64,000 bases of DNA from Patescibacteria group bacterium. Lineage in GTDB: Bacteria; Patescibacteriota; Patescibacteriia; Veblenbacterales; UBA10138. Positions 1 to 64,000 of this stretch are shown piece by piece. The stretch spans positions 14,895-78,894 of the forward strand of contig JBAZOT010000003.1 in NCBI GenBank assembly GCA_041648575.1, given 5' to 3'. Within the stretch, counting starts at the first letter, position 1; each line of letters begins with the position of its first letter. The position numbers were made by a program, and so were the translations under genes. The notes beneath the pieces were generated by a model that saw nothing but the letters and a program-made list of their open reading frames with translations, did not search any database and was not told the origin of the DNA.

Positions 1-250
1 TGAATCCACTATCAATGACTCCAGCTAAAACTGTAATACCGTGCTTAGCAGCCAAGCCTGATTTATCCCAACATAAACCAACGAAACCCTCTGGAATGGC
101 TATAGCCACGCCGGTTCTAATTCCAGAGACATACTTACCTGCCGGAGCAATATAATCCTCCAAAGCAAACAAATCCAACGCAGCATCACCCGGTAAGGCA
201 TAGCTTGGCAATTTTGCGCGCGGATCAACTTTTTTTACTTGCAGTTGCAT
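1..250 (-). CDS. dut: dUTP diphosphatase (dUTPase), N-terminal part; the gene runs off the window edge
   Basis: Reverse-complement translation from ATG at 248-250 gives MQLQVKKVDPRAKLPSYALPGDAALDLF...IRTGVAIAIPEGFVGL...KSGLAAKHGITVLAGVIDSGF, i.e. dUTPase motifs 1-3 (SGLAxKHGI, GVIDSDY-like). Not in the ORF track because it is truncated. Confidence 0.8.
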   Translation of the reverse strand, partial: MQLQVKKVDPRAKLPSYALPGDAALDLFALEDYIAPAGKYVSGIRTGVAIAIPEGFVGLCWDKSGLAAKHGITVLAGVIDSGF

Positions 251-261
251 AAATATCATAT

Positions 262-1272
262 TTACTTATTAGTAATCTTTTCTTTATTAGCCAGATTAGC
301 CAGTTTTTCTTTAGCCCTAACAATACCAGCGGGACAACGATTACCCCAACCATCTAGAAATTTACCTTCTTTTAATACACATATCACTTCACAATTATTT
401 GGACAACCACCACATTCAATACTAACAGTTTTAAATTCAATATCCTGAACATTAAAACTAAAAAGTTTTTCAGATTGTGTATCACGAGCCAACATGGCCA
501 CTCCAATCGCTCCCATTAAATGACCAATTTCATCAACAATGATTTTATGACCTGTAATATTACCGAAAGACCTTACTACTCCAACATTTTTACTAACACC
601 ACCTTGAAAAACAACTGGCGGTTCAATATTTTTTCCTTTGCCAACATTATTTAAATAATTATAAACGATGGAATTACATAACCCAGCAATAATATCCTCT
701 TTAGAATAACCCATCTGCGCTTTATGAACCAAATCCGATTCAGCAAATACAGTACAACGGCCAGCAATTTTAGTTGGCGTATTGGATCTTAAAGCGTAAG
801 TACCAAACTCCTCCACGGGGATGTTTAAACGTCTAGCCTGTGAGGCTAAAAATGAACCGGTACCAGCTGCGCACAGTGTATTCATCGCATAATCAACCAC
901 TACTCCATTATCAATAATAATAAGTTTGCTGTCTTGTCCACCAATTTCAAAAATTGTTCTGACTTCAGGATGGAACGCTAAAGTGCCAATCGCATGAGCA
1001 GTAATCTCATTCTTAATTACAGTAGCCTCTAAAATTGTACCAATCAATTCACGAGCTGAACCAGTGGTACCTACGCCAACTATTGTAAGATTATTACCAT
1101 TAATTTGCTTCTTAACCTCTTTTAGTACCAGTCGAACTGCCCCAATCGGATCACCTTCGGTCCATAGATATGATTGAGCATAAATCCTATTATTATGATC
1201 GATCACTACAGCTTTAGTAGAAATCGAACCAATATCAAACCCTAAATATACTTTAATGGGCGCTGGTAGCAT
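262..1272 (-). CDS. BadF/BadG/BcrA/BcrD-type ATPase, (R)-2-hydroxyacyl-CoA dehydratase activator (HgdC)-like, with C-terminal Cys-rich extension
   Basis: N-terminal LGFDIGSISTKAVVID, GGQDSKLIIID, and MNTLCAAGTGSFL and AGRCTVFAESD supplying the two Cys that bridge the [4Fe-4S] cluster in HgdC. C-terminal IECGGCPNNCEVICV...RCPAG Cys cluster as in CoA-substrate-specific enzyme activases. Confidence 0.8.
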   Translation of the reverse strand: MLPAPIKVYLGFDIGSISTKAVVIDHNNRIYAQSYLWTEGDPIGAVRLVLKEVKKQINGNNLTIVGVGTTGSARELIGTILEATVIKNEITAHAIGTLAFHPEVRTIFEIGGQDSKLIIIDNGVVVDYAMNTLCAAGTGSFLASQARRLNIPVEEFGTYALRSNTPTKIAGRCTVFAESDLVHKAQMGYSKEDIIAGLCNSIVYNYLNNVGKGKNIEPPVVFQGGVSKNVGVVRSFGNITGHKIIVDEIGHLMGAIGVAMLARDTQSEKLFSFNVQDIEFKTVSIECGGCPNNCEVICVLKEGKFLDGWGNRCPAGIVRAKEKLANLANKEKITNK

Positions 1273-2371
1273 AATTGATTTTAGTGGTATTAGAATTTAA
1301 TTTATCTCTTTTCATAATCAACATATCATAAAAAGCCTCTAAACGTGTTTTAATTCCCGTCTCTGAAGTTTGGGCGTCAAAGCTAAAATAAATAATGGGC
1401 ACTTTATAATCCTTTGATAAACGGTAAAGTGCAGACATCGCATTAACCTCGGGCATACAACCAAAAGGCTTTAAATGAATAATGCCATCAAAACCCTGTT
1501 TAATCAACTTATGGGCTAACGCTACACTTTCTGTACCATGCGCACCTATATGATATTTTAAATATGGACTGGCTAATCTTAACAATTTAGTAATATGCGT
1601 GCCAAAAGAAAAGATATCATGAAGAATACTAGAAACGCTGCAAAAACGGTAAACTTCAATTCCCTTCTTAGCTAATTCCATTTCAATATTAAAATTTGAA
1701 AAAGGTTCCATTAAAACATATAATTCACCAACAATACCAACCCTTACTGGCTTGGTTGGTTTAACTACCTCAATTTCCTTAAATAATTCTTCATACTTTT
1801 TTCTTAATTGATTGATATCTTTTTTTGTACGCACACGCCCCAACTCGGATAAAAAAATTTTAAATAGCCGTTCATATTGACCTGGGTTTTTTTCAAAACC
1901 AATATTTTTTCTGATATAATCCTCTATTTCATCAATAACCTTAACTTTAAAATATGAAAGATAATATGTTTTAAAAAAACGCCAATATGTTAACTCTGAA
2001 TTATAGCTTCTAAAAATTTTAGCCAATGAAATGGGGTTGTAAGTATTAGTTAATTTAATCAGTGTGAATTTATATCCCATATTTTTTAAAATCGCTTCCT
2101 GTACTTCGCCGTAATAACCAAAGCGGCACCCACCACCAGCTTGAATAAGTAAATTAGCGCCACGCTCTAACACCTCAATGTAATTCCCTAAATTATATTT
2201 AAAAGGGACACAAACAGCCTCGGGGCTATATTTAAAACCAAGATCAACGGTCTTCCTGGTAATTGGCGGCGGCGGCACTAATTCTCCACCCAACATTTCT
2301 GCAAATGGTTTAATAGCTACATAATAATTTCCCATTAACGGGAAACTAATTTTTCTGTGTATTTGCTTCAT
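1253..2371 (-). CDS. HgdA/HgdB-family (2-hydroxyacyl-CoA dehydratase D-component / DUF2229-like) protein, subunit 1
   Basis: 372 aa, overlaps both neighbours by about 20 nt. Conserved Cys in ...AGGGCRFGYYGE and ...HLKPFGCMPEV, as in cluster-binding loops of HGD-D / BcrBC / activase-associated DUF2229 domains. Confidence 0.6.
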   Translation of the reverse strand: MKQIHRKISFPLMGNYYVAIKPFAEMLGGELVPPPPITRKTVDLGFKYSPEAVCVPFKYNLGNYIEVLERGANLLIQAGGGCRFGYYGEVQEAILKNMGYKFTLIKLTNTYNPISLAKIFRSYNSELTYWRFFKTYYLSYFKVKVIDEIEDYIRKNIGFEKNPGQYERLFKIFLSELGRVRTKKDINQLRKKYEELFKEIEVVKPTKPVRVGIVGELYVLMEPFSNFNIEMELAKKGIEVYRFCSVSSILHDIFSFGTHITKLLRLASPYLKYHIGAHGTESVALAHKLIKQGFDGIIHLKPFGCMPEVNAMSALYRLSKDYKVPIIYFSFDAQTSETGIKTRLEAFYDMLIMKRDKLNSNTTKINYATSAH

Positions 2372-3302
2372 ATTTCAATTTACTTGCCTTTATTTTTAAA
2401 ATATCAACAAAACTCTCCAAGCGTGTTTTTAATCCAGCTTCTGACTGCAGCTCATCTAAAGTTATTACCACAATCGGAATATCTTTTATTTTATTCTGAC
2501 AAAGATTAATAACTAAAGAATCGGGTCCGCAGGGAAAAGTCATTAAAAATATAATGCCATCAAGATGCGGACGGTAAAGTTCAATAGCACCTAAAAAGTA
2601 TTTATGATAAGTCCAATATAAATCACGAGATAAATTAGTTGCCAATTGACGCGCCTGATCTTCATCAACAATGTTAGAATAAACTAAATCAACACCTTGT
2701 GATTCTAAAAACTTAACAATTGGTACACCCAAAAACGCATCATGTGTAGTGTAGGGGTGTGAAACAATTAATACCAGTGGATTGCTATTATCCCTGTCTT
2801 TAAATTTATTTACCTGATCGTTTACTAATTTTTGGTGATGTTGCTTATATTTTTTCTTTGCCTGAATATAAGCCAAGGCACGAGTAAAGGGATTACTATT
2901 TAATTGTTTTGCCATTAAAAATAAACCTATGCTCTCCCCTTTAAACTTCCCAGCATCTATTGTATAAGTTAAAATATTGATTTTATCAAAGCTATTACGG
3001 ACAATATCAACTAAGGCCATAAACTTAGTACACAAAAATTCACCATGCCGTAACGAAACAATGCGTGGTATAAAAATATAATCAACCTTATCCTTTAAAT
3101 AATCTACATGGCCTAAAAAAATTTTTACTGACAAACAACTTTCATCAACTGCTATATTAATACCCCGAGCCATTATTTCCTTATTAGTCGGCGGACTAAC
3201 AACCAACTGGCAACCTAATCTACTAAAATACTCATGCCAAAAAACAGAATATTTATGATAAAGCAAGGCACGCGGCAAACCAATTTTCTTCATAACGAAC
3301 AT
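2346..3302 (-). CDS. HgdA/HgdB-family (DUF2229-like) protein, subunit 2
   Basis: 318 aa. ...IIFLMTFPCGPDSLV motif typical of HGD-D family. Translationally coupled to subunit 1. Confidence 0.6.
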   Translation of the reverse strand: MFVMKKIGLPRALLYHKYSVFWHEYFSRLGCQLVVSPPTNKEIMARGINIAVDESCLSVKIFLGHVDYLKDKVDYIFIPRIVSLRHGEFLCTKFMALVDIVRNSFDKINILTYTIDAGKFKGESIGLFLMAKQLNSNPFTRALAYIQAKKKYKQHHQKLVNDQVNKFKDRDNSNPLVLIVSHPYTTHDAFLGVPIVKFLESQGVDLVYSNIVDEDQARQLATNLSRDLYWTYHKYFLGAIELYRPHLDGIIFLMTFPCGPDSLVINLCQNKIKDIPIVVITLDELQSEAGLKTRLESFVDILKIKASKLKYEANTQKN

Positions 3303-3305
3303 GAT

Positions 3306-3878
3306 TTATTTAATATATCTACTAATAATCTTATTCTCAATTTGCTTATATAATTCTCCCAATGTATTTTCATTTATCAACTTAATACTAGCTTTCTTTC
3401 CCAAACGCTTAATATAAACCTCGGTTGGTAAATTTTCTTCGCGTTTAAATTGTTCAATGTTAAAATGCGCTTCGCCAACTTTTTCACTCCTGGCTTTAGC
3501 CCGCTTAAAACGTGTCGCTAAACTCGCAGTAACATAAACTAGTAAAAATCCAGGTATTTTGCTTAAAATCTCATATTCTCCAAGATGTCGTAAACCATCA
3601 ATCACAAATTTATTACCAGTTGTTCCTTCTAACCTAAATTTTAACACCTCGGCCAGTATTCCACCGCCAAATCGCTCACGTAATCCTCCCATCAAATTCA
3701 TCTCATTAACTCTGGTAATGGGTAAATGAAGCCTGTTTAAAATATCTACCACAATTTTAGAAAAACGAAAACTCTTAAACCGGTATCGTTTAACCAAATA
3801 TTTGCTAACCATTTCTTTACCGGAAAGTTTTTCTCCTACCAAAACTGATATTATTTTCTTGGTCTTAATTGTTTTCAT
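3306..3878 (-). CDS. P-loop nucleotide/nucleoside kinase-like protein with atypical Walker A (GEKLSGKE)
   Basis: 190 aa. VLVGEKLSGKE P-loop and VIDGLRHLGE like adenylate/dNMP kinase folds. Sits between dcd and the HgdAB-like genes. Confidence 0.45.
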   Translation of the reverse strand: MKTIKTKKIISVLVGEKLSGKEMVSKYLVKRYRFKSFRFSKIVVDILNRLHLPITRVNEMNLMGGLRERFGGGILAEVLKFRLEGTTGNKFVIDGLRHLGEYEILSKIPGFLLVYVTASLATRFKRAKARSEKVGEAHFNIEQFKREENLPTEVYIKRLGKKASIKLINENTLGELYKQIENKIISRYIK

Positions 3879-3897
3879 AAAATAAACCTAGATTACT

Positions 3898-4464
3898 CTA
3901 GGTTTTAAAATTCTCATAAATTTTACTAGCCTGTGGAACATCGGCACCATAATACTTGGAACGAAGCTCCTTGCTTCCATAAGGCCGTTCGCAAGGAGAA
4001 GACAGTGGCATAAAAGCAATCTGCGCTATAGCCATTTTGTAATATAGCTTTACTGGCAAGTTACCAATATTATGTAGTTCTAAAGTCGGCTTTAATGAAT
4101 TTCCTGGATCAATAAAACCGGCCGTAGCATGAATGATAATTCCAATCCTGCCCAAAGAAGATTTTCCTTCTAAACGCCCTACCATATCATTAGACAAAGT
4201 TATTCTTTCTATAGTAACACCAAGAGCAAATTCGCCTGGGTGTAGAACAAACGGTTGATCTTCTTTAATTTCTACTTTATCCATTAAATCTGGTGTCTTC
4301 TCTCTAACATCAATGCAAACATGACCGGTGTTTTTAAATATCAAAAATTGATTATCCAAATGCAAATCAACAGATGCCGGTTGAATAGATTCATCAAACA
4401 ATGGCTCAATTTTTATTCTACCTTCAGCTAATATTTTTTTAATATCTTTGTCTGATAAAATCAT
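3898..4464 (-). CDS. dcd: dCTP deaminase
   Basis: MILSDKDIKKILAEGRIKIEP...ASVDLHLDNQF...GRLEGKSSLGRIGIIIHATAGFIDPG: canonical Dcd motifs. Confidence 0.9.
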   Translation of the reverse strand: MILSDKDIKKILAEGRIKIEPLFDESIQPASVDLHLDNQFLIFKNTGHVCIDVREKTPDLMDKVEIKEDQPFVLHPGEFALGVTIERITLSNDMVGRLEGKSSLGRIGIIIHATAGFIDPGNSLKPTLELHNIGNLPVKLYYKMAIAQIAFMPLSSPCERPYGSKELRSKYYGADVPQASKIYENFKT

Positions 4465-4537
4465 ATAATTGGATAAATAATTTTCAATCTACGGCTCATA
4501 ATTTTTTACACTAACCACTGTATTAGTGATCTTTAAA

Positions 4538-5221
4538 CTAAATTACCAAGGGAATGGCTGGCCCCATAGAACAAGTCAATACAGCATTTTTAAGATAAGT
4601 ACCCTTAACGCCTGTAGGTTTAGCCTTGCGTATCGCCTGCAACAGATTTTCAGCGTTTTCCTGTAATTTTATTGCGTCAAATGACATTTTACCAATCATC
4701 TGATGCACATTACCAGATTCATCCACTTTAAAACTAATTTTACCAGAATTAAGTGCTTGCACAACTTTTCCCACATCTGGAGTAATAGTCTCGGTTTTAG
4801 GATTAGGCATTAAACCTTTTTGCCCCAGAATTTTAGCAATCGGTGCCATTTTCTTCATCATACCTGGTGTAGCAACCGCAACATCAAAATCACATTTCCC
4901 AGTGGTGGCTATTATTTTTATTAACTCGTCTCCACCCACAATCGTCGCTCCAGCTGCCTTAGCTTCTTTTTCATTAGCTTCTTCACAAAAAACCGCCACT
5001 TTTTTTAACTTACCTAAACCGTGTGGCAAAGTTGTGAAACCACGCACTTGTTGATTAGCTTGTTTAGTGTCAACTCCCAGTTTGAAATGAATTTCCACCG
5101 ATTGATCAAACTTAGTGGCTGGCATTTGTTTTAAAAGCTCTACTGCTTCTTTAATATTATAACGCTTGCCCGGCTCAATTTTAGAACGGGCAGCTGTATA
5201 TCGTTTACCTGATTTTGACAT
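4538..5221 (-). CDS. rplA: 50S ribosomal protein L1
   Basis: MSKSGKRYTAARSKIEPGKRYNIKEAVELLK...FDQSVEIHFKLGVDTKQANQQVRG: L1 signature. Confidence 0.95.
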   Translation of the reverse strand: MSKSGKRYTAARSKIEPGKRYNIKEAVELLKQMPATKFDQSVEIHFKLGVDTKQANQQVRGFTTLPHGLGKLKKVAVFCEEANEKEAKAAGATIVGGDELIKIIATTGKCDFDVAVATPGMMKKMAPIAKILGQKGLMPNPKTETITPDVGKVVQALNSGKISFKVDESGNVHQMIGKMSFDAIKLQENAENLLQAIRKAKPTGVKGTYLKNAVLTCSMGPAIPLVI

Positions 5222-5323
5222 AAATTTTTCCTTTCTTTACTCTCTCGTCCTGCCTATTGGCAGATACAAGATTAGTGGTTCAAACTCCCGATATTAATCA
5301 GGATCCCACCCATATTAATTAAA

Positions 5324-5752
5324 TTATCCTTCTACTGTTAAACCCATTTGCCTGGCAGTACCTTCAATAATTTTCATTGCGGCATTGATATCGTTGGCAT
5401 TTAAATCCGACATCTTTATCTTAGCAATTTCTTCAATTTGTTTCTTAGTAACTTTACCTACTTTCTCTTGCAAAGGCTTACCCGAACCCTTGGTAATACC
5501 AGCGGCTTTTTTAAGCAGCTCGGCTGCCGGCGGAGTTTTTAAAATAAAAGTATAACTGCGATCCTCAAAGACAGTTATTTCACAAGGAATAATATCATTA
5601 CCCTTGTCTTTGGTGGCGGCATTAAATTTAGTGCAGAATTCCTGCAAATTTAATCCATGTTGCCCCAAAGCTGGCCCCACCGGCGGCGCTGGAGTGGCTT
5701 TACCTGCTGATATTTGAAGTTTGATAACTGTTTTTACTTTTTTACCTGCCAT
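5324..5752 (-). CDS. rplK: 50S ribosomal protein L11
   Basis: [35 protein letters not shown]...: L11 signature. Confidence 0.95.
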
Positions 5753-5786
5753 ACAAAAATATAAAATTTAAAAATAAAATGCAAAA

Positions 5787-6332
5787 TTAGATCTTTTGAA
5801 TTTGTAAAAAATCCAACTCTACTGGCGTTTCCCGTCCAAACATTGAAACCAATACTTTTACTTTACCCCGACCTTCGTCTACCTCGGATACCTTACCGTC
5901 AAAATCCTTAAAAGGCCCATCACTAATTTTTACTGCCATACCAACAGTCACATCCATTTTATAAGTTGGCTCTTCAATGCCCATTCTTTTTTGCAACGCC
6001 TTCATTTCTTCTTCTGAAACTGGAGTTGGAGTGGTGCCGCTACCAATAAATCCAGTAACATTTGGGGTATTACGCACCACATACCATGAATCATCAGTCA
6101 CCATCATTTCCACTAATACGTATCCTGGAAAAATTTTCTCTTCAACCACTTTACGCTTGCCATTTTTAATGCGAATCTTTTTTTCAGTGGGAATTAAAAT
6201 ATTAAAAATCTTATCACCCATATCCATTGATTCAATACGCTGCTTTAAATTGCGGGTAACATTTTCCTCATAACCAGAATAGGTATGTAGGGCATACCAA
6301 CGTCTACCTTGTTGTATTATCTGTCGCGGCAT
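5787..6332 (-). CDS. nusG: transcription termination/antitermination factor NusG
   Basis: WYALHTYSGYEENV (NGN domain) and KOW motif GMAVKISDGPFKDFDGKV. The ATG at 6330-6332 (MPRQ...) is the likely start. The ORF track adds four residues from a TTG inside the upstream repeat element. Confidence 0.9.
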   Translation of the reverse strand: MPRQIIQQGRRWYALHTYSGYEENVTRNLKQRIESMDMGDKIFNILIPTEKKIRIKNGKRKVVEEKIFPGYVLVEMMVTDDSWYVVRNTPNVTGFIGSGTTPTPVSEEEMKALQKRMGIEEPTYKMDVTVGMAVKISDGPFKDFDGKVSEVDEGRGKVKVLVSMFGRETPVELDFLQIQKI

Positions 6333-6484
6333 ATCCAGTAACAATAACTTGACCTGCTAAAAATTAAGCGAGTCAAAAGTTTATTTAATAGTTAGATCGG
6401 TCTTGTTTAAAAAAGATAACATAGATTAATAGTATAGATAATTTCTATCAGCACGAGCTTAAGTCAAGTTTTGTTACTGGACAT
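6333..6484. repeat. Copy 1 of a ~140-bp TIR-bounded intergenic cassette (copy 2 at 51633-51777)
   Basis: Left end CCAGTAACAATAACTTGACCTGCTAAAAATTAAGCGAGTC, right end GAGCTTAAGTCAAGTTTTGTTACTGGACAT. The termini are inverted repeats of each other (CCAGTAACAAAACTTGAC). About 41 nt on the left and 30 nt on the right are near-identical to copy 2, and the middle is about 70% similar. Confidence 0.8.
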
Positions 6485-6487
6485 AAT

Positions 6488-6676
6488 TTATTTATATAAT
6501 AATTGCTGCAACCCTATATTAAAAATATAATCTAAGGCGCCTAAAAAAATAGCTACCCCCAAAGAAATACCAATCACCAACAAAGTATGTTGGGTAGTTT
6601 CTTTTTTGGTAGGCCAAACAACCCTTTTAAGTTCTTCAATTGATTGTTTAAAATAATTGGTTAATTTATTAGGCAT
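6488..6676 (-). CDS. secE: preprotein translocase subunit SecE
   Basis: 62 aa, single C-terminal TM helix LLVIGISLGVAIFLGALDYIF. Conserved position immediately upstream of nusG. Confidence 0.85.
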   Translation of the reverse strand: MPNKLTNYFKQSIEELKRVVWPTKKETTQHTLLVIGISLGVAIFLGALDYIFNIGLQQLLYK

Positions 6677-6726
6677 AACGATCTTAAAATCAATTATTCA
6701 TTAAAATAAAACCCAGTTTTTAAAGT

Positions 6727-6752
6727 CTTTTAAAAGGCCCCTTGCTGGGCCT
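6727..6752 (-). terminator. Putative rho-independent terminator upstream of secE
   Basis: On the minus strand GGCCCAGCAAGGGGCC followed by UUUUAAAAG. Modest U-tract. Confidence 0.4.
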
Positions 6753-6931
6753 CTATTAAAAAGAATAGCACGAAGTTAAAATGCTGGCAAGTGCCTAAAA
6801 CACTATTGAAAATTAATAAAAAGCCCTAAATACCGTAGTAGTTGGGAGATAGTGGTGAAGATTATTAAGAATTAATGTTTTGTAGAGAAGATGTGCAGAT
6901 GCACAAGGGGCGAGTTTTTTAGTAGGAGTTT

Positions 6932-6979
6932 GGGGATACAATTTAAACCTCTAAGTTATAAAGATTTAAATTGTATCCC
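6932..6979. other. Long perfect hairpin (16-bp stem GGGGATACAATTTAAA / TTTAAATTGTATCCC, 18-nt loop) inside a 570-nt non-coding block
   Basis: Read directly from the sequence. No CDS covers 6677-7247 apart from an implausible 61-aa ORF. Confidence 0.5.
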
Positions 6980-7223
6980 TGTCACCACGCTACCAACCTG
7001 CCTGTTTTTCCTCTTGTTAATCCTTCTCCACCACCATCTATCTTAATTTTACTCCTAAATTAACAATTTGTCAAATCAACCAAATTTGGATTGCGTATAA
7101 CGTATGCGGATATGAGAAGTTGCGAAGCAATTTGGGATGAGACTCTGCAAGAGCCGAGACTCATATCCGCTGTTAGGCGAGGGTGAGCGACCAACGGGAG
7201 CGAAAGTGCAACGCCCCCTTGAG

Positions 7224-7237
7224 TTCAAACCTGAGCC
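7224..7237. repeat. 14-bp inverted repeat, left copy (TTCAAACCTGAGCC), downstream of the SDR gene
   Basis: Exact reverse complement of 8032-8045 (GGCTCAGGTTTGAA). The pair brackets the SDR gene. Confidence 0.6.
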
Positions 7238-7247
7238 GTCCCTCAAT

Positions 7248-7982
7248 TTAGTTTTTAACATTCTTTTGCTTGATTACAATAATTTGTCCAGTAATATGAT
7301 CTGCCTCTTTTGAAGCTAAAAACAAAGTCAAGCTTGCGACATCTTCGGATTGAAGTGCGTTATCTGGTGTAGCATCATCTGGGAAAAATTTTTTGTACGC
7401 TTCAGTTGCTACATCAGAAGGCGAAATGCAATTAACTTGAATTTGATGATTTCTAAGTTCGTGAGAAAGTCCAACCGTTAAATCTTCAATCGCTTTTTTG
7501 GACACGAAATAAGGAAGCCAACCTTTTGCGCCACTCTCGAAAGTTCCTGAAATGTTGATGATTTTACTACCTTGTTTCATTAAGGAAACGAGTTCGTGTG
7601 ATAAAATGGTTGGCGCAGTTAAACCCACTGCGTAAGTATCCAAAATTTCATCGGTTGAATAATCAGCAAATTCAATCCCTGAAAACGCTTTGTCTTTAGA
7701 GTGCCAAATACCAGCAACATTGACGAGAATATCTATTTCGCCTTCTGACTCCTTGATATTTTGAGCAAACTTTTTTATCTCATCAACACTTCTTAAGTCA
7801 ACACAAAAAATTTTTCCTTCGCTACCTGCTTCTTTAACAAGCTCAAGTGTTTTTTCTAAACCATCTTTGGAGCGAGCCAAAAGCATAGTTTTCGCACCTT
7901 CCGAAGCGAGCTTGACGGATATAGCACGACCAATGCCAATACTTGCACCTGTGATGACGGCAATTTTGTTTTTTAGCTTCAT
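7248..7982 (-). CDS. short-chain dehydrogenase/reductase (SDR) family oxidoreductase
   Basis: N-terminal IAVITGASIGIGRAI Rossmann motif. Catalytic Y-x3-K region (LPYFVSKKAIEDL). Confidence 0.85.
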   Translation of the reverse strand: MKLKNKIAVITGASIGIGRAISVKLASEGAKTMLLARSKDGLEKTLELVKEAGSEGKIFCVDLRSVDEIKKFAQNIKESEGEIDILVNVAGIWHSKDKAFSGIEFADYSTDEILDTYAVGLTAPTILSHELVSLMKQGSKIINISGTFESGAKGWLPYFVSKKAIEDLTVGLSHELRNHQIQVNCISPSDVATEAYKKFFPDDATPDNALQSEDVASLTLFLASKEADHITGQIIVIKQKNVKN

Positions 7983-8031
7983 AAAATTATTGTAATCATT
8001 AAGGATTTATAAAACAATCGATAGCTTGATA

Positions 8032-8045
8032 GGCTCAGGTTTGAA
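8032..8045. repeat. 14-bp inverted repeat, right copy, upstream of the SDR gene
   Basis: GGCTCAGGTTTGAA is the reverse complement of 7224-7237. Confidence 0.6.
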
Positions 8046-8149
8046 TTTCGCCTAACTGGTTTATATGTGGAGTAAATGTTTAATATATGCATAAATTTGT
8101 ATGATATGTGGAATAAACTTACAAAATTATTAAATATCTAAATTCTTAA

Positions 8150-8310
8150 CCCACCTCCGCCCTGGCTGCAGGTAAATTTTCCAACCATTTTCTTATTCGC
8201 ACGAATAAGAAAGTAGTAATCCAGGGATAACCACTTAAATACCCAACTTCTTTACCCGCCTCCGCTAAAGCTTCTGGCTTCGCTCTAGCTTAGGCGGACA
8301 ACTCGGTGGG
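8150..8310. other. GC-rich structured non-coding element with competing helices (CCCACCTCCGCC...GGCGGAcaactcGGTGGG; CCGCCT...AGGCGG; CCCTGG...CCAGGG; hairpin TTCTTATTCGcaCGAATAAGAA)
   Basis: GC content far above local background. Long-range complementarity read from the sequence. Lies between the gyrB stop and the SDR start. Confidence 0.4.
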
Positions 8311-8318
8311 CAGGCATT

Positions 8319-10373
<2,055 letters not shown>

Positions 10374-12881
10374 TTAATGATCTCTAACTTCTGCGTTAAA
10401 TTTTTTAATTAATATTTGCTTAATCTTTTCTATTACCTTGTCCACTTCTTCTGATGTTAATGTCCTATCCGAGGCACGTAAAGTCACGGTAAAGGCGATA
10501 CTGTGTTTAGGGGCGTAAACATCAAATAGTTCAATTGATTCTAATAAATCCATATTCTCAATTTCTTTTTGAATTTGAGACCAAGTTACCCTTTCTGGCA
10601 AAATAATTGATAGATCTCTCGCAGCTTCGGGGTACTCTGGTGGCGGTTCCGATGGGCTGGTCGGCCCTATTTCCAACATATCAAGTGACAACTCAATTAC
10701 TGCAGTAAATTCAGGCAAATCTAACTCCCGTCGTAATTTTTCTTGCAATATCCCGATGTGCCCAACTGTCTCGTTATTAATAATAATATCGGCTGCCATA
10801 TTTTCATTAAACCAGTCATGCTTAATTTTTTGCACTTCCACTAACTTAAAATCATTTTCCAGTTCATGGCCGATCTGTACGAGAACCCCAACCATATCAC
10901 GGTAACACCGGAGGAGGTCATCTCGTTCGTCACGTTTATTTCTACCAAGAACTATACCCAAATGAAACGGCTGTTTGGGTAAATTGCCACCCCCAGGTCT
11001 TCGTAAATACTCCTTACCGGATTCCGCCACAAAGACCCGGCCAATTTCAAACATTTTAACATTTTTATGTTTCTGACTATTTAAACCGGCTTGCCCTAAA
11101 AAGTTGGGTAATAAAGTTGGTCGTAAATAAGGCTTGCCCTGATCTGTTGGGTTTTCTAATTCAATACTTAAATCGCTTGTTATATGTTTACCTCTAATAG
11201 TCAGCCCAAAGTTTTGTAAATCTTTTTCACCCACAAATGAATGACTTAAAGTCTCTGTAAACCCAGCACCAATCAAGCACTCACGAATTTTTTGCATTAA
11301 CAATTGCTTTTCATCGGCCAATGGTTTAGTAATGGTAAAACTCGGCAGACTCGGCGTAATTTTTCCATAACCATAAATCCGTGCTACTTCCTCCAACAAA
11401 TCTTCACGAATTGTTACGTCTCTAGTGGCCCGCCATGAAGGCACGGTTACTTGCCATTTGACCACGCTGTCATCGCGATCCGCCCTGATCGGAGTGGCGA
11501 TCTTATGAGATTGCTTCGATCCGCTCGCAATGACTTTTATTTTAAAACCCAAATTCTCCAATATATTTTTAATCTGGCTATATTTTATTTTCGTACCCAA
11601 ACGCTCATTAATCCAATCGGGATTTACATTAATTTCAACCGGTTTAAATTTTTTAGGATATTCATCAACTAGGTCGCTGGCAACTTTTACGCCTGTAATT
11701 ATTTGTTGCATTATAGCCACAAAGCGCTTAATGCCAATTTCTGCTAGTTCTGGATCCAAAGCTTTTTCAAAACGAACAGATGCTTCGCTGCGTAAACCAA
11801 GTTTGCTGGCTGTTTGTCTTATACTAATCGGATTAAAAGTCGCAGATTCTACCACCAAGTTAGTTGTGCTAGATGAAACCTCACTAAACTCGCCACCCAT
11901 TACGCCAGCCACAGCAATCGCACTTTTATCATCAGCAATAACCAACATCTCACTGGATAATTTTCTGGATTCTCCATCTAGTGTTTTTATTACCTCTCCG
12001 GAGTTTGCTGTTCTGACAACAATTTTTGGAGAAGATAATTTTTGTAGATCAAAAGTGTGCAGTGGTTGGCCAGTTTCCAACATTACATAATTAGCAGCGT
12101 CCACCACATTATTTATTGATCTCATACCCAGGGCTTCTAATCTATTCTTTAACCATGTTGGTGATGAGGTAATCTTAATTCCAGCCAGCACCACCCCCAT
12201 ATACCTGTGGCATAAATCAGAGTTTTTAATTTCAACTTTAAACCCATTAGAGCCTTTTGGCAAATCAGCCAATTCCGGTAGTTTTAATTTTGTATTCCAC
12301 AAAGCTGCTAACTCCCTAGCCACACCCAAATGACTCCACAAATCAGGTCGATGAGTAATTGATTTATTATCAACTTCAATAACCAAATCATCTTTACCTA
12401 AAGCTTTGGCTAATAGTGTTCCAGGTTTAGCATCCAAATACGATAAATCCATAATGCCGTGCTCTGGTTCGTTATCATCAACCAAACCTAATTCTGCGGC
12501 CGAACAAGCCATACCATTACTTTTAACTCCACGAATAGTAGCAGCTTCCAATGACGCAAATTCACCCTCTCCATGCCATTTGACCAACGCGCCAGGTTGA
12601 GCCAGCGCGACTTTCATTCCTTCTTTTAAATTAATTCCTCCGCATACTATTTCCACTGTTTTGCCACCAATATCAACTGTAGCTAACTTTAATTTATCAG
12701 CATTAAGATGTGTTGATACTTTTATAACTAAGCCTACCGTGACTTTATTCAACTTTTCTGCCTCGCTGGTAACTGATTCTACCTCCATAACTGACATAGT
12801 CAAAAGCTCGCCCAACTCGCGCGCACTGATCCGCTTGGGTTTAACTATTAACTCTGCTAATGTTTTGTAAGAAAGATGCAT
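10374..12881 (-). CDS. pheT: phenylalanine--tRNA ligase beta subunit
   Basis: 835 aa. N-terminal tRNA-binding domain (...HLNADKLKLATVDIGGKTVEIVCGGINL...), B3/4 and B5 domains. Confidence 0.95.
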   Translation of the reverse strand: MHLSYKTLAELIVKPKRISARELGELLTMSVMEVESVTSEAEKLNKVTVGLVIKVSTHLNADKLKLATVDIGGKTVEIVCGGINLKEGMKVALAQPGALVKWHGEGEFASLEAATIRGVKSNGMACSAAELGLVDDNEPEHGIMDLSYLDAKPGTLLAKALGKDDLVIEVDNKSITHRPDLWSHLGVARELAALWNTKLKLPELADLPKGSNGFKVEIKNSDLCHRYMGVVLAGIKITSSPTWLKNRLEALGMRSINNVVDAANYVMLETGQPLHTFDLQKLSSPKIVVRTANSGEVIKTLDGESRKLSSEMLVIADDKSAIAVAGVMGGEFSEVSSSTTNLVVESATFNPISIRQTASKLGLRSEASVRFEKALDPELAEIGIKRFVAIMQQIITGVKVASDLVDEYPKKFKPVEINVNPDWINERLGTKIKYSQIKNILENLGFKIKVIASGSKQSHKIATPIRADRDDSVVKWQVTVPSWRATRDVTIREDLLEEVARIYGYGKITPSLPSFTITKPLADEKQLLMQKIRECLIGAGFTETLSHSFVGEKDLQNFGLTIRGKHITSDLSIELENPTDQGKPYLRPTLLPNFLGQAGLNSQKHKNVKMFEIGRVFVAESGKEYLRRPGGGNLPKQPFHLGIVLGRNKRDERDDLLRCYRDMVGVLVQIGHELENDFKLVEVQKIKHDWFNENMAADIIINNETVGHIGILQEKLRRELDLPEFTAVIELSLDMLEIGPTSPSEPPPEYPEAARDLSIILPERVTWSQIQKEIENMDLLESIELFDVYAPKHSIAFTVTLRASDRTLTSEEVDKVIEKIKQILIKKFNAEVRDH

Positions 12882-12978
12882 GTAATTTCAAAATGTAAAA
12901 ATCAAAATGCAAAATGACAGATTAAACTTTAAAATTAATAAATAATTTTGATTTTTGATTTTTTAATTTTAAATTAAC

Positions 12979-13003
12979 TAAAATTGCTCTAAAAATCTTA
13001 AAT
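12979..13003. repeat. 25-bp direct repeat copy B (TAAAATTGCTCTAAAAATCTTAAAT), 24/25 identical to the pheS 3' end plus stop at 13900-13924
   Basis: Direct sequence comparison. Lies about 100 nt upstream of the pheT start, just downstream of the 13035-13880 gene. Confidence 0.7.
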
Positions 13004-13034
13004 TTACTGACAGAAGAAGAAATGATAAATAACC

Positions 13035-13880
13035 CTACTTAATATTTCTTGATGAAGCCTCGTGTAATCCAGTAGATAAATCGCCCTTTGGTTGACTTAG
13101 ACAAAACAATAACACATAATCTTGATCATTATTCTTTGAGGTGTAAGTATAATCTTGATCGGGACAACCTCCTTCCATCCATGGCTGAGGATTACTGGGT
13201 ATCTGCCCCATATACACGGTTTCAAGTTTAGCATCGCAGTGACTCATAAAACCTTTTGAACTTAAACACAACCCACCCACAGCCAACGGTGCGGTGACTT
13301 TTGGATAATAATTTAACTCATCAAAATAAAACTCTAGCACCGTTTGTATTTGCCTTACGTCTGACAATCGTTTACCATCTCGTGATTTTTCTAATTTAGA
13401 ACTACCTGCGGGTAATACGCCAAGTAGAATCACTGCGATAATTATGTAACTCACCACATTAAACAAAACAGTCAATAGTGCGGTTTGACGACGAGTAAAT
13501 CCAAGCTTAAACAACCTACTTTTTACTACCCAGTACTCAATAAAAACAGTCGCGGGGAATAAAAATATGATGAAATAGGCAACATCAGTACCATAACCGT
13601 TTATTGGTAAAATTCCACCAATTATAGAAGTAACAAGATTGGCGATTAAGGATACTAAAATACTTTGCTTCCACGAAATTTCTTTTTTAAAAATCCAGCG
13701 CGAGAAATAGTAAATAGCTAGTGTCTCTGAAATAAAAATTATTGGGTAAATATACCAAACCGGAAGTAATGTATAGATAATTGGGGCTGCTAAATCCGCG
13801 TGGGCTATACCAGGCATCAACAACATGATTCCAATAACAAACAAGAGTCTATTAATTTTTATAATTATAAGTCGATTCAT
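13035..13880 (-). CDS. polytopic membrane protein with C-terminal type IV pilin / pseudopilin-like globular domain
   Basis: About 160 aa N-terminal with 4-5 hydrophobic helices. Then KRLSDVRQIQTVLEFYFDELNYYP, the hallmark of pilin/pseudopilin alpha-beta domains, and a Cys-containing tail. Confidence 0.6.
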   Translation of the reverse strand: MNRLIIIKINRLLFVIGIMLLMPGIAHADLAAPIIYTLLPVWYIYPIIFISETLAIYYFSRWIFKKEISWKQSILVSLIANLVTSIIGGILPINGYGTDVAYFIIFLFPATVFIEYWVVKSRLFKLGFTRRQTALLTVLFNVVSYIIIAVILLGVLPAGSSKLEKSRDGKRLSDVRQIQTVLEFYFDELNYYPKVTAPLAVGGLCLSSKGFMSHCDAKLETVYMGQIPSNPQPWMEGGCPDQDYTYTSKNNDQDYVLLFCLSQPKGDLSTGLHEASSRNIK

Positions 13881-13898
13881 AATAGAGTAAATAAAAAA

Positions 13899-14921
13899 TT
13901 AAAATTGTTCTAAAAATCTTAAATCACCCGATAAAAATAGACGGATGTCATCAATCTGATATTTCATCATAACCAAACGAGACAGGCCTAAGCCAAAGGC
14001 AAAACCAGAAAATTTTTCAGGATTTACACCTCCAGCTTTTAATACGTTGGGATGCACTAAACCACAAGGCATCAATTCCACCCAACCAGATTGCTTACAA
14101 ACACTGCAACCTTTACCACCGCAAATAAAGCATTTTACATCCAGCTCAAATCCCGGCTCCACAAATGGAAAATAACCAGGTCGCAATCGAATCTCCACCT
14201 CTTTTTTAAATATTCCTTTTAACAACTCATTCATTACCCCGATCAAATGAGCTACGGTTATACCCTCTGCCACTACCAAACCTTCTAAGTGCCAAAAAGT
14301 ATTATCATGAGAAGCGTCAGTTGCTTCATAACGAAAGACTTTTCCCGGCACTACTGCGCGCAAAGGTGCGCCATATTTTTCCAGAGCCCTTACTTGCACG
14401 GACGAAGTATGAGTACGAAGCAACATCCTGTTGCCACTAATTGGCTTTTTTTCTTTAATATAAAAAGTGTCTTGAATATCTCGTGCTGGATGCCAGGAGG
14501 GAATATTTAAAGCCTCAAAATTATAATACTCGCTTTCCAATTCTGGTCCATCGAGTACCATAAAACCCATAGAGCGAAACAAATCTTCTAGTTCTTTTTG
14601 TACAATGGTTATGGGATGATAATGCCCGCGCGCGGGTTTAATACCAGGCAAAGTAACATCAAAAAATTCATCTAACTCTTTATTATTAGAAATATTTTTT
14701 TGCGTAAAAGCATTTTCTAAATCAACCTTCAACTCATTGGCTAACTTACCTAAACGTGGCCTCTGTTCTATACTAGATGCTTTAACCAATTGCATGACAG
14801 CGGCTAACTCTCCCTTACGGCCTAAATACTTAATCTGCCAATTTCGTAATTCGGCAGTCGAACGTAAAGATGACAATTCAGTCAGCGCTTGTTTTTTTAC
14901 ATTATTAATCTTATCAATCAT
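13899..14921 (-). CDS. pheS: phenylalanine--tRNA ligase alpha subunit
   Basis: 340 aa. Class II motifs ...FRYEATDASHDNTFWHLEGL..., GFAFGLGLSRLVMMKYQIDDIRLF. Confidence 0.95.
   Translation of the reverse strand: MIDKINNVKKQALTELSSLRSTAELRNWQIKYLGRKGELAAVMQLVKASSIEQRPRLGKLANELKVDLENAFTQKNISNNKELDEFFDVTLPGIKPARGHYHPITIVQKELEDLFRSMGFMVLDGPELESEYYNFEALNIPSWHPARDIQDTFYIKEKKPISGNRMLLRTHTSSVQVRALEKYGAPLRAVVPGKVFRYEATDASHDNTFWHLEGLVVAEGITVAHLIGVMNELLKGIFKKEVEIRLRPGYFPFVEPGFELDVKCFICGGKGCSVCKQSGWVELMPCGLVHPNVLKAGGVNPEKFSGFAFGLGLSRLVMMKYQIDDIRLFLSGDLRFLEQF
13900..13924. repeat. 25-bp direct repeat copy A (pheS codons ...LRFLEQF plus stop)
   Basis: TAAAATTGTTCTAAAAATCTTAAAT. See copy B. Confidence 0.7.
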
Positions 14922-14924
14922 AAA

Positions 14925-15320
14925 TCAATCTTGTTCAGGCGGAACCTGTCGCCGCATTGATAAAAAGAAAAATTCAATTATTGTTAAAGCCAAAATTAAA
15001 ATAACTAAATTCCACCATGTTAATAATTTTTGATCTTGAAGTAATAAGGCTAACACAATTACGATTCCTAAAGATATTCCTTGACGAAAAGATATAGAAA
15101 CTTGCCTAAACACCACTTCATCTTTGCGCAACCAATAGCGAATTGCAAACCCTATCAATGTGGTAGTGCCAATAATGGCAATAAACAAGGCCAGGTAAAA
15201 AAACACAAACCCCATTGTTCCAGCTGATTCTGGTGCTAAATAATTAATTACCAATAACCAAGCTGCCCAAGCACCACAGGTACTTAACAGCATTAAAAGA
15301 ATATACTGGCGTAATGTCAT
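14925..15320 (-). CDS. small integral membrane protein (4 predicted TM helices), unknown function
   Basis: Hydrophobic 131-aa ORF 3 nt upstream of pheS (operonic). Confidence 0.5.
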   Translation of the reverse strand: MTLRQYILLMLLSTCGAWAAWLLVINYLAPESAGTMGFVFFYLALFIAIIGTTTLIGFAIRYWLRKDEVVFRQVSISFRQGISLGIVIVLALLLQDQKLLTWWNLVILILALTIIEFFFLSMRRQVPPEQD

Positions 15321-15434
15321 GAAAATTATTAAAAATTAAAAAAGGGGTTTTATTTACCCATTTATTTTAGCATATTTTCAGCATTTCTACAAGTCTAAAA
15401 TGTTAATGAAATTATGCCAATTCTACTGCTAACA

Positions 15435-15725
15435 TTAGCCAAAAATTCTCAATCTTTTAACCTTTCCAGGAAACCGTGTTTCCAGGATTTTTAAAATCTC
15501 TTTTTCTGACAATTTTATCTCCTGCCCCAAGACCGAAGAAGAGACTTGAATATGTAAAGTATCATCCTTAAAAAATACGTTGCGAACAATATCTAAAGCA
15601 GAATTTCCCCAACGTTTTGATAAATAACTATTAAATTCTTCAACCATTTGGGCAATAATTGCTTGTTTTAACACCCCGTGATCCAACAACCGCGATGGTA
15701 AAATGCTTTTTAATGATTGGAACAT
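15435..15725 (-). CDS. DUF721 (DciA-like) family protein
   Basis: 96 aa. ...KRWGNSALDIV...LHIQVSSSVLGQEIKLSEKEILKIL...RLRIFG fits the DUF721 pattern. Confidence 0.5.
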   Translation of the reverse strand: MFQSLKSILPSRLLDHGVLKQAIIAQMVEEFNSYLSKRWGNSALDIVRNVFFKDDTLHIQVSSSVLGQEIKLSEKEILKILETRFPGKVKRLRIFG

Positions 15726-15727
15726 AG

Positions 15728-17170
15728 TTATTTAATTTTCTTAACTATACCTTTATTAGCGTCTACTTCCACCAAATCGCCATCTTTAAATAATAAAGTG
15801 GCATTATTAGTACCAACTATACAAGGAATCTTTAATTCCCTGGCAGTAATGGCAGCGTGACAAATCAAGCCGCCTTTATTAGTAACAATAGCCGCTGCTT
15901 TTCTCATAGCTGGTAATAAATCAGGACTAGTAGCTTGCGAAAGCAAAATATTACCGCGATTCATCTTTATCATATCTTTAGGTATTTGTATAATCTTTAC
16001 CACCCCTTTGACTTTTCCGGTATAAGCACATTGCCCCCTAGTTTCTTTGGATAAAGACTGTTCTTGTTGAATAATTAAGGAAGAAACATACTTTTTAGCT
16101 TGAGAATCAATCATCATCTGATTGCCTTGCTTATTAACTAAAAAACATGAAAAATGACGTCGTCTTTCTAACGCAGAAATATCTAGCTTCTTTTCCAGAA
16201 TAAACCCAGGCACCTCCCAAGGAAGAAGGAAAGTAAATATTTTCCAGTCATTCACACCTTGTTGTTTTGCAAGCAATCTCCACAGTGCCTCATATGAATA
16301 AAAGCTATGAGTCAAAAGGTCTTTACGTAAACCTTTCTGCCAAATTACGGTCTGGGCTAACTGAACCAGAAATCTCGCTCGATTAGTATAATTTAACTTA
16401 GCCATTAACTCCTGCTGTTGTTTTTTTATTTTATTAAGTTGCAGAGGTAAAGACAAATTAACATTTCCCCTACAGACAGTACCGAACTCTTTCTTAAATT
16501 CTTCAAATAAAATAACTGGACCTAAATATAAATAATCAAGCCAACAATAATTCCTATATAATTTTTTTAAAATTAAGGTGAGCCGATTTTTACTTAATGC
16601 TTTACGGCGGCTAGCTAATAAAGCTAACTTGTAATCTTTTTTTTGATGAAGACTTAATTTGGTAACTTGGCTCAATAATGTCCAATGTTTATTAAAATCC
16701 TTAGCAGAAGAGAATCCTCTCAATTCTTCCATGATTTTATTCGATAGATGATTTTTACCATCAATAATTAAACCGTTTACTATTACTCCACTCACTTGAT
16801 AGAGGTGTTGAAGATTACTAACTTTCATAAACTCCTTCGCTAAACTTGATCTGGATAATTTATCTAACGGTAAATTCCTAAACAACTTAGCGCTCTTAAA
16901 AAATTTATCAGCATAAAGGTTAATCTTATCGTATATCTTGGTACGCCATTTGTTATCATTTAACAAGCGATTAGCGGCAAAGTTGGCTGATTTATTAAAC
17001 TCTTGATCATCAAAAAAATAAGTGCACACACCTTTGTCCATCACTGCTATAACTTTGGTGATATAACTACCACCCCCTAATCGAGGAAAATCATGAACAA
17101 AGCCACGTCCATGGTACCCTAACAATAACCAATGGCCACTAAATATCCTGTCATAAATTAACAGAGCCAT
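15728..17170 (-). CDS. protein with C-terminal PEP-utilising-enzyme mobile (phosphohistidine swivel) domain; N-terminal about 380 aa unassigned
   Basis: C-terminal GGLICHAAITARELKIPCIVGTNNATLLFKDGDLVEVDANKG is the conserved His domain of PEP synthase / PPDK / rifampin phosphotransferase. Confidence 0.65.
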   Translation of the reverse strand: MALLIYDRIFSGHWLLLGYHGRGFVHDFPRLGGGSYITKVIAVMDKGVCTYFFDDQEFNKSANFAANRLLNDNKWRTKIYDKINLYADKFFKSAKLFRNLPLDKLSRSSLAKEFMKVSNLQHLYQVSGVIVNGLIIDGKNHLSNKIMEELRGFSSAKDFNKHWTLLSQVTKLSLHQKKDYKLALLASRRKALSKNRLTLILKKLYRNYCWLDYLYLGPVILFEEFKKEFGTVCRGNVNLSLPLQLNKIKKQQQELMAKLNYTNRARFLVQLAQTVIWQKGLRKDLLTHSFYSYEALWRLLAKQQGVNDWKIFTFLLPWEVPGFILEKKLDISALERRRHFSCFLVNKQGNQMMIDSQAKKYVSSLIIQQEQSLSKETRGQCAYTGKVKGVVKIIQIPKDMIKMNRGNILLSQATSPDLLPAMRKAAAIVTNKGGLICHAAITARELKIPCIVGTNNATLLFKDGDLVEVDANKGIVKKIK

Positions 17171-17175
17171 ATTAT

Positions 17176-17889
17176 TTAAATAATGCTAATAATATTAGTA
17201 TTTTCAGAGGAAGAAAGTAAACGGAAACCGCCTAATGGTTTGGGTCTTTTTGTTTGGGTAAATTCTTTCCTCATTAACTCTGCTATTTGTTCGTCTGTAA
17301 ATTTCTCATCCTGGTAGCTAATAGCCAAATCCAAAGTACGGGCAAAAAAGCCATGTGAAATGAATAGCGGCTGACGATTGGTATACTTATTTATTCTCCT
17401 TAAATATGTCAAAAAATTATTAGCTCTTTTATAAACATCAACAGGCCCCTCATCAATGATGTTGCCGTTTAAGAATGAATCGATGAATTTATTCCTCACC
17501 TCACTCATATCCTTAGCTTGTTCATAATATTCTGGAGTTATGTCGTCCATAGGAAATTTTACTTCTTTCAAATAATCGGAGGGGTGTACCTCTATATCAG
17601 CATCTACCAACCCTCTGACTAATTCAGCTGTCTGTCTACCTCGCAAAGCTGATGAACAAATAATGATATCAAAATCACCTTTCTTAATTTCTCCACTGCT
17701 TATCTTTTCTTGAATCAATTTAGTACTACTTTCTTTGTCTATGGGCGGATCCGTTTCTCCCCTCATAAATTTCACCAGTAACTCATAAGGAGGTTTTTCA
17801 CCTTTCTCAATATAAGTACTAATATCTAACACGTCGCCATGCCGTAAAAATAGTGATTCTAAATTCTCTCTACTAGACTTTGTGAACAT
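17176..17889 (-). CDS. histidine phosphatase (phosphoglycerate mutase-like) family protein
   Basis: LFLRHGDV (RHG catalytic motif) and SSALRGRQTAE. Confidence 0.6.
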   Translation of the reverse strand: MFTKSSRENLESLFLRHGDVLDISTYIEKGEKPPYELLVKFMRGETDPPIDKESSTKLIQEKISSGEIKKGDFDIIICSSALRGRQTAELVRGLVDADIEVHPSDYLKEVKFPMDDITPEYYEQAKDMSEVRNKFIDSFLNGNIIDEGPVDVYKRANNFLTYLRRINKYTNRQPLFISHGFFARTLDLAISYQDEKFTDEQIAELMRKEFTQTKRPKPLGGFRLLSSSENTNIISII

Positions 17890-17896
17890 ATATTTA

Positions 17897-20800
17897 TTAT
17901 ATCAAAAATTTATACTGACAATCGTGACCGCCGTCTTTGTGAATCTCACTAAAATTATCCTGCTTTATAGATTCTATTATTTGCTCAATAACTTCTAAAT
18001 AGCGCGCTTGTAAATCTTCTAATTCTTCAGCCGCGCCCAAAAACGGATCAGACCAAACATTTTTATTTAAATACCAATATTGGCAATTAACCACTTTCTC
18101 CTGAAGAAACTCCTGCGCTGCTAATTGATAAATTAATAACTGGTCCTTGTCCACTTTAGCTAAATTTTTTGGCGGATTTTCACCAGTTTTATAATCAATA
18201 ATATTTACACCACCGACAGTAACATCCATCCGATCTATTTTGCCGACAAATTTATAATCACCAAAACGTATTTTAAAAAACTGCTCAATATATTTCGGTT
18301 GGGGTGGGTTATTTTTAATGGCATCGTAAAAAGTCTTAATTTGCTCCAATCCCCGCTTTTTAAAATTCTCGCGCTCTTGTTTGCTTTCGTACCAATCATC
18401 CAACCACACCTCTTGATAAATATTTTCCAGCTCTTTAATAGTTGGTAATTGAATCTTGCCTTTAGTTTTGCTGCCGGCAGTAAACAATCCCAACTGTTCT
18501 GAAGACAGGCGGCTTTGCCAAAGTTTCATAAAATGCTCCAAGGCTTTGTGCATGCTAGAACCAAAGCTTAAATAAGCATTACCCGGGGTAGGAATTTTTA
18601 GTAAATAACGGTATTTAAATTCCAACGGACATTTTAAATAACTGGAAATCGAAGAAAAAGAAAAATGTTCTGGTATTGAATAACTAACTTTTCTAGTTTT
18701 TACGCTGGTTTCTTTTTTATCCAACATTGATTCATCTTTCACTGTTGATTTGTCATAAACATTTTTATCAGCTAACCCAAGCTCATAAAGAAATTGCGAC
18801 GGCTTCCTTTTTTGCTTGCCAAAATAATCTAAAGCATAAGTAAAATATAAGCTGCGTTTGGCTCGCGTCATAGCTACATAAAACAGCCGACGCTCTTCTT
18901 GTAAATGAACATCACCTTCGGGTAAAATTTCCTTAATTAATTCCGTAGGCAAAACAATGGCTTCACGCCGCTCTGTGGATGGAAATCGGCGATCCACTAA
19001 CTGCACAATAAATACATATTTAAATTCCAAACCCTTGGCCGAGTGCACAGTAATTACTTTTACCATTTCCGGACCTTCTTCCCAAGCTGGCGGCAACTCG
19101 CCCTCTTCTCCAGCTTCCAGCTCTAAGGCAAACAAATTTAAAAAATTATTTAAACTTTTGTCAGTATTATCCAATTCAAACTCCTGGGTTTTTTTGAAAA
19201 AAGCCGTTAAATAATTAGCTTGTTTAATAACTTCGTAATTATCTTGATTTTGCACTAGCCAATCGCTCACGCCAATATCGCGTATCACGCGCAAATATGT
19301 TTCACTGGCTGTTTTTTCGCGGGCAAAACTAGAATGTTTAGTAATAAAATTTAATAAATTTTCAACTATTTTTTGGCCCTCGGTTGATAAAGGAATAGTT
19401 TTGGACTGATTTATAGCTTCGTACAAAGACAATGCTTTGCGATTGGCAAAATAAAGCAAGCTAGACAGGTCACTATTAGGCAATTTGAACCAGGGTGTGG
19501 TTAAAATGCGGTATAGGGCTTGAGACTCGTGATAATTGTCTAACAGCTTAAAATAAGCCATTAAATCAAGAATAATGGCCTCCTGGTAAAGCCCACGGCT
19601 AGCTACATACTCAAAAGGTATGCTGGCCTTGCGCAAACCCTGCAAAAACGGTTCAGCCGAAGCATTAGCCCTAACTAAGATAGCAAAATCATCCCAAGTA
19701 GCTTCTGAATCTATCTTTTTTAATTCAACAATTTTATTTATTACTCCAAACGATTCCTGATGAAGATTACTATAAGTCAGCAGTTCAATATTACCTGACT
19801 CACAACTGACTGCTTTTAATTTCTTAGATAATTTTTTTGCGCCTTGGCTCAACTTTATTTCTAATCGGTAAGGATTGTTTTGTTGGATAAATTTATAAGA
19901 CAAATCCAGAATGTCTTGCGTGCTGCGATAATTGGTAATTAACAAAATTTCTTTGGCCTGCGGATAATCTTTTTTAAATTCCAAAATATTAGAAATGGAA
20001 GCACCGCGGAATTTAAAAATTGACTGATCGTCATCCCCTACTACCGTAACATTATTAGCTGGAGCTGCTAAAATTTTTATTAATTCGTATTGCGCATAAT
20101 TAGTATCTTGAAACTCATCAATTAAAATGTATTTGAATTGTTTCTGAAAATGTTTTAAAACCCCAAGCCTAGTACGAAAAAGTTTCAAGCAATAATTAAT
20201 TAAATCACCAAAATCCAAAGCATTGTTATCTAACAGCAATTTTTGATAAACATGATAAGCCCGCGCAACTTCTTGCAAGCGTACGCTTTCATTTTCGTCT
20301 TCATTAATAATCTCGCTTTCGGTTTTTTCCACATCCTTACTTTTTCTCGTACTCTTACTCTTACTAATTTTCAAGAACTCACTTTGACCAGTGTTAAGTC
20401 TTTGTGATTCAGCTAGTTTCAAATAATCCCCCGGATACACTTCTTCATCTTTTGCTCGGGAAAAATGCTTAATTAAAGCATGCACAAATTTAGTGGAATT
20501 ACCCAAAGGCCGATAATAATCCAAATCAAATTTATCTAAATTCTGTTTAACCAATAGCCACTGTTCAGTAGTATTTAACAATTTAAAATCTCCGGGTAAG
20601 CCAATGTCCAGGCCATAATCTTTTAACACGCGCTCGGCAAAGGAGTGGAAAGTAGAAACCCATAAATTTACATAACCTAAAGGAAGTAGCTTATCCACCC
20701 GCTCTTCCATTTCACCAGCTGCTTTATCAGTAAAAGTTAAAGCTAAAATCTCGTTCGGTTTAGCTTTTTTTTGCTCAATTAGCCAAGCAATCCGCCTGGT

Positions 20801-20929
20801 AATTACAGTAGTTTTGCCCGTGCCAGCGCCAGCCACTATAAGAAGCGGCCCATCGCCATGCGTCACCGCCACTTTTTGTTCGGGATTTAAATCTTTGAGC
20901 AAATCATTGGTTCCTAACTTTTTCACCAT
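17897..20929 (-). CDS. UvrD/PcrA-type SF1 helicase fused to C-terminal PD-(D/E)XK (Cas4/AddB-like, Cys-containing) nuclease domain
   Basis: Walker A VAGAGTGKTTV. UvrD motifs through ...VITVHSAKGLEFKYVFIV. C-terminal YLKCPLEFKYRY...IDRMDV...DYKTG...CQYKF nuclease signature. Confidence 0.85.
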   Translation of the reverse strand: MVKKLGTNDLLKDLNPEQKVAVTHGDGPLLIVAGAGTGKTTVITRRIAWLIEQKKAKPNEILALTFTDKAAGEMEERVDKLLPLGYVNLWVSTFHSFAERVLKDYGLDIGLPGDFKLLNTTEQWLLVKQNLDKFDLDYYRPLGNSTKFVHALIKHFSRAKDEEVYPGDYLKLAESQRLNTGQSEFLKISKSKSTRKSKDVEKTESEIINEDENESVRLQEVARAYHVYQKLLLDNNALDFGDLINYCLKLFRTRLGVLKHFQKQFKYILIDEFQDTNYAQYELIKILAAPANNVTVVGDDDQSIFKFRGASISNILEFKKDYPQAKEILLITNYRSTQDILDLSYKFIQQNNPYRLEIKLSQGAKKLSKKLKAVSCESGNIELLTYSNLHQESFGVINKIVELKKIDSEATWDDFAILVRANASAEPFLQGLRKASIPFEYVASRGLYQEAIILDLMAYFKLLDNYHESQALYRILTTPWFKLPNSDLSSLLYFANRKALSLYEAINQSKTIPLSTEGQKIVENLLNFITKHSSFAREKTASETYLRVIRDIGVSDWLVQNQDNYEVIKQANYLTAFFKKTQEFELDNTDKSLNNFLNLFALELEAGEEGELPPAWEEGPEMVKVITVHSAKGLEFKYVFIVQLVDRRFPSTERREAIVLPTELIKEILPEGDVHLQEERRLFYVAMTRAKRSLYFTYALDYFGKQKRKPSQFLYELGLADKNVYDKSTVKDESMLDKKETSVKTRKVSYSIPEHFSFSSISSYLKCPLEFKYRYLLKIPTPGNAYLSFGSSMHKALEHFMKLWQSRLSSEQLGLFTAGSKTKGKIQLPTIKELENIYQEVWLDDWYESKQERENFKKRGLEQIKTFYDAIKNNPPQPKYIEQFFKIRFGDYKFVGKIDRMDVTVGGVNIIDYKTGENPPKNLAKVDKDQLLIYQLAAQEFLQEKVVNCQYWYLNKNVWSDPFLGAAEELEDLQARYLEVIEQIIESIKQDNFSEIHKDGGHDCQYKFLI

Positions 20930-20948
20930 AACTTTAGTTTATCAATCA

Positions 20949-20977
20949 TTGACAAATTAGACTAGATGGTGTAAAAT
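20949..20977 (+). promoter_or_regulatory. sigma70-like promoter (TTGACA-17-TAAAAT) for the small membrane-protein gene
   Basis: Hexamers read directly. Implies the true start of the downstream ORF is the ATG at 21037, preceded by GAAAGGAAAA. Confidence 0.5.
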
Positions 20978-21036
20978 GTTTTTACAAAAAACAAAGTATT
21001 ATTTACAATATCTAAATATAGAAAGGAAAACTGCAA

Positions 21037-21263
21037 TGATAAATACATCTGGTTGCTCAATGGCCGTTATTGTTGGTATATGTCTAATACTTATGGCTGA
21101 TTTTATTGCACTTATGGGTGCGATCCCACAATATAACTCCATGATTATAATACTCGCGATTGTAATAATGGCAATGGGAATTTTGACACTTAGTATTTCC
21201 GCGTATTTTTGGTTAAATAGACTTGACCATAATCAGGGGGAAATATTGAAAAAATTAAAATAA
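21037..21263 (+). CDS. small membrane protein (2 TM), unknown function
   Basis: ORF track 20976-21263. The internal ATG at 21037 with an RBS is more likely. Hydrophobic. Confidence 0.45.
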
Positions 21264-21379
21264 CTAAATTAAACACAAACGATTTGACGCTGACAAAAAA
21301 AATTGCCGGCGTTTTTTATAAAATTTAAAAAGTGACCCATAATATTTATGAGCCACTTCATGTTAGATAAATCTCTGTT

Positions 21380-21904
21380 TTACATCTTTACAATATACTG
21401 ACGCCGTTTGCTACCACTGAAAACATGTAATATTGGAATAACTTCCAATAATTCTCCTTGCTGTGGTGGAAATTTTTTTTCACTATAAGATGAAAACAAG
21501 GCTTTGGTCACAAAATATGCTTCGCGTAGCATTAATAATAACTTATCAACACTAATATCTTTAACTCTAGCCCAAGCGCAAGGGTAATGAACTCCAAGAA
21601 CAATTGTATGAATATCCTTCATTATTGCGCCATCTACTAATTGCTTTAATAAAGCAACGCGCAACGGATTATCAAGTTCATCAATACCTAGAACCGCAGC
21701 ACCACCATGATGAGAAAAAATATGAATTCGTTTGTTAAATTGATGATGGTGTGTTATCCAATCATGTGAATGATCACCGTCAGAACAGATAATAAGTTCA
21801 ATTCCGTCTGCACGAGTTAAACTTGAGGAATCAACATCAAGTAGCAGACCGGCTTTTCGCCAAGATGCAATACGTTGAATATCTTCTTTATTAATATCTA
21901 CCAT
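21380..21904 (-). CDS. hypothetical His/Cys-rich protein (possible metal-dependent hydrolase or beta-carbonic-anhydrase-like)
   Basis: ICSDGDHSHDWITHHH, SHHGG, VLGVHYPCAW clusters. No confident family assignment. Confidence 0.4.
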   Translation of the reverse strand: MVDINKEDIQRIASWRKAGLLLDVDSSSLTRADGIELIICSDGDHSHDWITHHHQFNKRIHIFSHHGGAAVLGIDELDNPLRVALLKQLVDGAIMKDIHTIVLGVHYPCAWARVKDISVDKLLLMLREAYFVTKALFSSYSEKKFPPQQGELLEVIPILHVFSGSKRRQYIVKM

Positions 21905-22022
21905 ATTTTTTTCCTTTGATTAATTTATTTATAAAGAACAACATTTTTTAATACTTTATAATATATTAGTAATCAAAAAATGTCAAGAGTAAAAATATTT
22001 AACTGATTATAAATTCTATTTA

Positions 22023-22472
22023 TTATTCTTCAATTCTTGGCCCCAGTGGCTTACGGTCGCGTCTTTTGCGAACTACCTTAAGCCGAGCTAATTCTTTTTC
22101 CAACTTAGCTGCCAAAGCTGTGTAATCAACTGCCTCAACCTGTTTTTTCTCCATTAAATCCTTGGCTCTTTGTCGCGCTTCTTCTGCTCTAATTTCATCA
22201 ATTTCTTCTGCTCGTTCTGCTGTATCTGCCAGCACCACGACTTTACCAGGTCTAACCTCAATAAATCCACCAGAAACTGCCATAGAAATTTCTTCATTGC
22301 CAATCTTTACTCTGACTTCTCCAGGAACTAATGAAGATACCAAAGGAAGATGATTTGGCAAAACAGTAATCTCGCCCATTTTAGTCGGCAGAGTAATTGA
22401 TTCCACATTTGGCGCGTCAAACACCACGCGTTCGGGGGTGGCTATTTGAAAATGAAGATTTTTTTCAGACAT
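22023..22472 (-). CDS. atpC: F0F1 ATP synthase subunit epsilon
   Basis: HFQIATPERVVFDAPNVESITLPTKMGEITVLPNHLPLVSSL. Confidence 0.9.
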   Translation of the reverse strand: MSEKNLHFQIATPERVVFDAPNVESITLPTKMGEITVLPNHLPLVSSLVPGEVRVKIGNEEISMAVSGGFIEVRPGKVVVLADTAERAEEIDEIRAEEARQRAKDLMEKKQVEAVDYTALAAKLEKELARLKVVRKRRDRKPLGPRIEE

Positions 22473-22492
22473 AAATTTTAAACACTTAGAAT

Positions 22493-23899
<1,407 letters not shown>

Positions 23900-24022
23900 T
23901 TAATAGTTGATAGTTATTAGTAATAAATTTAAGCTATTGACAGATTAATAAGTTTATATTAAGGTTAGATAAAATTCAAGATAAATAATTAATTAAAATT
24001 GTAAATTTCTAAGGAGTAAAAA

Positions 24023-24220
24023 ATGATTATCTATATCTACGACATATTAACCCCTGATGACCTAACCATCACTGAACTTAGAGAATTAATGAATCATTAT
24101 GGCCAAAAAGGAATTAAAGTCAAAGTGCTACACATAGAAAAAATTCGGGGGGGAATTGTACAAAATTGCGGTAATATTATTTTACAAACAACACAAGAAG
24201 TGGCTACCATCCAAAAATAA
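24023..24220 (+). CDS. small hypothetical protein (65 aa) encoded antisense inside the atp operon gap
   Basis: Strong RBS TAAGGAGTAAAAA before ATG. Weak hairpin plus T-tract downstream (24258-24300). Confidence 0.4.
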   Translation: MIIYIYDILTPDDLTITELRELMNHYGQKGIKVKVLHIEKIRGGIVQNCGNIILQTTQEVATIQK

Positions 24221-24324
24221 AATACTCCTGTCAAATATCAATTTATTCGTTTCTTCAACTCCAGCGATGAATACATCAACGGAGTTTTTTATTTTCTTAA
24301 AATTACAGTTTTTATTTTTTCTGG

Positions 24325-24385
24325 ATTCCCCCACTACGCGGGGCAAGCCGCTGGAGTTTATCCCCGCGTAGGCGGGGACGGGAAT
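24325..24385. repeat. GC-rich imperfect palindrome; one arm resembles a type I-E CRISPR repeat (CCCCGC-CTAC-GCGGGG-ATAAAC, minus-strand reading)
   Basis: Arms ATTCCCCCACTACGCGGGG and CCCCGCGTAGGCGGGGACGGGAAT separated by 18 nt. No spacer-repeat periodicity, so not an array. Confidence 0.5.
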
Positions 24386-24427
24386 GACGTTTTTAAATCT
24401 TACTCTATACTCTTACTCTTACTTAAT

Positions 24428-25369
24428 TCATCCTTCCACCGCTACACGGCCGCCAGTGATATCTGCTAATTCCGTGGTAATTGAAGCTTGGCGCGCCTGG
24501 TTATAAGTTAGGGTTAATGAGGAAACCATATCGTCCGCTGCGTCAGAGGCATTGCGCATAGCCAACATTCTGGCTGAATGCTCCGAAGCATCAGATTCTA
24601 AAAGAGCTTGGTAAATTTGCACCTCAAGCAACCTGGGGAGCAAATCTTCCAGTACCTGATCTGGTGTTGGTTCAAATAAATATTCGTAATTATATAAATA
24701 CGACGGCTGGTACTTTTCTGACTGATTTGGTTTATCTTGATCCGGTATGCGCGCTTGACCTAAATCAGCATCTGCTTCAATTTCTATTGGCAGTAATTGT
24801 TTAATACGTGGTTTTTGTGCCATGGGAGAAATAAAATCCGTATATGCCATTACCACGCGATCATAATAACCACGCAAATAATCATCAATTAATAATTTGG
24901 CAATCGGAGTTACCTCGTCAATTCTGGTGGTAATGTCAGCTTTGGTAAACTCTGCCATGATAGTATGACCATGTCTAAACATAATGTCGCGACCACGCTT
25001 TCCTACAGCCACTAAATCAGCCTCTAGCTCAACCTGCTGACTGCGATGGCGTTCAATATATAAATTTGCTCTATTAGCCAACTGATGATTAAATCCACCG
25101 CATAATCCACGATTAGATGTAACTATCACCAACCCAATATGTTTGGTGGTTTCTCGACGATGCAATAACGGGTGGTGGGCAGGATCGGTGCGCCTAACTA
25201 GCTCCTGCAGCATTTCCCAGCCCAAATTAGCATAAGTACGCGTAGCTAAAACATTGGCTACTGCTTTTCTCATTTTAGCAGCCGACACCATTTCCATTGC
25301 TCGAGTTATTTGATTGGTGTTTTTTATGGAGCGTATTCGCCTTTTTATTTCGCGAGTAGCCTGGGGCAT
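24428..25369 (-). CDS. atpG: F0F1 ATP synthase subunit gamma
   Basis: REIKRRIRSIKNTNQITRAMEMVSAAKMRKA. Confidence 0.95.
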   Translation of the reverse strand: MPQATREIKRRIRSIKNTNQITRAMEMVSAAKMRKAVANVLATRTYANLGWEMLQELVRRTDPAHHPLLHRRETTKHIGLVIVTSNRGLCGGFNHQLANRANLYIERHRSQQVELEADLVAVGKRGRDIMFRHGHTIMAEFTKADITTRIDEVTPIAKLLIDDYLRGYYDRVVMAYTDFISPMAQKPRIKQLLPIEIEADADLGQARIPDQDKPNQSEKYQPSYLYNYEYLFEPTPDQVLEDLLPRLLEVQIYQALLESDASEHSARMLAMRNASDAADDMVSSLTLTYNQARQASITTELADITGGRVAVEG

Positions 25370-25404
25370 ATTAAAAATTTAAAATTTAAAAATCAAAATG
25401 AAAA

Positions 25405-26907
25405 CTAAACTATCATTTTTTTAACCTCTTCAACTGCTGTCTTAATTGCTTGTTCAATTTCTGGAGTTAATTCTTTTTTATCAGCAATCTGTTTTAATAC
25501 CGGCTGTCCTTTTAGATAATGATGGAATTTCTTTTCAAAATCAGAAATTTTCTCGACTGCTACATCATCCAGTAAACCATTAACTACCGAGTACAATATG
25601 GCGATTTGATTTGTAACGGACAAAGGTTCATACTGGCCTTGTTTTAAAATTTCAGTAATACGCTTACCTCGCTCTAATTGTTTCTTAGTTGTTTCGTCTA
25701 AATCAGAACCAAACTGGGCAAAAGCGGCGAGCTCTCTGTATTGGGCCACATCCAAACGCAATTTTCCAGCAACTTTTTTCATCGCCTTAACCTGTGCTTT
25801 TGAGCCAACGCGCGATACTGATAACCCCACATTAACTGCTGGCCTAATACCCTGATAAAATAAATCGCTTTCTAAATAGATCTGACCATCGGTAATGGAA
25901 ATAACATTAGTGGGAATATAAGCTGATACGTCGCCAGCTTGCGTTTCAATAATCGGCAAAGCTGTTAAACTTCCACCGCCATAATCTTTGTTGAGCTTAG
26001 CGGAACGTTCCAGTAACCGGGAATGTAAATAAAAAATATCTCCCGGATATGCCTCACGTCCTGGTGGCCTCCTTAGTAATAAAGAAATCTGCCTGTAGGC
26101 CACTGCATGTTTGGATAAATCATCATAAATCAACAACACATCTTTACCTTTATCCATAAAATATTCTCCCATTGCACATCCGGAGTATGGCGCTAAAAAC
26201 GTTAACGCCGCCGGATCCGAAGCACCAGCTACCACCACAGTGGTATAATCCATGGCGCCGAATTCCTGTAACTTGGCAACAATTTTTGCCACTTTTGATT
26301 CTTTTTGTCCAATGGCAACATAAACACAAAATACCTCCTGACCTTTTTGATTAATAATCGTATCAACCGCCAAAGCAGTTTTACCGGTTTGCCGGTCACC
26401 AATAATAAGCTCGCGCTGCCCGCGACCAATGGGAATCATTGAATCAATTGCTTTAATACCGGTTTGCAACGGGGTGTCGACTGATTGCCTAGTAATAACA
26501 CGTGGAGCAATTTTTTCTACTGGATAAAAAGTTTCAGCTTTAACTGGGCCTTTACCATCTAGTGGTTCGCCCAAGGGATCAACTACGCGACCGACAATTC
26601 CCTTGCCAGTAGGAACAGATAATATACGGCCAGTGGTTTTTACTGTGTCTCCTTGTTTAATCTCCACATAGTCCCCTAAAATCATGACTCCGACCATTGC
26701 TTCTTCTAAATTTAAAGCCACACCAAAAATTCCTTTGGGAAATTCAACCATTTCGCCTGATTGTACCGTCGCTAAACCAGAAATTTTAGCAATACCATCG
26801 CCTACCTCCACTACTGTACCGATTTTTTCGCCTGTTACCTTTCCTTCAAAATCAGCTAATTTGCTGGTTAATGATTTTAATAAACTTTCTTTGGTAATTT
26901 CAGTCAT
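25405..26907 (-). CDS. atpA: F0F1 ATP synthase subunit alpha
   Basis: GDRQTGKTA Walker A. Alpha-subunit signature. Confidence 0.97.
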
Positions 26908-26931
26908 ATAAGCTATTTAAAAAATTAATTT

Positions 26932-27327
26932 CTAATTTGTTAATTGATAATATAATTTGTCCAGCTTTCCTTTAACGCTAAAATCGAACCGTTCGCCATC
27001 TATAACTACCACTACTCCACCCAGCAAATGTGGCTTAACCTGCCATTCAACAGTAAATTCTCCCGGAACAGATTTTTTCAAGCTACTTACTAAGCCTTTT
27101 TGCTCTTGAGTATTAAGCTCCCTGCCGGTGGTAATTAATATTTGATGTTCCTGAGTTAAAGAATGCCAAACATCGTTAACCTCCTGAACAATTCTCTTGC
27201 GCCAAACAAAATGCTTGTTTTTTAGAACTTGTTGCCATAAACAGTCAATAATTTTATCTTTATTTGCTGGCTGCCGCAAGACATCGGAGATTAATTGTTT
27301 AGCGTAATAGCGAGGACTTATTTTCAT
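26932..27327 (-). CDS. atpH: F0F1 ATP synthase subunit delta (OSCP), short form
   Basis: Position between atpF and atpA. 131 aa with delta-like C-terminal region. Confidence 0.7.
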   Translation of the reverse strand: MKISPRYYAKQLISDVLRQPANKDKIIDCLWQQVLKNKHFVWRKRIVQEVNDVWHSLTQEHQILITTGRELNTQEQKGLVSSLKKSVPGEFTVEWQVKPHLLGGVVVVIDGERFDFSVKGKLDKLYYQLTN

Positions 27328-27329
27328 AA

Positions 27330-27845
27330 TTATTTTTTGTGATTACGATTAGTTATTTCTTGCATTGCTTCATCAATCACTTTTTTGTCTAAAGTAGGAG
27401 TTGTTACTTTACCTAAAACTTTAGCCACTGCTTGGACCACTAAACTAGAGGCCTGCTTTTTAACTTCATTTAACATCTCTTCTTTCTCCACTATAAATTT
27501 TTGACGTGTCTCCTGAACCACTCGTTCTGCTTCGGTACGTACTTTTTGCAACGTTTCCTGACGCTGGACTTCGCTTCTGGCTTCACCCTGGCGCTGAATT
27601 TCTTCCGACTGTTTTCTAGCCTCAGTTAAAACCTCTTCTCGAGTTATGGTTAATTGCTTCATTTCTTGTTCAATCCGTTTGGCGTCGGCTAGACTTTTTT
27701 CTATTTCCTTGGTCCGACTGTCCATAGTTTTCATTAATGGTTTAAGTGCAAATTTCCACAATACTCCTATTACAATACCGAAATTGATTAATTGGGCAAT
27801 CATTAATTTCCAATCAACGTGAAATGTATTTATAAAATCTTCCAT
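27330..27845 (-). CDS. atpF: F0F1 ATP synthase subunit b
   Basis: N-terminal TM helix then long charged coiled coil. Confidence 0.85.
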   Translation of the reverse strand: MEDFINTFHVDWKLMIAQLINFGIVIGVLWKFALKPLMKTMDSRTKEIEKSLADAKRIEQEMKQLTITREEVLTEARKQSEEIQRQGEARSEVQRQETLQKVRTEAERVVQETRQKFIVEKEEMLNEVKKQASSLVVQAVAKVLGKVTTPTLDKKVIDEAMQEITNRNHKK

Positions 27846-27916
27846 AAATATTAATTAAAAATAATCATTTTTCGGCAGAAGGCTTGCGTTTTTCAAACCT
27901 TCTGAATGAAAAACAA

Positions 27917-28174
<258 letters not shown>

Positions 28175-28223
28175 TTATTATTTAACGTCACCAGCAAATA
28201 CTCAGTTAATTAATAAATGCAAA

Positions 28224-29153
28224 TTAATGTTCCTCTGCTGTCGAAGCAACAGAAAAATAAACTAAAGTTAGCATGGCAAAAATCAACGCCTGAACAACAC
28301 CCACTATTACTTCTAAAAACATGAAGGGTATAGGCAAGACAAAAGCAAAAATTACGGCAATTGATGCTAATAATACTTCACCTGCAAAAATATTACCAAA
28401 TAATCGAAAAGATAGTGAAGCGACTTTGGCCGCTTCTCCAATAATTTCAATCAAACCAACAAAAAATTTTACTGGACTGATAAAAATTACTGCCGGCTCT
28501 TTAATTATTTTCTTTGGTATATTTATTAATTCCTTAATGTTAATAAACTTATTAAAATATTTCCAAATGCCTACTGAAATAACGCCAAAAAGATTTGAAC
28601 CAATCACCGCCATCACTGCCAAAACAAAAGTAGTGTTGAAATCTGCGGTAGCGCCACGTAACAATGGAACAAAAACTTGGTGTCCGCTCTCAACCTCTAT
28701 AAAACCAACCGACCCAACTCCTGGTAACAATCCTAACCAATTATTCAATAGAATAAAAATAAAAATCACAAAAACAAAGGGAAAAATTTTAAGAGATTTT
28801 TTTCGATCACCGGTAACTTGGTCAGCCAACCCTAATGACCCTTCAATAATAGTTTCCAACGCAGTTTGCAACCGCGAGGGAATTCTGGTTATTCTTTTGC
28901 TAATTACCATAGCAAATAAAACCAAAATCACCACTACCAACCAAGAATTAATTAATGAATTAGTAACTGTAAAATTGCCAATGTGAAAAATCGGTTCTGA
29001 ATACAAAGTAACTTCGTGAGTTACCTGCTGTTCTATATTTTCTTCATTAATCAAGGTAGTTTCATTATTAACTGGTAATTGAAGATTATTGGTTTCTTCT
29101 GCTAACATCATTAGTGGTCTTTCTTTGACGCGCTTCTTTGTCTGCTTCCGCAA
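28224..29153 (-). CDS. atpB: F0F1 ATP synthase subunit a
   Basis: Polytopic. C-terminal ...SLSFRLFGNIFAGEVLL with the essential Arg. The true start is probably internal (MMLAEE...). Confidence 0.9.
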   Translation of the reverse strand: MRKQTKKRVKERPLMMLAEETNNLQLPVNNETTLINEENIEQQVTHEVTLYSEPIFHIGNFTVTNSLINSWLVVVILVLFAMVISKRITRIPSRLQTALETIIEGSLGLADQVTGDRKKSLKIFPFVFVIFIFILLNNWLGLLPGVGSVGFIEVESGHQVFVPLLRGATADFNTTFVLAVMAVIGSNLFGVISVGIWKYFNKFINIKELINIPKKIIKEPAVIFISPVKFFVGLIEIIGEAAKVASLSFRLFGNIFAGEVLLASIAVIFAFVLPIPFMFLEVIVGVVQALIFAMLTLVYFSVASTAEEH

Positions 29154-29367
29154 TATATCTGGAAGCGATGCGAGTTATAGACAAGGTAGCAACAACAATT
29201 CCTAAACTTAATAAAATTAAAGTATACAGAGGTTCGCTATTATATATTTTATCCAAAATCCTGCCGCCATAAAGCGCCGCGATTATAGGCACCACAATTA
29301 ACCCAGTTACTTCCGAAAAAAGCGCCAGGGCTTGGTGCCACCACTGGTTATTTTTTTGCTCAATCAT
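29086..29367 (-). CDS. AtpI/AtpZ-like small membrane protein preceding atpB
   Basis: 93 aa, two TM helices, position 5' of atpB. Confidence 0.55.
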   Translation of the reverse strand: MIEQKNNQWWHQALALFSEVTGLIVVPIIAALYGGRILDKIYNSEPLYTLILLSLGIVVATLSITRIASRYIAEADKEARQRKTTNDVSRRNQ

Positions 29368-29602
29368 AGCTTTATTTTACCCCTAGACGCTCCTTTTGGA
29401 CAGCGCAATCTAAAGCATTGATTATTAACTCGCTCGGACTAAATAAACTTATGATGATAAATAAAAAGGGCAGTGGTAAAACCTCAAGCGAGTATTATAA
29501 CCATTTTTTATGATTACGTCAATGGTTAATAAATTTTTTGGCTAAAATTAGATAAAAAACAAATATAACTCTAATTTTTAAGAGTTTTTTATCTATTATA
29601 AT

Positions 29603-30649
29603 TTATTCATCCTCGTTCTTCGGCTTATCTAAAACTAATGGTTCAATCTCGGCCGCCGTTCCAGAAATTCTTAGCACATCCTTATCTATCTTCCCCAATT
29701 CTTTATAAGCAATATTGTAAGTACTAACAGTTGTTCCTAAATGCCCACCCAACTTTTTCATATACTCTTCGTAACTGGCAATATGTCTCCCTAACGCTTC
29801 TACGTTTTTTCTAATCTCTTTAGCCGATTCTTCTATTTGTAAAGCTTTCAAACCCTGCAGCACAGTTTGTAAATATGCCAAAAAAGAAGTTGGCGAAACT
29901 ATAATCACATGTTTTTCTTTAAACGCATACTCAATTAAATCACGGGTATTAACTTTTACCGCGCCAACCTGTGTCACTAACAAATCATAATAAATTGCCT
30001 CATGCGGAATAAACATAAAAGCAAACTCCATGGTTTTTTCAGCTGGTTTTACGTATTTTGAAGTTTCATCAATTCGCGCCTTTAAATCAGCTTTAAAGGT
30101 TTTTTCTAACCGCTCGCGTTCTACTGGATCTCTTTCTTCAGCTAAACGATTATAATTTTCCAGAGAAAACTTAGAATCAATGGGAATAATTTTGTCTTTT
30201 ACAAAAACTACTGCGTCTACAATCGTACCGTCTTTAAATTCATATTGCATCTGGTAACTGCCAGTTGGTAAAACATTTTTTAATAAAGTCTCTAAATAAT
30301 ATTCACCCAATATTCCCCGCTGCTTTGGATTTTTCAAAATATCTTGTAAACTTTGCAGCTGATCAGCAAAATTAACCACCTGCTTGTTGGTTTCATCCAG
30401 CTTAGTCAGACGCTCGGTTACATCCCGTATTATTTTAGCTGACTCCCCAAACTGCTGTTGCATAGCCTTGGTTGATTCGCCCAATTTATTATCCAAAGTT
30501 CTGGTAATCTCATTTAGCTGGTTTTGGAGCATTAATAAACTATTTGCATCGGGTGCTGAACCAGTAGAAATGCGCGATTTCAATAATAAAAACAAGACGA
30601 CAAACCCTACTAGCACGACAATTAAAAGTATAATAAATTCTATACTCAT
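29603..30649 (-). CDS. rmuC: DNA recombination protein RmuC family
   Basis: N-terminal TM, coiled coil, C-terminal ...EFAFMFIPHEAIYYDLL... RmuC nuclease-like core. Confidence 0.75.
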   Translation of the reverse strand: MSIEFIILLIVVLVGFVVLFLLLKSRISTGSAPDANSLLMLQNQLNEITRTLDNKLGESTKAMQQQFGESAKIIRDVTERLTKLDETNKQVVNFADQLQSLQDILKNPKQRGILGEYYLETLLKNVLPTGSYQMQYEFKDGTIVDAVVFVKDKIIPIDSKFSLENYNRLAEERDPVERERLEKTFKADLKARIDETSKYVKPAEKTMEFAFMFIPHEAIYYDLLVTQVGAVKVNTRDLIEYAFKEKHVIIVSPTSFLAYLQTVLQGLKALQIEESAKEIRKNVEALGRHIASYEEYMKKLGGHLGTTVSTYNIAYKELGKIDKDVLRISGTAAEIEPLVLDKPKNEDE

Positions 30650-30777
30650 AGAATTATTATAACAGAACTTCGTTCTTTTGCCAGGATCTTATTTACTATA
30701 AAAATTGTGTTATACTTAAAGTAAATCTAACAAAAAGTGCCATTTTACAAATCAATACCCCTGAAAGGAGTAACGCC

Positions 30778-31488
30778 ATGACTAAAGCTCTGACTTTTAA
30801 TCGTACTACTTTTCCCCTTCTTTACCGTCGCTATTTAAGTATTGCTTTAACTATAGCAATCTTTGTACATCTTGCGGTAATTGCTGTTTATTATATTGTC
30901 TCGTCATTTACCGTTGAAGAGTCAATAGTAATGGTCAGACTAACAAAATATATCGACCTACCACCTCCACCATCAATAGATCAGGCTAATAATCCACCAA
31001 TAGTTAACTTTAATATACAAGCAACAATTGGAAAAGGGATACCCGTCCCTGTGCTTGACGCAGAAGTCAATCCCGATCAAACCATTGCTTCACAAACAGA
31101 ACTATCACAGCAAGCTAACGCCACCAGTAATATTTTAAATACTCAATCAAATGTAGAATTTATTCTTGACCAAAAAATTAATATTGAAGACGAGGAACCT
31201 CCTGATTTTGTGCCAGTAGAGAAACAACCTGTGCCTGTTAAGACTCAACAACCAGCATATCCTGAAATTGCCAGACGAGCTGGTGTGGAAGGAACTGTTT
31301 GGGTAAAAATTCTTATAGATAAAGAAGGTAAAGCTAAGAAAGCGGTAATTATTAAAAGCGATGCAGAGATATTTAATGAAGCGGCAATTCAGGCTGCACT
31401 GCAATGGGTGTTTACGCCCGCTATGATGAATAATGGTCCAGTTCAAGTATGGGCCGCTGTTCCTTTTCGTTTTAAATTAAATAAATAA
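30778..31488 (+). CDS. TonB C-terminal-domain protein (energy transducer TonB-like), N-terminal TM anchor
   Basis: Proline-rich linker. C-terminal ...PAYPEIARRAGVEGTVWVKILIDKEGKAKKAVIIKSDAEIFNEAAIQAALQWVFTPAMMNNGPV. Confidence 0.8.
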   Translation: MTKALTFNRTTFPLLYRRYLSIALTIAIFVHLAVIAVYYIVSSFTVEESIVMVRLTKYIDLPPPPSIDQANNPPIVNFNIQATIGKGIPVPVLDAEVNPDQTIASQTELSQQANATSNILNTQSNVEFILDQKINIEDEEPPDFVPVEKQPVPVKTQQPAYPEIARRAGVEGTVWVKILIDKEGKAKKAVIIKSDAEIFNEAAIQAALQWVFTPAMMNNGPVQVWAAVPFRFKLNK

Positions 31489-31526
31489 AAAAACTGCTTT
31501 GACAACATCAACTCAATAAACAAAAC

Positions 31527-31560
31527 AATCCCGTGTATTCCATCACGGGATTTTAATTTA
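31527..31560 (+). terminator. rho-independent terminator of the TonB-like gene
   Basis: AATCCCGTG-tattccat-CACGGGATT followed by TTTAATTT. Confidence 0.8.
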
Positions 31561-31591
31561 CCAAATAAATGTAATAATCCGAGTCGACAAC

Positions 31592-31629
31592 TAGTCATTT
31601 TTATGTCTGGCCAGACATAAAAATGACTA
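31592..31629. repeat. Perfect 38-bp palindrome (a): TAGTCATTTTTATGTCTGG|CCAGACATAAAAATGACTA
   Basis: Perfect dyad, read directly. Shares the outer arms CAACTAGTCATTT...AAATGACTA with palindrome (b) at 32712-32749. Confidence 0.85.
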
Positions 31630-31776
31630 TCCCAATTTAAAGGGGAAATGGAGAAAATTTTTGGAATAAAATACATTCGAACCGCCACGCGATTTTAAAT
31701 ACCAAAAAAGGGCCACAAAACCAACTAAAACTATTATGATTAAAAATATAAATTCCGTATTCATAACACCATTCTA

Positions 31777-31815
31777 GCAAAAAAGAAAGGGTCTGGAAAT
31801 ACAATCCCAGACCCC
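31777..31815 (-). terminator. rho-independent terminator of the Cys-rich secreted-protein gene
   Basis: Minus strand: GGGTCTGG-gattgtattt-CCAGACCC followed by TTTCTTTTTTG. Confidence 0.75.
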
Positions 31816-31843
31816 ATGAAACTACTATCTAATGGCCTTAGTG

Positions 31844-32566
31844 CTAAAACGATTGAAATGATCGGACAATCTTATCCACCCAGCTAGCCCTACGCATTAA
31901 CTCGTTAGCTATCTGCGGTGCTTGACCCTCCATTACCTTCGCCTCCTCAATCAGTATATTCCTCATCTCAACATTGGTGAGACCAGAAACATCATACCAA
32001 GCCAACGCGGTATCCAGATAAGAAATATTACCTGGTTCCATGTATCGTTCTCCAGTAACAACACTACGCATACCGTCGCTATAGAAACTGAGATACAAAT
32101 TACCAACCATCACCGCCGAGCGCGAAGCTGATACCGTATCACCGCACTTGATGTATAAGTGATAAGCATACTCTGGAAAACTCTTTCTCCCATAACCATC
32201 ATCACAATGTGGTATCCCATAGTATGTTAAGTCTGCTAGGAGTAAGCCCCACCCCTGACGTCTCTTGAACCAGTATGGATCATCACAGGAACTATCACAT
32301 ATCTGATAAATCCTTCTCACTGTGTTTACAAACTCCCAACCACAATAAAATGGGTCATCGGTCCCTGAATAACCCCCTACATCAGTCCATGAATAATTAT
32401 CTGGGTTATATCTCATACCCTCCACAATCTTATACTCGACCAGATTCTTGACCAAAGTGCGATAAGACTGTTCAGGGGACTCTTGCTTTTCCTTGGCAGG
32501 TAAAGTGTTATTTATGACTAAACCAGCCACAGCCAAAAAGATAATGATTGTAAAGTACTTTTTCAT
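31844..32566 (-). CDS. secreted Cys-rich hypothetical protein (signal peptide, 7 Cys)
   Basis: MKKYFTIIIFLAVAGLVINNTLPA signal. Cys in FYCGW, CDSSCDD, PHCDDG, IKCGD. Monocistronic, with its own promoter and terminator. Confidence 0.6.
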   Translation of the reverse strand: MKKYFTIIIFLAVAGLVINNTLPAKEKQESPEQSYRTLVKNLVEYKIVEGMRYNPDNYSWTDVGGYSGTDDPFYCGWEFVNTVRRIYQICDSSCDDPYWFKRRQGWGLLLADLTYYGIPHCDDGYGRKSFPEYAYHLYIKCGDTVSASRSAVMVGNLYLSFYSDGMRSVVTGERYMEPGNISYLDTALAWYDVSGLTNVEMRNILIEEAKVMEGQAPQIANELMRRASWVDKIVRSFQSF

Positions 32567-32651
32567 ATAACACCTGTTTATTTTTGTTTAATAAATTCCC
32601 CATTATTTGGGACTTTTTTAAAGATCTTTACTGTTTTTACAATAACAATAC

Positions 32652-32680
32652 ATAATACGGCAAACTACTTTATTTGTCAA
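32652..32680 (-). promoter_or_regulatory. sigma70-like promoter TTGACA-17-TATTAT for the Cys-rich protein gene
   Basis: Minus-strand hexamers read directly, about 85 nt upstream of the start. Palindrome (b) lies about 35 nt further upstream. Confidence 0.55.
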
Positions 32681-32711
32681 TATCCATACTAAACTAGATT
32701 AAATCACCAAC

Positions 32712-32749
32712 TAGTCATTTACCCTTTCGCGCGAAAGGGTAAATGACTA
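32712..32749. repeat. Perfect 38-bp palindrome (b): TAGTCATTTACCCTTTCGC|GCGAAAGGGTAAATGACTA
   Basis: Perfect dyad. Inner core ACCCTTTCGCGCGAAAGGGT. Half-copy at 33082-33100 in front of the ArsR gene. Confidence 0.85.
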
Positions 32750-32777
32750 AAGAAATAATTTATGCATAAACAGTTAA

Positions 32778-33056
32778 TTAGCTAGTCTGACGGACTTGCT
32801 TAAGAAGCTGCTGCAACAAACTACTTAACCCCTCATCTAAACTATATAGACCTACGTATCCAAATTGCCTGCGTTCTAAAAACCCCACTTGCCGCAATAG
32901 CACTAAGTGTTTAGAGGTGGACTTAAATGATAGATGAATCGCCGTCGCAACGTCACCTACTGTCCGCTCTTTACCATCGGACAACAACCTTAGTATCTCC
33001 AGCCGCTTTCTCGCACCCAGCGCCCGGTAAACCTTTTCTAACTCTCGTAGACGCAT
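32778..33056 (-). CDS. ArsR/SmtB-family winged-helix transcriptional regulator
   Basis: ...YRALGARKRLEILRLLSDGKERTVGDVATAIHLSFKSTSKHLVLLRQVGFLE...: ArsR HTH signature. Confidence 0.8.
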   Translation of the reverse strand: MRLRELEKVYRALGARKRLEILRLLSDGKERTVGDVATAIHLSFKSTSKHLVLLRQVGFLERRQFGYVGLYSLDEGLSSLLQQLLKQVRQTS

Positions 33057-33081
33057 GTTGGTAGTATATCATATTTACTGA

Positions 33082-33100
33082 TTCGCGCGAAAGGGTAAAT
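33082..33100. promoter_or_regulatory. Half-site TTCGCGCGAAAGGGTAAAT of palindrome (b) overlapping the ArsR promoter region (likely autoregulatory operator)
   Basis: 19/19 identical to the right arm of 32712-32749. Lies 25-45 nt upstream of the arsR-like ATG next to a TATACT -10-like hexamer. Confidence 0.55.
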
Positions 33101-33120
33101 AATCATATAAACCAACACAT

Positions 33121-33960
33121 TTACAAACTAAATAAATTTCTCGCATTTTGAGTTGTAACCCTAGCCAGCTCGTCTAAACTTATATTTTTCAATTCAGCTA
33201 TTTTCTTTGCCACCTCCACTATATACGCCGGCTCGTTGCGGGTGCCCCGATAAGCTTGGGGGGCCAGATACGGCGCGTCTGTTTCTACCATTATCCTATC
33301 AATTGGAGTTTCTTTTACTACTTTTAACAATCCCGGACTGGCATTTTTAAAAGTAATAATTCCGGTAAACGATAATAAAAATCCTAAATCTAAAAATTGT
33401 TTAGCTTGCTCTTGGGTACCTAAAAAACAATGAGCCACGCCCTTTTTTGATAATCTACCTTTGTCTAATTCTTGTTTTAAAATCATCAACAAATCATCAT
33501 AAGCTTCACGGCAATGAATAATAACAGGTAAATTAAGTTCGTCGGCTAAAGTAATATGCTGCCTAAACAATTCTTGTTGCTTTGTTTTAACTTCTGTCTT
33601 ATCAACGCCATCTGGAAAACGATAATAATCCAATCCACACTCCCCTATGGCTACCACTTTACTACCAGAACCACGTGCTAAAGCAGAATATCTTGATGGA
33701 TTAAAAACCTCGGCCCGAGTTTTAAAATAAATTTCTTCCTCATCCACTTCTTGCTCAAATAAATGAATGGGATGAAGCCCAATCGCGGCATATAAATTAT
33801 CATGTTCCTGTGCTAATTTTACTGCCCGCTCCGATGTGTCCCATTGACTGCCAAGATTAATAATACAAGTCACACCAGCACGATGAGCTCGTTTAATTAC
33901 CTCATCAGTATCATTCTTAAACGCATTAAAATTCAAATGGCAGTGAGTATCAATCAACAT
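33121..33960 (-). CDS. tatD: TatD-family metal-dependent deoxyribonuclease
   Basis: MLIDTHCHLNF start. TatD motifs. Confidence 0.9.
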   Translation of the reverse strand: MLIDTHCHLNFNAFKNDTDEVIKRAHRAGVTCIINLGSQWDTSERAVKLAQEHDNLYAAIGLHPIHLFEQEVDEEEIYFKTRAEVFNPSRYSALARGSGSKVVAIGECGLDYYRFPDGVDKTEVKTKQQELFRQHITLADELNLPVIIHCREAYDDLLMILKQELDKGRLSKKGVAHCFLGTQEQAKQFLDLGFLLSFTGIITFKNASPGLLKVVKETPIDRIMVETDAPYLAPQAYRGTRNEPAYIVEVAKKIAELKNISLDELARVTTQNARNLFSL

Positions 33961-33963
33961 TTA

Positions 33964-34497
33964 TTAAATAGACAAATTAACATTAGGAATGTATGGTTGT
34001 ATTTTTTCGAGAACTTCCGGTAATAATGGGATTAAAACTCCGGCAAACATAATTAAATCTTGGGCAATATCAGAATTAGCTATAGCTTGAGTAATTGATA
34101 ATGGCAAGTCAACTGATCCGGAAAAATATAAAACTAAGCCCAAGGTTAAACCACCCTCTACCAACCCCAGCACCGCACCACCTAAATGATTAATAGTTTT
34201 TAAAAATGGAATAAAGCTGACAAAACGAAAAGTACGATCCAAAATATAAAAACCAAAACCAACCAAGCGATTAATCACTATAAATAATATAAGAAAAATT
34301 ATAATTTTAATCCATCCTGAATCATAACCAATCCAATTGACAACTAAATCAAAAATTGGCAGATAAAGTCGTCCAGCAATAAACGCACCAGCAATTGTCC
34401 CCACTAAAGCTCCGAGTGTATGAATAAAACCAAACCAAAATCCAAACCAAACAAAACCAAACAAAATAAGAAGTAAAAATGCATCAAAAATTCCCAT
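33964..34497 (-). CDS. CvpA-family membrane protein
   Basis: MGIFDAFLLLILFGFVWFGFWFGFIHTLGALVG... typical CvpA N-terminus, 4 TM. Confidence 0.7.
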   Translation of the reverse strand: MGIFDAFLLLILFGFVWFGFWFGFIHTLGALVGTIAGAFIAGRLYLPIFDLVVNWIGYDSGWIKIIIFLILFIVINRLVGFGFYILDRTFRFVSFIPFLKTINHLGGAVLGLVEGGLTLGLVLYFSGSVDLPLSITQAIANSDIAQDLIMFAGVLIPLLPEVLEKIQPYIPNVNLSI

Positions 34498-34508
34498 AAA
34501 TGTTATTA

Positions 34509-35948
34509 TTAGTTAGTTAATCGCGGAAATAATGGCTCCGCTTTAGTAATTTTATCAGCAAATAGCGCCCGTTGAATAGTCTTGGCAGTTTCGGGCATAA
34601 AGGGTAATAACAATTCGGCTACCAATTGTAATTTTGCAACACTTTCTCCTAAAAATATTTTAACTTCATCAATTTTACCCGCTTTAAAAAGTAGCCATGG
34701 CTTGTGGTTGTCAATTGATTGATCAATTTCCCTACTTAAACCAAAAATATAATTAAGCGCCCCATTAAAATTTAGTGAATTAATATAATCATCTATACTA
34801 CCCCTAACCGGTGAAGATTTTTTTATACCATACTGTTCCACCATATTAGTAACTCGAGAAAAAGTATTGCCCAGACCATTAGCCAAATTGCTATCGTAAC
34901 GCTCTCGAAAACGAGCTAAAGAAATATCGCTATCATTTGCAAAAGATAATTGCGATAAAATAAGATACCTAGTGGCATCAAGGCCAAATTGCTTAATCAA
35001 ATCAGCAGGATCAATAACATTGCCTAAAGATTTGGACATCTTCTGGCCATCAACAGTAAAAAAACCATGTGCGGCCACTACTTTGGGTAAATCTAATCCA
35101 GCTGCCAATAAAAAAGCTTCCCAAATAACTGCATGAAACCATAAAATATCTTTTCCTAATAAATGAACCTGAGCAGGCCAAAAACCTTTTGCTTTCTGGA
35201 TAAATTGAGTTGCCGAATAATAATTAACTAGAGCATCTATCCATACATAAACCGTTTGTGTTTTGTCCCAGGGTATTGGTACACCCCAACTTACTTCGGA
35301 TCGTGAAATTGAAACATCATCTAATCCTTTTTTTAATTTTCCTACTATTTCATTTTTTCGTTCTTCAGGAACAATCTGGTATTTACCTTGGTTTATGGCA
35401 TTAAGTAACTCTTCTCTAAAAGCCGATAGTTTGAAAAAATAATTTTTTTCCTTTTGCTTAACTGGTTTATCTTTGGGATGTAATGGACATACATTGTTAA
35501 TCAAATCATCAATCTGTAAAAATTTCTCACAACCGATACAATAAAGCCCTTCATATTCCCCATCATAAATAAATCCGCGATCATAAATTTTCTGCAATAA
35601 TTCCTGCACTATTTGTTGGTGTTCCGGTTGAGAGGTACGAATAAAATCATCATGAGACAACCCGAGGATTTTCCAAGCCTGTTTAAAAGTTTGGGAAATT
35701 TTATCTGTAAATTCTTCAGGTGTTAAACCAGCAGCCTCGGCCGCCTGTTGAACCTTGGCGCCATGCTCATCAGTTCCAGTTAAAAAAAATACTTCATCCC
35801 CCCTATCTCGATGCCAACGCGCTAAAACGTCAGCACATAAAGTGGTATAAGCATGCCCCAGGTGTGGTTTATCATTCACATAATAAATAGGAGTGGTGAT
35901 ATAATATTTACTCATATTTTTATTTACCTTCTGTATTAACAATAACAA
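34509..35948 (-). CDS. metG: methionine--tRNA ligase (short form)
   Basis: HLGHAYTT (HIGH) and KMSKSLGN motifs. The real start is probably MSKYYITTPIYYVN. Confidence 0.95.
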   Translation of the reverse strand: MLLLIQKVNKNMSKYYITTPIYYVNDKPHLGHAYTTLCADVLARWHRDRGDEVFFLTGTDEHGAKVQQAAEAAGLTPEEFTDKISQTFKQAWKILGLSHDDFIRTSQPEHQQIVQELLQKIYDRGFIYDGEYEGLYCIGCEKFLQIDDLINNVCPLHPKDKPVKQKEKNYFFKLSAFREELLNAINQGKYQIVPEERKNEIVGKLKKGLDDVSISRSEVSWGVPIPWDKTQTVYVWIDALVNYYSATQFIQKAKGFWPAQVHLLGKDILWFHAVIWEAFLLAAGLDLPKVVAAHGFFTVDGQKMSKSLGNVIDPADLIKQFGLDATRYLILSQLSFANDSDISLARFRERYDSNLANGLGNTFSRVTNMVEQYGIKKSSPVRGSIDDYINSLNFNGALNYIFGLSREIDQSIDNHKPWLLFKAGKIDEVKIFLGESVAKLQLVAELLLPFMPETAKTIQRALFADKITKAEPLFPRLTN

Positions 35949-36594
35949 CGAATTCGCCCTTGGTCGAGCTGGCCTGCAGTTGTTTTAAAATTTCCGTCGC
36001 AGTTCCACGATAAATAGTCTCAAATTTTTTTGTTAATTCCCGCGCCACAATTAAGCTTCGGGCGGGTATAATTTCGGATAATACTTCAAGCGTTTTAACT
36101 ATCCGATAAGTTGATTCATAAAAAATAACTGGCGAAGAACTAGCAGCTACTCGTTTAAAAAAAGTTTGCCGGCCTTTTTTGTGAGGCGGCCAACCAAAAA
36201 AATAAAATTCCTGTAAATTTATACCAGCAATGGAAATGGCACAAGTTAAAGCCGATACCCCAGGTATAGGCACAATAGTAATTCCCTGTTTAACCGCTTG
36301 TTCAACCAATTTACCACCCGGATCAGCCAACCCTGGCGTACCAGCATCTGTAACATAAGCGAATACGCTGCCCTTTATTAATTTATTAACAAATACATCT
36401 AACTCCGCTTGTTTTGAGTGTTGATGTAAACTAAATAACTGTTTATGAATATCAAAACGCTCGAGTAATTTACTGGTTACTCTTTTATCTTCACAAATTA
36501 TTGCATCAACCTGTTTTAAAACATCCCTAGCCCTAAAAGTCAGGTCAGCTAAATTACCAATAGGTGTTGCTACGACATACAAAACTCCAGCCAT
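35920..36594 (-). CDS. rsmI: 16S rRNA (cytidine1402-2'-O)-methyltransferase
   Basis: LYVVATPIGNLADLTFRARDVLKQVDAIICEDKRVTSKLL tetrapyrrole-methylase fold. RsmI signature. Confidence 0.85.
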   Translation of the reverse strand: MAGVLYVVATPIGNLADLTFRARDVLKQVDAIICEDKRVTSKLLERFDIHKQLFSLHQHSKQAELDVFVNKLIKGSVFAYVTDAGTPGLADPGGKLVEQAVKQGITIVPIPGVSALTCAISIAGINLQEFYFFGWPPHKKGRQTFFKRVAASSSPVIFYESTYRIVKTLEVLSEIIPARSLIVARELTKKFETIYRGTATEILKQLQASSTKGEFVVIVNTEGK

Positions 36595-36603
36595 GATATT
36601 AAC

Positions 36604-37686
36604 TTAAGGTATTTTATCAGAAGTTGTCTCCTCGGTTTCCAATTTTTGATCACTAGTTTGCCAACCTTCAAAAAAATCAGAAACAAATACCGCAATAGCA
36701 GTGGCTAAAGGAATAGACAAAATCGCGCCCATAATTCCACCTAATTTTACGCCAACCAATATCACTACTATTGATATTATTGGGTTTAAACCAACCGCTT
36801 TCCTCATAATAGTCGGCACAATAATATTGTTCTCTAATTGCTGCACTACTACATAAAGAACAACAATTAATAAACCTTGAATTGGTGAAATAGTAAAAGC
36901 AAGAAAAACAGCTGGTATGGCTCCAATTATTGGACCGACAAAGGGAATAATTTCTGTTAAACCAGCCCACAACGCCAACACTAAGGCATATTCCATACCA
37001 AATAATTTTAGACCAATATAAGTCAACGCTCCAATAATTAACATTAATAACAATTGCGCCCGAAACCACAAACCCAGCTTGATATTTATCCTGCTCATCA
37101 ACTGCATAATGTATGGCTGATACTTAGCTGGTGTAATGGACCGTAAAAATCGTTTAAGACCGTTTTCTTGCACAATCAAATAAAAACTAATTACTAAAAT
37201 TACCACCAACTGAATCAATCCGCCAAAAATAGAAGTGACAGTAGAAAAAATTGAGTTAGCAGTACTGGCCAGTGTTGCGCCGATATTTTCTAAAAATGAT
37301 CTGATGGTTGCGGCCGACTCTATATCACTAGAATGTTGTATGGCTGATAGTCCACTAACTGCTTTAATATAATAATTGGGCAAAGCAGAAGCCAACTGCT
37401 GTATTTGCTGAACCAGTGGCGGTATTAATAAAAAAACTACCAATGAAATTATTAAAAAAATTGCCAAATAAATAGCAATCAATGATACGGCACGAGGTAT
37501 TCGATGTCGTTGTAATGAATCTACCCAAGGCCCCAAGGCAGCCGCTACCACAACTGATACAAATAACAGCCCTAAAATATCCAGGATCATATATAACAAA
37601 TAGATTAACAGAATAACTAAGGCCACTTTTACTATGGAGCCAATAGAAATGGTTAATGATGAAGTGTTAGATAATGGTCTTTGCAT
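36604..37686 (-). CDS. AI-2E family (PerM-like) transporter
   Basis: 8 TM. ...IPFVGPIIGAIPAVFLAF... AI-2E signature. Confidence 0.75.
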   Translation of the reverse strand: MQRPLSNTSSLTISIGSIVKVALVILLIYLLYMILDILGLLFVSVVVAAALGPWVDSLQRHRIPRAVSLIAIYLAIFLIISLVVFLLIPPLVQQIQQLASALPNYYIKAVSGLSAIQHSSDIESAATIRSFLENIGATLASTANSIFSTVTSIFGGLIQLVVILVISFYLIVQENGLKRFLRSITPAKYQPYIMQLMSRINIKLGLWFRAQLLLMLIIGALTYIGLKLFGMEYALVLALWAGLTEIIPFVGPIIGAIPAVFLAFTISPIQGLLIVVLYVVVQQLENNIIVPTIMRKAVGLNPIISIVVILVGVKLGGIMGAILSIPLATAIAVFVSDFFEGWQTSDQKLETEETTSDKIP

Positions 37687-37701
37687 AAGTGTTTAATTAA
37701 A

Positions 37702-38970
37702 TTATTTTAACCAAGAAACAAATTTTTTAGCCTCTTTAAAAGGCCCAATCATAGCTAAAGTATAACATTTGGGATCAATAATTGCACGCGCCACCCGCTG
37801 TAAATCTAATGCAGTGATTTTTTGAATCCTATTGATTAATTCAGCTGGCAGCTCTAATTTATGCTCCAGTAGTATTTGTCTACCTATCAATTCAGCCACA
37901 CTAGCCGAATCTTCCAATGAGAGTAATAATTTTCCTTTAACAAAATCCTTGGCCTTGGTTATTTCTGTTAATGGAATTTTTTCTATTCGCAGTCGCTCTA
38001 ATTCTTGACGGATTAAAGTTACAGCCCTGGATAACCTGTCTTTATCCAACCCAGCTTGAATAGCCAAAACACCAATACCTTCATAGGCAGATAATGATGC
38101 TCTTATAAAATAACACAAACCTTCTTGCTCTCTTAATCGAGAAAATAAACGCGAACTCATGTTGCCGCCTAGAATCACTGCTAATAATTCAGCAATTAAA
38201 ATGTCGGGGTGACGTAATGATAAAGCCGGTAATCCTAATGATAGCTGTATTTGTTTGGTATCTTTGTATTTTACAACTACCTTTGGCTGCCTAATCTTAA
38301 TAATTTGTTTGCCAAATTTTGGTTTTATACCAACACCAGTATTTTTTCCAAAATATTTATTTATCAACTGAAGTGCCTGTGAATTACTTTTTCCCGATAC
38401 AACTAGTAGCATATTTGAGGGGTGATAATATTTTTTCAAATAATCATGAACCGCTGGCTTGGTTAAAGACCGTACTGATTCTCGCGAACCGCTTATTAAT
38501 CGTCCCAAGGTTTGGCCTTTAAACATTTCGCCCTCAAGTAAATCTTCTACATACAATATTGGATTGTCTTCATACATATTTATTTCCTGAACAATAACTT
38601 CTTTTTCTCGCGCCATTTCTTGTTTATCTATCAATGGCTGCCAAACCAATTCCGATAACACTTTAAGTATAGTTTCAAAATGTTCAGCCGCTGCTTTAAT
38701 ATATAAACCTGTAACCTCTTTACCGGTATAAGCATTAAAATCTGCCCCTAAACCATCAATTAAATGAGTAAGCTCTTTTGAGGTTGGCCAGGTTTTAGTA
38801 CCTTTAAAAACCATGTGCTCTAAAAAATGTGAGACACCTGCTTGATTATTTTTTTCTAGACGCGATCCGGTATGTACCAAAACCAAAACCGTCACCGCTT
38901 CGGTTGAACCAAGATCAGCGATGACTACTGGCAGCTTATTTGCCAAACTATAACGTTTTTTTATTTTCAT
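37702..38970 (-). CDS. M16-family (insulinase/pitrilysin) zinc peptidase
   Basis: Inverted zinc motif HFLEHMVFKGT. Confidence 0.85.
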   Translation of the reverse strand: MKIKKRYSLANKLPVVIADLGSTEAVTVLVLVHTGSRLEKNNQAGVSHFLEHMVFKGTKTWPTSKELTHLIDGLGADFNAYTGKEVTGLYIKAAAEHFETILKVLSELVWQPLIDKQEMAREKEVIVQEINMYEDNPILYVEDLLEGEMFKGQTLGRLISGSRESVRSLTKPAVHDYLKKYYHPSNMLLVVSGKSNSQALQLINKYFGKNTGVGIKPKFGKQIIKIRQPKVVVKYKDTKQIQLSLGLPALSLRHPDILIAELLAVILGGNMSSRLFSRLREQEGLCYFIRASLSAYEGIGVLAIQAGLDKDRLSRAVTLIRQELERLRIEKIPLTEITKAKDFVKGKLLLSLEDSASVAELIGRQILLEHKLELPAELINRIQKITALDLQRVARAIIDPKCYTLAMIGPFKEAKKFVSWLK

Positions 38971-40392
38971 TTAAATAAAAGAATATTTTTCATTAAAGTA
39001 GCCTAACAGGTCGCTAATTACCACCCGCTCCTGCTTCATGGTGTCGCGATCGCGTACCGTTACTTTATTGTCGGTTAAACTTTCAAAGTCAACCGTGACA
39101 CAATAAGGCGTACCAATTTCATCTTGCCGGCGATAACGACGCCCGATAGAGGATATTTCATCGTAATCAACCATAAAACTAGAGGATAAAACCTGCCAGA
39201 TTGATTGAGCAACTTTACTAAGTTCTGGTTTTTTGGAAAGTGGTAAAACTGCAGCCTTATAAGGCGCTAAGTCTTTATGAAGTTTAAGTACTACTTCGGT
39301 CTCTTTGGTAGATTCAGTAGTAGTAGTACGCCCGCCCTCAATTTCAGTATAAGCGTCAACTAAAAACGCTAAAGTTGCCCGATCAGCCCCACCCGAAGTT
39401 TCAATTACCCAAGGAGTATATTTCTCACCTGTTTCTGTATTATGATATTTTAATTCCTTGCCGGAAAATTTCTCATGTCGTGAAAGGTCCCAATCGCCCC
39501 GATTATGAACTCCTTCTAATTCCTTAAATTCCGCATCGCCAGCAAAAGGAAATCTATAATCAATATCTACAGCGCGTTTGGCATAATGAGCTAACTCATC
39601 CTTTTTGTGTTCTCGAATATTAAGGTGCTCTGATTTAATGCCATAAGCCTTATACCACTCTTGTCTTTGTTTTAACCAATACTCAAACCACTTATCAGCG
39701 TCTTTAGAATTTATAAACCACTGCATTTCCATTTGTTCAAACTCCCGCGTACGAAAGATAAAATTTCCTGGCGTGATTTCATTGCGAAAAGCCTTGCCAA
39801 TTTGAGCAATACCAAAAGGAATTTTCTGTCGCGTGGTATTAACCACGCTATCATAATCAACATAAATACCCTGAGCTGTTTCTGGCCGCAAATAAAGCTG
39901 CGCTGCATCTCCCTCCACTGGACCCATAAAAGTCTTGAACATTAAATTAAAATCGCGTTTACCAGTTAATTCTCCATTGCATTCAGGACATTTTAATTCA
40001 CTAACGTCGCGTGGTATTTCTTTATCCCATTTAGGATAAAGGCTACGGAAATCTTCTAATAAATGATCAGCGCGAAACCTTTTTTTACATGATTTACAAT
40101 CCACCAGTGGGTCGGTAAAACTTTGAATATGACCCGATGCCTCCCAAACCTTGGGGTGCATTAAAATTGCTGAATCTAACCCCACAATATCCTGATGTTG
40201 TTGCACCATCGTTTTCCACCAAGCTTTTTTAATATTGTTTTTCAGCTCCACCCCCAGCGGCCCGTAATCATAACAAGAATTAAGCCCGCCATAAATTTCT
40301 GATGAAGGAAAAATAAATCCCCGCCTTTTTGCGAGGCTGACAATTTTCTCCATTTTATCTTGAACTGAAGATGTTTTATTGACTTTAACCAT
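38971..40392 (-). CDS. glyQS: glycine--tRNA ligase (alpha2 type)
   Basis: ...IYGGLNSCYDYGPLGVELKNNIKKAWW... class II GlyRS. Anticodon-binding C-terminus. Confidence 0.95.
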   Translation of the reverse strand: MVKVNKTSSVQDKMEKIVSLAKRRGFIFPSSEIYGGLNSCYDYGPLGVELKNNIKKAWWKTMVQQHQDIVGLDSAILMHPKVWEASGHIQSFTDPLVDCKSCKKRFRADHLLEDFRSLYPKWDKEIPRDVSELKCPECNGELTGKRDFNLMFKTFMGPVEGDAAQLYLRPETAQGIYVDYDSVVNTTRQKIPFGIAQIGKAFRNEITPGNFIFRTREFEQMEMQWFINSKDADKWFEYWLKQRQEWYKAYGIKSEHLNIREHKKDELAHYAKRAVDIDYRFPFAGDAEFKELEGVHNRGDWDLSRHEKFSGKELKYHNTETGEKYTPWVIETSGGADRATLAFLVDAYTEIEGGRTTTTESTKETEVVLKLHKDLAPYKAAVLPLSKKPELSKVAQSIWQVLSSSFMVDYDEISSIGRRYRRQDEIGTPYCVTVDFESLTDNKVTVRDRDTMKQERVVISDLLGYFNEKYSFI

Positions 40393-40476
40393 AGTGTCTT
40401 TACTTTAATAAATTTTATGGTTTTTGGCAAATAAAAAACTCTTTAACAATATATGACAATTGCCCATTATCTATTA

Positions 40477-41445
40477 TTACTCAATTAACTTCTTAAACTT
40501 TTCCACCATTGGCACTTGTTCTGCTTCTACTCCATAAGATTGTGCTAAATAATATGCTGTCCAGTCTGCTAACAATAACGAGGAAAATACCTTTTGTAAG
40601 TGTGAATCACCTTGTAATTTAATTATTTTAACAGGAAACTTTCTATCTTTATATAACTTTTCTAATACTTCCATTCTGGTTTGAATACGTTCATTATCAT
40701 CATCATCTAGTAAAAAAATAAAAAAATACTTTTTGGATAAAGCACGTGTAGAGCCAACCGCATCAAAACCCGTCATCTCATTATGATTCATTTCCGGCAA
40801 AATATTATAAAAAGCAGGAATTTTTCCTGTCTCATTTAATTTTATTTTCCAGCTATAAGCAATTATTTGATTACGAAATGAACTGTAAATAACTGGCACA
40901 TATTCATGGAGTGTTTGTGCCAATTCTTTTCCTACTGGTTCCAACGCTTCGGGATTAAGCAAACGCAACAATGAATTGGATTGTTTAATTAACTGATCTT
41001 CACCCATTGCTTTCAATATCGCTCGGTAATTAAAACCTAATGCCATGCGCGGTTGAATGCCGGTGTTGGGAATGATAATTCTAGGAACTTTGTATTCCTC
41101 AGCTAATTCATGCAACTTGCCATTAATAGATATTGCCAAACGCTGGTATTTTAATTGTCCAGCGCAATTAAAACCGTCCAACGGCTCTTCCGTATTTCCA
41201 GAGTAAGATACAAATATAGTTAGGGTTTTTGACTGTTTATTTTTAGGAATAAAAGGCAACCCGTAATCAGGATGGGTGACGAGTGGTAATTCGGGATTTA
41301 AGGACTTTACTAAATTAGCAGCCAACAGTGACCCCCCAATACCACAGGCCACAAAATTGTTAAAATTTTTGGTATTACAAACAGGATCTATTCGCGGATT
41401 AAACAAAAACTGTTTGGGAAAATTTAAAATAGCTTCGCGCATCAT
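40477..41445 (-). CDS. SIS-domain bifunctional phosphoglucose/phosphomannose isomerase-like protein
   Basis: ACGIGGSLLAANL and VSYSGNTEE SIS motifs. Confidence 0.6.
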   Translation of the reverse strand: MMREAILNFPKQFLFNPRIDPVCNTKNFNNFVACGIGGSLLAANLVKSLNPELPLVTHPDYGLPFIPKNKQSKTLTIFVSYSGNTEEPLDGFNCAGQLKYQRLAISINGKLHELAEEYKVPRIIIPNTGIQPRMALGFNYRAILKAMGEDQLIKQSNSLLRLLNPEALEPVGKELAQTLHEYVPVIYSSFRNQIIAYSWKIKLNETGKIPAFYNILPEMNHNEMTGFDAVGSTRALSKKYFFIFLLDDDDNERIQTRMEVLEKLYKDRKFPVKIIKLQGDSHLQKVFSSLLLADWTAYYLAQSYGVEAEQVPMVEKFKKLIE

Positions 41446-41449
41446 AAAT

Positions 41450-42358
41450 TTATGAATTAAAAATATTATAAAAATAATGATATTGGTCTGCGATGCTATC
41501 TATTGCTTGCTGGTCAGTAAGTTTATTATTCAAATATTGCTTTAATGATTCTAAAAAAATAGTACGACCAATGGCAAAACCAATAACGCCAGTGATCCCC
41601 TTACCAGCCATTAGCCACCTTTCCATATTTTGCGGATTTTCTCCCCTACCTAAAATAATTAAATTAACATTATCCCGTCCACCAGCTTTAATTTGTTTAA
41701 TCGTTGTTTGATAATGATCTGATTTAGTCATGCCCTCAATTTTCCAAACATCTGGCTCTACTCCAGCAGTTTGTAATTCAGCTATCATTTTTACTACCAA
41801 AGAAGGGCGAATTTCTTGATCATATTTATTAATATCACCAGCTTGTGCTAATTGTTCCGCTGTTGCCGGCACTAAAGTTTCAATTAAAAATTTATAACCG
41901 CTCTTATGGCACCAATCACTAAACTCTTTTAATTTTTTTTGCTGCCGCAAATTTGATTCTTGATCACCCCGCGGATTGTAGCGAATTAAAGCTTTAATAA
42001 AAGTTGGCTGATATTTTTCTATATGTTGATCAAATTCCTTACCGTATTCTAGAGTAAATTCTGTTTGTCCACTTTTTTCTACTGACAAACAAACTAAATA
42101 ACCAGCGTGCTTAGCTTCGTGTAATATTTTATCGCAAAACTGTTCATCTACCAAAATCGCAGCTCGTTCTTTCGGCACTAAATTACTTTCTATCGCTTTA
42201 ACAAAACCCTGATAAATTAGATGTTTTAAATCACAAATCTTATGTGAATCTTCATTACCTAACTCACCACTAATATGCAGTAAATCACGAATAAACGAAG
42301 ACCGATGGTCAAAAGCCAAGATAAACAAGGGTTTAGTATAACCTAAATTTGCTACCAT
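41450..42358 (-). CDS. DUF2090 / class-I-aldolase-like TIM-barrel protein
   Basis: ILAFDHRSSF N-terminal motif typical of DUF2090 (IolC C-terminal-like aldolase domain). Confidence 0.45.
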   Translation of the reverse strand: MVANLGYTKPLFILAFDHRSSFIRDLLHISGELGNEDSHKICDLKHLIYQGFVKAIESNLVPKERAAILVDEQFCDKILHEAKHAGYLVCLSVEKSGQTEFTLEYGKEFDQHIEKYQPTFIKALIRYNPRGDQESNLRQQKKLKEFSDWCHKSGYKFLIETLVPATAEQLAQAGDINKYDQEIRPSLVVKMIAELQTAGVEPDVWKIEGMTKSDHYQTTIKQIKAGGRDNVNLIILGRGENPQNMERWLMAGKGITGVIGFAIGRTIFLESLKQYLNNKLTDQQAIDSIADQYHYFYNIFNS

Positions 42359-42411
42359 AGTTAAAGTTTACCAAGTTTTACTGATAAATTAAACCCGCCG
42401 TTACCTTGTAT

Positions 42412-43095
42412 CTATTGTTCTTTAAATTCATCCAAGCAAGTTTCCAAATCTGGGGTTTTGGTCCAACCACATTGGTTATCTTCCTGGCGCTCGCAAACCG
42501 CCCGAGTATAACACACGTATTCGGGTTTAAAGTCGCAAGTCGTAATAACTTCTTCATCAGCGCAAATCTGTTTACTACAACCAGTTATAATACACGGTTT
42601 GGTGAGTAGTTGATTATCTTCACCAAATAATACCGGGATATTAATTTGTGCGTCGTACTCTGGTAAACCAGAAGGATTGTCTTTTTGTAAAACCAAAACC
42701 CCAGCATCGCTAGATGGTTTGGTAAAAGTTAAACTGGCAACAAATGGCACAAAATTTTCTGTCATCCAATCACTTTGCGCTTGGGCAATACCTTGGGCTA
42801 ATATATTTCCTTGGTCATCTAAAAGTCTAATCGGAAACGATGCTTCAAAAAACCAGGTTCCGCGCGCCTCTCCAGTAACTTGTAACGGACTGGCTACTAA
42901 CTGCTGCTTCTGCGGTTTAACAACTTTAATTAAATTCTCAACTTCTTGATCAACATCAACTGGACTATTGTTAACTATAGGCGAATTATTATTTAAGTTA
43001 TCACTGGTCTCAAACTGCTGCCAAATTATAAATCCCATCCAACCCAAAGCTAAAATGATTACCAGACTGATTATTATTCTTATAATTTTAGTCAT
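42412..43095 (-). CDS. membrane-anchored Gmad2 immunoglobulin-like-domain protein with C-terminal Cys-rich module (8 Cys)
   Basis: N-terminal TM. ...PLQVTGEARGTWFFEASFPIRLLDDQGNILAQG... Gmad2-like. C-terminal CIITGCSKQICADEE...CDFKPEYVCYTRAVCERQEDNQCGW. Confidence 0.6.
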   Translation of the reverse strand: MTKIIRIIISLVIILALGWMGFIIWQQFETSDNLNNNSPIVNNSPVDVDQEVENLIKVVKPQKQQLVASPLQVTGEARGTWFFEASFPIRLLDDQGNILAQGIAQAQSDWMTENFVPFVASLTFTKPSSDAGVLVLQKDNPSGLPEYDAQINIPVLFGEDNQLLTKPCIITGCSKQICADEEVITTCDFKPEYVCYTRAVCERQEDNQCGWTKTPDLETCLDEFKEQ

Positions 43096-43103
43096 AGATT
43101 TTG

Positions 43104-43592
43104 TTATGGTTGTAAAATATCTTCAGTACGTCCGTCAATAGAAATTATAACTTGTTTAAGTTCTGGAAATTGTTGCAGAGTGCTAATAATTTGCTGACGA
43201 ATATTGGTCACTCGGCAAGAACCGCCGACTTGATACTCTAACTGTTGATTAAAATCAACGCGTACTACACACTGTTCAATGATAAAATTTTGAATAACTA
43301 CTCCTTGATTAATACTAGTAAAATAACCTTGTTCTTTCTCGTCATCGGTTGGACCAATTAGTAGACTTTCCAGGACTACTTGCTCTTTATTAATAATGGA
43401 TACCTGCCTTAAAACTGGAAAAACCTTAGTACAGTCTAGTGCTTGTGGATCAAGCTTGCTATTGCCAAAAAATAATTCCACTGTATTCATTTGCTCTAGT
43501 GGCGCTTTGGCTTCTTGAATAGTTAATATAAAAAATATTAATGCTATGATTAAAAACAGTACAATAATCAACAATACATAACGGCGGGTCAT
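43104..43592 (-). CDS. GerMN-domain protein (membrane-anchored)
   Basis: ...LESLLIGPTDDEKEQGYFTSI...VRVDFNQQ...IISTLQQFPELKQVIISIDG GerMN pattern. Confidence 0.65.
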   Translation of the reverse strand: MTRRYVLLIIVLFLIIALIFFILTIQEAKAPLEQMNTVELFFGNSKLDPQALDCTKVFPVLRQVSIINKEQVVLESLLIGPTDDEKEQGYFTSINQGVVIQNFIIEQCVVRVDFNQQLEYQVGGSCRVTNIRQQIISTLQQFPELKQVIISIDGRTEDILQP

Positions 43593-43598
43593 AAAATA

Positions 43599-44177
43599 TT
43601 AATTGATTTCTAATAATTCAATTTCAAAAATAAGTGTGGCTTTGGCGGGTATCGCTCCATTGCCCACGCCTTGATCACCATAAGCAAGGTTAGAGGGAAT
43701 AATCAATTTGCGCTGTTCGCCTGGCTTCATTCCCACTAATCCCTGATCCCAACCCTTAATAACTTGCCCCTCGCCAAGGGAAAACACAAATGGTTCACCA
43801 CGATCCCGACTGGAATCAAATTTTGTACCATTGGTAAGCCAACCGGTATAGTGGACTGCTAGCTCGTCGCCTGTTACTGCTTCGCGCCCCTGGCCTGGTT
43901 TAATTATTTCAATTAACAAATTATCTGACTGACTAGTAGCAGTATTAGTTGGTAAATTTGTTCCTGTATTTCCAGATGATTCTTCGGTTGTTTTTAAACT
44001 ATCCCTAAATTCAATGGCCTGCTCATTGTTATTATTAATAATTTCCATATCATTATTCTTAAAAAAAATAAAATAAATTCCAATCAAAACTGCTAAACCA
44101 ACTAAAGTGCCAATAATTATGCCAATTGTCTGACTGGTATAAGTACGCTCACTTCTATTAGATAAATCTAGATACAT
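43599..44177 (-). CDS. FKBP-type peptidyl-prolyl cis-trans isomerase, TM-anchored
   Basis: ...[59 protein letters not shown]...LIFEIELL. Confidence 0.9.
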
Positions 44178-44201
44178 AAGATGAAACTATTTTAATATTT
44201 A

Positions 44202-44816
44202 CTACTTTACATTCTGGTTATTAAATCGCCGATTAATGATTTCTATTTGTTGCTTTAATAAATTATCATCAGTTACCAGTTTTATTTTCTCTTGTTTAAG
44301 AGCAGGTGGTAATTTATCAAATTTCTCTACTATATTTTTGATGGTAACTAACTGTTCGTGATTATAACTCTGCTCATTAATTTTACTTTGCTTGTTAATA
44401 TAAGGCCAGATTTCCTCTAATGCTTCGTGTTCAGCAATAATTCTAGTTAAGGTTTTCTCCCGACTAGTGGCTAATTGGTAATGTTTTTGATCATACCATG
44501 ATACGCTAATGCCTTGCTTATATAACAACTCTCCCAGTTGAACTAAATAAGAGGCTACATTATGACTTTCTTTTAAATCATGCGAACGCTGTTGGTCTTG
44601 ATCATCTAGTAAAATGCTAAATTCCCATTCTAATTGATGTAACATACTAGTGCATAAACCCTCCATAACTGCATGATACTGCGATTTTTCAAATTTTTCA
44701 GTAATATTATTTTCAAAATCACCCAAACGATCAATGATTTTTTCATCAAAATTAGATAATTGTTCTGTAACTAATTCTGGATTTTTTTCACTGGTGGTTA
44801 ATGTCTCGCGAAACAT
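44202..44816 (-). CDS. hypothetical protein (204 aa, no recognisable domain)
   Basis: Intact ORF tightly packed between the clp-like and FKBP genes. Confidence 0.45.
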   Translation of the reverse strand: MFRETLTTSEKNPELVTEQLSNFDEKIIDRLGDFENNITEKFEKSQYHAVMEGLCTSMLHQLEWEFSILLDDQDQQRSHDLKESHNVASYLVQLGELLYKQGISVSWYDQKHYQLATSREKTLTRIIAEHEALEEIWPYINKQSKINEQSYNHEQLVTIKNIVEKFDKLPPALKQEKIKLVTDDNLLKQQIEIINRRFNNQNVK

Positions 44817-44819
44817 AAA

Positions 44820-47393
44820 TTATAATTTACTGGCTTTTTCTACCCTCACCACGCTCCCCGGCTCTAGCACTACCACATCTCTACGGGTCAATTTACCAGT
44901 TAATAAATAATTTGCCAAAGCATTATCAACTTTATCTTGAATTACCCGTTGCAAAGGTCGTGCTCCGTATAATGGATCAAATCCTTCGCGTGCTAATTCT
45001 TCAATTGCCGTTGCTGAAGCTTGCAAAGTTATTCCTTTGGTTAATAAATTTCGCGCCAATTTATCTAGCAATAATTTAGTTATAGCAATTACGTTTTGAA
45101 AATCTAACGGTTTAAAAACTACCACGCCATCAAATCTATTAATCAATTCCGGTCTAAAATACTGTTTTAATTCATTTTGTAATAAGTATTGATGAATTTG
45201 TATAATGGTCTTGCCTTGACGCATGCTGTCCTGAATAAATTGCGTGCCAGCATTAGAAGTGGCAATGATAATCGTGTTAGTGAAATCAACAGTTCGTCCA
45301 GTTGAATCAGTTAACCGACCGTCATCGAATAACTGTAAAAAGACATTTAAAATATCAGGATGAGACTTTTCAAATTCATCAAGTAAAATTAAAGCGTAGG
45401 GAGCTTGCCTTACTGCTTCGGTTAAGTAACCAGCTTCCCGACCCATCCCTGGCGGCGCGCCTATTAGTCGATAAATGCTCTCGGCAGTTTGATATTCTGA
45501 CATATCCAAACGAATCATCTTGTTTTCGCCGCCAAAATATTCAGCTGCCACGGTTTTTGCTAATTCTGTTTTACCAACACCTGTCGGGCCTAAAAATAAA
45601 AAAGTGGCAATTGGCCGTGATGCTGTCCGTAACTCAACGCGTGCCCGCCTTAAAGCTGCTGCCACCAACCGCACAGCTTCGTCTTGGCCAATAATGCGCT
45701 GATGTAAAATATCCTCCAAATTAAGCAACCTTTCGCCCTCGGCCTTGCTGATTTTGGTAACTGGCACATTTACTTTTCCCGACACCAGTTGAGCAATATC
45801 TTCAGCGGTAATAGTTGTATTCTCTTTATTTTTTTGCCTGACAAATACTGCAGCTTCTTCACAAATCTTAATGGCTTTCTCTGGTAAAAAACGATCAGGA
45901 ATAAAACGCCGTGATAAATCCACCGCTTGTGCTAAGGCCCCATAAGAAAAATAAACTTTATGCTGATATTCAAGCTGCCCCACTGTTGCCTCTAAAATTT
46001 GTATGGCCACATCGTTTGTTGGCTCTTCTATTTTTACTTTTTCCAAAGCATTACCCAAAGAAGTACGATCCAAATAACTGCGCTGGTCGCTGGGGGTAGT
46101 AGACGCTAAAGTAATAATCCCTGACTTACCAATAAAATTGGCGATCATTTCTGACACATCTAAATTTTCCTTGCCACCAGTACTTTGACCCACTAAATTA
46201 TGAATGTCATCAATATATAAAATAATATTGCTAGCTCGCGATATCTCATTCATGATTTGCAGTAACTTATGTTCAACTTCATTAGCATTGTTAGCGCCGC
46301 CAACTAATGCGGGTACTGATAACTGAATCAATTTTTTGTCTTTCATTGTCTCTGGTACTTCTTCGGCCACCATAGCTTGGGCAATACCCTCGACAATTGC
46401 TGTTTTACCGACGCCCGATTCACCAACTAAAACCACGCTGGAATGACCACCTTCAATAATGCGGAAAATTTCCTGAATTTCCTTATCGCGTCCAATACAA
46501 GGCTTCAGATATCCATGAGCTGCCAAATAGGTTAATTCATGACTAATTTGATCTAATAAAGGCGTAGCTACGGCTAAATAGGCTCGATCTAAAGCATGGC
46601 GCGGGCGCCAGGCTGCTTTTCGCGCACGACGCGATACTTCTTGCCGTAAACGGCGCCTAACAGCAAACCAAATAGTAATATTTTCTATCATCACTGGTTC
46701 AATAGCCAACTCATCTAAAACTTCCCGCGCTAAAGATTCATTTTTAGCTATGGCTAAAAGCATTTCTCCAACTTCAACTTGCTGACTTCGCTGGACTAAA
46801 GCCAATTCAGTCGCCTTAACAAAAATTCCTTGCACTGAATTGCTTAATTGTGGATTAGTACCAGTGGTTACTTTAGTCAACGCGTTTGATAAAGTATTAA
46901 ATAACTTATCTGGATCAACACCTAATCTGGAAAAAACCGCTTGTCCACTTCTGGTTTTTAAAGAGGCAGCCAATAAATGAATTTCCTTAATTTCATTATG
47001 CGAAAATTTATGGGCATATCGAAACGCCTCTTCCAGTAACTGCCAAACTTCGGGTGACAAATAATTCTCAACTTTAATAGCTTGATCTTTAGCGTCAATT
47101 AAAATTTTATGAGCAGTCCGTTCCTGTTCTAAGCGATAAAAAGTATAACCAAAAAAGAAAACTGCCAACCAAAATAATCGATGTAGCTCGGCTGGCGGCA
47201 TAATTGACTCCCACCAAAATCCTCCTTGTTCAATAAATAAAAATAATCGCCAGAAATAAAATACCAAAAAAATTATCGCTAACAACAATGAACAACCACC
47301 CACTAAGCGATACATTAACTGGCGAAATTTGCGCGCCAATAACGACGGTAAAGTTGGTTTTATTGTCCAGGCAATGACCGACATTTTAAACAA
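44820..47393 (-). CDS. ClpB/ClpC-family double-AAA+ ATPase with an extra hydrophobic N-terminal region (about 100 aa, 2-3 predicted TM) and no ClpP-docking loop
   Basis: Clp-N repeats (...IKEIHLLAASL..., ...VEVGEMLLAIAKN...). D1 Walker A GESGVGKTA, D2 GPTGVGKTE. No [ILV]G[FL] loop seen after the D2 sensor. N-terminus ...LLLAIIFLVFYFWRLFLFI... and LFWLAVFFFGYTFY hydrophobic. Confidence 0.85.
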   Translation of the reverse strand: MFKMSVIAWTIKPTLPSLLARKFRQLMYRLVGGCSLLLAIIFLVFYFWRLFLFIEQGGFWWESIMPPAELHRLFWLAVFFFGYTFYRLEQERTAHKILIDAKDQAIKVENYLSPEVWQLLEEAFRYAHKFSHNEIKEIHLLAASLKTRSGQAVFSRLGVDPDKLFNTLSNALTKVTTGTNPQLSNSVQGIFVKATELALVQRSQQVEVGEMLLAIAKNESLAREVLDELAIEPVMIENITIWFAVRRRLRQEVSRRARKAAWRPRHALDRAYLAVATPLLDQISHELTYLAAHGYLKPCIGRDKEIQEIFRIIEGGHSSVVLVGESGVGKTAIVEGIAQAMVAEEVPETMKDKKLIQLSVPALVGGANNANEVEHKLLQIMNEISRASNIILYIDDIHNLVGQSTGGKENLDVSEMIANFIGKSGIITLASTTPSDQRSYLDRTSLGNALEKVKIEEPTNDVAIQILEATVGQLEYQHKVYFSYGALAQAVDLSRRFIPDRFLPEKAIKICEEAAVFVRQKNKENTTITAEDIAQLVSGKVNVPVTKISKAEGERLLNLEDILHQRIIGQDEAVRLVAAALRRARVELRTASRPIATFLFLGPTGVGKTELAKTVAAEYFGGENKMIRLDMSEYQTAESIYRLIGAPPGMGREAGYLTEAVRQAPYALILLDEFEKSHPDILNVFLQLFDDGRLTDSTGRTVDFTNTIIIATSNAGTQFIQDSMRQGKTIIQIHQYLLQNELKQYFRPELINRFDGVVVFKPLDFQNVIAITKLLLDKLARNLLTKGITLQASATAIEELAREGFDPLYGARPLQRVIQDKVDNALANYLLTGKLTRRDVVVLEPGSVVRVEKASKL

Positions 47394-47736
47394 AAATTAA
47401 AATTAATGACACTGGTAACAATGCCAGCCAAATTAAAAAAATCGCCGTGTACCACAACACCCAAAAAACCAAACGAATAAATTTATAGATCACCAAAACC
47501 GTGCGCATCAATAAACTAATGGCGCGCCCCGAAATGGTGTAATCGCCATACATTGGCTTAAAAAAGTATTTTAAAAATAACCCCAGAGCCAACCGTTCCC
47601 AGGTATTATGAAGACTTTCTAAGCAATACTGGCCAACCATTTTTAACCCACCAGTATACCACCACCAAGGGAACCGCCACAGGTCGCCAATAACATTTAA
47701 AGCTAATTTACTAACTTCTTCCCGCGCATATGTCAT
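47386..47736 (-). CDS. small membrane protein (116 aa), overlaps the clp-like start by 8 nt
   Basis: C-terminal ...LVFWVLWYTAIFLIWLALLPVSLILIFV. Could be a separate gene or a frameshifted N-terminal extension of the clp-like gene. Confidence 0.4.
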   Translation of the reverse strand: MTYAREEVSKLALNVIGDLWRFPWWWYTGGLKMVGQYCLESLHNTWERLALGLFLKYFFKPMYGDYTISGRAISLLMRTVLVIYKFIRLVFWVLWYTAIFLIWLALLPVSLILIFV

Positions 47737-47789
47737 ACGCTTATATTATACTTTATTTTATGCAGGGAGAAAAGAAAATATCTTTGCTT

Positions 47790-48920
47790 CTATAACTTAC
47801 CTTTTTTAATAGCTAAACGAATAATCTTCATCAATTCCAAATAAAAATGCAGATTGTGAATAGTGGCCAGGCGCAAGGCCAGGGTTTCTTGGATATCAAA
47901 CAAATGTCTTAAATAAGCGCGGGTGGTTTTTAATTGGGCGCAGGTAAAACACAAACAACCTTGCTCCAAAATAGAAAAATCTTTTTTATAAACCGCGCTT
48001 TTAATATTTATTGCTTCATAAAACTTTTTACCGCTGGCTAGTAATTTTACTTTATCCTGCTGGCCTGATTTTAACCACAGATAAATTCGTCCATGCCGCG
48101 CCTCTCGAGTCGGAATTACACAATCAAAACAATCCACTCCTCGCTTTACCGCCTCCACAATATTTTCTGGATACCCCACGCCCATTAAATAATGTAATTT
48201 ATCCTGCGGCAATAACGGAACAGTATAATCTAAAACTTGGTACATTTGTTTTGGTTCTTCGCCAACAGCTAATCCACCAATAGCATAACCATCAAAGGGT
48301 AATTGTTTTAATTCTCCGCAACTTTGCTGACGCAAATCTTTAAAAACTGAACCTTGAGCAATTCCAAACAATGCCTGACCCGGTTTTTTAATTTTTGGCC
48401 AATACTTTATTGCTTGCTTAGCCCATGATGAAGTTCGCTCTACTGCCGCACCTGCTTCTTGCTTAGTACAAGGATAACCAACACATTCATCTAACACCAT
48501 TACTATATCTGATCCTAATTCAACTTGTATGGCTAAAGCTAATTTAGGAGTTAAAAAATATTTATTACCATTTTCCGGTACTCTAAATTCCACTCCATCT
48601 GGTTTTACTTTACGTACCTTACTTAAACTAAAAACTTGAAACCCGCCTGAATCAGTTAAAACTGGACCTGACCAACCCATAAATTTATGCAAACCACCGG
48701 CCTGGCGAATAACCTCACGTCCAGGCTTTAGCCATAAATGATAGGTGTTAGACAAAATAATTTGGGCACCCAGCGCCTTAATATCTGCCACAGACAAACT
48801 CTTTACTGCCCCACGGGTAGCAATTGGTAAAAAAAACGGCGTTTCGATTTTACCGTGCCGAGTTTTAAAAACCCCAACCCGGGCTTGACTTTTAGGTGAC
48901 TTTTGTTCTAAAGTAAACAC
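47790..48920 (-). CDS. tgt: queuine tRNA-ribosyltransferase
   Basis: ...RHGKIETPFFLPIATRGAVK...ILSNTYHLWLKPG... C-terminal Zn-binding CxCxxC...H. Confidence 0.95.
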   Translation of the reverse strand: MFTLEQKSPKSQARVGVFKTRHGKIETPFFLPIATRGAVKSLSVADIKALGAQIILSNTYHLWLKPGREVIRQAGGLHKFMGWSGPVLTDSGGFQVFSLSKVRKVKPDGVEFRVPENGNKYFLTPKLALAIQVELGSDIVMVLDECVGYPCTKQEAGAAVERTSSWAKQAIKYWPKIKKPGQALFGIAQGSVFKDLRQQSCGELKQLPFDGYAIGGLAVGEEPKQMYQVLDYTVPLLPQDKLHYLMGVGYPENIVEAVKRGVDCFDCVIPTREARHGRIYLWLKSGQQDKVKLLASGKKFYEAINIKSAVYKKDFSILEQGCLCFTCAQLKTTRAYLRHLFDIQETLALRLATIHNLHFYLELMKIIRLAIKKGKL

Positions 48921-48974
48921 AATTAAAAAATATCACAAATCAAATCAAATTAAAAATAAAAGGAGGGTAATGTC

Positions 48975-49721
48975 TTGTTCCTTAATAAAATGTTAATAAA
49001 GGCAGAGATTATAGCCTCTGTGATAATAAGGGTAAAAGATATAACAATAGATTATATTATTGATCCATTTGTTCCGATTCAAACAAATCGCCGTAAAATC
49101 AGAAACGCCTTAGTTTCTTTTGCAAAATATCTATCACGTCCGCTATCGGAAAAAGTTGACTTGTGGATTGAGCAAGATATAATCTCAACCGCTAATATTA
49201 TCTCCCTAAGCAGGGCACTAATGGCTGGCCCGCTATTCTTAATATTTACCCATTTTGACTTGGGTATTACCTACCAAATGGGACCCTTGATATGGGCTTT
49301 CGTTTCTGACTATATAGATGGAGTTTTAGCTAGAAAAATGTCTCAGGTGACTGATTTAGGCGCTGGATTAGATGCGGCTTGCGACAAAATATTTGCCTTT
49401 TTTGTTGCAATATCTTATTTAGATCAACTTTTTTACTCGCCGTTCAACGCCGTGGCGTTTATAATATTAGATGGATTCCTGCTAACTTTAGGTATTATGT
49501 TGTATTTAGCCAGAAAAAAAGGACATTATCAAGGTAAGGCCGAAGTTAGAGCTAATTGGTTAGGTAAAATTAAATTCAACCTTCAAGCTGGAGCATGTTT
49601 CTGTTGGATGAATTACTGGACAACAGAGGGCCACTACTTTTTACTTGGCGCCAATTTGTTTGCACTTGGTAGCCTGATACGGCACCTTTCTCCTAAAATA
49701 AAAAATAATGAGACCGGATAA
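48975..49721 (+). CDS. CDP-alcohol phosphatidyltransferase family protein
   Basis: DYIDGVLARKMSQVTDLGAGLDAACDK matches D-G-x2-A-R-x8-G-x3-D-x3-D. The true start may be an internal Met. Confidence 0.8.
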   Translation: MFLNKMLIKAEIIASVIIRVKDITIDYIIDPFVPIQTNRRKIRNALVSFAKYLSRPLSEKVDLWIEQDIISTANIISLSRALMAGPLFLIFTHFDLGITYQMGPLIWAFVSDYIDGVLARKMSQVTDLGAGLDAACDKIFAFFVAISYLDQLFYSPFNAVAFIILDGFLLTLGIMLYLARKKGHYQGKAEVRANWLGKIKFNLQAGACFCWMNYWTTEGHYFLLGANLFALGSLIRHLSPKIKNNETG

Positions 49722-49742
49722 GCAACTTCTGGTCTTTTTTTA
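49709..49742. terminator. Probable bidirectional terminator between convergent genes
   Basis: AGACC-ggataagcaacttc-GGTCT followed by TTTTTTT. A-rich on the other side. Confidence 0.5.
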
Positions 49743-51632
49743 TCTAACAACCACTCCTTTGCCTTGCGCGCCTAAATCATTATCCAGTTCTGTGGTAACT
49801 AATTTATCTGTAGCAATTAAATCTGCACCGCTATAAGCATCCCGAGCTGTGGCAGTGGTGGTTTTTACCAACACTAAAATTTTATCCGCATCTTGCTCTG
49901 CCGGTGTAATAGCTACTTCAAAAGACGCTTCTGGTTTATCAAATTTAAACCCTACGCCCGCAGGCAGACGATTTAATTCCCAACGCACTTCGCGAGTATT
50001 GGGATTATATGTTAATGGCTGGCCATGCGATACTGTCGTTTGTCCGGTCCAGGTTACATCTTGGGGTAAAGTAGTAGTAACTTCAACGTTGCTAGCCTCA
50101 TTAATAGTATTGGCTAATCTCCAAAAAATATTATAAGTGGTAGTGTTGCCTACTCGCGGCGGCAACTGTCCCGAGCCAATTTTTATCAACTGATCTGTGT
50201 AATACCTACCTTCTGTTTGAACTAATAATTGTGTATTAATCTTGGTAATTATAATATTTGATTCAGTAGTAACCGGCTGTAATTTACCACCAATCAATTG
50301 CTCGGCACTCGCCTTAACGCTGGTATTAAAACTATAAGGCGACATATTGTTAGGAGCAACACTTACAACTTTCAAGCGAAAATTAATACTGCCTTTGGTA
50401 CCAGGAGCAACTCTAGCTAAACTGGGCAACTCATTTTTTGTCCAAACCACTGCGTTTTCTGTCTCTTTAACATTAGTTGGCGTATCTGTTTGCCAAGAGG
50501 TCCAATCTAATAACTCGGAATTTAATTTGGTCTCTAACACTAAATTAGTTAAAGCAATTTCCCCTTCATTAGCATAACGCAATTCAAAATCAATTTGTTC
50601 CCCCCAATCAGCATAGCTTTTTAAAACTACCTGATTCGCAGTTAATGACAATGTTAAATGAGACTCAATTAACGTTACAGATATTTTCTTTTCTTCTTGA
50701 ATAGTAAAAGTATTATCGTCATTAATCACACCAATGGCTACAGAAAAATCCTGAATACCAGCACTAGCTGAAGTGGTAAACCTGCCGGTAAATTCCAGCT
50801 CGCCAACACTTTTGGCAGATAGGTCATCCAATTTCCATAAATTTATTTCGCCAATTACTGATTCTAATTTTGGAAGATCCAATTCGAAGCCGCTGGGGCT
50901 AATGAATTTTAATGCTAAATTCGGCAACGCCGCAGTAGAAGTATTATTATACTTAATTTTTAATGCCAAATCTTGATCAAAAGGTAATTGTGCAGGAGCT
51001 TCTAAATCTATGGTTACTACCGAAGCAATTAATTCTGTGGAAAAAACTGTCGTCTTGGCAAACTGTGCTTTAAAATTTTCCGGCTCATATGTAAAAACCG
51101 CGGCCATTTCCTTAATCTCGCCAACCTCACCAACCATTTGCCCGGTTATTACCAACTCTCCACTACCTTTGGCGTCAACTTGACCTAAGAGAAATCTAGT
51201 CTTGGCTTCATCATCAGCTGGTTTACTGGTTTCAGTTACGACAAAACCAGTCGGATAGCGAAAATTAACTTCCAAAAAATTTAAACCAACTCCCTGATCA
51301 TTATTCCAAGACAAAGTATAATTAATCATTTGCCCCGATGGCGCACTGACTGGACCAGATAATTTCACCTTAACCGCTTCTTCGCCAAATTTTGTATTCT
51401 GACCACTAAAAAAAACAAACCAAATGCCACCGACAATAATTACCACTAATAAAGTGGTCGTTAACCATAACCAACCACGCTGACGTGAAGCTTTTTTTCT
51501 TAGCACGCGAAAATCTTCAGGTGGATCTTGGCGATACATGCGCGCCAATTCACGCTCGGCAACTTCTGCAGTTAAAGGTGTTTTTTTTGATTTTGATAAA
51601 GTATCAAGAGGTGGCCTAGAAATATTAGACAT
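49740..51632 (-). CDS. large membrane-anchored extracytoplasmic protein (about 630 aa; cytoplasmic N-terminus, one TM, beta-rich ectodomain), unknown function
   Basis: ...RQRGWLWLTTTLLVVIIVGGIWFVFF TM. Long Thr/Ser/Val-rich ectodomain. The likely start is ATG at 51630-51632 (MSNISRPP...). Confidence 0.6.
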   Translation of the reverse strand: MSNISRPPLDTLSKSKKTPLTAEVAERELARMYRQDPPEDFRVLRKKASRQRGWLWLTTTLLVVIIVGGIWFVFFSGQNTKFGEEAVKVKLSGPVSAPSGQMINYTLSWNNDQGVGLNFLEVNFRYPTGFVVTETSKPADDEAKTRFLLGQVDAKGSGELVITGQMVGEVGEIKEMAAVFTYEPENFKAQFAKTTVFSTELIASVVTIDLEAPAQLPFDQDLALKIKYNNTSTAALPNLALKFISPSGFELDLPKLESVIGEINLWKLDDLSAKSVGELEFTGRFTTSASAGIQDFSVAIGVINDDNTFTIQEEKKISVTLIESHLTLSLTANQVVLKSYADWGEQIDFELRYANEGEIALTNLVLETKLNSELLDWTSWQTDTPTNVKETENAVVWTKNELPSLARVAPGTKGSINFRLKVVSVAPNNMSPYSFNTSVKASAEQLIGGKLQPVTTESNIIITKINTQLLVQTEGRYYTDQLIKIGSGQLPPRVGNTTTYNIFWRLANTINEASNVEVTTTLPQDVTWTGQTTVSHGQPLTYNPNTREVRWELNRLPAGVGFKFDKPEASFEVAITPAEQDADKILVLVKTTTATARDAYSGADLIATDKLVTTELDNDLGAQGKGVVVR

Positions 51633-51777
51633 ACCCAGTAACAAAAACTTGACCTGCTAAAAATTAAGCGAGTCGAGATAATTAATAATAAAAGTTGGTT
51701 GGTTTATAAAAGCTGACATAAATTGATAATATAGATGATTTTTACCAGAGCTTAAGTCAAGTTTTGTTACTAGGCAT
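51633..51777. repeat. Copy 2 of the ~140-bp TIR-bounded intergenic cassette
   Basis: ACCCAGTAACAAAAACTTGACCTGCTAAAAATTAAGCGAGTC ... GAGCTTAAGTCAAGTTTTGTTACTAGGCAT. See copy 1 at 6333-6484. Confidence 0.8.
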
Positions 51778-51779
51778 AT

Positions 51780-52529
51780 TTATAGAATACTACGTAAAAG
51801 TTTTAATGTATAGAGTTGTCGTCCTGCCTGTCCTTGGACATAATCAACCAAAAATCCTAAAAGTTCAGCTGGTAATTGACGATTATACGGTGGTTCCGCT
51901 CGTGTCGCTAGGGTGTGTAAATAACTTAAAGCGTCATCAGTTAATAAAAACAAACCACTGCTATCGATGATACAATTTTTATGATAAAAACCATGTTCTC
52001 TAAAACTAAACACCACGGGCGCTGCTAATTCACCTTGGCATTTTGGACACCTAGTAACTTGAATTGCTAGACCAGTAATTTTTAATATTTTATAAATAAA
52101 TCTGCCCAGATATGTTCTGGCTCGCTCACGCCAAGCCGGCTCATCTTTGGGAATATCTTTTAATTGGCTTAAATAATACCTTAGCGATTTTAATAATTCC
52201 GGTTCAGGCGCGCCTAAAGAAGTTAGCACATCAGTTATTTCCAAAAACGAAGTGCCTAAAATGGCGGTATTTAAATGATAAGGTGTTTTTAAAAAAATTC
52301 TTTTAAGTTCCGCGCCTGCTAATTTATCATATTTTTTCCCCGGTGCCACCTGTACCTGAACTTCACCAAAAATCACCAAATGTGGAGCTAATTTAGATAA
52401 AATTTTTCGCGAACTAGTAGCTACCGCCTCAACCTTACCCCGTCGCTCTGTAAAAATAGTATAAAGCCGATCATTTTGCCTATGACTTCTAGCGCGTAAA
52501 ACAATACCGGTAGTGGTATAAGTAGACAT
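51780..52529 (-). CDS. recO: DNA repair protein RecO
   Basis: N-terminal OB fold (...TGIVLRARSHRQNDRLYTIFTERRGKVEAVA...). C-terminal zinc motif CPKCQGE...HKNC. Confidence 0.75.
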   Translation of the reverse strand: MSTYTTTGIVLRARSHRQNDRLYTIFTERRGKVEAVATSSRKILSKLAPHLVIFGEVQVQVAPGKKYDKLAGAELKRIFLKTPYHLNTAILGTSFLEITDVLTSLGAPEPELLKSLRYYLSQLKDIPKDEPAWRERARTYLGRFIYKILKITGLAIQVTRCPKCQGELAAPVVFSFREHGFYHKNCIIDSSGLFLLTDDALSYLHTLATRAEPPYNRQLPAELLGFLVDYVQGQAGRQLYTLKLLRSIL

Positions 52530-52539
52530 GTTTAAAAAG

Positions 52540-53022
52540 CTATTTTTTTTCTTCTCTTTCCTTTAATATTTCTTTAAGAGTGGCTAAAAGTAATTGTTCC
52601 CGATTAACCTGCTCTAATAGAGAAAACTCATAATTAGCTTTATCAGCTATATTTCTCCTCCGACCATGTTCTAGATCTTTTATTTCTTTTTTTATAAATT
52701 CATTAGAAGCGTTAATATATCTACCTTTAATATTTTTAATAAAGTTATCCCATTCTAATCTGATATTATCAATTTGTTTAGTAGTCGGCTCTAACCTTGT
52801 AGATCCATCTTCGGAAAATACTAATTTGGCGCCATCAGCTAATAATTCTTTGGTTTCTATTTCTTGTTCGATCACTATTTGTTCTTCGTCGGTGAATCCC
52901 TTACCTATTCCTTTTTCTTTAACGACCTCATCTCTTAATTCTTTCCAACTCCTTTTCTTATCTTTTGAAGTGTTTTGGACCAATTCTGGCGCCGGCGACA
53001 TTTCTCTTGAATTCATAAACAT
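52540..53022 (-). CDS. hypothetical charged protein (160 aa)
   Basis: Intact ORF abutting the ileS stop. No domain recognised. Confidence 0.4.
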   Translation of the reverse strand: MFMNSREMSPAPELVQNTSKDKKRSWKELRDEVVKEKGIGKGFTDEEQIVIEQEIETKELLADGAKLVFSEDGSTRLEPTTKQIDNIRLEWDNFIKNIKGRYINASNEFIKKEIKDLEHGRRRNIADKANYEFSLLEQVNREQLLLATLKEILKEREEKK

Positions 53023-55983
53023 TCAATTAATTATTAAATTTATTGTTATAATTACACCATCGATTTCTATTTTTTCTGGCAAAGTCTCTTTAGTATAATC
53101 AATTTTAGATGCAATAGTACTTTTAATAACTTGTTTTTCGTTGGATTGCAGAGCTTTAACAATATTATCTGGTGCTGATACTTTTAGATTAACTTTATCT
53201 TTCACAGTTAATTTTTTCTCTTTTCTTAAAGCGTTTACTTGCCTAATAAATTCACGCACCAAGCCCATATCCTTTAGTTCTTCGTCTAATTTTATGTCCA
53301 ATTCGCAAGACAAACTATCGTCTTTGATAGTGGTCACTTCTAAAACATTAACCTCTTCTGCTAAAATCTTTTTTAAATCATCAGTCAAATCTAAACCAGT
53401 AACTTTTAATAACCGTAGTGGCTGTCGCACTTTAATTTTACTTTCTGCTCGCTTTGCCAAAGCCAGTTCTACTGCTTGCCTTAAGTTAGACATATTAGAC
53501 AATAAGATATTCTGATCCTTAGATAAATCATTGCTCGTAGGCCAATTATCTAAATGAACAGATTCTTGTCCACCCTGAAGGCGCCGATACAATTCTTCTG
53601 CTATAAAAGGTGTAAATGGAGCAAGTAAAATTGCCAGCTTATAAAGCACAAATCCCAAAGTGGAGCGGGCTAAATTTTTATCTTCACCGTCTTCTTTAAA
53701 CCGCTCTCGACTGCGCCTGACATACCAAGTTGATAATTCAGTAATAAATTCAGTAATTTTTCTACCCGCTTCAGTAATCTCATATTTTTCTAAATGTTCA
53801 GTTATTTCATTAATTAATTTTTGTAACAAAGCTAAAATCCACTGGTCTAATATATTTGGTGATTTAGATACCGCCGTTGGCACCGGATCATCTTGTTTAT
53901 ACAATTCATAAAATGTTAAAACATTCATTAAAATTAATAAAGTCCGCTTAACCACTTCTTCAACTGCTTGGGGGTCAAAATTCTTTGGCTCGCCAGGCTG
54001 ATTAGCAGTATAAAAATGGAAACGCAGGGCATCAGCTCCATATTTAGCAAAAATTTCCCAAGGATCAACAATATTGCCTTTAGATTTAGACATTTTTTGC
54101 CCGTGTTTATCATTTATATGCCCCAAGCAAATCACATTTTTATAAGGTGGAATTTCTTTAATCGCTCCTGATTTTTTAAGTAAAGTAGCCACAGCTAAAA
54201 GCGTATAAAACCAACCGCGGGTTTGATCAATGGCCTCTGATATAAAATCAGCCGGATAACTATTTGCTATTTGCTCCGAGCTTCCAGTTAAGTATGGGTA
54301 TCCCCATTGAGCAAAAGGCATACTCCCTGAATCAAACCAGCAATCAGCCACTTCTGGCACACGCTTCATTGTTCCGCCACACTTACAAGACCAGGTTATT
54401 TCATCAATAAATGGGCGATGAATATCAAATTCATGATTCATTATTCTTGATTCATGATTCGATGCTAATTTTGCAAGCTCTTCCAAACTGCCAACGCACA
54501 TTATTTCCTTACACTTATCACACACCCAGATTGGTAATGGCGTTCCCCAATAGCGCTCCCGAGAAATAGCCCAATCTTTAGCACCATCTAACCACTCGCC
54601 AAATCGCCCATGTTTGATATGCTCCGGATACCAATTTATTTTCTCATTAGCAGCTTTCATTTCCTCGCGAAGCTCTGACATTTTTATAAACCACGACGGC
54701 TTAGCATAATAAAGCAGTGGCGTGGAACAACGCCAACAAAACGGATAATCATGAGTATACATTTCTTGCTTAAACAAAAGCTCACGTTTTTTTAAATCCT
54801 CAACTATTCCTGCTTCCACTTCTTTATCCTTAACAAATTTGCCAGCCCATTGGACTACGTCTTTAGTAAAATGACCGTCTTCACTAACCGTATGATATTT
54901 AGGTAAACCAACTTGTGTCCCCAAATCAAAATCATCTTCGCCATACATCACTGCCGCATGCACTACACCACTACCTTCGGTCGTGGTAACAAAATCAGCT
55001 GCGTACACGCGGTAGGATTTGTCGTTCTGAAGGGGTTTGATGTCAAATAATGGTTCATATTCAAGGCCAACTAGGTCTTTTCCTTTGAAAACTTCTTCCA
55101 CTTCCAAAGCGCAACCCATAAAAATCCTGCCTCCAAGAGCCGACTCCGAACTCTTTTCAAAAATATCTTTTGCTAAAATAAGGTAGCCACTCCCATGCTC
55201 GTTCGGAATAGAATCAACGAACTCCGCTTCGGGAAGAATTCGTGCCTTCACGTATTCAATGTTTTTCCCAACTGCCAACGCTACATTTCCAGGCAAGGTC
55301 CAAGGAGTAGTCGTCCAAGACAAAATATAAGTATCATTATCAATTTTGATTTTTGCCTGCCCCGGCTTCACTTTAAACTTAATGTACACCGACGGTTCGG
55401 TAATACTTTTATAACCCAATGCTACTTCGTGACTAGAAAGCGCGGTTTCACAGCGCGGACAGTGGGGCAAAACTTTATAATCTTTATACAATAAACCGGA
55501 CTCGTAAACTTTTTTCAAAATCCACCACAAACTTTCAATATAATAATTTTCATAAGTTACATAGGGGTGTTCCAAATCCAACCAATAACCCATGCGCTCG
55601 GTTAATTTTTCCCAATCAGCTTTGTATTTCCACACATCCTCGCGACAATGAGCATTAAATTTAGCCACGCCGTATTTTTCAATATCTGGCTTGCCTTGGA
55701 ATTTTAATTCTTTTTCCACTTGTAATTCCACTGGCAAACCTTGAGTATCCCACCCGGCTTTACGCTCCACTTGGAACCCGCGCATAGTTTTATAACGTGG
55801 GATTAAATCCTTAAAAGCCCGCGCTAACACATGATGCAAACCGGGCTTGCCGTTAGCCGTGGGCGGGCCTTCAAAAAAAACAAAGCGTCCTTGAGGTGCT
55901 TCTTTCTCCAGTGATTTTTGAAAAATATTATTCTTTTTCCAAAAATCAAGAATCTTTTGTTCCAGCTCGGGAAATTTAATCAT
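53023..55983 (-). CDS. ileS: isoleucine--tRNA ligase
   Basis: PPTANGKPGLHHV (HIGH region), KMSKSKGN, CP1 editing domain, C-terminal Zn Cys. Confidence 0.97.
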   Translation of the reverse strand: MIKFPELEQKILDFWKKNNIFQKSLEKEAPQGRFVFFEGPPTANGKPGLHHVLARAFKDLIPRYKTMRGFQVERKAGWDTQGLPVELQVEKELKFQGKPDIEKYGVAKFNAHCREDVWKYKADWEKLTERMGYWLDLEHPYVTYENYYIESLWWILKKVYESGLLYKDYKVLPHCPRCETALSSHEVALGYKSITEPSVYIKFKVKPGQAKIKIDNDTYILSWTTTPWTLPGNVALAVGKNIEYVKARILPEAEFVDSIPNEHGSGYLILAKDIFEKSSESALGGRIFMGCALEVEEVFKGKDLVGLEYEPLFDIKPLQNDKSYRVYAADFVTTTEGSGVVHAAVMYGEDDFDLGTQVGLPKYHTVSEDGHFTKDVVQWAGKFVKDKEVEAGIVEDLKKRELLFKQEMYTHDYPFCWRCSTPLLYYAKPSWFIKMSELREEMKAANEKINWYPEHIKHGRFGEWLDGAKDWAISRERYWGTPLPIWVCDKCKEIMCVGSLEELAKLASNHESRIMNHEFDIHRPFIDEITWSCKCGGTMKRVPEVADCWFDSGSMPFAQWGYPYLTGSSEQIANSYPADFISEAIDQTRGWFYTLLAVATLLKKSGAIKEIPPYKNVICLGHINDKHGQKMSKSKGNIVDPWEIFAKYGADALRFHFYTANQPGEPKNFDPQAVEEVVKRTLLILMNVLTFYELYKQDDPVPTAVSKSPNILDQWILALLQKLINEITEHLEKYEITEAGRKITEFITELSTWYVRRSRERFKEDGEDKNLARSTLGFVLYKLAILLAPFTPFIAEELYRRLQGGQESVHLDNWPTSNDLSKDQNILLSNMSNLRQAVELALAKRAESKIKVRQPLRLLKVTGLDLTDDLKKILAEEVNVLEVTTIKDDSLSCELDIKLDEELKDMGLVREFIRQVNALRKEKKLTVKDKVNLKVSAPDNIVKALQSNEKQVIKSTIASKIDYTKETLPEKIEIDGVIITINLIIN

Positions 55984-56071
55984 AATGTTTTTATTATAGT
56001 AAAAATATTACCAAAAAACAAGGCTCGAGGTTTAAAAAATATTAGCTATTGGCTACAAGCTATTAGCCAAT

Positions 56072-57787
56072 TTACATCCTTTCCACTGTTTCTATACCTA
56101 AAATTGCCAAACCTTGCTTTAAAATCAGCGCTGATTTTTGCACCAGGTCTAAGCGCAAAAAACGCAACGGTCCGCTGGCTTTTAATACTGGCGACTCATG
56201 ATAATAAAAATTCACCGTATTAGCTAACTCATAAAGATAATTGGCCAGCAGGTGCGGAAAATTTTCTTGTGCCGAACGGGTTAAGGCGTCCTGATATTGC
56301 ACTAACTTTCTTAATAACTGCAAATCGTTATCTTCCAAATAATGAGAATCAAATTTAATCGTAGTTATTTTTCCAGCTTTAGCTAAAATACTTTTTAAAC
56401 GAACATAAGTATATTGTAAATACGGCCCGCTGTTACCGGAAAACGATAACATTTTATTCCAATTAAAGACAATATCGGTTAAACGATTTTGTGATAGATC
56501 ATTATATTTAATAGCGCCAACGCCAATTGCTTCAGCCGCCGTGGTTTTTTCCACTGGTGATAATTTGGGATTTTTCTTTTGTACTACTCGCCAAGCCAAA
56601 TCCACTGACTTGTTAAATAATTCTTCCAATTTAACAATTTTTCCTTCGCGTGTAGCCATTTTTTTACCATCTTCGCCAAAAATAAAACCAAACTTAATAT
56701 GCTGTGGCTTCGTTTTGCCAGCATATCTTGCTAATTCTGCCGTAGCAAATAATTGATCAAAATATAAAGATTGTTCGCTTCCCACCACATAAAGCATTAA
56801 CCAAGGTTTATATTTACTAACCCGTGATCGTAAAGCGGACAAATCGCGAGTTGAATAAAGAGAAGCGCCGTCGGATTTTTGTACTAGCATGGCAGGCAAC
56901 TTTTCATTGTCAAAAATTACCACAATGGAACCATCTGGATTCTTAGTAACAATTTTTTGCTTAATTAAATCTTTAAGTACACCAATTAAGGCTTTTTGGT
57001 ATAAACTTTCACTTTCAAAGTGATCGAATTTTATTCCCAACCGTTGATATAACTTATTAAACTCCTTGAGTGAAAAAGTTTTAAACAGACGCCAAATGGA
57101 CTGCAGTTTAGGATTGCCATCTTCTAATTTTCTAAAAGCAATTTGGGCTTCTTTTTCTAATTCCGGATGTTTGGTAACTTGCTCATGAAAATAAACATAA
57201 ACCCGTAACATTTCATTAATAGGATTTTTTTTCAAATTAACCTTACTACCCCATTTTTGATAAGCCACCAATAATTTACCAAATTGTGTACCCCAATCAC
57301 CCAAATAATTCAAGCTAACCACTTTGGCTCCCAACGCTTTATAAATATTAACCAGAGCCTGACCAATAATAGTCGAACGCAAATGACCAATATGCATTGG
57401 CTTGGCAATATTGGGTGATGAATATTCAATCACAATTTTTTTACCACGATATAATGGAAAAACTGCTGTTTTGCTTTGATTTATTAATTCGTGATATAAC
57501 GCTTCTGATGACAAGAAAAAATTAACAAAACCTGGGCCAGCCGGTTCAACTTTGGCAAAATGCTGACGAATAAATTTACTTTGCACTAACTCACCCACCA
57601 GAGTATCGGTAATTTGACTGGTGGGAACACCCCAACGCGCGGCTACTTTAAGCGCCACATTAGTAGTGAAGTCCCCTTGCCACAATTCCTTAGGTGCGGT
57701 TATTTCTACATCTTCAGCTGCCAATTGCCAGTGCGCCTTAACTACTTTGCCAATTTCTTGTTGTAACTTTTTTATTAACATAAGCAA
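56072..57787 (-). CDS. argS: arginine--tRNA ligase
   Basis: SSPNIAKPMHIGHLRSTIIG (HIGH). ArgRS N-terminal add-1 and DALR anticodon-binding domain. Confidence 0.95.
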   Translation of the reverse strand: MLMLIKKLQQEIGKVVKAHWQLAAEDVEITAPKELWQGDFTTNVALKVAARWGVPTSQITDTLVGELVQSKFIRQHFAKVEPAGPGFVNFFLSSEALYHELINQSKTAVFPLYRGKKIVIEYSSPNIAKPMHIGHLRSTIIGQALVNIYKALGAKVVSLNYLGDWGTQFGKLLVAYQKWGSKVNLKKNPINEMLRVYVYFHEQVTKHPELEKEAQIAFRKLEDGNPKLQSIWRLFKTFSLKEFNKLYQRLGIKFDHFESESLYQKALIGVLKDLIKQKIVTKNPDGSIVVIFDNEKLPAMLVQKSDGASLYSTRDLSALRSRVSKYKPWLMLYVVGSEQSLYFDQLFATAELARYAGKTKPQHIKFGFIFGEDGKKMATREGKIVKLEELFNKSVDLAWRVVQKKNPKLSPVEKTTAAEAIGVGAIKYNDLSQNRLTDIVFNWNKMLSFSGNSGPYLQYTYVRLKSILAKAGKITTIKFDSHYLEDNDLQLLRKLVQYQDALTRSAQENFPHLLANYLYELANTVNFYYHESPVLKASGPLRFLRLDLVQKSALILKQGLAILGIETVERM

Positions 57788-57834
57788 CTTTATTATAGCA
57801 GAAATTTTAGTTTATCACTTCATAATGATAAATT

Positions 57835-57872
57835 TTCAAAATAAAAACCCTAGTCTATTTCAAAACTAGGGT
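57835..57872 (-). terminator. rho-independent terminator downstream of the 254-aa gene
   Basis: Minus strand: CCCTAGT-tttgaaatag-ACTAGGG followed by TTTTTATTTTG. Confidence 0.7.
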
Positions 57873-57913
57873 AATTTATACATTTCTATTGATTTAACAC
57901 CTAATTGATCCTT

Positions 57914-58678
57914 TTAAATCCTTTTGCGTTTTTCCATCACAGAAAGTGTTAAATATACATTAACAAGCCCCCTCATTCTATTATTGGGAGATCCATCTTT
58001 ACCAAGCACTGCATCAGTTATAGAATCACAACCACATCCATAATCTTTTTTATACTGGTCATGAATATACTTTTCTAACACGGGAATAGCTAAAAATTCC
58101 TCAGTAAAAATAAAGTGCTCGTCTTGCTCCGCCAAAATCATTGGTAAAATAATACGCTGATGAATTTGAGAAACCTCTGGTAAGTTGGCTAAAATTGCTG
58201 CTTCATATGTAGTTAATCTACTCTCGTTGATACTACGATTACGACTGACAGCATAATACACGATGTACAAAAAATCTTTTAAATGCTTTTTGTCCTGCTC
58301 CCGATGAGAAATATTCTCATTGCTTGAAAAAAAATTTAAAATATTAAGTACAAATTTACCAATATTTGGATTTTTGTCCTGTGCCAAAAGGCTAAAGTCA
58401 AGACAAGCGCAAAGAACCGAACGTGCCTTTTCCGCTACACTATCGTTATAACAATTCAATTGACTACCTTTATAACTCCTGCCGGGTGACATATCAGCGA
58501 ACTCTATAAGCAAGTTAAAAGCCTGTTCCACCTCAATATATGACTTTTTTACGCCAAAGTACTGACCCACCGCATGGAGCAACCCGATCGCCTCATCTGT
58601 ATTTGTCAAGTTGGGGTTATACAACTTCTCTTCAATTTCTTTGAATGAAGTGGTTGGTGTAAAATCTCGTTGTATCAT
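57914..58678 (-). CDS. hypothetical protein (254 aa)
   Basis: Intact ORF with RBS AGGAG 9 nt upstream. No recognisable family. Confidence 0.5.
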   Translation of the reverse strand: MIQRDFTPTTSFKEIEEKLYNPNLTNTDEAIGLLHAVGQYFGVKKSYIEVEQAFNLLIEFADMSPGRSYKGSQLNCYNDSVAEKARSVLCACLDFSLLAQDKNPNIGKFVLNILNFFSSNENISHREQDKKHLKDFLYIVYYAVSRNRSINESRLTTYEAAILANLPEVSQIHQRIILPMILAEQDEHFIFTEEFLAIPVLEKYIHDQYKKDYGCGCDSITDAVLGKDGSPNNRMRGLVNVYLTLSVMEKRKRI

Positions 58679-58799
58679 TGTTAAAACTCCTATATTATTT
58701 TTGTATTTCGCCCGCCTATTTTAGGCCGGCTTGGTTAGTTATTTTTCTCAGGCTTAACCCGAGTATATTACCTTAATACTTTGAGTATTTTAAGTCAAA

Positions 58800-59001
58800 T
58801 TCTTATTGCCTCGCTAGGGCGTTTGATTTAAATATTGCCACCATAGCGAGGGTAAGGTAACGGCGTGGAACCGGAGCGAGCGAAATGGTAGCCGCGTGTT
58901 GTGTCCTTGCGGCATAGCGGCTACCGTGAGCTACGGTAACGCCGTCTTGCCCGAAGCTCTAGGTGGCGCTTTTTCCCACCACTTTTTTTAAAAAAGTGGT
59001 G
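58800..59001. other. GC-rich highly structured non-coding block (nested helices CCTCGCTA/TAGCGAGG, ACGGCGT/ACGCCGT, GGTAGCCGC/GCGGCTACC, GGTGG/CCACC) ending in palindrome CACCAC-T7-A6-GTGGTG
   Basis: Read directly. Lies between the rplT terminator and the 254-aa gene start. Candidate small RNA or 5' leader. Confidence 0.4.
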
Positions 59002-59017
59002 AAAGACAATTTTTTAA

Positions 59018-59051
59018 TAAAAAATCAAAAAACCCCGAACTTAATCGGGGC
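59018..59051 (-). terminator. rho-independent terminator of the infC-rpmI-rplT operon
   Basis: Minus strand: CCCCGA-ttaagt-TCGGGG followed by TTTTTTGATTTTTT. Confidence 0.85.
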
Positions 59052-59073
59052 TTGATAAAAAATTTACAGACTA

Positions 59074-59427
59074 TTAAGTTTTGGGTTTAACCATTTCTAC
59101 CACTTTGGAAAAAATAATAGGATGTTCAGCAGCTAATTCAGATAATACTTTTCGGTTCAAAGTAACTTTGGCTTTTTTTAATAAATTAATAAATTGACTA
59201 TAGGTTAACCCATGCTCCCTAACCGCGGCATTTAATCTAATAGTCCAAAGTTTGCGGAACTCCCGCTTACGGTTGCGGCGATCACGATAAGCATAAACAC
59301 CAGCTTTACGAGACGCCACTTTAGCTAGTTTAATCTTACTCTTGCGACCCCAACGGTAACCTTTGGTCCGTTTTAAAATATTTCTTACTCTTTTAGCGTG
59401 CATTACGCCGCGTTTTACTCTAGACAT
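59074..59427 (-). CDS. rplT: 50S ribosomal protein L20
   Basis: MSRVKRGVMHAKRVRNILKRTKGYRWGRKSK. Confidence 0.95.
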   Translation of the reverse strand: MSRVKRGVMHAKRVRNILKRTKGYRWGRKSKIKLAKVASRKAGVYAYRDRRNRKREFRKLWTIRLNAAVREHGLTYSQFINLLKKAKVTLNRKVLSELAAEHPIIFSKVVEMVKPKT

Positions 59428-59475
59428 AAATTTATAAATCCTAAATTCTAATCCGCCGGTAGGCGGCTAAATTAA

Positions 59476-59673
59476 TTAACTTCCAGGAATTAATTTTCTC
59501 AACGCCCTAACATTAACATCAGCAATAGTTGAATCGCGTCGTTTCGCCATGCTGGTTTTTCCTGACTCTCTAGCATTAAAATGATCCTGACCAGCAGTTC
59601 GTTTTAAAAATTTACCACGAGCGGAAATTTTAAATCGCTTGCTAGATGCTTTATGTGTCTTCTTTTTTGGCAT
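59476..59673 (-). CDS. rpmI: 50S ribosomal protein L35
   Basis: MPKKKTHKASSKRFKISARGK. Confidence 0.9.
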   Translation of the reverse strand: MPKKKTHKASSKRFKISARGKFLKRTAGQDHFNARESGKTSMAKRRDSTIADVNVRALRKLIPGS

Positions 59674-59758
59674 AATTATAAATAAAGGGATAAAACAAAA
59701 GCCTTAAAACAGGCTTGCTATATGGCTGATATATTTATACAGTATTTTCAAAAAATAT

Positions 59759-60274
59759 TCAAGTTTTACGCGTAATTTGCATGGACAACCGCCCTCCCTG
59801 CCTAGAAAACGCCGCCTGTACTACTATATTGTCGCCTAATGAAGATATAAAATTATTAAACACCTGCTGGGCTAAATCGCCTCGTGCTTTTTCCCTACCC
59901 CTTAAAATCATTTCCAATTTTATCTGATTTCCTTCTATTAAAAATTTTTCTGCCTGCTTTTTTCTTATTTCCAAATCATGCTTACCAATGTTTAAAGTTA
60001 ATCTTAAACCTTTAACCTCAATTTTCTTAAGTTTCGCTTTTTGCTGCTTTTCCAATTTTTGCTGCTTATACTGAAACTGACCAAAATCCATTATTTTACA
60101 AATTGATGGCCGAACCGTAGGGTTTACTTCTACCAAATCCAAACCAGCCTCTTGCGCCAGCTGTAAGGCAGTATAAGTTGCTACCACGCCCCTGGGCTTG
60201 CCAGTTTCATCTATTAACTGAACCTCGGGTAGACGTATATATTGATTAACTCGATAACGAAATTTATTACTCAA
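59759..60274 (-). CDS. infC: translation initiation factor IF-3 (apparent TTG start)
   Basis: ...VQLIDETGKPRGVVATYTALQLAQEAGLDLVEVNP... The only in-frame start between the GIY-YIG stop and the IF3 N-domain is TTG at 60272-60274, consistent with the non-canonical infC starts known elsewhere. Confidence 0.9.
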   Translation of the reverse strand: MSNKFRYRVNQYIRLPEVQLIDETGKPRGVVATYTALQLAQEAGLDLVEVNPTVRPSICKIMDFGQFQYKQQKLEKQQKAKLKKIEVKGLRLTLNIGKHDLEIRKKQAEKFLIEGNQIKLEMILRGREKARGDLAQQVFNNFISSLGDNIVVQAAFSRQGGRLSMQITRKT

Positions 60275-60292
60275 GTCTTTTTGATTAAATAG

Positions 60293-60550
60293 TTAAATTA
60301 GACTTAATGTTTCTCTTAATATTAGATGTAAAGATTTTTTCCCAGGATTAGTTTTAAAATATTTCTCGCGCCTTAGGGCGTCACCCTTAGCTAAAAAACC
60401 TTCATAAAAAATTAATTTACACGGGCGTCTATTCTTGGTAGCGGGTGCCCCTCCTGCGTTATGTGTTTTAACTCTGTCCTTTAAATTCGAAGTAAAACCA
60501 ATATAAAACTTTTTATCTTTCAAACTATATAATAGGTAAACGTAATACAT
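60293..60550 (-). CDS. GIY-YIG nuclease-superfamily small protein (UPF0213-like)
   Basis: MYYVYLLYSLKDKKFYIGFTSNLKDRVKTHNAGG... The ORF track's upstream TTG extension is unlikely. The ATG at 60548-60550 is preferred. Confidence 0.75.
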   Translation of the reverse strand: MYYVYLLYSLKDKKFYIGFTSNLKDRVKTHNAGGAPATKNRRPCKLIFYEGFLAKGDALRREKYFKTNPGKKSLHLILRETLSLI

Positions 60551-60593
60551 TTGTCTACTGCCCTTAAAGTACGCGCTTCGCTTGACTTTAGGG

Positions 60594-60708
60594 CATGAAG
60601 TATATGCTAGCAAATTAATACGCCATGAAGTTGTATAAAGAAGTAAATACTTCTTGGCTCGCCATGAAGTTATGCGAATAAAATGAGCATATACTTCATG
60701 GTGGAGAT
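60594..60708. promoter_or_regulatory. Cluster of CATGAAGT iterons (3 direct, 1 inverted) between the tmRNA 3' end and the GIY-YIG/infC operon
   Basis: GCATGAAGTA at 60595, CGCCATGAAGTT at 60633 and 60661, ACTTCATGGTGG at 60693-60704, overlapping the tmRNA CCA end. Confidence 0.4.
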
Positions 60709-61081
60709 GGCGGGAATTACACCCGCGTCTAAGACAATTAACTTTACCCTTCTACAAACTTAGTCTGATTAATTTTGACAGAAGTCAAATCAGACCAAAG
60801 CCCCTGTCAATCTGTCCTAAGTAATGTCGGCCTAAGCACTAGAACAATACTTAAACCCTGCTCGATAAATGACGCTCTATAAGACTATCGAGATCGTCTA
60901 ATAGAACGGCCTCTGCTTAAATTAAGCAAAAGCTGGTGCTAGTGTCAAAGTGCTAAAAGCAGCTTTGGCGCGAGCTACAAATGATTTGGCATTTGTGAAG
61001 TGTGATGCTTTTATTACGCAGACACATCAACTGCGGTCTGCCAGACAAAGATCACTGCCTTATCGATTGTTAAACATCCCC
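60700..61081 (-). ncRNA. ssrA: tmRNA (SsrA), about 382 nt
   Basis: Minus strand 5'-GGGGAUGUUUAAC... and 3'-...GACGCGGGUGUAAUUCCCGCCAUCUCCACCA. 7-bp acceptor stem with G3.U wobble (AlaRS identity). T-arm GCGGG/UGUAAUU/CCCGC. Encoded CCA. Plausible tag ORF GCC AAA UCA ... GCU UUU GCU UAA (AKSFVARAKAAFSTLTLAPAFA*). Adjacent to smpB. Confidence 0.85.
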
Positions 61082-61167
61082 CAAAGTCAAGCAAGAGTCT
61101 TGGATAAGTGTAAAAAAACTAACCTCTTTTCTCTATCTCTTACTCTTTACTCATCGTTGGCGAAAGT

Positions 61168-61614
61168 TTAATATTTTAACGAGCGTCTAATTTCTCTATT
61201 AACTTCTCTTTTTTTAATAGCTACTCTTTTATCATATTTATTCTTGCCCACAGCCACAGCAATCTCTACCTTTACCATACCGTGAGTAGTATACACTGAA
61301 ATTGGAACAATTGTCAAGCCTTTAACCCTGCCTTTACCTAATAAATAAGAAAGTTCTTTTTGATGCAAAAGTAATTTGCGATCACGCTTTGGCTCGTAAT
61401 TTTTTTGCACACCTCGGGCTGGTGCATAAGGCGCAATATGAGCGCCCACCAACCATAATTCACCCTGTTTGGGAATAACATAACTGCCTTGCAAATTAAT
61501 GCTACCGCGTTTAGCAGATTTCACTTCTGCGCCCTGCAATACCAAACCAGCTTCAAATTTCTCCTGAATATTGAAGTTAAATAGAGCTTTTTTATTGTCA
61601 GCTAAATGAGGCAT
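61168..61614 (-). CDS. smpB: SsrA-binding protein SmpB
   Basis: ...NKKALFNFNIQEKFEAGLVLQGAEVKS...GELWLVGAHIAPY...RDRKLLLHQKEL. Confidence 0.95.
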   Translation of the reverse strand: MPHLADNKKALFNFNIQEKFEAGLVLQGAEVKSAKRGSINLQGSYVIPKQGELWLVGAHIAPYAPARGVQKNYEPKRDRKLLLHQKELSYLLGKGRVKGLTIVPISVYTTHGMVKVEIAVAVGKNKYDKRVAIKKREVNREIRRSLKY

Positions 61615-61634
61615 AGATTAATAATAACTTTTTA

Positions 61635-61677
61635 ATAAAAAAATGGCCATCCCGTAAAAATTACTAGGAGATGGCCT
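61635..61677 (-). terminator. rho-independent terminator of the 107-aa membrane-protein gene
   Basis: Minus strand: GGCCATCTCC-...-GGGATGGCC followed by ATTTTTTTATT. Confidence 0.7.
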
Positions 61678-61687
61678 TCTAACTTGT

Positions 61688-62011
61688 TTATTCTTTTTCT
61701 TCGCGTTCGCACCGTTCAATGAATCTTCGGATTCGTTCCGAACCGCTATATGCATCATTACTAAATAATATGACACCAATGCCCACGTGTCTAACATCAA
61801 TGGCAGTGGCGGTTATTATCTTAGTAACAACCAGAAGGCCACGAAGATAAATTCTTCGCATCCTAGGTATCAACCAGGTGAAAGGAATAATAATGCAAAC
61901 AACATCAAATGGTGTTGGTAAATTAATGAAACGAGTAGCTGCCACTAATAATAAAATTGAAGAAATGACAGCAACTAGCACGAGGATAAAACGTACAATT
62001 TTATGCGACAT
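61688..62011 (-). CDS. small membrane protein (107 aa), unknown function
   Basis: Two hydrophobic helices. Own terminator. Divergent from the 62363 gene. Confidence 0.5.
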   Translation of the reverse strand: MSHKIVRFILVLVAVISSILLLVAATRFINLPTPFDVVCIIIPFTWLIPRMRRIYLRGLLVVTKIITATAIDVRHVGIGVILFSNDAYSGSERIRRFIERCEREEKE

Positions 62012-62113
62012 TATATGTCCCTTTAATTAAGTTGAACATTTATTTTTTTATTTTTTATTTAAAAGTACAGCTATTTATACTATATCAAATCCCTAATTTT
62101 GTCAATGGTAATT

Positions 62114-62156
62114 ATCCACAAGCTGGCCTTGACAAATTCTGTGGATATGCTATCAT
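62114..62156 (+). promoter_or_regulatory. sigma70-like promoter (TTGACA-16-TATCAT) embedded in inverted repeat ATCCACA...TGTGGAT (candidate operator)
   Basis: -35 at 62129-62134, -10 at 62151-62156. The 7-bp IR arms at 62114-62120 and 62140-62146 flank the -35. Confidence 0.5.
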
Positions 62157-62362
62157 ATAATGTTTTGAAGGTTTTGATTGAATTTTGACAATTGAAAAGC
62201 TCGGTAGTAAAGTCTTGCCTGTGCACGGACAAGGTAACCCCTTTATTATCGGGCCCAATTAGGTGCTAATAATTACTAAAACCAAAAACCCGTTTTTGTG
62301 TTGTCAGTCTTGTGGGTTACAAGATTGAAACAAACAAAAACATATAGGAAGGAAATATTCCT

Positions 62363-63250
62363 ATGGAAAAAAATAACATAAATAACGCAGTAGTTGATGA
62401 GGCGTTGAATGATACAGCGCCGATAACAACTGTGGAACCGGAATCAACGTCGCCTACTCCGGATCCGACACTAGCAATAGATGATCGACCAGAGCCAGAT
62501 CTTGCTCCAACAGGAGACGATCAATCGTGGTTCCAAAAAAATATTCTTTTAATCGGCCTGATTGTCGGGGTCGTGTTGGTGGCACTCATACTATTTGCGT
62601 TTAAGTCATGTGGCGGAGACGATAAGGGCACAAAAAAAACGACAAAGATCGTTGACTCAACAGCCGTAGCTGATTCAACTGCGAGGGCTAAAGCCGACTC
62701 GCTCGTGAAGGCTAAAGAACTCGGCTATCAAAATCTTATTGATTCACTAAATAAGATGCAGCCAATGAATCTATTGGACGTTATTTCTCAACTCGACGTT
62801 CAAGGAAAAATCTGGAAAAGCCAGGTTAAGGCAGTACAAACAGTGACTGGTAATCTTCACCAGAAAGCGCTGGCACTCGACGGCCAATCTAGAGTTGGAG
62901 TATGGGGTCAAATTACCCAAATGTCATCAACACTACCCAGTGTTTCCACTATTCCCGAGATCCTCAACACTATCTCAGCAGATGTTGTTGAGATAAAAAA
63001 GGACATAAAGGAACATCGGAAAGGTGCTCGTGCCTCTCATAATCAAGCGGTTGCCCAGCGCAATGAAATCCAGAACCAACTAGACGATCTGGATACTCAA
63101 ATAACTATGGCTCGTGGTGCACTTACTACTGCCAAAGAAGAGCTCAAAAAAGCTCTTCAATCTGGTGAGCAATCAAAAATTGATAACCAGATGATAAATC
63201 TCCAGCTTCGTCTTGAAGCTCTGGAAAGATTACAGAAAATACATAAGTAA
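62363..63250 (+). CDS. membrane-anchored coiled-coil protein (295 aa); locally GC-rich coding sequence
   Basis: RBS GGAAGG. Pro/Asp/Thr-rich N-terminus, one TM (ILLIGLIVGVVLVALILFAF), then long predicted coiled coil. GC about 48% against about 36% background. Confidence 0.65.
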   Translation: MEKNNINNAVVDEALNDTAPITTVEPESTSPTPDPTLAIDDRPEPDLAPTGDDQSWFQKNILLIGLIVGVVLVALILFAFKSCGGDDKGTKKTTKIVDSTAVADSTARAKADSLVKAKELGYQNLIDSLNKMQPMNLLDVISQLDVQGKIWKSQVKAVQTVTGNLHQKALALDGQSRVGVWGQITQMSSTLPSVSTIPEILNTISADVVEIKKDIKEHRKGARASHNQAVAQRNEIQNQLDDLDTQITMARGALTTAKEELKKALQSGEQSKIDNQMINLQLRLEALERLQKIHK

Positions 63251-63274
63251 CCATCAATAAACATTGAGGTTACG

Positions 63275-63310
63275 AAGGAGTTATCAACGCATAACTCCTT
63301 TTTTATTTTT
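63275..63310 (+). terminator. rho-independent terminator of the 62363-63250 gene
   Basis: AAGGAGTTAT-caacgc-ATAACTCCTT followed by TTTTATTTTT. Confidence 0.85.
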
Positions 63311-63317
63311 AAGCCTT

Positions 63318-63400
63318 AGTGTTTGCCGTCATTGCGATTGTCACCCTACGGGTGATCTCCCGAAGGGACGACTTCGTCACGTTGTTCCTCGCAATGACAA
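63318..63400. other. GC-rich multi-hairpin element closed by 10-bp stem GTCATTGCGA/TCGCAATGAC, followed by 21-nt direct repeat TTCCTC(G/A)CAATGAC(C)AAAAAA x2
   Basis: Inner hairpins TCACCC-tac-GGGTGA, TCCC-gaa-GGGA, GACG-act-CGTC, read directly. Convergent intergenic region. Confidence 0.45.
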
Positions 63401-63450
63401 AAAAATGGTTGTTCCTCACAATGACCAAAAAACGACCAAACGCGTAGGTC

Positions 63451-63969
63451 CTATTTATTTAATATCTGCTCGGCTTTACCGATTAAGTTCTGAGCTTGAA
63501 ATTGCTTTTCTATCAACTCCGCTTTTCCAATCAATGCTTGAGCATTGGTTTTGCTTACCACCAACTTTTCCAAATTCTCGCCAATAGTACCAGAAAGCTT
63601 GCCTTGAGATAATTTATGCCCCAAAGTAGTATCTAATTCTTGGTACAATTTATCAATCATCGCTTGCTGTTCCCCGCCGTAACTGCCCTTAAAACTCGCT
63701 AATGCTGTTTTGGTATCAAGCGACAATACTTTATTTACTAAATTATGATCTTGAGCAGCAGGAATTATTTCAAATCTGCTTTTTAATATTCTCACATAAT
63801 CAGCCAGCTCGGTTTGCGCGTTTTTAGCCAGCTCATAAGTATGTGTCACAGTTTCAGCATCAAATTTATTTTTATCAATAAATTCCACTGCTAAATTTTT
63901 ATTAGTAGCAGGCGACAATAACTTGGTCTGTAATTTTACACCGTCAGTGACGCGATTATGCTTTACCAT
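63451..63969 (-). CDS. hypothetical protein (172 aa), Lys/Glu-rich
   Basis: Intact ORF. No domain recognised. Confidence 0.45.
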   Translation of the reverse strand: MVKHNRVTDGVKLQTKLLSPATNKNLAVEFIDKNKFDAETVTHTYELAKNAQTELADYVRILKSRFEIIPAAQDHNLVNKVLSLDTKTALASFKGSYGGEQQAMIDKLYQELDTTLGHKLSQGKLSGTIGENLEKLVVSKTNAQALIGKAELIEKQFQAQNLIGKAEQILNK

Positions 63970-64000
63970 CTCGTCTACATAATTATAATCAACTTCTTTC

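Follow-up and report, generated by a model that had tools for sequence, protein, structure and literature searches.

Background

Among the described class-I Clp/Hsp100 ATPases, ClpC (in Bacillus and Staphylococcus, and as ClpC1 in mycobacteria) has a Clp_N domain, two AAA+ modules known as D1 and D2, and a D2-small domain, in that order. Its D1 is active, its pore loops carry tyrosines, a VGF loop serves ClpP, and a short M-domain is the docking site for MecA and McsB. ClpB/Hsp104 has no ClpP loop; its M-domain is a coiled coil and its pore-loop tyrosines lie in KYRG and GYVG motifs. ClpA has an IGL loop and no M-domain. FtsH is of another AAA+ clade, with a single AAA module, aromatic pore loops and an M41 protease domain; like Msp1/ATAD1, it uses N-terminal TM helices to hold its AAA+ ring against the membrane on the cytoplasmic side, which puts the substrate-entry face beside the bilayer, an arrangement suited to the extraction of membrane proteins. 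Torsins, which are related to Hsp100, are membrane-associated AAA+ proteins that lack aromatics in their pore loops and have a dedicated small membrane protein, LAP1 or LULL1 (PMC5425593). They are eukaryotic proteins of the ER lumen with a single AAA module and no Arg finger of their own.

Here we describe a locus in a 64,000-nucleotide stretch of a Patescibacteria group genome, the whole of which is called the window below. Six minus-strand genes at 42412-47736 had been predicted to form one module, in which a membrane-anchored ClpB/ClpC-like unfoldase is joined to FKBP, GerMN and Gmad2 envelope proteins. Our comparison with relatives indicates that the conserved, and apparently undescribed, unit is the clp gene paired with the small gene in front of it, p116, and not the adjoining envelope-protein genes.

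Results

Gene calls at the locus

All six minus-strand ORFs are present, and an ORF check with Pfam and NCBIfam searches bore out their predicted domains with small corrections:

47386..47736, minus strand, p116, small membrane protein of 116 aa from an undescribed family, the conserved partner of Clp
47382..47388, minus strand, p116 stop/clp start junction TAA-A-ATG, with a 1-nt gap
44820..47384, minus strand, membrane-anchored class-I Clp/Hsp100 ATPase of 854 aa, start ATG 47384 (Pfam/NCBIfam, homologues, structure)
44202..44816, minus strand, p204, a cytosolic protein with no domain match, found in the closest relatives only and outside the conserved module
43599..44177, minus strand, TM-anchored, extracytoplasmic FKBP-type PPIase, a lineage-specific neighbour (Pfam/NCBIfam, hydropathy)
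43104..43592, minus strand, signal-anchored GerMN (Germane) protein, a lineage-specific neighbour (Pfam, hydropathy)
42412..43095, minus strand, signal-anchored Gmad2 protein whose C-terminal module has eight Cys, a lineage-specific neighbour (Pfam/NCBIfam, hydropathy)

Pfam and NCBIfam match Clp_N, AAA, AAA_lid_9, AAA_2 and ClpB_D2-small in the Clp protein and nothing in p204. The 192-aa protein has a TM segment at residues 20-38 followed by FKBP_C at residues 98-189, the 162-aa protein a hydrophobic N-terminal anchor followed by Germane, and the 227-aa protein Gmad2 together with eight Cys at its C-terminal end, which heavy_Cys matches weakly, at 24 bits where the cutoff is 50. For the FKBP, GerMN and Gmad2 proteins alike, hydropathy agrees with an N-terminal anchor.

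The Clp protein almost certainly starts at ATG 47384 and not at TTG 47393, since the product of the ATG begins M-x-x-I-A-W-T like its homologues; the length given originally, 857 aa, thus becomes 854 aa. The supposed 8-nt overlap of p116 and clp is also an error, as TAA-A-ATG leaves one nucleotide between the genes, a junction that suggests translational coupling.

A class-I Clp protein with a degenerate D1

The Clp protein belongs with the class-I Clp/Hsp100 ATPases: AAA (76.8 bits), AAA_lid_9 (55.1), AAA_2 (194.5) and ClpB_D2-small (71.2) all exceed their Pfam cutoffs, as does Clp_N (26.1 against 20.7). ClpC of B. subtilis is the best sequence match (E = 4e-142), the domain order is that of ClpC, and a Foldseek comparison with ClpC/ClpB cores gives a TM-score of 0.88 at 42% identity over the AAA core, with ClpC again the best match. 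The scores nevertheless lie far below the NCBIfam equivalog cutoffs of ClpB, ClpA, ClpK, ClpG and ClpV (TIGR03346, the ClpB model and top NCBIfam match, 600.8 against 1232.1; PRK10865, 489 against 1417; TIGR02639 for ClpA, 529.7 against 993.15). The modules are placed as follows:

46710..47072, minus strand, Clp_N domain, residues ~105-225, eight helices in two repeats (Pfam Clp_N; AF2)
46611..46697, minus strand, long, basic, family-specific helix between the N-domain and D1, residues 230-258 (alignments, AF2)
45765..46562, minus strand, degenerate D1 AAA+ module (ClpC alignment, family columns)
44835..45707, minus strand, D2 AAA+ module and D2-small domain (ClpC alignment, family columns)

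Within the basic helix W239 is invariant, and N235 shows no variation in an alignment of 25 sequences and is conserved to at least 90% in a larger alignment of 117. D1 reads IDD and not DE at Walker B, NALE in place of the ERRF Arg fingers, and NNANEVE in place of the pore loop KYRGEFE; none of the 118 family members has the Walker-B Glu of DE, and just 1 of the 118 has a pore-loop aromatic. D1 is thus a predicted pseudo-ATPase family-wide, unable to hydrolyse ATP. D2 is intact in Walker A, Walker B, sensor-1, Arg finger and sensor-2, and its catalytic motifs are invariant in the family; 102 of 118 members have R at the Arg-finger position R697 (GRTVDF), and the sensor-2 GARP is invariant bar one gapped sequence. 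The D2 pore loop has GMG where the canonical motif is GYVG, placing Met at the Tyr position. Among relatives it varies freely in length and composition; the Tyr is kept in ~34 of 157 (about one fifth), as GY[SA]G, and the clade of this protein has an aliphatic residue there. With a D1 pseudo-ATPase and both canonical pore-loop tyrosines missing, the earlier label "unfoldase" is doubtful. The ATPase is more aberrant than the first description of it had noticed.

Two absences claimed earlier are confirmed at residue level. In the alignment to B. subtilis ClpC, the M-domain (ClpC 407-462) has no counterpart, and the AF2 model contains no coiled-coil insertion; the ClpB and ClpC models align in two pieces, leaving out the M region, and the ClpA model aligns in one uninterrupted stretch, residues 114-839. 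The ClpP-docking loop KYVGFNV of ClpC aligns with MRQGKTI (YVGFNV with RQGKTI), and no docking tripeptide was found across the family, apart from two chance IGL strings at another position. The protein therefore lacks the (V/I)G(F/L) loop, the short M-domain, the active D1 and the pore-loop tyrosines of ClpC. It shares the missing ClpP loop and a ClpB-like D2 with ClpB/Hsp104, but not the coiled coil, so no Hsp70 coupling is expected, and not the KYRG/GYVG tyrosines. With ClpA it has the missing M-domain in common, and differs in its lost IGL loop and dead D1. The membrane hairpin described next sets it apart from all three.

The N-terminal membrane hairpin

The extension of about 100 residues in front of the Clp-N repeats had been credited with two or three TM segments; the extension stands, and hydropathy and AF2 settle the count at two hydrophobic helices:

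47232..47300, minus strand, TM1 of the hairpin, ~residues 29-51, hydropathy 2.3-2.7, conserved in the family (AF2 helix 12-52, pLDDT >90)
47127..47183, minus strand, TM2 of the hairpin, ~residues 68-86, ending at the near-invariant Y83-R84 (hydropathy, AF2)

By hydropathy TM1 is strong and TM2 weaker, only moderately hydrophobic. The flanking charges (+5 on the N side, -3 in the loop) fit an N-in, loop-out, positive-inside topology. AF2 models the extension with high confidence (pLDDT ~90 over residues 12-91), the whole architecture including the extension is kept in 120 of the 120 best database matches at ~100% coverage, and codons 2-100 are under purifying selection (dN/dS 0.22-0.26). These results speak against chance, support the membrane tether and argue against a mis-called start.

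A second candidate artefact is that p116 and clp are a single gene split by an assembly frameshift. In favour of such an artefact, the junction lies in a stretch rich in A/T homopolymers, and one database protein, P0208 (414 aa), is a p116-Clp fusion, the single one seen. The contig of P0208, however, is indel-ridden, with clp, tgt and other genes shattered, and p116 and clp are distinct ORFs with a conserved stop in 83 loci; the best 149 of 440 p116 representatives are stand-alone proteins of ~105-190 aa. Taken with the conservation and dN/dS of the extension, this refutes the artefact, whether as mis-called start or as split gene, and leaves it a negligible chance.

The p116 family and its linkage to clp

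The search for p116 relatives returned 440 representatives at E <= 1e-3. Its family comprises proteins of ~110-135 aa with the motifs FPxWWY..G and PM[YF]G.[YD]..GR.[IL]S and a hydrophobic C-terminus, encoded directly 5' of a TM-anchored Clp; p116 conforms in every respect, with FPxWWY..G and PMYGDY..GR..S as its invariant motifs in family alignments. It is a helical hairpin with two long helices and, at the C-terminus, a hydrophobic anchor. No relative was found in Pfam, NCBIfam or the PDB, there is no Pfam model for it, and our search returned no publication, so the family is apparently undescribed.

In 83 of 84 p116-seeded loci, from ~80 species, clp lies directly downstream of p116, the sole exception being a contig end, and a homologous small ORF stands upstream of clp in 6 of 6 Clp-seeded loci. 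Order and strand are kept in every relative examined, most gaps measure between -8 and +15 nt, and all these relatives are Parcubacteria-group Patescibacteria. The 116-aa protein had been overlooked as the one truly conserved partner of the ATPase.

The pair appears to have its own promoter element:

47745..47750, minus strand, -10 box TATAAT (in GTATAAT), 8 nt 5' of the p116 ATG

This box probably serves as promoter for a p116-clp mRNA that is leaderless or nearly so. All 8 of 8 close relatives keep it unchanged within a spacer that otherwise diverges, and it is one of just three GTATAAT occurrences on the minus strand of the window. At 20 of 75 loci an exact TATAAT ends 6-12 nt 5' of the p116 start (6-9 nt in 19 of those 20), compared with 0.56% of background windows; a -10 box usually stands just 5' of p116 in relatives. 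A heat-shock operator search found no CIRCE or CtsR box linking the pair to stress proteostasis.

Genes downstream of clp

A common function for all six genes, with the membrane Clp and FKBP, GerMN and Gmad2 acting together to handle envelope proteins or safeguard the quality of secretion, was the core of the original prediction. In the window the genes lie just 3-24 nt apart and no convincing terminator separates them, which makes co-transcription plausible, and the closest relatives (L002, L005, L007, L008 and L010) have the block too. Contiguity itself says little about shared function, as nearly all genes of the window are on the minus strand. Loss of co-conservation had been named beforehand as the refuting result, and this is what the neighbourhoods show. 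In the 61 non-redundant relatives whose sequence runs on for at least 3 kb beyond clp, FKBP follows clp in 3, Gmad2 in 3, GerMN in 1 and p204 in 2. Loci with any of the four have a Clp at least 55% identical to this one, and those with FKBP, GerMN or Gmad2 one at least 65% identical. Elsewhere clp is followed by glyRS (30 of the 61), sigma-70/DUF5667, a glycosyltransferase or other genes. Moreover, the ATPase domains are cytoplasmic whereas the FKBP, GerMN and Gmad2 domains are extracytoplasmic. The six-gene model is largely refuted by this analysis, and we regard it as very improbable. Judging by gene order, FKBP, GerMN, Gmad2 and p204 are a clade-specific insertion between clp and glyRS in a housekeeping backbone ordered tgt-p116-clp-glyRS; they may be co-transcribed with clp here, yet appear not to be functionally tied to the ATPase.

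Discussion

We put slightly better than even chances on the two genes encoding a membrane-bound, two-component AAA+ remodeller of the Parcubacteria group that is independent of ClpP and DnaK. The Clp hexamer would be anchored on the cytoplasmic side of the membrane, its N-domain/D1 face toward the bilayer, by analogy with FtsH and Msp1. The likeness is one of anchoring only, as the Clp protein has two AAA modules, no Pfam match to Peptidase_M41, and just the N-terminal two-TM anchor in common with FtsH. The D2 ring alone would drive the machine. The missing docking loop and M-domain suggest that it works without ClpP and without coupling to DnaK, respectively, and p116 would be its obligate membrane cofactor, either an adaptor or regulator or part of the membrane base. 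Such a machine might remodel membrane-associated client proteins or pull on them from the cytoplasmic side; with the D2 pore-loop Tyr mostly lost, and Met in its place here, polypeptide pulling may be weak or not the mode of action.

How far the protein departs from known Hsp100 mechanisms is where the remaining readings divide. It could be a ClpB/ClpC orthologue with an ordinary housekeeping role, which threads its substrates as a canonical unfoldase or disaggregase does and is merely tethered to the membrane; Met, Leu or Val would then grip the polypeptide, and p116 would be a minor accessory. ClpC and ClpB are indeed its top sequence and fold matches, the D2 motor is fully intact, the gene lies within the housekeeping backbone, and GY[SA]G in about one fifth of relatives, with an aliphatic residue kept in this clade, would suit a gripping loop. 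We consider this unlikely, given scores far under the equivalog cutoffs, no M-domain for DnaK or MecA coupling, a D1 dead in 118 of 118 members, a D2 pore loop that varies as in no characterised threading Hsp100, and a linkage so strict that it argues against a minor role for p116. Alternatively, D2 nucleotide cycling could switch or assemble a membrane complex with p116, with no translocation at all, as for Torsin with LAP1/LULL1. Torsins are an Hsp100-related precedent for exactly this combination (PMC5425593) of absent pore-loop aromatics, which are gone here and in most relatives, with membrane attachment and a dedicated small membrane partner. But the Clp protein has a conserved Arg finger and sensor-2 of its own in D2 and would not need a partner to complete its active site; p116 is a helical hairpin and not a degenerate AAA fold, and about 1 in 5 relatives retain the pore-loop Tyr, all of which makes a purely Torsin-like ATPase improbable in our estimation.

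A bolder form of the membrane remodeller is possible, though doubtful. Here p116 and the TM-anchored Clp would be a previously undescribed membrane-embedded AAA+ machine characteristic of Parcubacteria-group Patescibacteria, in which the D1 ring is pure scaffold and the aromatic grip of D2 is largely given up. A scaffold D1 and a D2 motor without aromatic grip would point to a mechanism that is either non-threading or assisted by the partner. The pair would then be a bacterial equivalent of Torsin and its membrane cofactor, and its target may be an assembly of the membrane or cell surface that is peculiar to these ultra-small, host-dependent bacteria.

A further element recalls the zinc-binding domains of ClpE and ClpX and the Cys-rich domain of DnaJ, none of which is joined to a TM hairpin. 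The clade of the present protein has lost it, so that it is absent at this locus. In 124 of 184 family members (about two thirds), the Clp protein starts with a DnaJ-type CxxCxGxG...CxxCxGxG zinc ribbon ahead of TM1, which fits a role in client binding.

Gene content of the locus

Six tightly spaced minus-strand ORFs occupy positions 42412-47736, as the original prediction described, and the domain identities that it gave to their products are borne out by Pfam and NCBIfam.

Genes of the locus, listed from the upstream end (positions are those of the window)
47386-47736, minus strand: p116, small membrane protein of 116 aa; no Pfam or NCBIfam family
44820-47384, minus strand: clp, Clp/Hsp100 ATPase with two AAA+ modules; Clp_N, AAA, AAA_lid_9, AAA_2 and ClpB_D2-small (Pfam, NCBIfam)
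44202-44816, minus strand: p204, protein of 204 aa; no Pfam or NCBIfam family
43599-44177, minus strand: FKBP_C protein (Pfam, NCBIfam), TM-anchored by hydropathy
43104-43592, minus strand: Germane (GerMN) protein (Pfam, NCBIfam), signal-anchored by hydropathy
42412-43095, minus strand: Gmad2 protein, signal-anchored; its C-terminus has eight Cys and weakly matches an eight-cysteine-cluster domain

The source is a low-GC (~37%) Patescibacteria genome, and the closest homologues come from MAGs labelled "Patescibacteria group", Veblenbacteria and Kerfeldbacteria. Across the window (1-64000), almost every ORF of at least 110 aa lies on the minus strand, the only likely genuine plus-strand genes being those at 30778-31488, 48975-49721 and 62363-63250. 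Six adjoining co-directional genes are therefore the default here and carry no signal. The content is housekeeping: PheT, GyrB, an AddA-like helicase-nuclease, the alpha and beta subunits of the F-ATPase, and the Met, Ile and Arg tRNA synthetases.

The conserved partner of clp

The only co-conserved neighbour of clp is p116, yet it was the gene given least weight in the original prediction. A genome scan seeded with p116 confirmed 124 loci; 80 of these were retained, and with the other loci analysed they make a set of 84. In 83 of the 84 a same-strand clp lies immediately downstream, and the one exception falls at a contig end. When neighbourhoods were seeded with Clp instead, a homologous small ORF was found upstream, abutting or overlapping the clp start, in all six, and it is present even where Clp identity is 40-47%.

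The p116 family comprises 440 clusters at 50% identity, with the invariant motifs FPxWWY..G and PMYGDY..GR..S and an uncharged C-terminus of 28 residues that contains a conserved Pro. Its AF2 model (pLDDT 93) consists of two helices of ~48 residues with the PMYGDY loop between them. A heptad-spaced stripe of R71, R78 and K85 runs along one helix face and is invariant in closer relatives (alignments A1 and A3); in the 149-sequence alignment only R78 of the three exceeds 90%. Helix 2 of p116 (47386-47530) and the Clp helix 230-258 (46611-46697) are candidate contact surfaces. No relatives of p116 were found in Pfam, NCBIfam or the PDB, where Foldseek returned nothing at E < 1 and a profile search was likewise empty.

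The p116 stop codon (TAA, 47388-47386, minus strand) is separated by one base from an ATG at 47384, and the homologues begin M-x-x-I-A-W-T-I-K-P-T, the identical pattern to the product of this ATG, so that Clp is 854 aa long. These N-termini also rule out the overlap of 8 nt reported earlier and the TTG start that it implies; both are artefacts of ORF listing. Nor are the two ORFs one frameshifted gene, as had been considered: they are separate in 83 relatives, mostly with -8 to +15 nt between the p116 stop and the clp start, and in a HMMER scan p116 stands alone (~105-190 aa) in all but one of the best 150 of the 440 representatives. An apparent p116-Clp fusion (protein P0208, 414 aa; L088:4001-7700) is discounted because its assembly is riddled with indels: clp, tgt, a glycosyltransferase and other genes of the same contig are all fragmented, which makes the fusion an artefact. 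In two other relatives the clp ORF after p116 is shortened while the sequence continues (L019:8357-9780, 473 aa; L079:9211-10050, 280 aa); these are possibly pseudogenes or assembly errors.

The membrane anchor of Clp

The hydrophobic N-terminal extension, for which a mis-called start had been named as a refuting outcome, is real. All of the 120 best database matches, with identities down to 40%, cover ~100% of the query including its first 100 residues, dN/dS against the closest relatives is 0.22-0.26 over codons 2-100, and the region is folded into an AlphaFold2 model with a mean pLDDT of 88.9 (117-sequence alignment). Helices span 12-52, 57-61 (a short one) and 68-91 in the model; they are followed by the eight helices of Clp_N at 105-225 and a long basic helix at 230-258, after which a disordered linker leads to the first and second AAA+ modules (D1 and D2). 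By hydropathy, the first hydrophobic helix (TM1) is strong, while the second (TM2) is weaker, rich in aromatics and closed by a near-invariant Y83-R84. The charge is +5 on the N-flank and -3 in the loop between TM1 and TM2, a pattern that fits an N-in, loop-out topology with the ATPase in the cytoplasm. On the Arg-rich helix 230-258 between Clp_N and D1, W239 does not vary at all and N235 hardly varies.

About two thirds of the family (124/184) carry a zinc ribbon, CxxCxGxG...CxxCxGxG, ahead of TM1, which has been lost in the clade of ~850-aa proteins to which the window's Clp belongs. This DnaJ-type ribbon, together with a 'YWG' motif before TM1, is seen at L003:8001-8200 and in most members of ~900-940 aa (e.g. 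P0024-P0040). A profile built from the N-terminal 272 residues (A6) gave 3 matches, its word index being swamped by hydrophobic words.

A degenerate first module and a catalytically intact second one

The AAA core is nearest to ClpC and ClpB both by sequence (E = 4e-142 against B. subtilis ClpC) and by fold (TM 0.88, 42% identity). Clp falls below every equivalog cutoff, scoring 601 against 1232 for ClpB and 530 against 993 for ClpA. It belongs to the class-I Clp/Hsp100 superfamily and, judged by their defining features, is not ClpB, ClpC, ClpA, ClpE, ClpV, ClpK or ClpG. With ClpC it shares the core, but it is without the M-domain, the ClpP-docking loop and a live D1.

In what follows, residues are read from the alignment to ClpC and column statistics from 118 family members. 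Both absences noted in the original prediction hold: ClpC 407-462, the M-domain, has no counterpart (the ClpA model aligns in one piece), and RQGKTI stands where ClpC has the docking loop YVGFNV. In D1, Walker B reads IDD, with DE in 0/118 members; the Arg fingers are gone (NALE instead of ERRF); the Ser/Thr of Walker A is retained in just 51 of the 118, and the pore loop has an aromatic in a single one. Across the D2 columns, little or no variation is seen in Walker A (GPTGVGKT), Walker B (LLDE), sensor-1 or sensor-2 (GARP), and the Arg finger is R in 102/118. D1 is thus a pseudo-ATPase scaffold and D2 the sole motor. The D2 pore loop is GMG here against the canonical GYVG; it is GY[SA]G in ~34 of 157 relatives and otherwise short, rich in Gly, Gln and Ser, and of varying length. 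The earlier label of unfoldase is consequently doubtful: the motor motifs of D2 are intact, but D1 is dead, the Tyr of the D2 pore loop is replaced by Met, and this loop is not conserved in the family.

A possible mode of action

The features observed are a membrane hairpin, a Clp_N on the cytoplasmic side, a D1 that is dead and a D2 that is live; the M-domain and the ClpP loop are missing, and a small membrane protein is obligately encoded alongside. The descriptive picture is solid and would surprise an AAA+ specialist; the biological role is inferential. We propose that a Clp hexamer would be held at the cytoplasmic face of the membrane with its N-domain/D1 side toward the bilayer, the same geometry as in FtsH and Msp1. 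It would be powered by D2 independently of ClpP and DnaK, with p116 serving as adaptor, regulator or membrane base. Its clients would presumably be membrane-associated, captured by the N-domain and, in most relatives, by the zinc ribbon.

Such a complex could thread polypeptide, and some lineages keep the Tyr of the D2 pore loop, with an aliphatic residue here; the loop is, however, eroded in most lineages, which points away from threading of the canonical kind. The same erosion speaks for the other possibility, that the complex is a nucleotide-driven switch that does not thread. Of the well-known Hsp100 relatives, only the Torsins lack aromatic pore loops, and they are likewise membrane-associated and dependent on a small membrane partner (PMC5425593). 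Unlike the Torsins, the Clp described here retains its own Arg finger.

Promoter and regulation

Close relatives differ in the spacer between tgt and p116, apart from a (G)TATAAT that lies 6-8 nt ahead of the p116 ATG and is invariant. In 20/75 loci an exact TATAAT ends 6-12 nt before the p116 start, at 6-9 nt in all but one of the 20; the rate in background windows is 0.56%. Since this element is conserved, p116-clp appears to be transcribed as a unit of its own, its mRNA having no leader or a very short one. The informative signal comes from the comparative spacer alignment rather than from a generic scan: over 40-49.8 kb, sigma-70 promoter-like sites were at chance (31 against 32 expected), and all terminator candidates were weak and within genes. 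Heat-shock control is not indicated by either of its operators: CIRCE gave 0 matches, and the CtsR box 2 against 3.3 expected, neither close to clp.

Genes downstream of clp

Co-conservation, on which the original prediction had staked its six-gene envelope module of Clp, FKBP, GerMN and Gmad2 beforehand, fails beyond the nearest relatives. Among 61 non-redundant loci, each with at least 3 kb beyond clp, FKBP follows in 3, Gmad2 in 3, p204-like genes in 2 and GerMN in 1; glyRS follows in 30, in some just 56-135 nt away, and an M16 peptidase in 18. The FKBP, GerMN, Gmad2 and p204-like cases are confined to genomes with a Clp at least 55% identical, the first three to those at 65% or above. In other lineages a sigma-70/DUF5667 pair, a pilin or a glycosyltransferase takes the position after clp.

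What holds across distant relatives is a backbone (37702-52529; L001-L087) of recO, a DUF11-like gene, a CDP-OH transferase, tgt, p116, clp, a variable slot, glyRS and M16. Its DUF11-like protein has 634 aa and is DUF11/CLIPPER-like; the CDP-alcohol phosphatidyltransferase is on the opposite strand. The run p204-FKBP-GerMN-Gmad2-DUF2090-PGI is a clade-specific insertion in the variable slot between clp and glyRS. The DUF2090 protein (41450-42358) and a bacterial-type phosphoglucose isomerase (SIS/bact-PGI_C; 40477-41445) accompany the FKBP/Gmad2 block in close relatives. As there is no convincing terminator between the genes, read-through from the p116 promoter into p204, FKBP, GerMN and Gmad2 may well occur in this organism. 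Nothing ties the extracytoplasmic FKBP, GerMN and Gmad2 products to the cytoplasmic ATPase. Gmad2 is named as a GerMN-associated domain, and the adjacency of the two is a known association.

Distribution and annotation of the family

Clp constitutes a distinct Hsp100 subfamily and p116 a new family that partners it; both are conserved across lineages of the Parcubacteria group (Veblen-, Kerfeld-, Magasanik-, Uhr-, Falkow-, Kuenen- and Komeilibacteria, among others). Complete genomes with the pair include CP181398.1 and OZ246405.1. A full-text literature search of non-exhaustive coverage found nothing on TM-anchored Hsp100 proteins in CPR bacteria or on the p116 family. The public annotation reads "ATP-dependent Clp protease ATP-binding subunit ClpC"; because the proteins have no ClpP docking, no M-domain and a dead D1, reconstructions of Patescibacteria metabolism or proteostasis that rely on this name are misleading. 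It is unusual among Hsp100 proteins for a tightly conserved D2 motor to coexist with a pore loop that evolves freely and with an obligate membrane partner of small size, and this makes the family a natural experiment on what remains possible for an AAA+ ring that lacks the canonical aromatic paddle. The pair is also a lineage-wide membrane ATPase module in CPR bacteria, about whose envelope and interactions with hosts little is known, and p116 is a compact new protein family without a Pfam model.

Many third-party MAG records (L005, L009-L011, L016, L018 and others) titled 'uncultured Gammaproteobacteria bacterium' carry the p116-clp pair, which is exclusive to Patescibacteria, along with the Patescibacteria synteny, and so do one 'Udaeobacter' and one 'Planctomycetota' record; the apparent cause is a wrong title or mis-binning of the contig.

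Follow-up and report, generated by a model that had tools for sequence, protein, structure and literature searches.

In a 64-kb stretch of Patescibacteria DNA (the window), the start codons of two host genes, nusG and a gene for a surface protein, are each preceded directly by nearly the same minus-strand sequence, GTCAAGTT(A/T)TTGTTACTGG(A/G)T-ATG. This arrangement raises the question of whether the ATG at the junction belongs to the repeated sequence or to the gene behind it. The original prediction offered two options, consistent insertion in one frame relative to the ATG, or an ATG lying within the terminal inverted repeat of an element that creates start codons where it inserts. Our analysis leads to a different answer, which we consider probable. 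The sequence in question consists of the right inverted-repeat arm of a miniature mobile element that is non-autonomous, together with its 4-bp duplication; the element belongs to a Patescibacteria family that also has ~310-bp GIY-YIG units, and it inserts at TATG and thereby copies the host start codon, presumably through the action of the nuclease.

Two copies of a miniature inverted-repeat element in the window

The right junctions read GTCAAGTTATTGTTACTGGAT-ATG-CCG-CGA at copy 1 (6353..6324, minus strand) and GTCAAGTTTTTGTTACTGGGT-ATG-TCT-AAT-ATT at copy 2 (51653..51621, minus strand). With up to 3 mismatches allowed, the 24-nt junction pattern occurs at exactly 2 sites in the window, against 0.00 expected from 100 shuffles, and the 64 kb hold no third copy of the element. 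The two copies, ~145 nt each, are ~80% identical and have identical end blocks of 24 nt and 29 nt. In both, the element proper, (C/T)C(C/T)AGTAAC...GTTACTGG(G/A), lies between 4-bp target-site duplications and is bounded by inverted arms of 19-20 nt with one bulge (Table 1). The coding capacity of both copies is confined to 6-codon ORFs from the left ATG, encoding MSSNKT in copy 1 and MPSNKT in copy 2, where the ORF opens at the left TATG and runs through the arm.

Table 1. Features of the two window copies, their host genes, and related nuclease units
Feature	Position	Strand	Remarks
nusG, host gene behind copy 1 (181 aa)	5787..6332	-	
Copy 1 right TATG duplicate	6330..6333	-	ATG 6332..6330 is the nusG start codon
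Copy 1, non-autonomous element (148 nt)	6334..6481	-	between secE and nusG
Copy 1 right arm GTCAAGTTATTGTTACTGGA	6334..6353	-	
In-frame TTG in copy 1 arm	6342..6344	-	spurious nusG start
Copy 1 left arm TCCAGTAACAAAACTTGAC	6463..6481	-	
Copy 1 left TATG duplicate	6482..6485	-	two bases past the secE stop
Gene for 630-aa membrane-anchored DUF11/DUF7619 protein, host gene behind copy 2	49740..51632	-	
Copy 2 right TATG duplicate	51630..51633	-	630-aa gene starts at its ATG (51632..51630)
Copy 2, non-autonomous element (141 nt)	51634..51774	-	between recO and the 630-aa surface-protein gene
Copy 2 right (3') inverted-repeat arm GTCAAGTTTTTGTTACTGGG	51634..51653	-	pairs with 51756..51774, one bulged base
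In-frame TTG in copy 2 arm	51642..51644	-	spurious ORF start
Copy 2 left (5') arm CCTAGTAACAAAACTTGAC	51756..51774	-	
Copy 2 left TATG duplicate	51775..51778	-	one base past the recO stop codon
Arm-less GIY-YIG gene (85 aa)	60293..60550	-	52% identical to the full-length-element nuclease
Full-length units			L010 (two copies), L083, L111, L118, L128, L138, L148

Both copies are predicted to fold into stable hairpins (-41.2 kcal/mol, z = -5.3, for copy 1 and -37.8 kcal/mol, z = -5.9, for copy 2). Across an alignment of the arms of 36 copies, 89% of cells are paired and 11 of 19 arm pairs have compensatory changes, values that none of 500 shuffles reached. Sense-strand mismatches lean to G.U (34 versus 10), a suggestive but noisy count that is uncorrected for kinship among copies. 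The possibility that the element is a known structured RNA was set aside, as tmRNA alone reached the gathering score in an Rfam 15 scan of the window and the element matched no family; ARAGORN likewise found the tmRNA and no tRNA in the window. Sigma-70 promoter and terminator scans returned nothing that is kept between the two copies, with counts near shuffle expectation.

The ATG at the junction is duplicated target DNA

An ATG is present at both ends of each window copy. The opposite end does read ATG(T/C)C(C/T)AGTAAC, as originally predicted, but it does so on the same minus strand and not on the other one. The ATG at the junction is part of a 4-bp duplication of the host's own T plus ATG, and the element does not bring it in. 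Matching duplicates other than TATG occur at related copies, namely, TTGA, CTGG, CTTA, ATGA, CATG, and CATA; where the left flank differs from TATG the right flank changes too, so the tetranucleotide must come from the target. Alignment of more copies places the ATG outside the inverted repeat, with flanks that are target-derived duplicates. This covariation of the flanks and the TATG found at empty sites contradict the proposal that the ATG is part of the inverted repeat and that the element makes start codons.

A metagenome scan with a pattern free of flanking sequence found 37 copies with ends CCCAG.../...CTGGG, and the matching flanks among them were TATG (26 copies), ATGA (3), and CATG, TTGA, CTGG, and CATA (1 each); a sister subfamily adds one case of CTTA/CTTA. 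Duplications usually measure 4 bp, occasionally 3 or 5 bp. Non-matching flanks comprise CATG/TATG, seen four times and never with the two reversed, as well as CTGA/CTAA and TTGG/TTGA, and L083_4036 has no matching duplication. A scan for TATG-flanked inverted repeats that allowed a gap for the additional base of the right arm gave 7 matches, compared with 0 for most control tetranucleotides; an ungapped scan gave none. Adjacent units in tandem arrays (L010, L095, L102, and L117) have one TATG in common, and one sister-family element is nested within an arm with a TGAA duplication. An apparent spacing polymorphism behind P0148, considered as population variation, proved to be N-filled scaffold gaps at repeats.

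Both sites are empty in relatives, and the empty sites hold TATG plus the same second codon. The secE-nusG site is empty, with one TATG, in the closest relatives, L002 and L004 (93% NusG identity), and element-free relatives have unrelated sequence 5' of the nusG ATG. According to a homologue search and genomic-context look-ups, the site between recO and a 631-aa gene is empty in L150 and L151, of which L150 has one TATG; a tblastn search with RecO and the 630-aa protein against the sampled loci gave no match. Relatives have a recO spacer of 77-90 nt that is absent from the window, so the insertion history of copy 2 is not a simple one-step event.

The in-frame TTG is a by-product of insertion

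Read from an in-frame TTG, both ORFs gain four codons, as originally predicted and as the ORF lists confirm. From the TTG, the surface-protein ORF spans 49740..51644 (634 aa) and that of nusG 5787..6344 (185 aa), while the ATGs at 51632 and 6332 give 630 aa and the shorter nusG, respectively. The source annotation calls the window nusG at 181 aa, all 120 of 120 NusG homologues are 181 aa, and homologues of the 630-aa protein begin within a few residues of MSNI, in agreement with the ATG. The four-residue extension is conserved neither in these homologues nor across other copies. The original prediction held that further copies without the frame relationship would refute it, and such copies exist: TTG-TTA-CTG-GRT is out of frame at ATGA-type insertions and missing from the ...AAGTTGATATACNGGG (GATATAC) subfamily. 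The motif is constant and in frame elsewhere because a fixed arm abuts the duplicated ATG, and the TTG extension is a by-product without function. In the predicted stem of both copies the TTG lies deeper than the ATG.

The conserved 40 nt do lack a Shine-Dalgarno motif, as noted originally, but this is no peculiarity of the element, since the absence is genome-wide: Shine-Dalgarno-like motifs precede 6 of the 57 window genes, against a background of 5.7%.

Insertions favor start codons in one orientation

Of 47 unique related copies, 40 directly adjoin a start codon and point the same way as the gene; one is inverted and six are located elsewhere. The orientation bias is 40 to 1. The non-random junction between element and ATG is therefore a property of the element (40/47 copies), as originally suspected, even though the ATG is outside the inverted repeat. 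About 29 of 29 host-adjacent TATG insertions are at ORF starts; the window itself has 43 TATGs at gene starts, 61 elsewhere in intergenic DNA, and 351 inside genes. T occupies position -1 in 41 of 57 window genes, and the genome is 86% coding. The first base of codon 2 is C in 17 of 33 targets versus 6 of 57 window genes, an ~5-fold enrichment for which the window genome is the only base-composition background. Target information is confined to about TATGCC, and the 40:1 orientation and codon-2 enrichment indicate that the enzyme recognizes TATGCC. Host genes with an element on the start codon include nusG, secE, gyrB, thyA, tmk, ftsW, and ribosomal-protein genes. Identity between copies from different sites is mostly 75-94%, which points to mostly old insertions. 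Overall, the element is of MITE type, being <300 bp, non-coding, and bounded by terminal inverted repeats and site-dependent duplications, and occupying multiple loci with empty sites.

Full-length relatives encode a GIY-YIG nuclease

The family spans two sizes, ~310-bp units with a GIY-YIG ORF and ~130-150-bp gene-less derivatives, to which the window copies belong; the sizes of arm-bounded units are bimodal, at about 140 and about 310 bp. The full-length units (309-313 bp) have the same arms and TATG duplication and enclose the GIY-YIG ORF alone. In the 1.64 Mb sampled, which represent only fragments of each genome, there is no genuine single arm-bounded unit of insertion-sequence size (> about 313 bp). 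Larger arm-bounded spans are tandem units, a nested insertion, or unrelated repeats; the large span at L114, considered as a single unit, consists of two elements plus one nested. Between the arms we found no transposase of known class (DDE, HUH, or Ser/Tyr recombinase) and only Pfam PF01541 GIY-YIG (E = 9e-15). Similarity of the window copies to the GIY-YIG units is confined to the arms and does not extend to an interior ORF. A subterminal TGGCA..AAGT is common to some other copies and full-length units.

The nuclease is a single domain of ~95 aa (85-102 aa) with a predicted GIY-YIG fold closest to SLX1, and the catalytic residues Y, G, R, H, and E do not vary among its homologues. Its ORF is in frame with the left duplicated ATG through the left arm (MPSNKTS...) and ends within the right arm or just short of it, 10-33 nt ahead of the host ATG. 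In four arm subfamilies and a sister family, the ORF takes up precisely the whole stretch from one arm to the other. The search returned 401 homologues, and about 40 of the 53 fetched have the arm-encoded MPSN(K/N)TS start, which is kept over dozens of proteins at 55-90% identity. Codon 9 is usually ATG or GTG, so the duplicated ATG is a putative start codon of the nuclease. The arm-less GIY-YIG gene of the window has arm-like relics (ATACAACTTCATGGCG) nearby, at about 60560..60700, adjoining the tmRNA, and is a candidate for a trans-acting nuclease or a decayed element. The ~310-bp units are likely the parents of the gene-less copies, and from the co-occurrence of arms and ORF we infer that the GIY-YIG protein drives excision and integration.

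Discussion

Insertion occurs at TATG, preferably TATGCC; this tetranucleotide combines the start codon with the preceding T found at most gene starts. As the TATG is duplicated on insertion, the host start codon is copied. The right TATG remains the ATG of the host gene, directly behind the arm, while the left one keeps its original upstream surroundings and stands at the head of the element. The nuclease might recognize the paired arms as branched or hairpin DNA and make staggered cuts, with the orientation possibly set by non-palindromic 4-nt ends or by asymmetric recognition of TATGCC. Ribosomes starting at the left ATG could open the stem and pass on to the host ATG, and such a hand-over would allow essential genes to stay expressed. 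We further propose, tentatively, that the family may form a new class of DNA transposons in prokaryotes, the ~310-bp unit being the smallest that is autonomous. Its sole protein, an ~95-aa SLX1-like GIY-YIG nuclease, would recognize its own hairpin or cruciform and insert directionally at start codons with a 4-nt stagger at TATG(CC). The ORF would borrow the initiation site of the host, and the stop codon in the right arm would return ribosomes to the host gene.

Several other explanations have to be weighed against this mobile-element reading. It is very improbable that the inverted repeat ends in an ATG belonging to the element, which would thus create start codons, for instance by an IS200/IS605-like insertion 3' of a TATG target with the element ending in its own TATG. 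TATG at both ends of most copies and the nearly fixed orientation relative to it would fit this model and resemble tetranucleotide-guided, orientation-specific insertion, but the right flank follows the left through all six non-TATG pairs, empty sites already hold TATG and the same second codon, and no HUH transposase is associated with the arms. We find it scarcely credible that the TTG is the true start and that the arm encodes a four-residue N-terminal extension (MLLD/MLLG). TTG is a legal bacterial start codon and the frame is open from it in both window genes; the uniform length of NusG homologues and the source gene call, the unrelated sequence 5' of the ATG in element-free relatives, the loss of frame at ATGA-type insertions and in the GATATAC subfamily, and the deep position of the TTG in the predicted stem all argue for the ATG. 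Vertical inheritance of a cis-regulatory RNA (a leader hairpin, or an RNase III or attenuator site, for nusG and other genes) would explain why very stable predicted hairpins sequester the AUG, why the arms covary and mismatches lean to G.U, and why other relatives have unrelated hairpins in the secE-nusG spacer. The element has no Rfam match, and such an RNA would have to account for varied duplications, empty orthologous sites, tandem arrays, nested insertions, and gene-bearing full-length versions ahead of dozens of unrelated genes, and we regard it as highly improbable in place of mobile DNA; a secondary role at the RNA level after insertion may nonetheless exist.

The remaining alternatives concern how the element moves and where it settles. 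Selection could in principle leave only start-duplicating copies behind an enzyme that targets any 4-mer, since 6 of 47 copies occupy non-start sites with unrelated duplications and intragenic insertions would be purged in compact, largely coding genomes. This seems quite unlikely, as other intergenic sites should be at least as harmless and only about 2 positions per spacer would duplicate an ATG, yet about 85% of copies lie exactly on one, and selection would leave the orientation and the codon-2 C enrichment to be explained. It is also unlikely that the GIY-YIG gene is a passenger homing-endonuclease gene in a MITE whose arms are moved by an unrelated transposase, e.g., DDE, encoded elsewhere. 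In its favor, GIY-YIG enzymes are hydrolytic nucleases, none is known to act as a transposase, searches of open-access literature found none, 4-bp duplications are typical of several DDE insertion-sequence families, and sampling was limited to genome fragments. However, the ORF exactly fills the inter-arm space in four arm subfamilies and a sister family, no larger genuine single unit occurs in the 1.64 Mb, the arm-encoded N terminus is conserved in dozens of proteins, and arm covariation is expected of a structure-specific nuclease rather than a sequence-specific transposase. Among the points that count against the nuclease-driven element that we favor are the lack of arms at the window's own GIY-YIG gene, the flanks that do not match, and the age of most insertions.

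The element has much in common with the Correia/NEMIS elements, Neisseria MITEs of ~100-150 bp that are gene-less, have terminal inverted repeats and short target duplications, and in many copies occupy transcribed spacers directly 5' of genes, where they give transcripts with long predicted hairpins. Size, lack of a gene, inverted repeats, duplications, spacer location, hairpins, and presence or absence between relatives are all shared. In contrast, Correia/NEMIS elements duplicate TA, whereas our element duplicates 4 bp at TATG, the start codon itself; its orientation is nearly fixed, its arms covary instead of keeping one sequence, and the units that share its arms encode a GIY-YIG nuclease rather than a DDE transposase. 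The IS200/IS605 elements, their palindrome-associated derivatives, and REP/RAYT systems are likewise very small and hairpin dependent, with oriented, tetranucleotide-specific insertion. IS200/IS605 and REP/RAYT use a HUH (Y1) transposase and subterminal hairpins and make no target duplication, while the element described here has end-to-end inverted repeats, a real duplication, a GIY-YIG enzyme, and no HUH gene. Rickettsia palindromic elements are also palindromic mini-elements that seemingly add residues to host proteins, but they insert in frame within ORFs, whereas our element lies outside the ORF and the four codons are an artifact of ORF calling.

With the GIY-YIG homing endonucleases, such as I-TevI and T4 Seg, the nuclease shares the GIY-YIG domain and its active-site residues. 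It differs in being an ~95-aa, domain-only protein that lacks a DNA-binding domain and in having a target of about 4-6 bp rather than the 14-40 bp of these enzymes, and the element is found at dozens of unrelated loci instead of homing by repair into a single cognate allele without repeats. Unlike homing genes, it lies between inverted repeats and duplications, and derivatives without a gene exist. Among structure-specific GIY-YIG nucleases, SLX1 acts with SLX4 in host DNA repair and has no associated repeats, and UPF0213 (YhbQ-like) proteins have no assigned function; neither is known to have a mobile role, nor did we find one in the open-access literature searched. The ~310-bp GIY-YIG relatives of this start-codon-duplicating ~145-bp element are not described in the open-access literature that we searched, where we found no GIY-YIG element of prokaryotes that is bounded by inverted repeats and duplicates its target.

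These findings have a practical side, in that gene callers and ORF tracks over-extend genes behind such elements and also annotate the arm-encoded MPSNKTS as a protein N terminus. As it is so small and prefers a short site in one direction, the nuclease could possibly become a practical tool. If our interpretation is correct, an element with only a GIY-YIG enzyme would extend DNA transposition by a further class of enzyme and set a new lower size limit for autonomous DNA transposons. The elements sit on the starts of essential, highly expressed genes in Patescibacteria genomes without Shine-Dalgarno motifs, and initiation behind a 20-bp stem bears on how start sites are selected in these bacteria.

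Two gene-less copies at start codons

Behind the flagged stretch lies a family of mobile elements that targets start codons and whose sole gene is a minimal GIY-YIG nuclease. The two window copies are units of about 145 nt, approximately 80% identical to each other, with TATG on either side of each. Along the minus strand, the nusG site reads ...GCAGGTCAAGTTATTGTTACTGGAT-ATG-CCG-CGA (ATG at 6332..6330) and the site of the 630-aa gene ...GCAGGTCAAGTTTTTGTTACTGGGT-ATG-TCT-AAT (ATG at 51632..51630); in the window, this 24-nt pattern with at most 3 mismatches occurs at these two sites only, with 0.00 expected from shuffles, and no third copy of the element was found within the 64 kb. The opposite end of both copies, which had been placed on the other strand, reads TATG(T/C)C(C/T)AGTAACAAAACTTGAC on the same strand. 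The 19- to 20-nt arms pair end to end with a single bulged base in the right arm of both copies, and the predicted RNA folds (-41.2 kcal/mol for copy 1 and -37.8 kcal/mol for copy 2; z = -5.3 and -5.9 against shuffles) position the host AUG at the stem base. Neither Rfam nor ARAGORN gave a match at either copy. In the CTTGAC arm type of the window copies, the left ATG opens just MSSNKT or MPSNKT before a stop.

Locations of element copies, full-length units, and associated features (window positions unless a locus is named)
Feature	Location	Strand	Content or context
Copy 1	6334..6481	minus	between secE and nusG
Copy 2	51634..51774	minus	between recO and DUF11/DUF7619 membrane protein gene
Full-length units	L010		two identical tandem copies before nusG
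Full-length unit	L083		arms of the same type as window copies; before site-2-protease-like gene
Full-length unit	L111
Full-length unit	L118		then gene-less unit, then ABC-2 gene
Full-length unit	L128
Full-length unit	L138/L139		dnaA stop, then TTTG-TATG
Full-length unit	L148		then gene-less unit, then ftsW
Sister family, gene-less	L114 5960-6062		nested inside another element's right arm
85-aa GIY-YIG gene	60293-60720 region	minus	between tmRNA (60699-61081) and infC; no flanking arms
Distant GIY-YIG gene	L007 2500-2990		flanked by 15-bp direct repeat CGGGGTATGGCCTAA
AT-rich intergenic repeats AAATTTAAAAATCAAAATG(C/A)AAA	12882-12978, 25370-25420, 5755-5789		direct and inverted; families D4, D14, I1, I2, I6
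Palindrome ATTTACCCTTTCGCGCGAAAGGGTAAAT	32717-32744, 33073-33100		28 nt, perfect stem; D9, I8

The window is part of a Patescibacteria metagenome contig of 101 kb. Both sites are empty in relatives. The closest ones (93% NusG identity) have an element-free secE-nusG spacer with one TATG, ...TATCAATAAAC-TATG-CCCAGACAA in L002 and ...TTATCAAG-TATG-CCGCGACAA in L004, and the recO site is empty in L150 (same genome assembly as L002; ...aaat-TATG-GCACCGCCACGACCATCTCTCGATACT) and in L151, where the spacer is 90 nt. L006, a relative at greater distance (85%), carries a separate copy before nusG whose two arms have changed in a compensatory way (CTTCAC/GTGAAG and CTCAG/CTGAG), and L010 has two full-length units there.

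In relatives, recO and the surface-protein gene are 77 to 90 nt apart (L150 1124-1200, L151 1111-1200), while a single base separates the recO stop from the left TATG in the window (51775-51781), which has thus lost the original spacer. The secE-nusG spacers of L003/L005, L011/L014, L017, L022/L029, and L027 hold unrelated hairpin-forming or repeat inserts (AATTTTTAATTTTGAATTTTTAA repeats, CACTAGAACATTAGATCACTAGATC... palindromes, CGTAACGCGTAACG... repeats, and a GGAGATCCGACGTTACGTCGGATC hairpin), which makes the spacer look like a place where insertions land in general. The AT-rich repeats of the window resemble the L003/L005 insert; the two palindromes, 328 nt apart, are unrelated to the start-codon element. 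tRNA-Trp is often located upstream of secE; ARAGORN found no tRNA gene across the 64 kb, including upstream of secE.

The target supplies the duplicated tetranucleotide

Metagenomes were scanned with a pattern limited to the inner arms (AGTAACAAAACTT N95-125 AAGTTNTTGTTACT), so that the flanks were not prejudged. All 37 copies recovered end in CCCAG.../...CTGGG, and the outer four bases form a direct repeat: TATG/TATG in 26, ATGA/ATGA in 3, and CATG/CATG, TTGA/TTGA, CTGG/CTGG, and CATA/CATA in one each. A sister subfamily adds one case of CTTA/CTTA. Imperfect pairs were CATG/TATG (four times), CTGA/CTAA, and TTGG/TTGA, and the duplication is 3 bp in one copy and 5 bp in another. Among the initial 1.2 Mb of loci, seven arm pairs are flanked by TATG, while most control tetranucleotides gave 0. 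In tandem arrays, a single TATG is common to neighboring units (L010, L095, L102, L103, and L117), and the mini-element nested in L114 has a TGAA duplication. Four independent copies (L088, L093, L094, and L118) have CATG on the left and TATG on the right, never the reverse, a one-sidedness not predicted by simple mutation of the duplication; it might be explained if mismatched overhangs were ligated, or if selection on the host gene favored T at -1.

Since the right flank varies together with the left, the tetranucleotide comes from the target and not from the element, and the proposal that the element carries its own ATG is not supported: in the further copies aligned, the duplicates lie outside the inverted repeat. 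The four-codon TTG extensions of the original prediction do appear in the ORF lists (5787..6344, 185 aa; 49740..51644, 634 aa), but they arise because a constant arm abuts the ATG and do not appear meaningful. The best 120 NusG homologues are all 181 aa, homologues of the 630-aa protein begin no more than a few residues from MSNI, ATGA-type insertions put the TTG out of frame, an in-frame start is absent from the ...AAGTTGATATACNGGG subfamily, and element-free relatives have unrelated bases upstream of the ATG.

Conserved pairing and the nuclease gene

Across 36 copies from several subfamilies, 11 of 19 arm pairs show compensatory double changes, and 89% of cells are paired, versus 30 to 46% with partners slid; none of 500 shuffles matched these measures. 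In the inner arm, complementarity is conserved and sequence is not, as would be expected were a hairpin or cruciform read by a structure-specific nuclease. An additional constraint at the RNA level is possible; sense-strand G.U mismatches outnumber A.C mismatches (34 versus 10), a noisy figure.

Full-length units (309 to 313 bp) share the arms and the duplication and contain only the GIY-YIG ORF. Arm-bounded unit sizes are bimodal (59 at about 100 to 199 bp and 16 at about 300 to 349 bp), and 1.64 Mb yielded no true single unit as large as an insertion sequence, larger spans being tandem units, a nested insertion, or unrelated repeats. Read in the frame of the left duplicated ATG, the ORF passes through the left arm (MPSNKTSQ/P...); of 53 homologues retrieved, from 401 in total, about 40 have this arm-encoded N terminus, with M1, P2, and N4 at least 90% conserved. 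Because codon 9 is ATG or GTG in most cases (L083 has ATA), translation could instead start internally. In 6 of 6 full-length examples, the stop falls within the right arm or shortly ahead of it, 10 to 33 nt 5' of the host ATG.

The nuclease matches Pfam GIY-YIG (E = 9e-15) and no fitting NCBIfam or PHROG family; the nearest sequences with solved structures, 1ZG2 and 1YWL, are uncharacterized UPF0213 proteins. Its AlphaFold model is one domain (pLDDT 86.8). The active-site Y, G, R, H, and E are invariant in 40 to 44 sequences, including the arm-less window homologue (60293..60550).

That 85-aa homologue is 52% identical to the element nuclease. Upstream of it are three to four arm-like relics (CCATGAAGTATATG, CATAACTTCATGGCG, TATACAACTTCATGGCG, and CATATACTTCATGCCC) together with a local hairpin (GCCCTAAAGT...ACTTTAAGGGC). 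The gene may be what is left of a decayed element at the 3' end of tmRNA, or may provide the nuclease in trans to the window copies. The L007 gene is more distant (33% identical), and its flanking repeat is a tRNA gene 5' end containing GGGTATG, which suggests that the insertion hit a tRNA gene and duplicated part of it. A sister family (P0211; arms CCCCGTTAGAAATT/AATTTCTAACGGGG) has a TTCG duplication and occurs in at least two contexts (L141-L147), its GIY-YIG-bearing form standing ahead of NUDIX or HNH genes; its 4-bp duplications (TTCG and TGAA) lie away from start codons.

Preference for start codons

With orientation assigned from the element interior, the right duplicate contains a start codon in 40 of 47 unique copies and leads into a host ORF in 33 and into the next array unit in 7; one (L109) is inverted, at the start of an opposite-strand gene, and six lie at non-start sites. 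Host genes include nusG, secE, and gyrB-, thyA-, tmk-, ftsW-, and ribosomal-protein-like genes, with N termini judged by eye. TATG is the normal start context in this genome, as T precedes ATG in 41 of 57 window genes (72%); Shine-Dalgarno-like motifs (6 of 57 genes) are at background level (5.7%). The window holds TATG at 43 gene starts, 61 other intergenic positions, and 351 intragenic ones, and purging of intragenic insertions alone predicts about 41% at starts, against about 29 of 29 host-adjacent TATG insertions at ORF starts. C directly follows TATG in 17 of 33 targets versus 6 of 57 window genes (the latter a manual count), so that the preferred site, TATGCC, mimics the element's left junction TATG|CCC. 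Repeated insertion at nusG may be explained by its beginning with TATGCCCAGACAA in relatives. Genes in the window lie mostly on the minus strand (57 of 60), and the plus strand of the whole window has 13,687 C and 9,965 G.

Mobility and classification

The family combines inverted repeats, 4-bp target duplications, and gene-bearing and gene-less forms with a one-orientation preference for TATG(CC) at start codons. We propose a mechanism whose steps follow in order of falling confidence. The GIY-YIG nuclease is probably the mobility enzyme. It would recognize the paired arms as branched DNA and cut with a 4-nt stagger. Orientation would be set by the nonpalindromic TATG overhangs or by asymmetric reading of TATGCC; a cassette cut at both flanking TATGs could be ligated into a TATG-cut site in only one direction, which would also account for single-TATG arrays and precise excision. 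Finally, ribosomes initiating at the left ATG, which retains its native upstream context and often lies 1 to 4 nt past an upstream stop codon, may unwind the stem, and in full-length units they would terminate within reach of the host ATG, coupling host translation to the element.

Both window copies have the structure that defines a MITE, and the family, lacking a known transposase class, falls outside the known insertion-sequence families. Unlike classical GIY-YIG homing endonucleases, the nuclease has no DNA-binding domain and the family occupies many loci, with repeats and duplications; unlike IS200/IS605-type elements, it makes a real duplication and has no HUH enzyme. No description of such an element was found in the open-access literature, an absence of evidence given that coverage. 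The family might tentatively be considered a new class of transposon, a reading to which we give slightly less than even weight.
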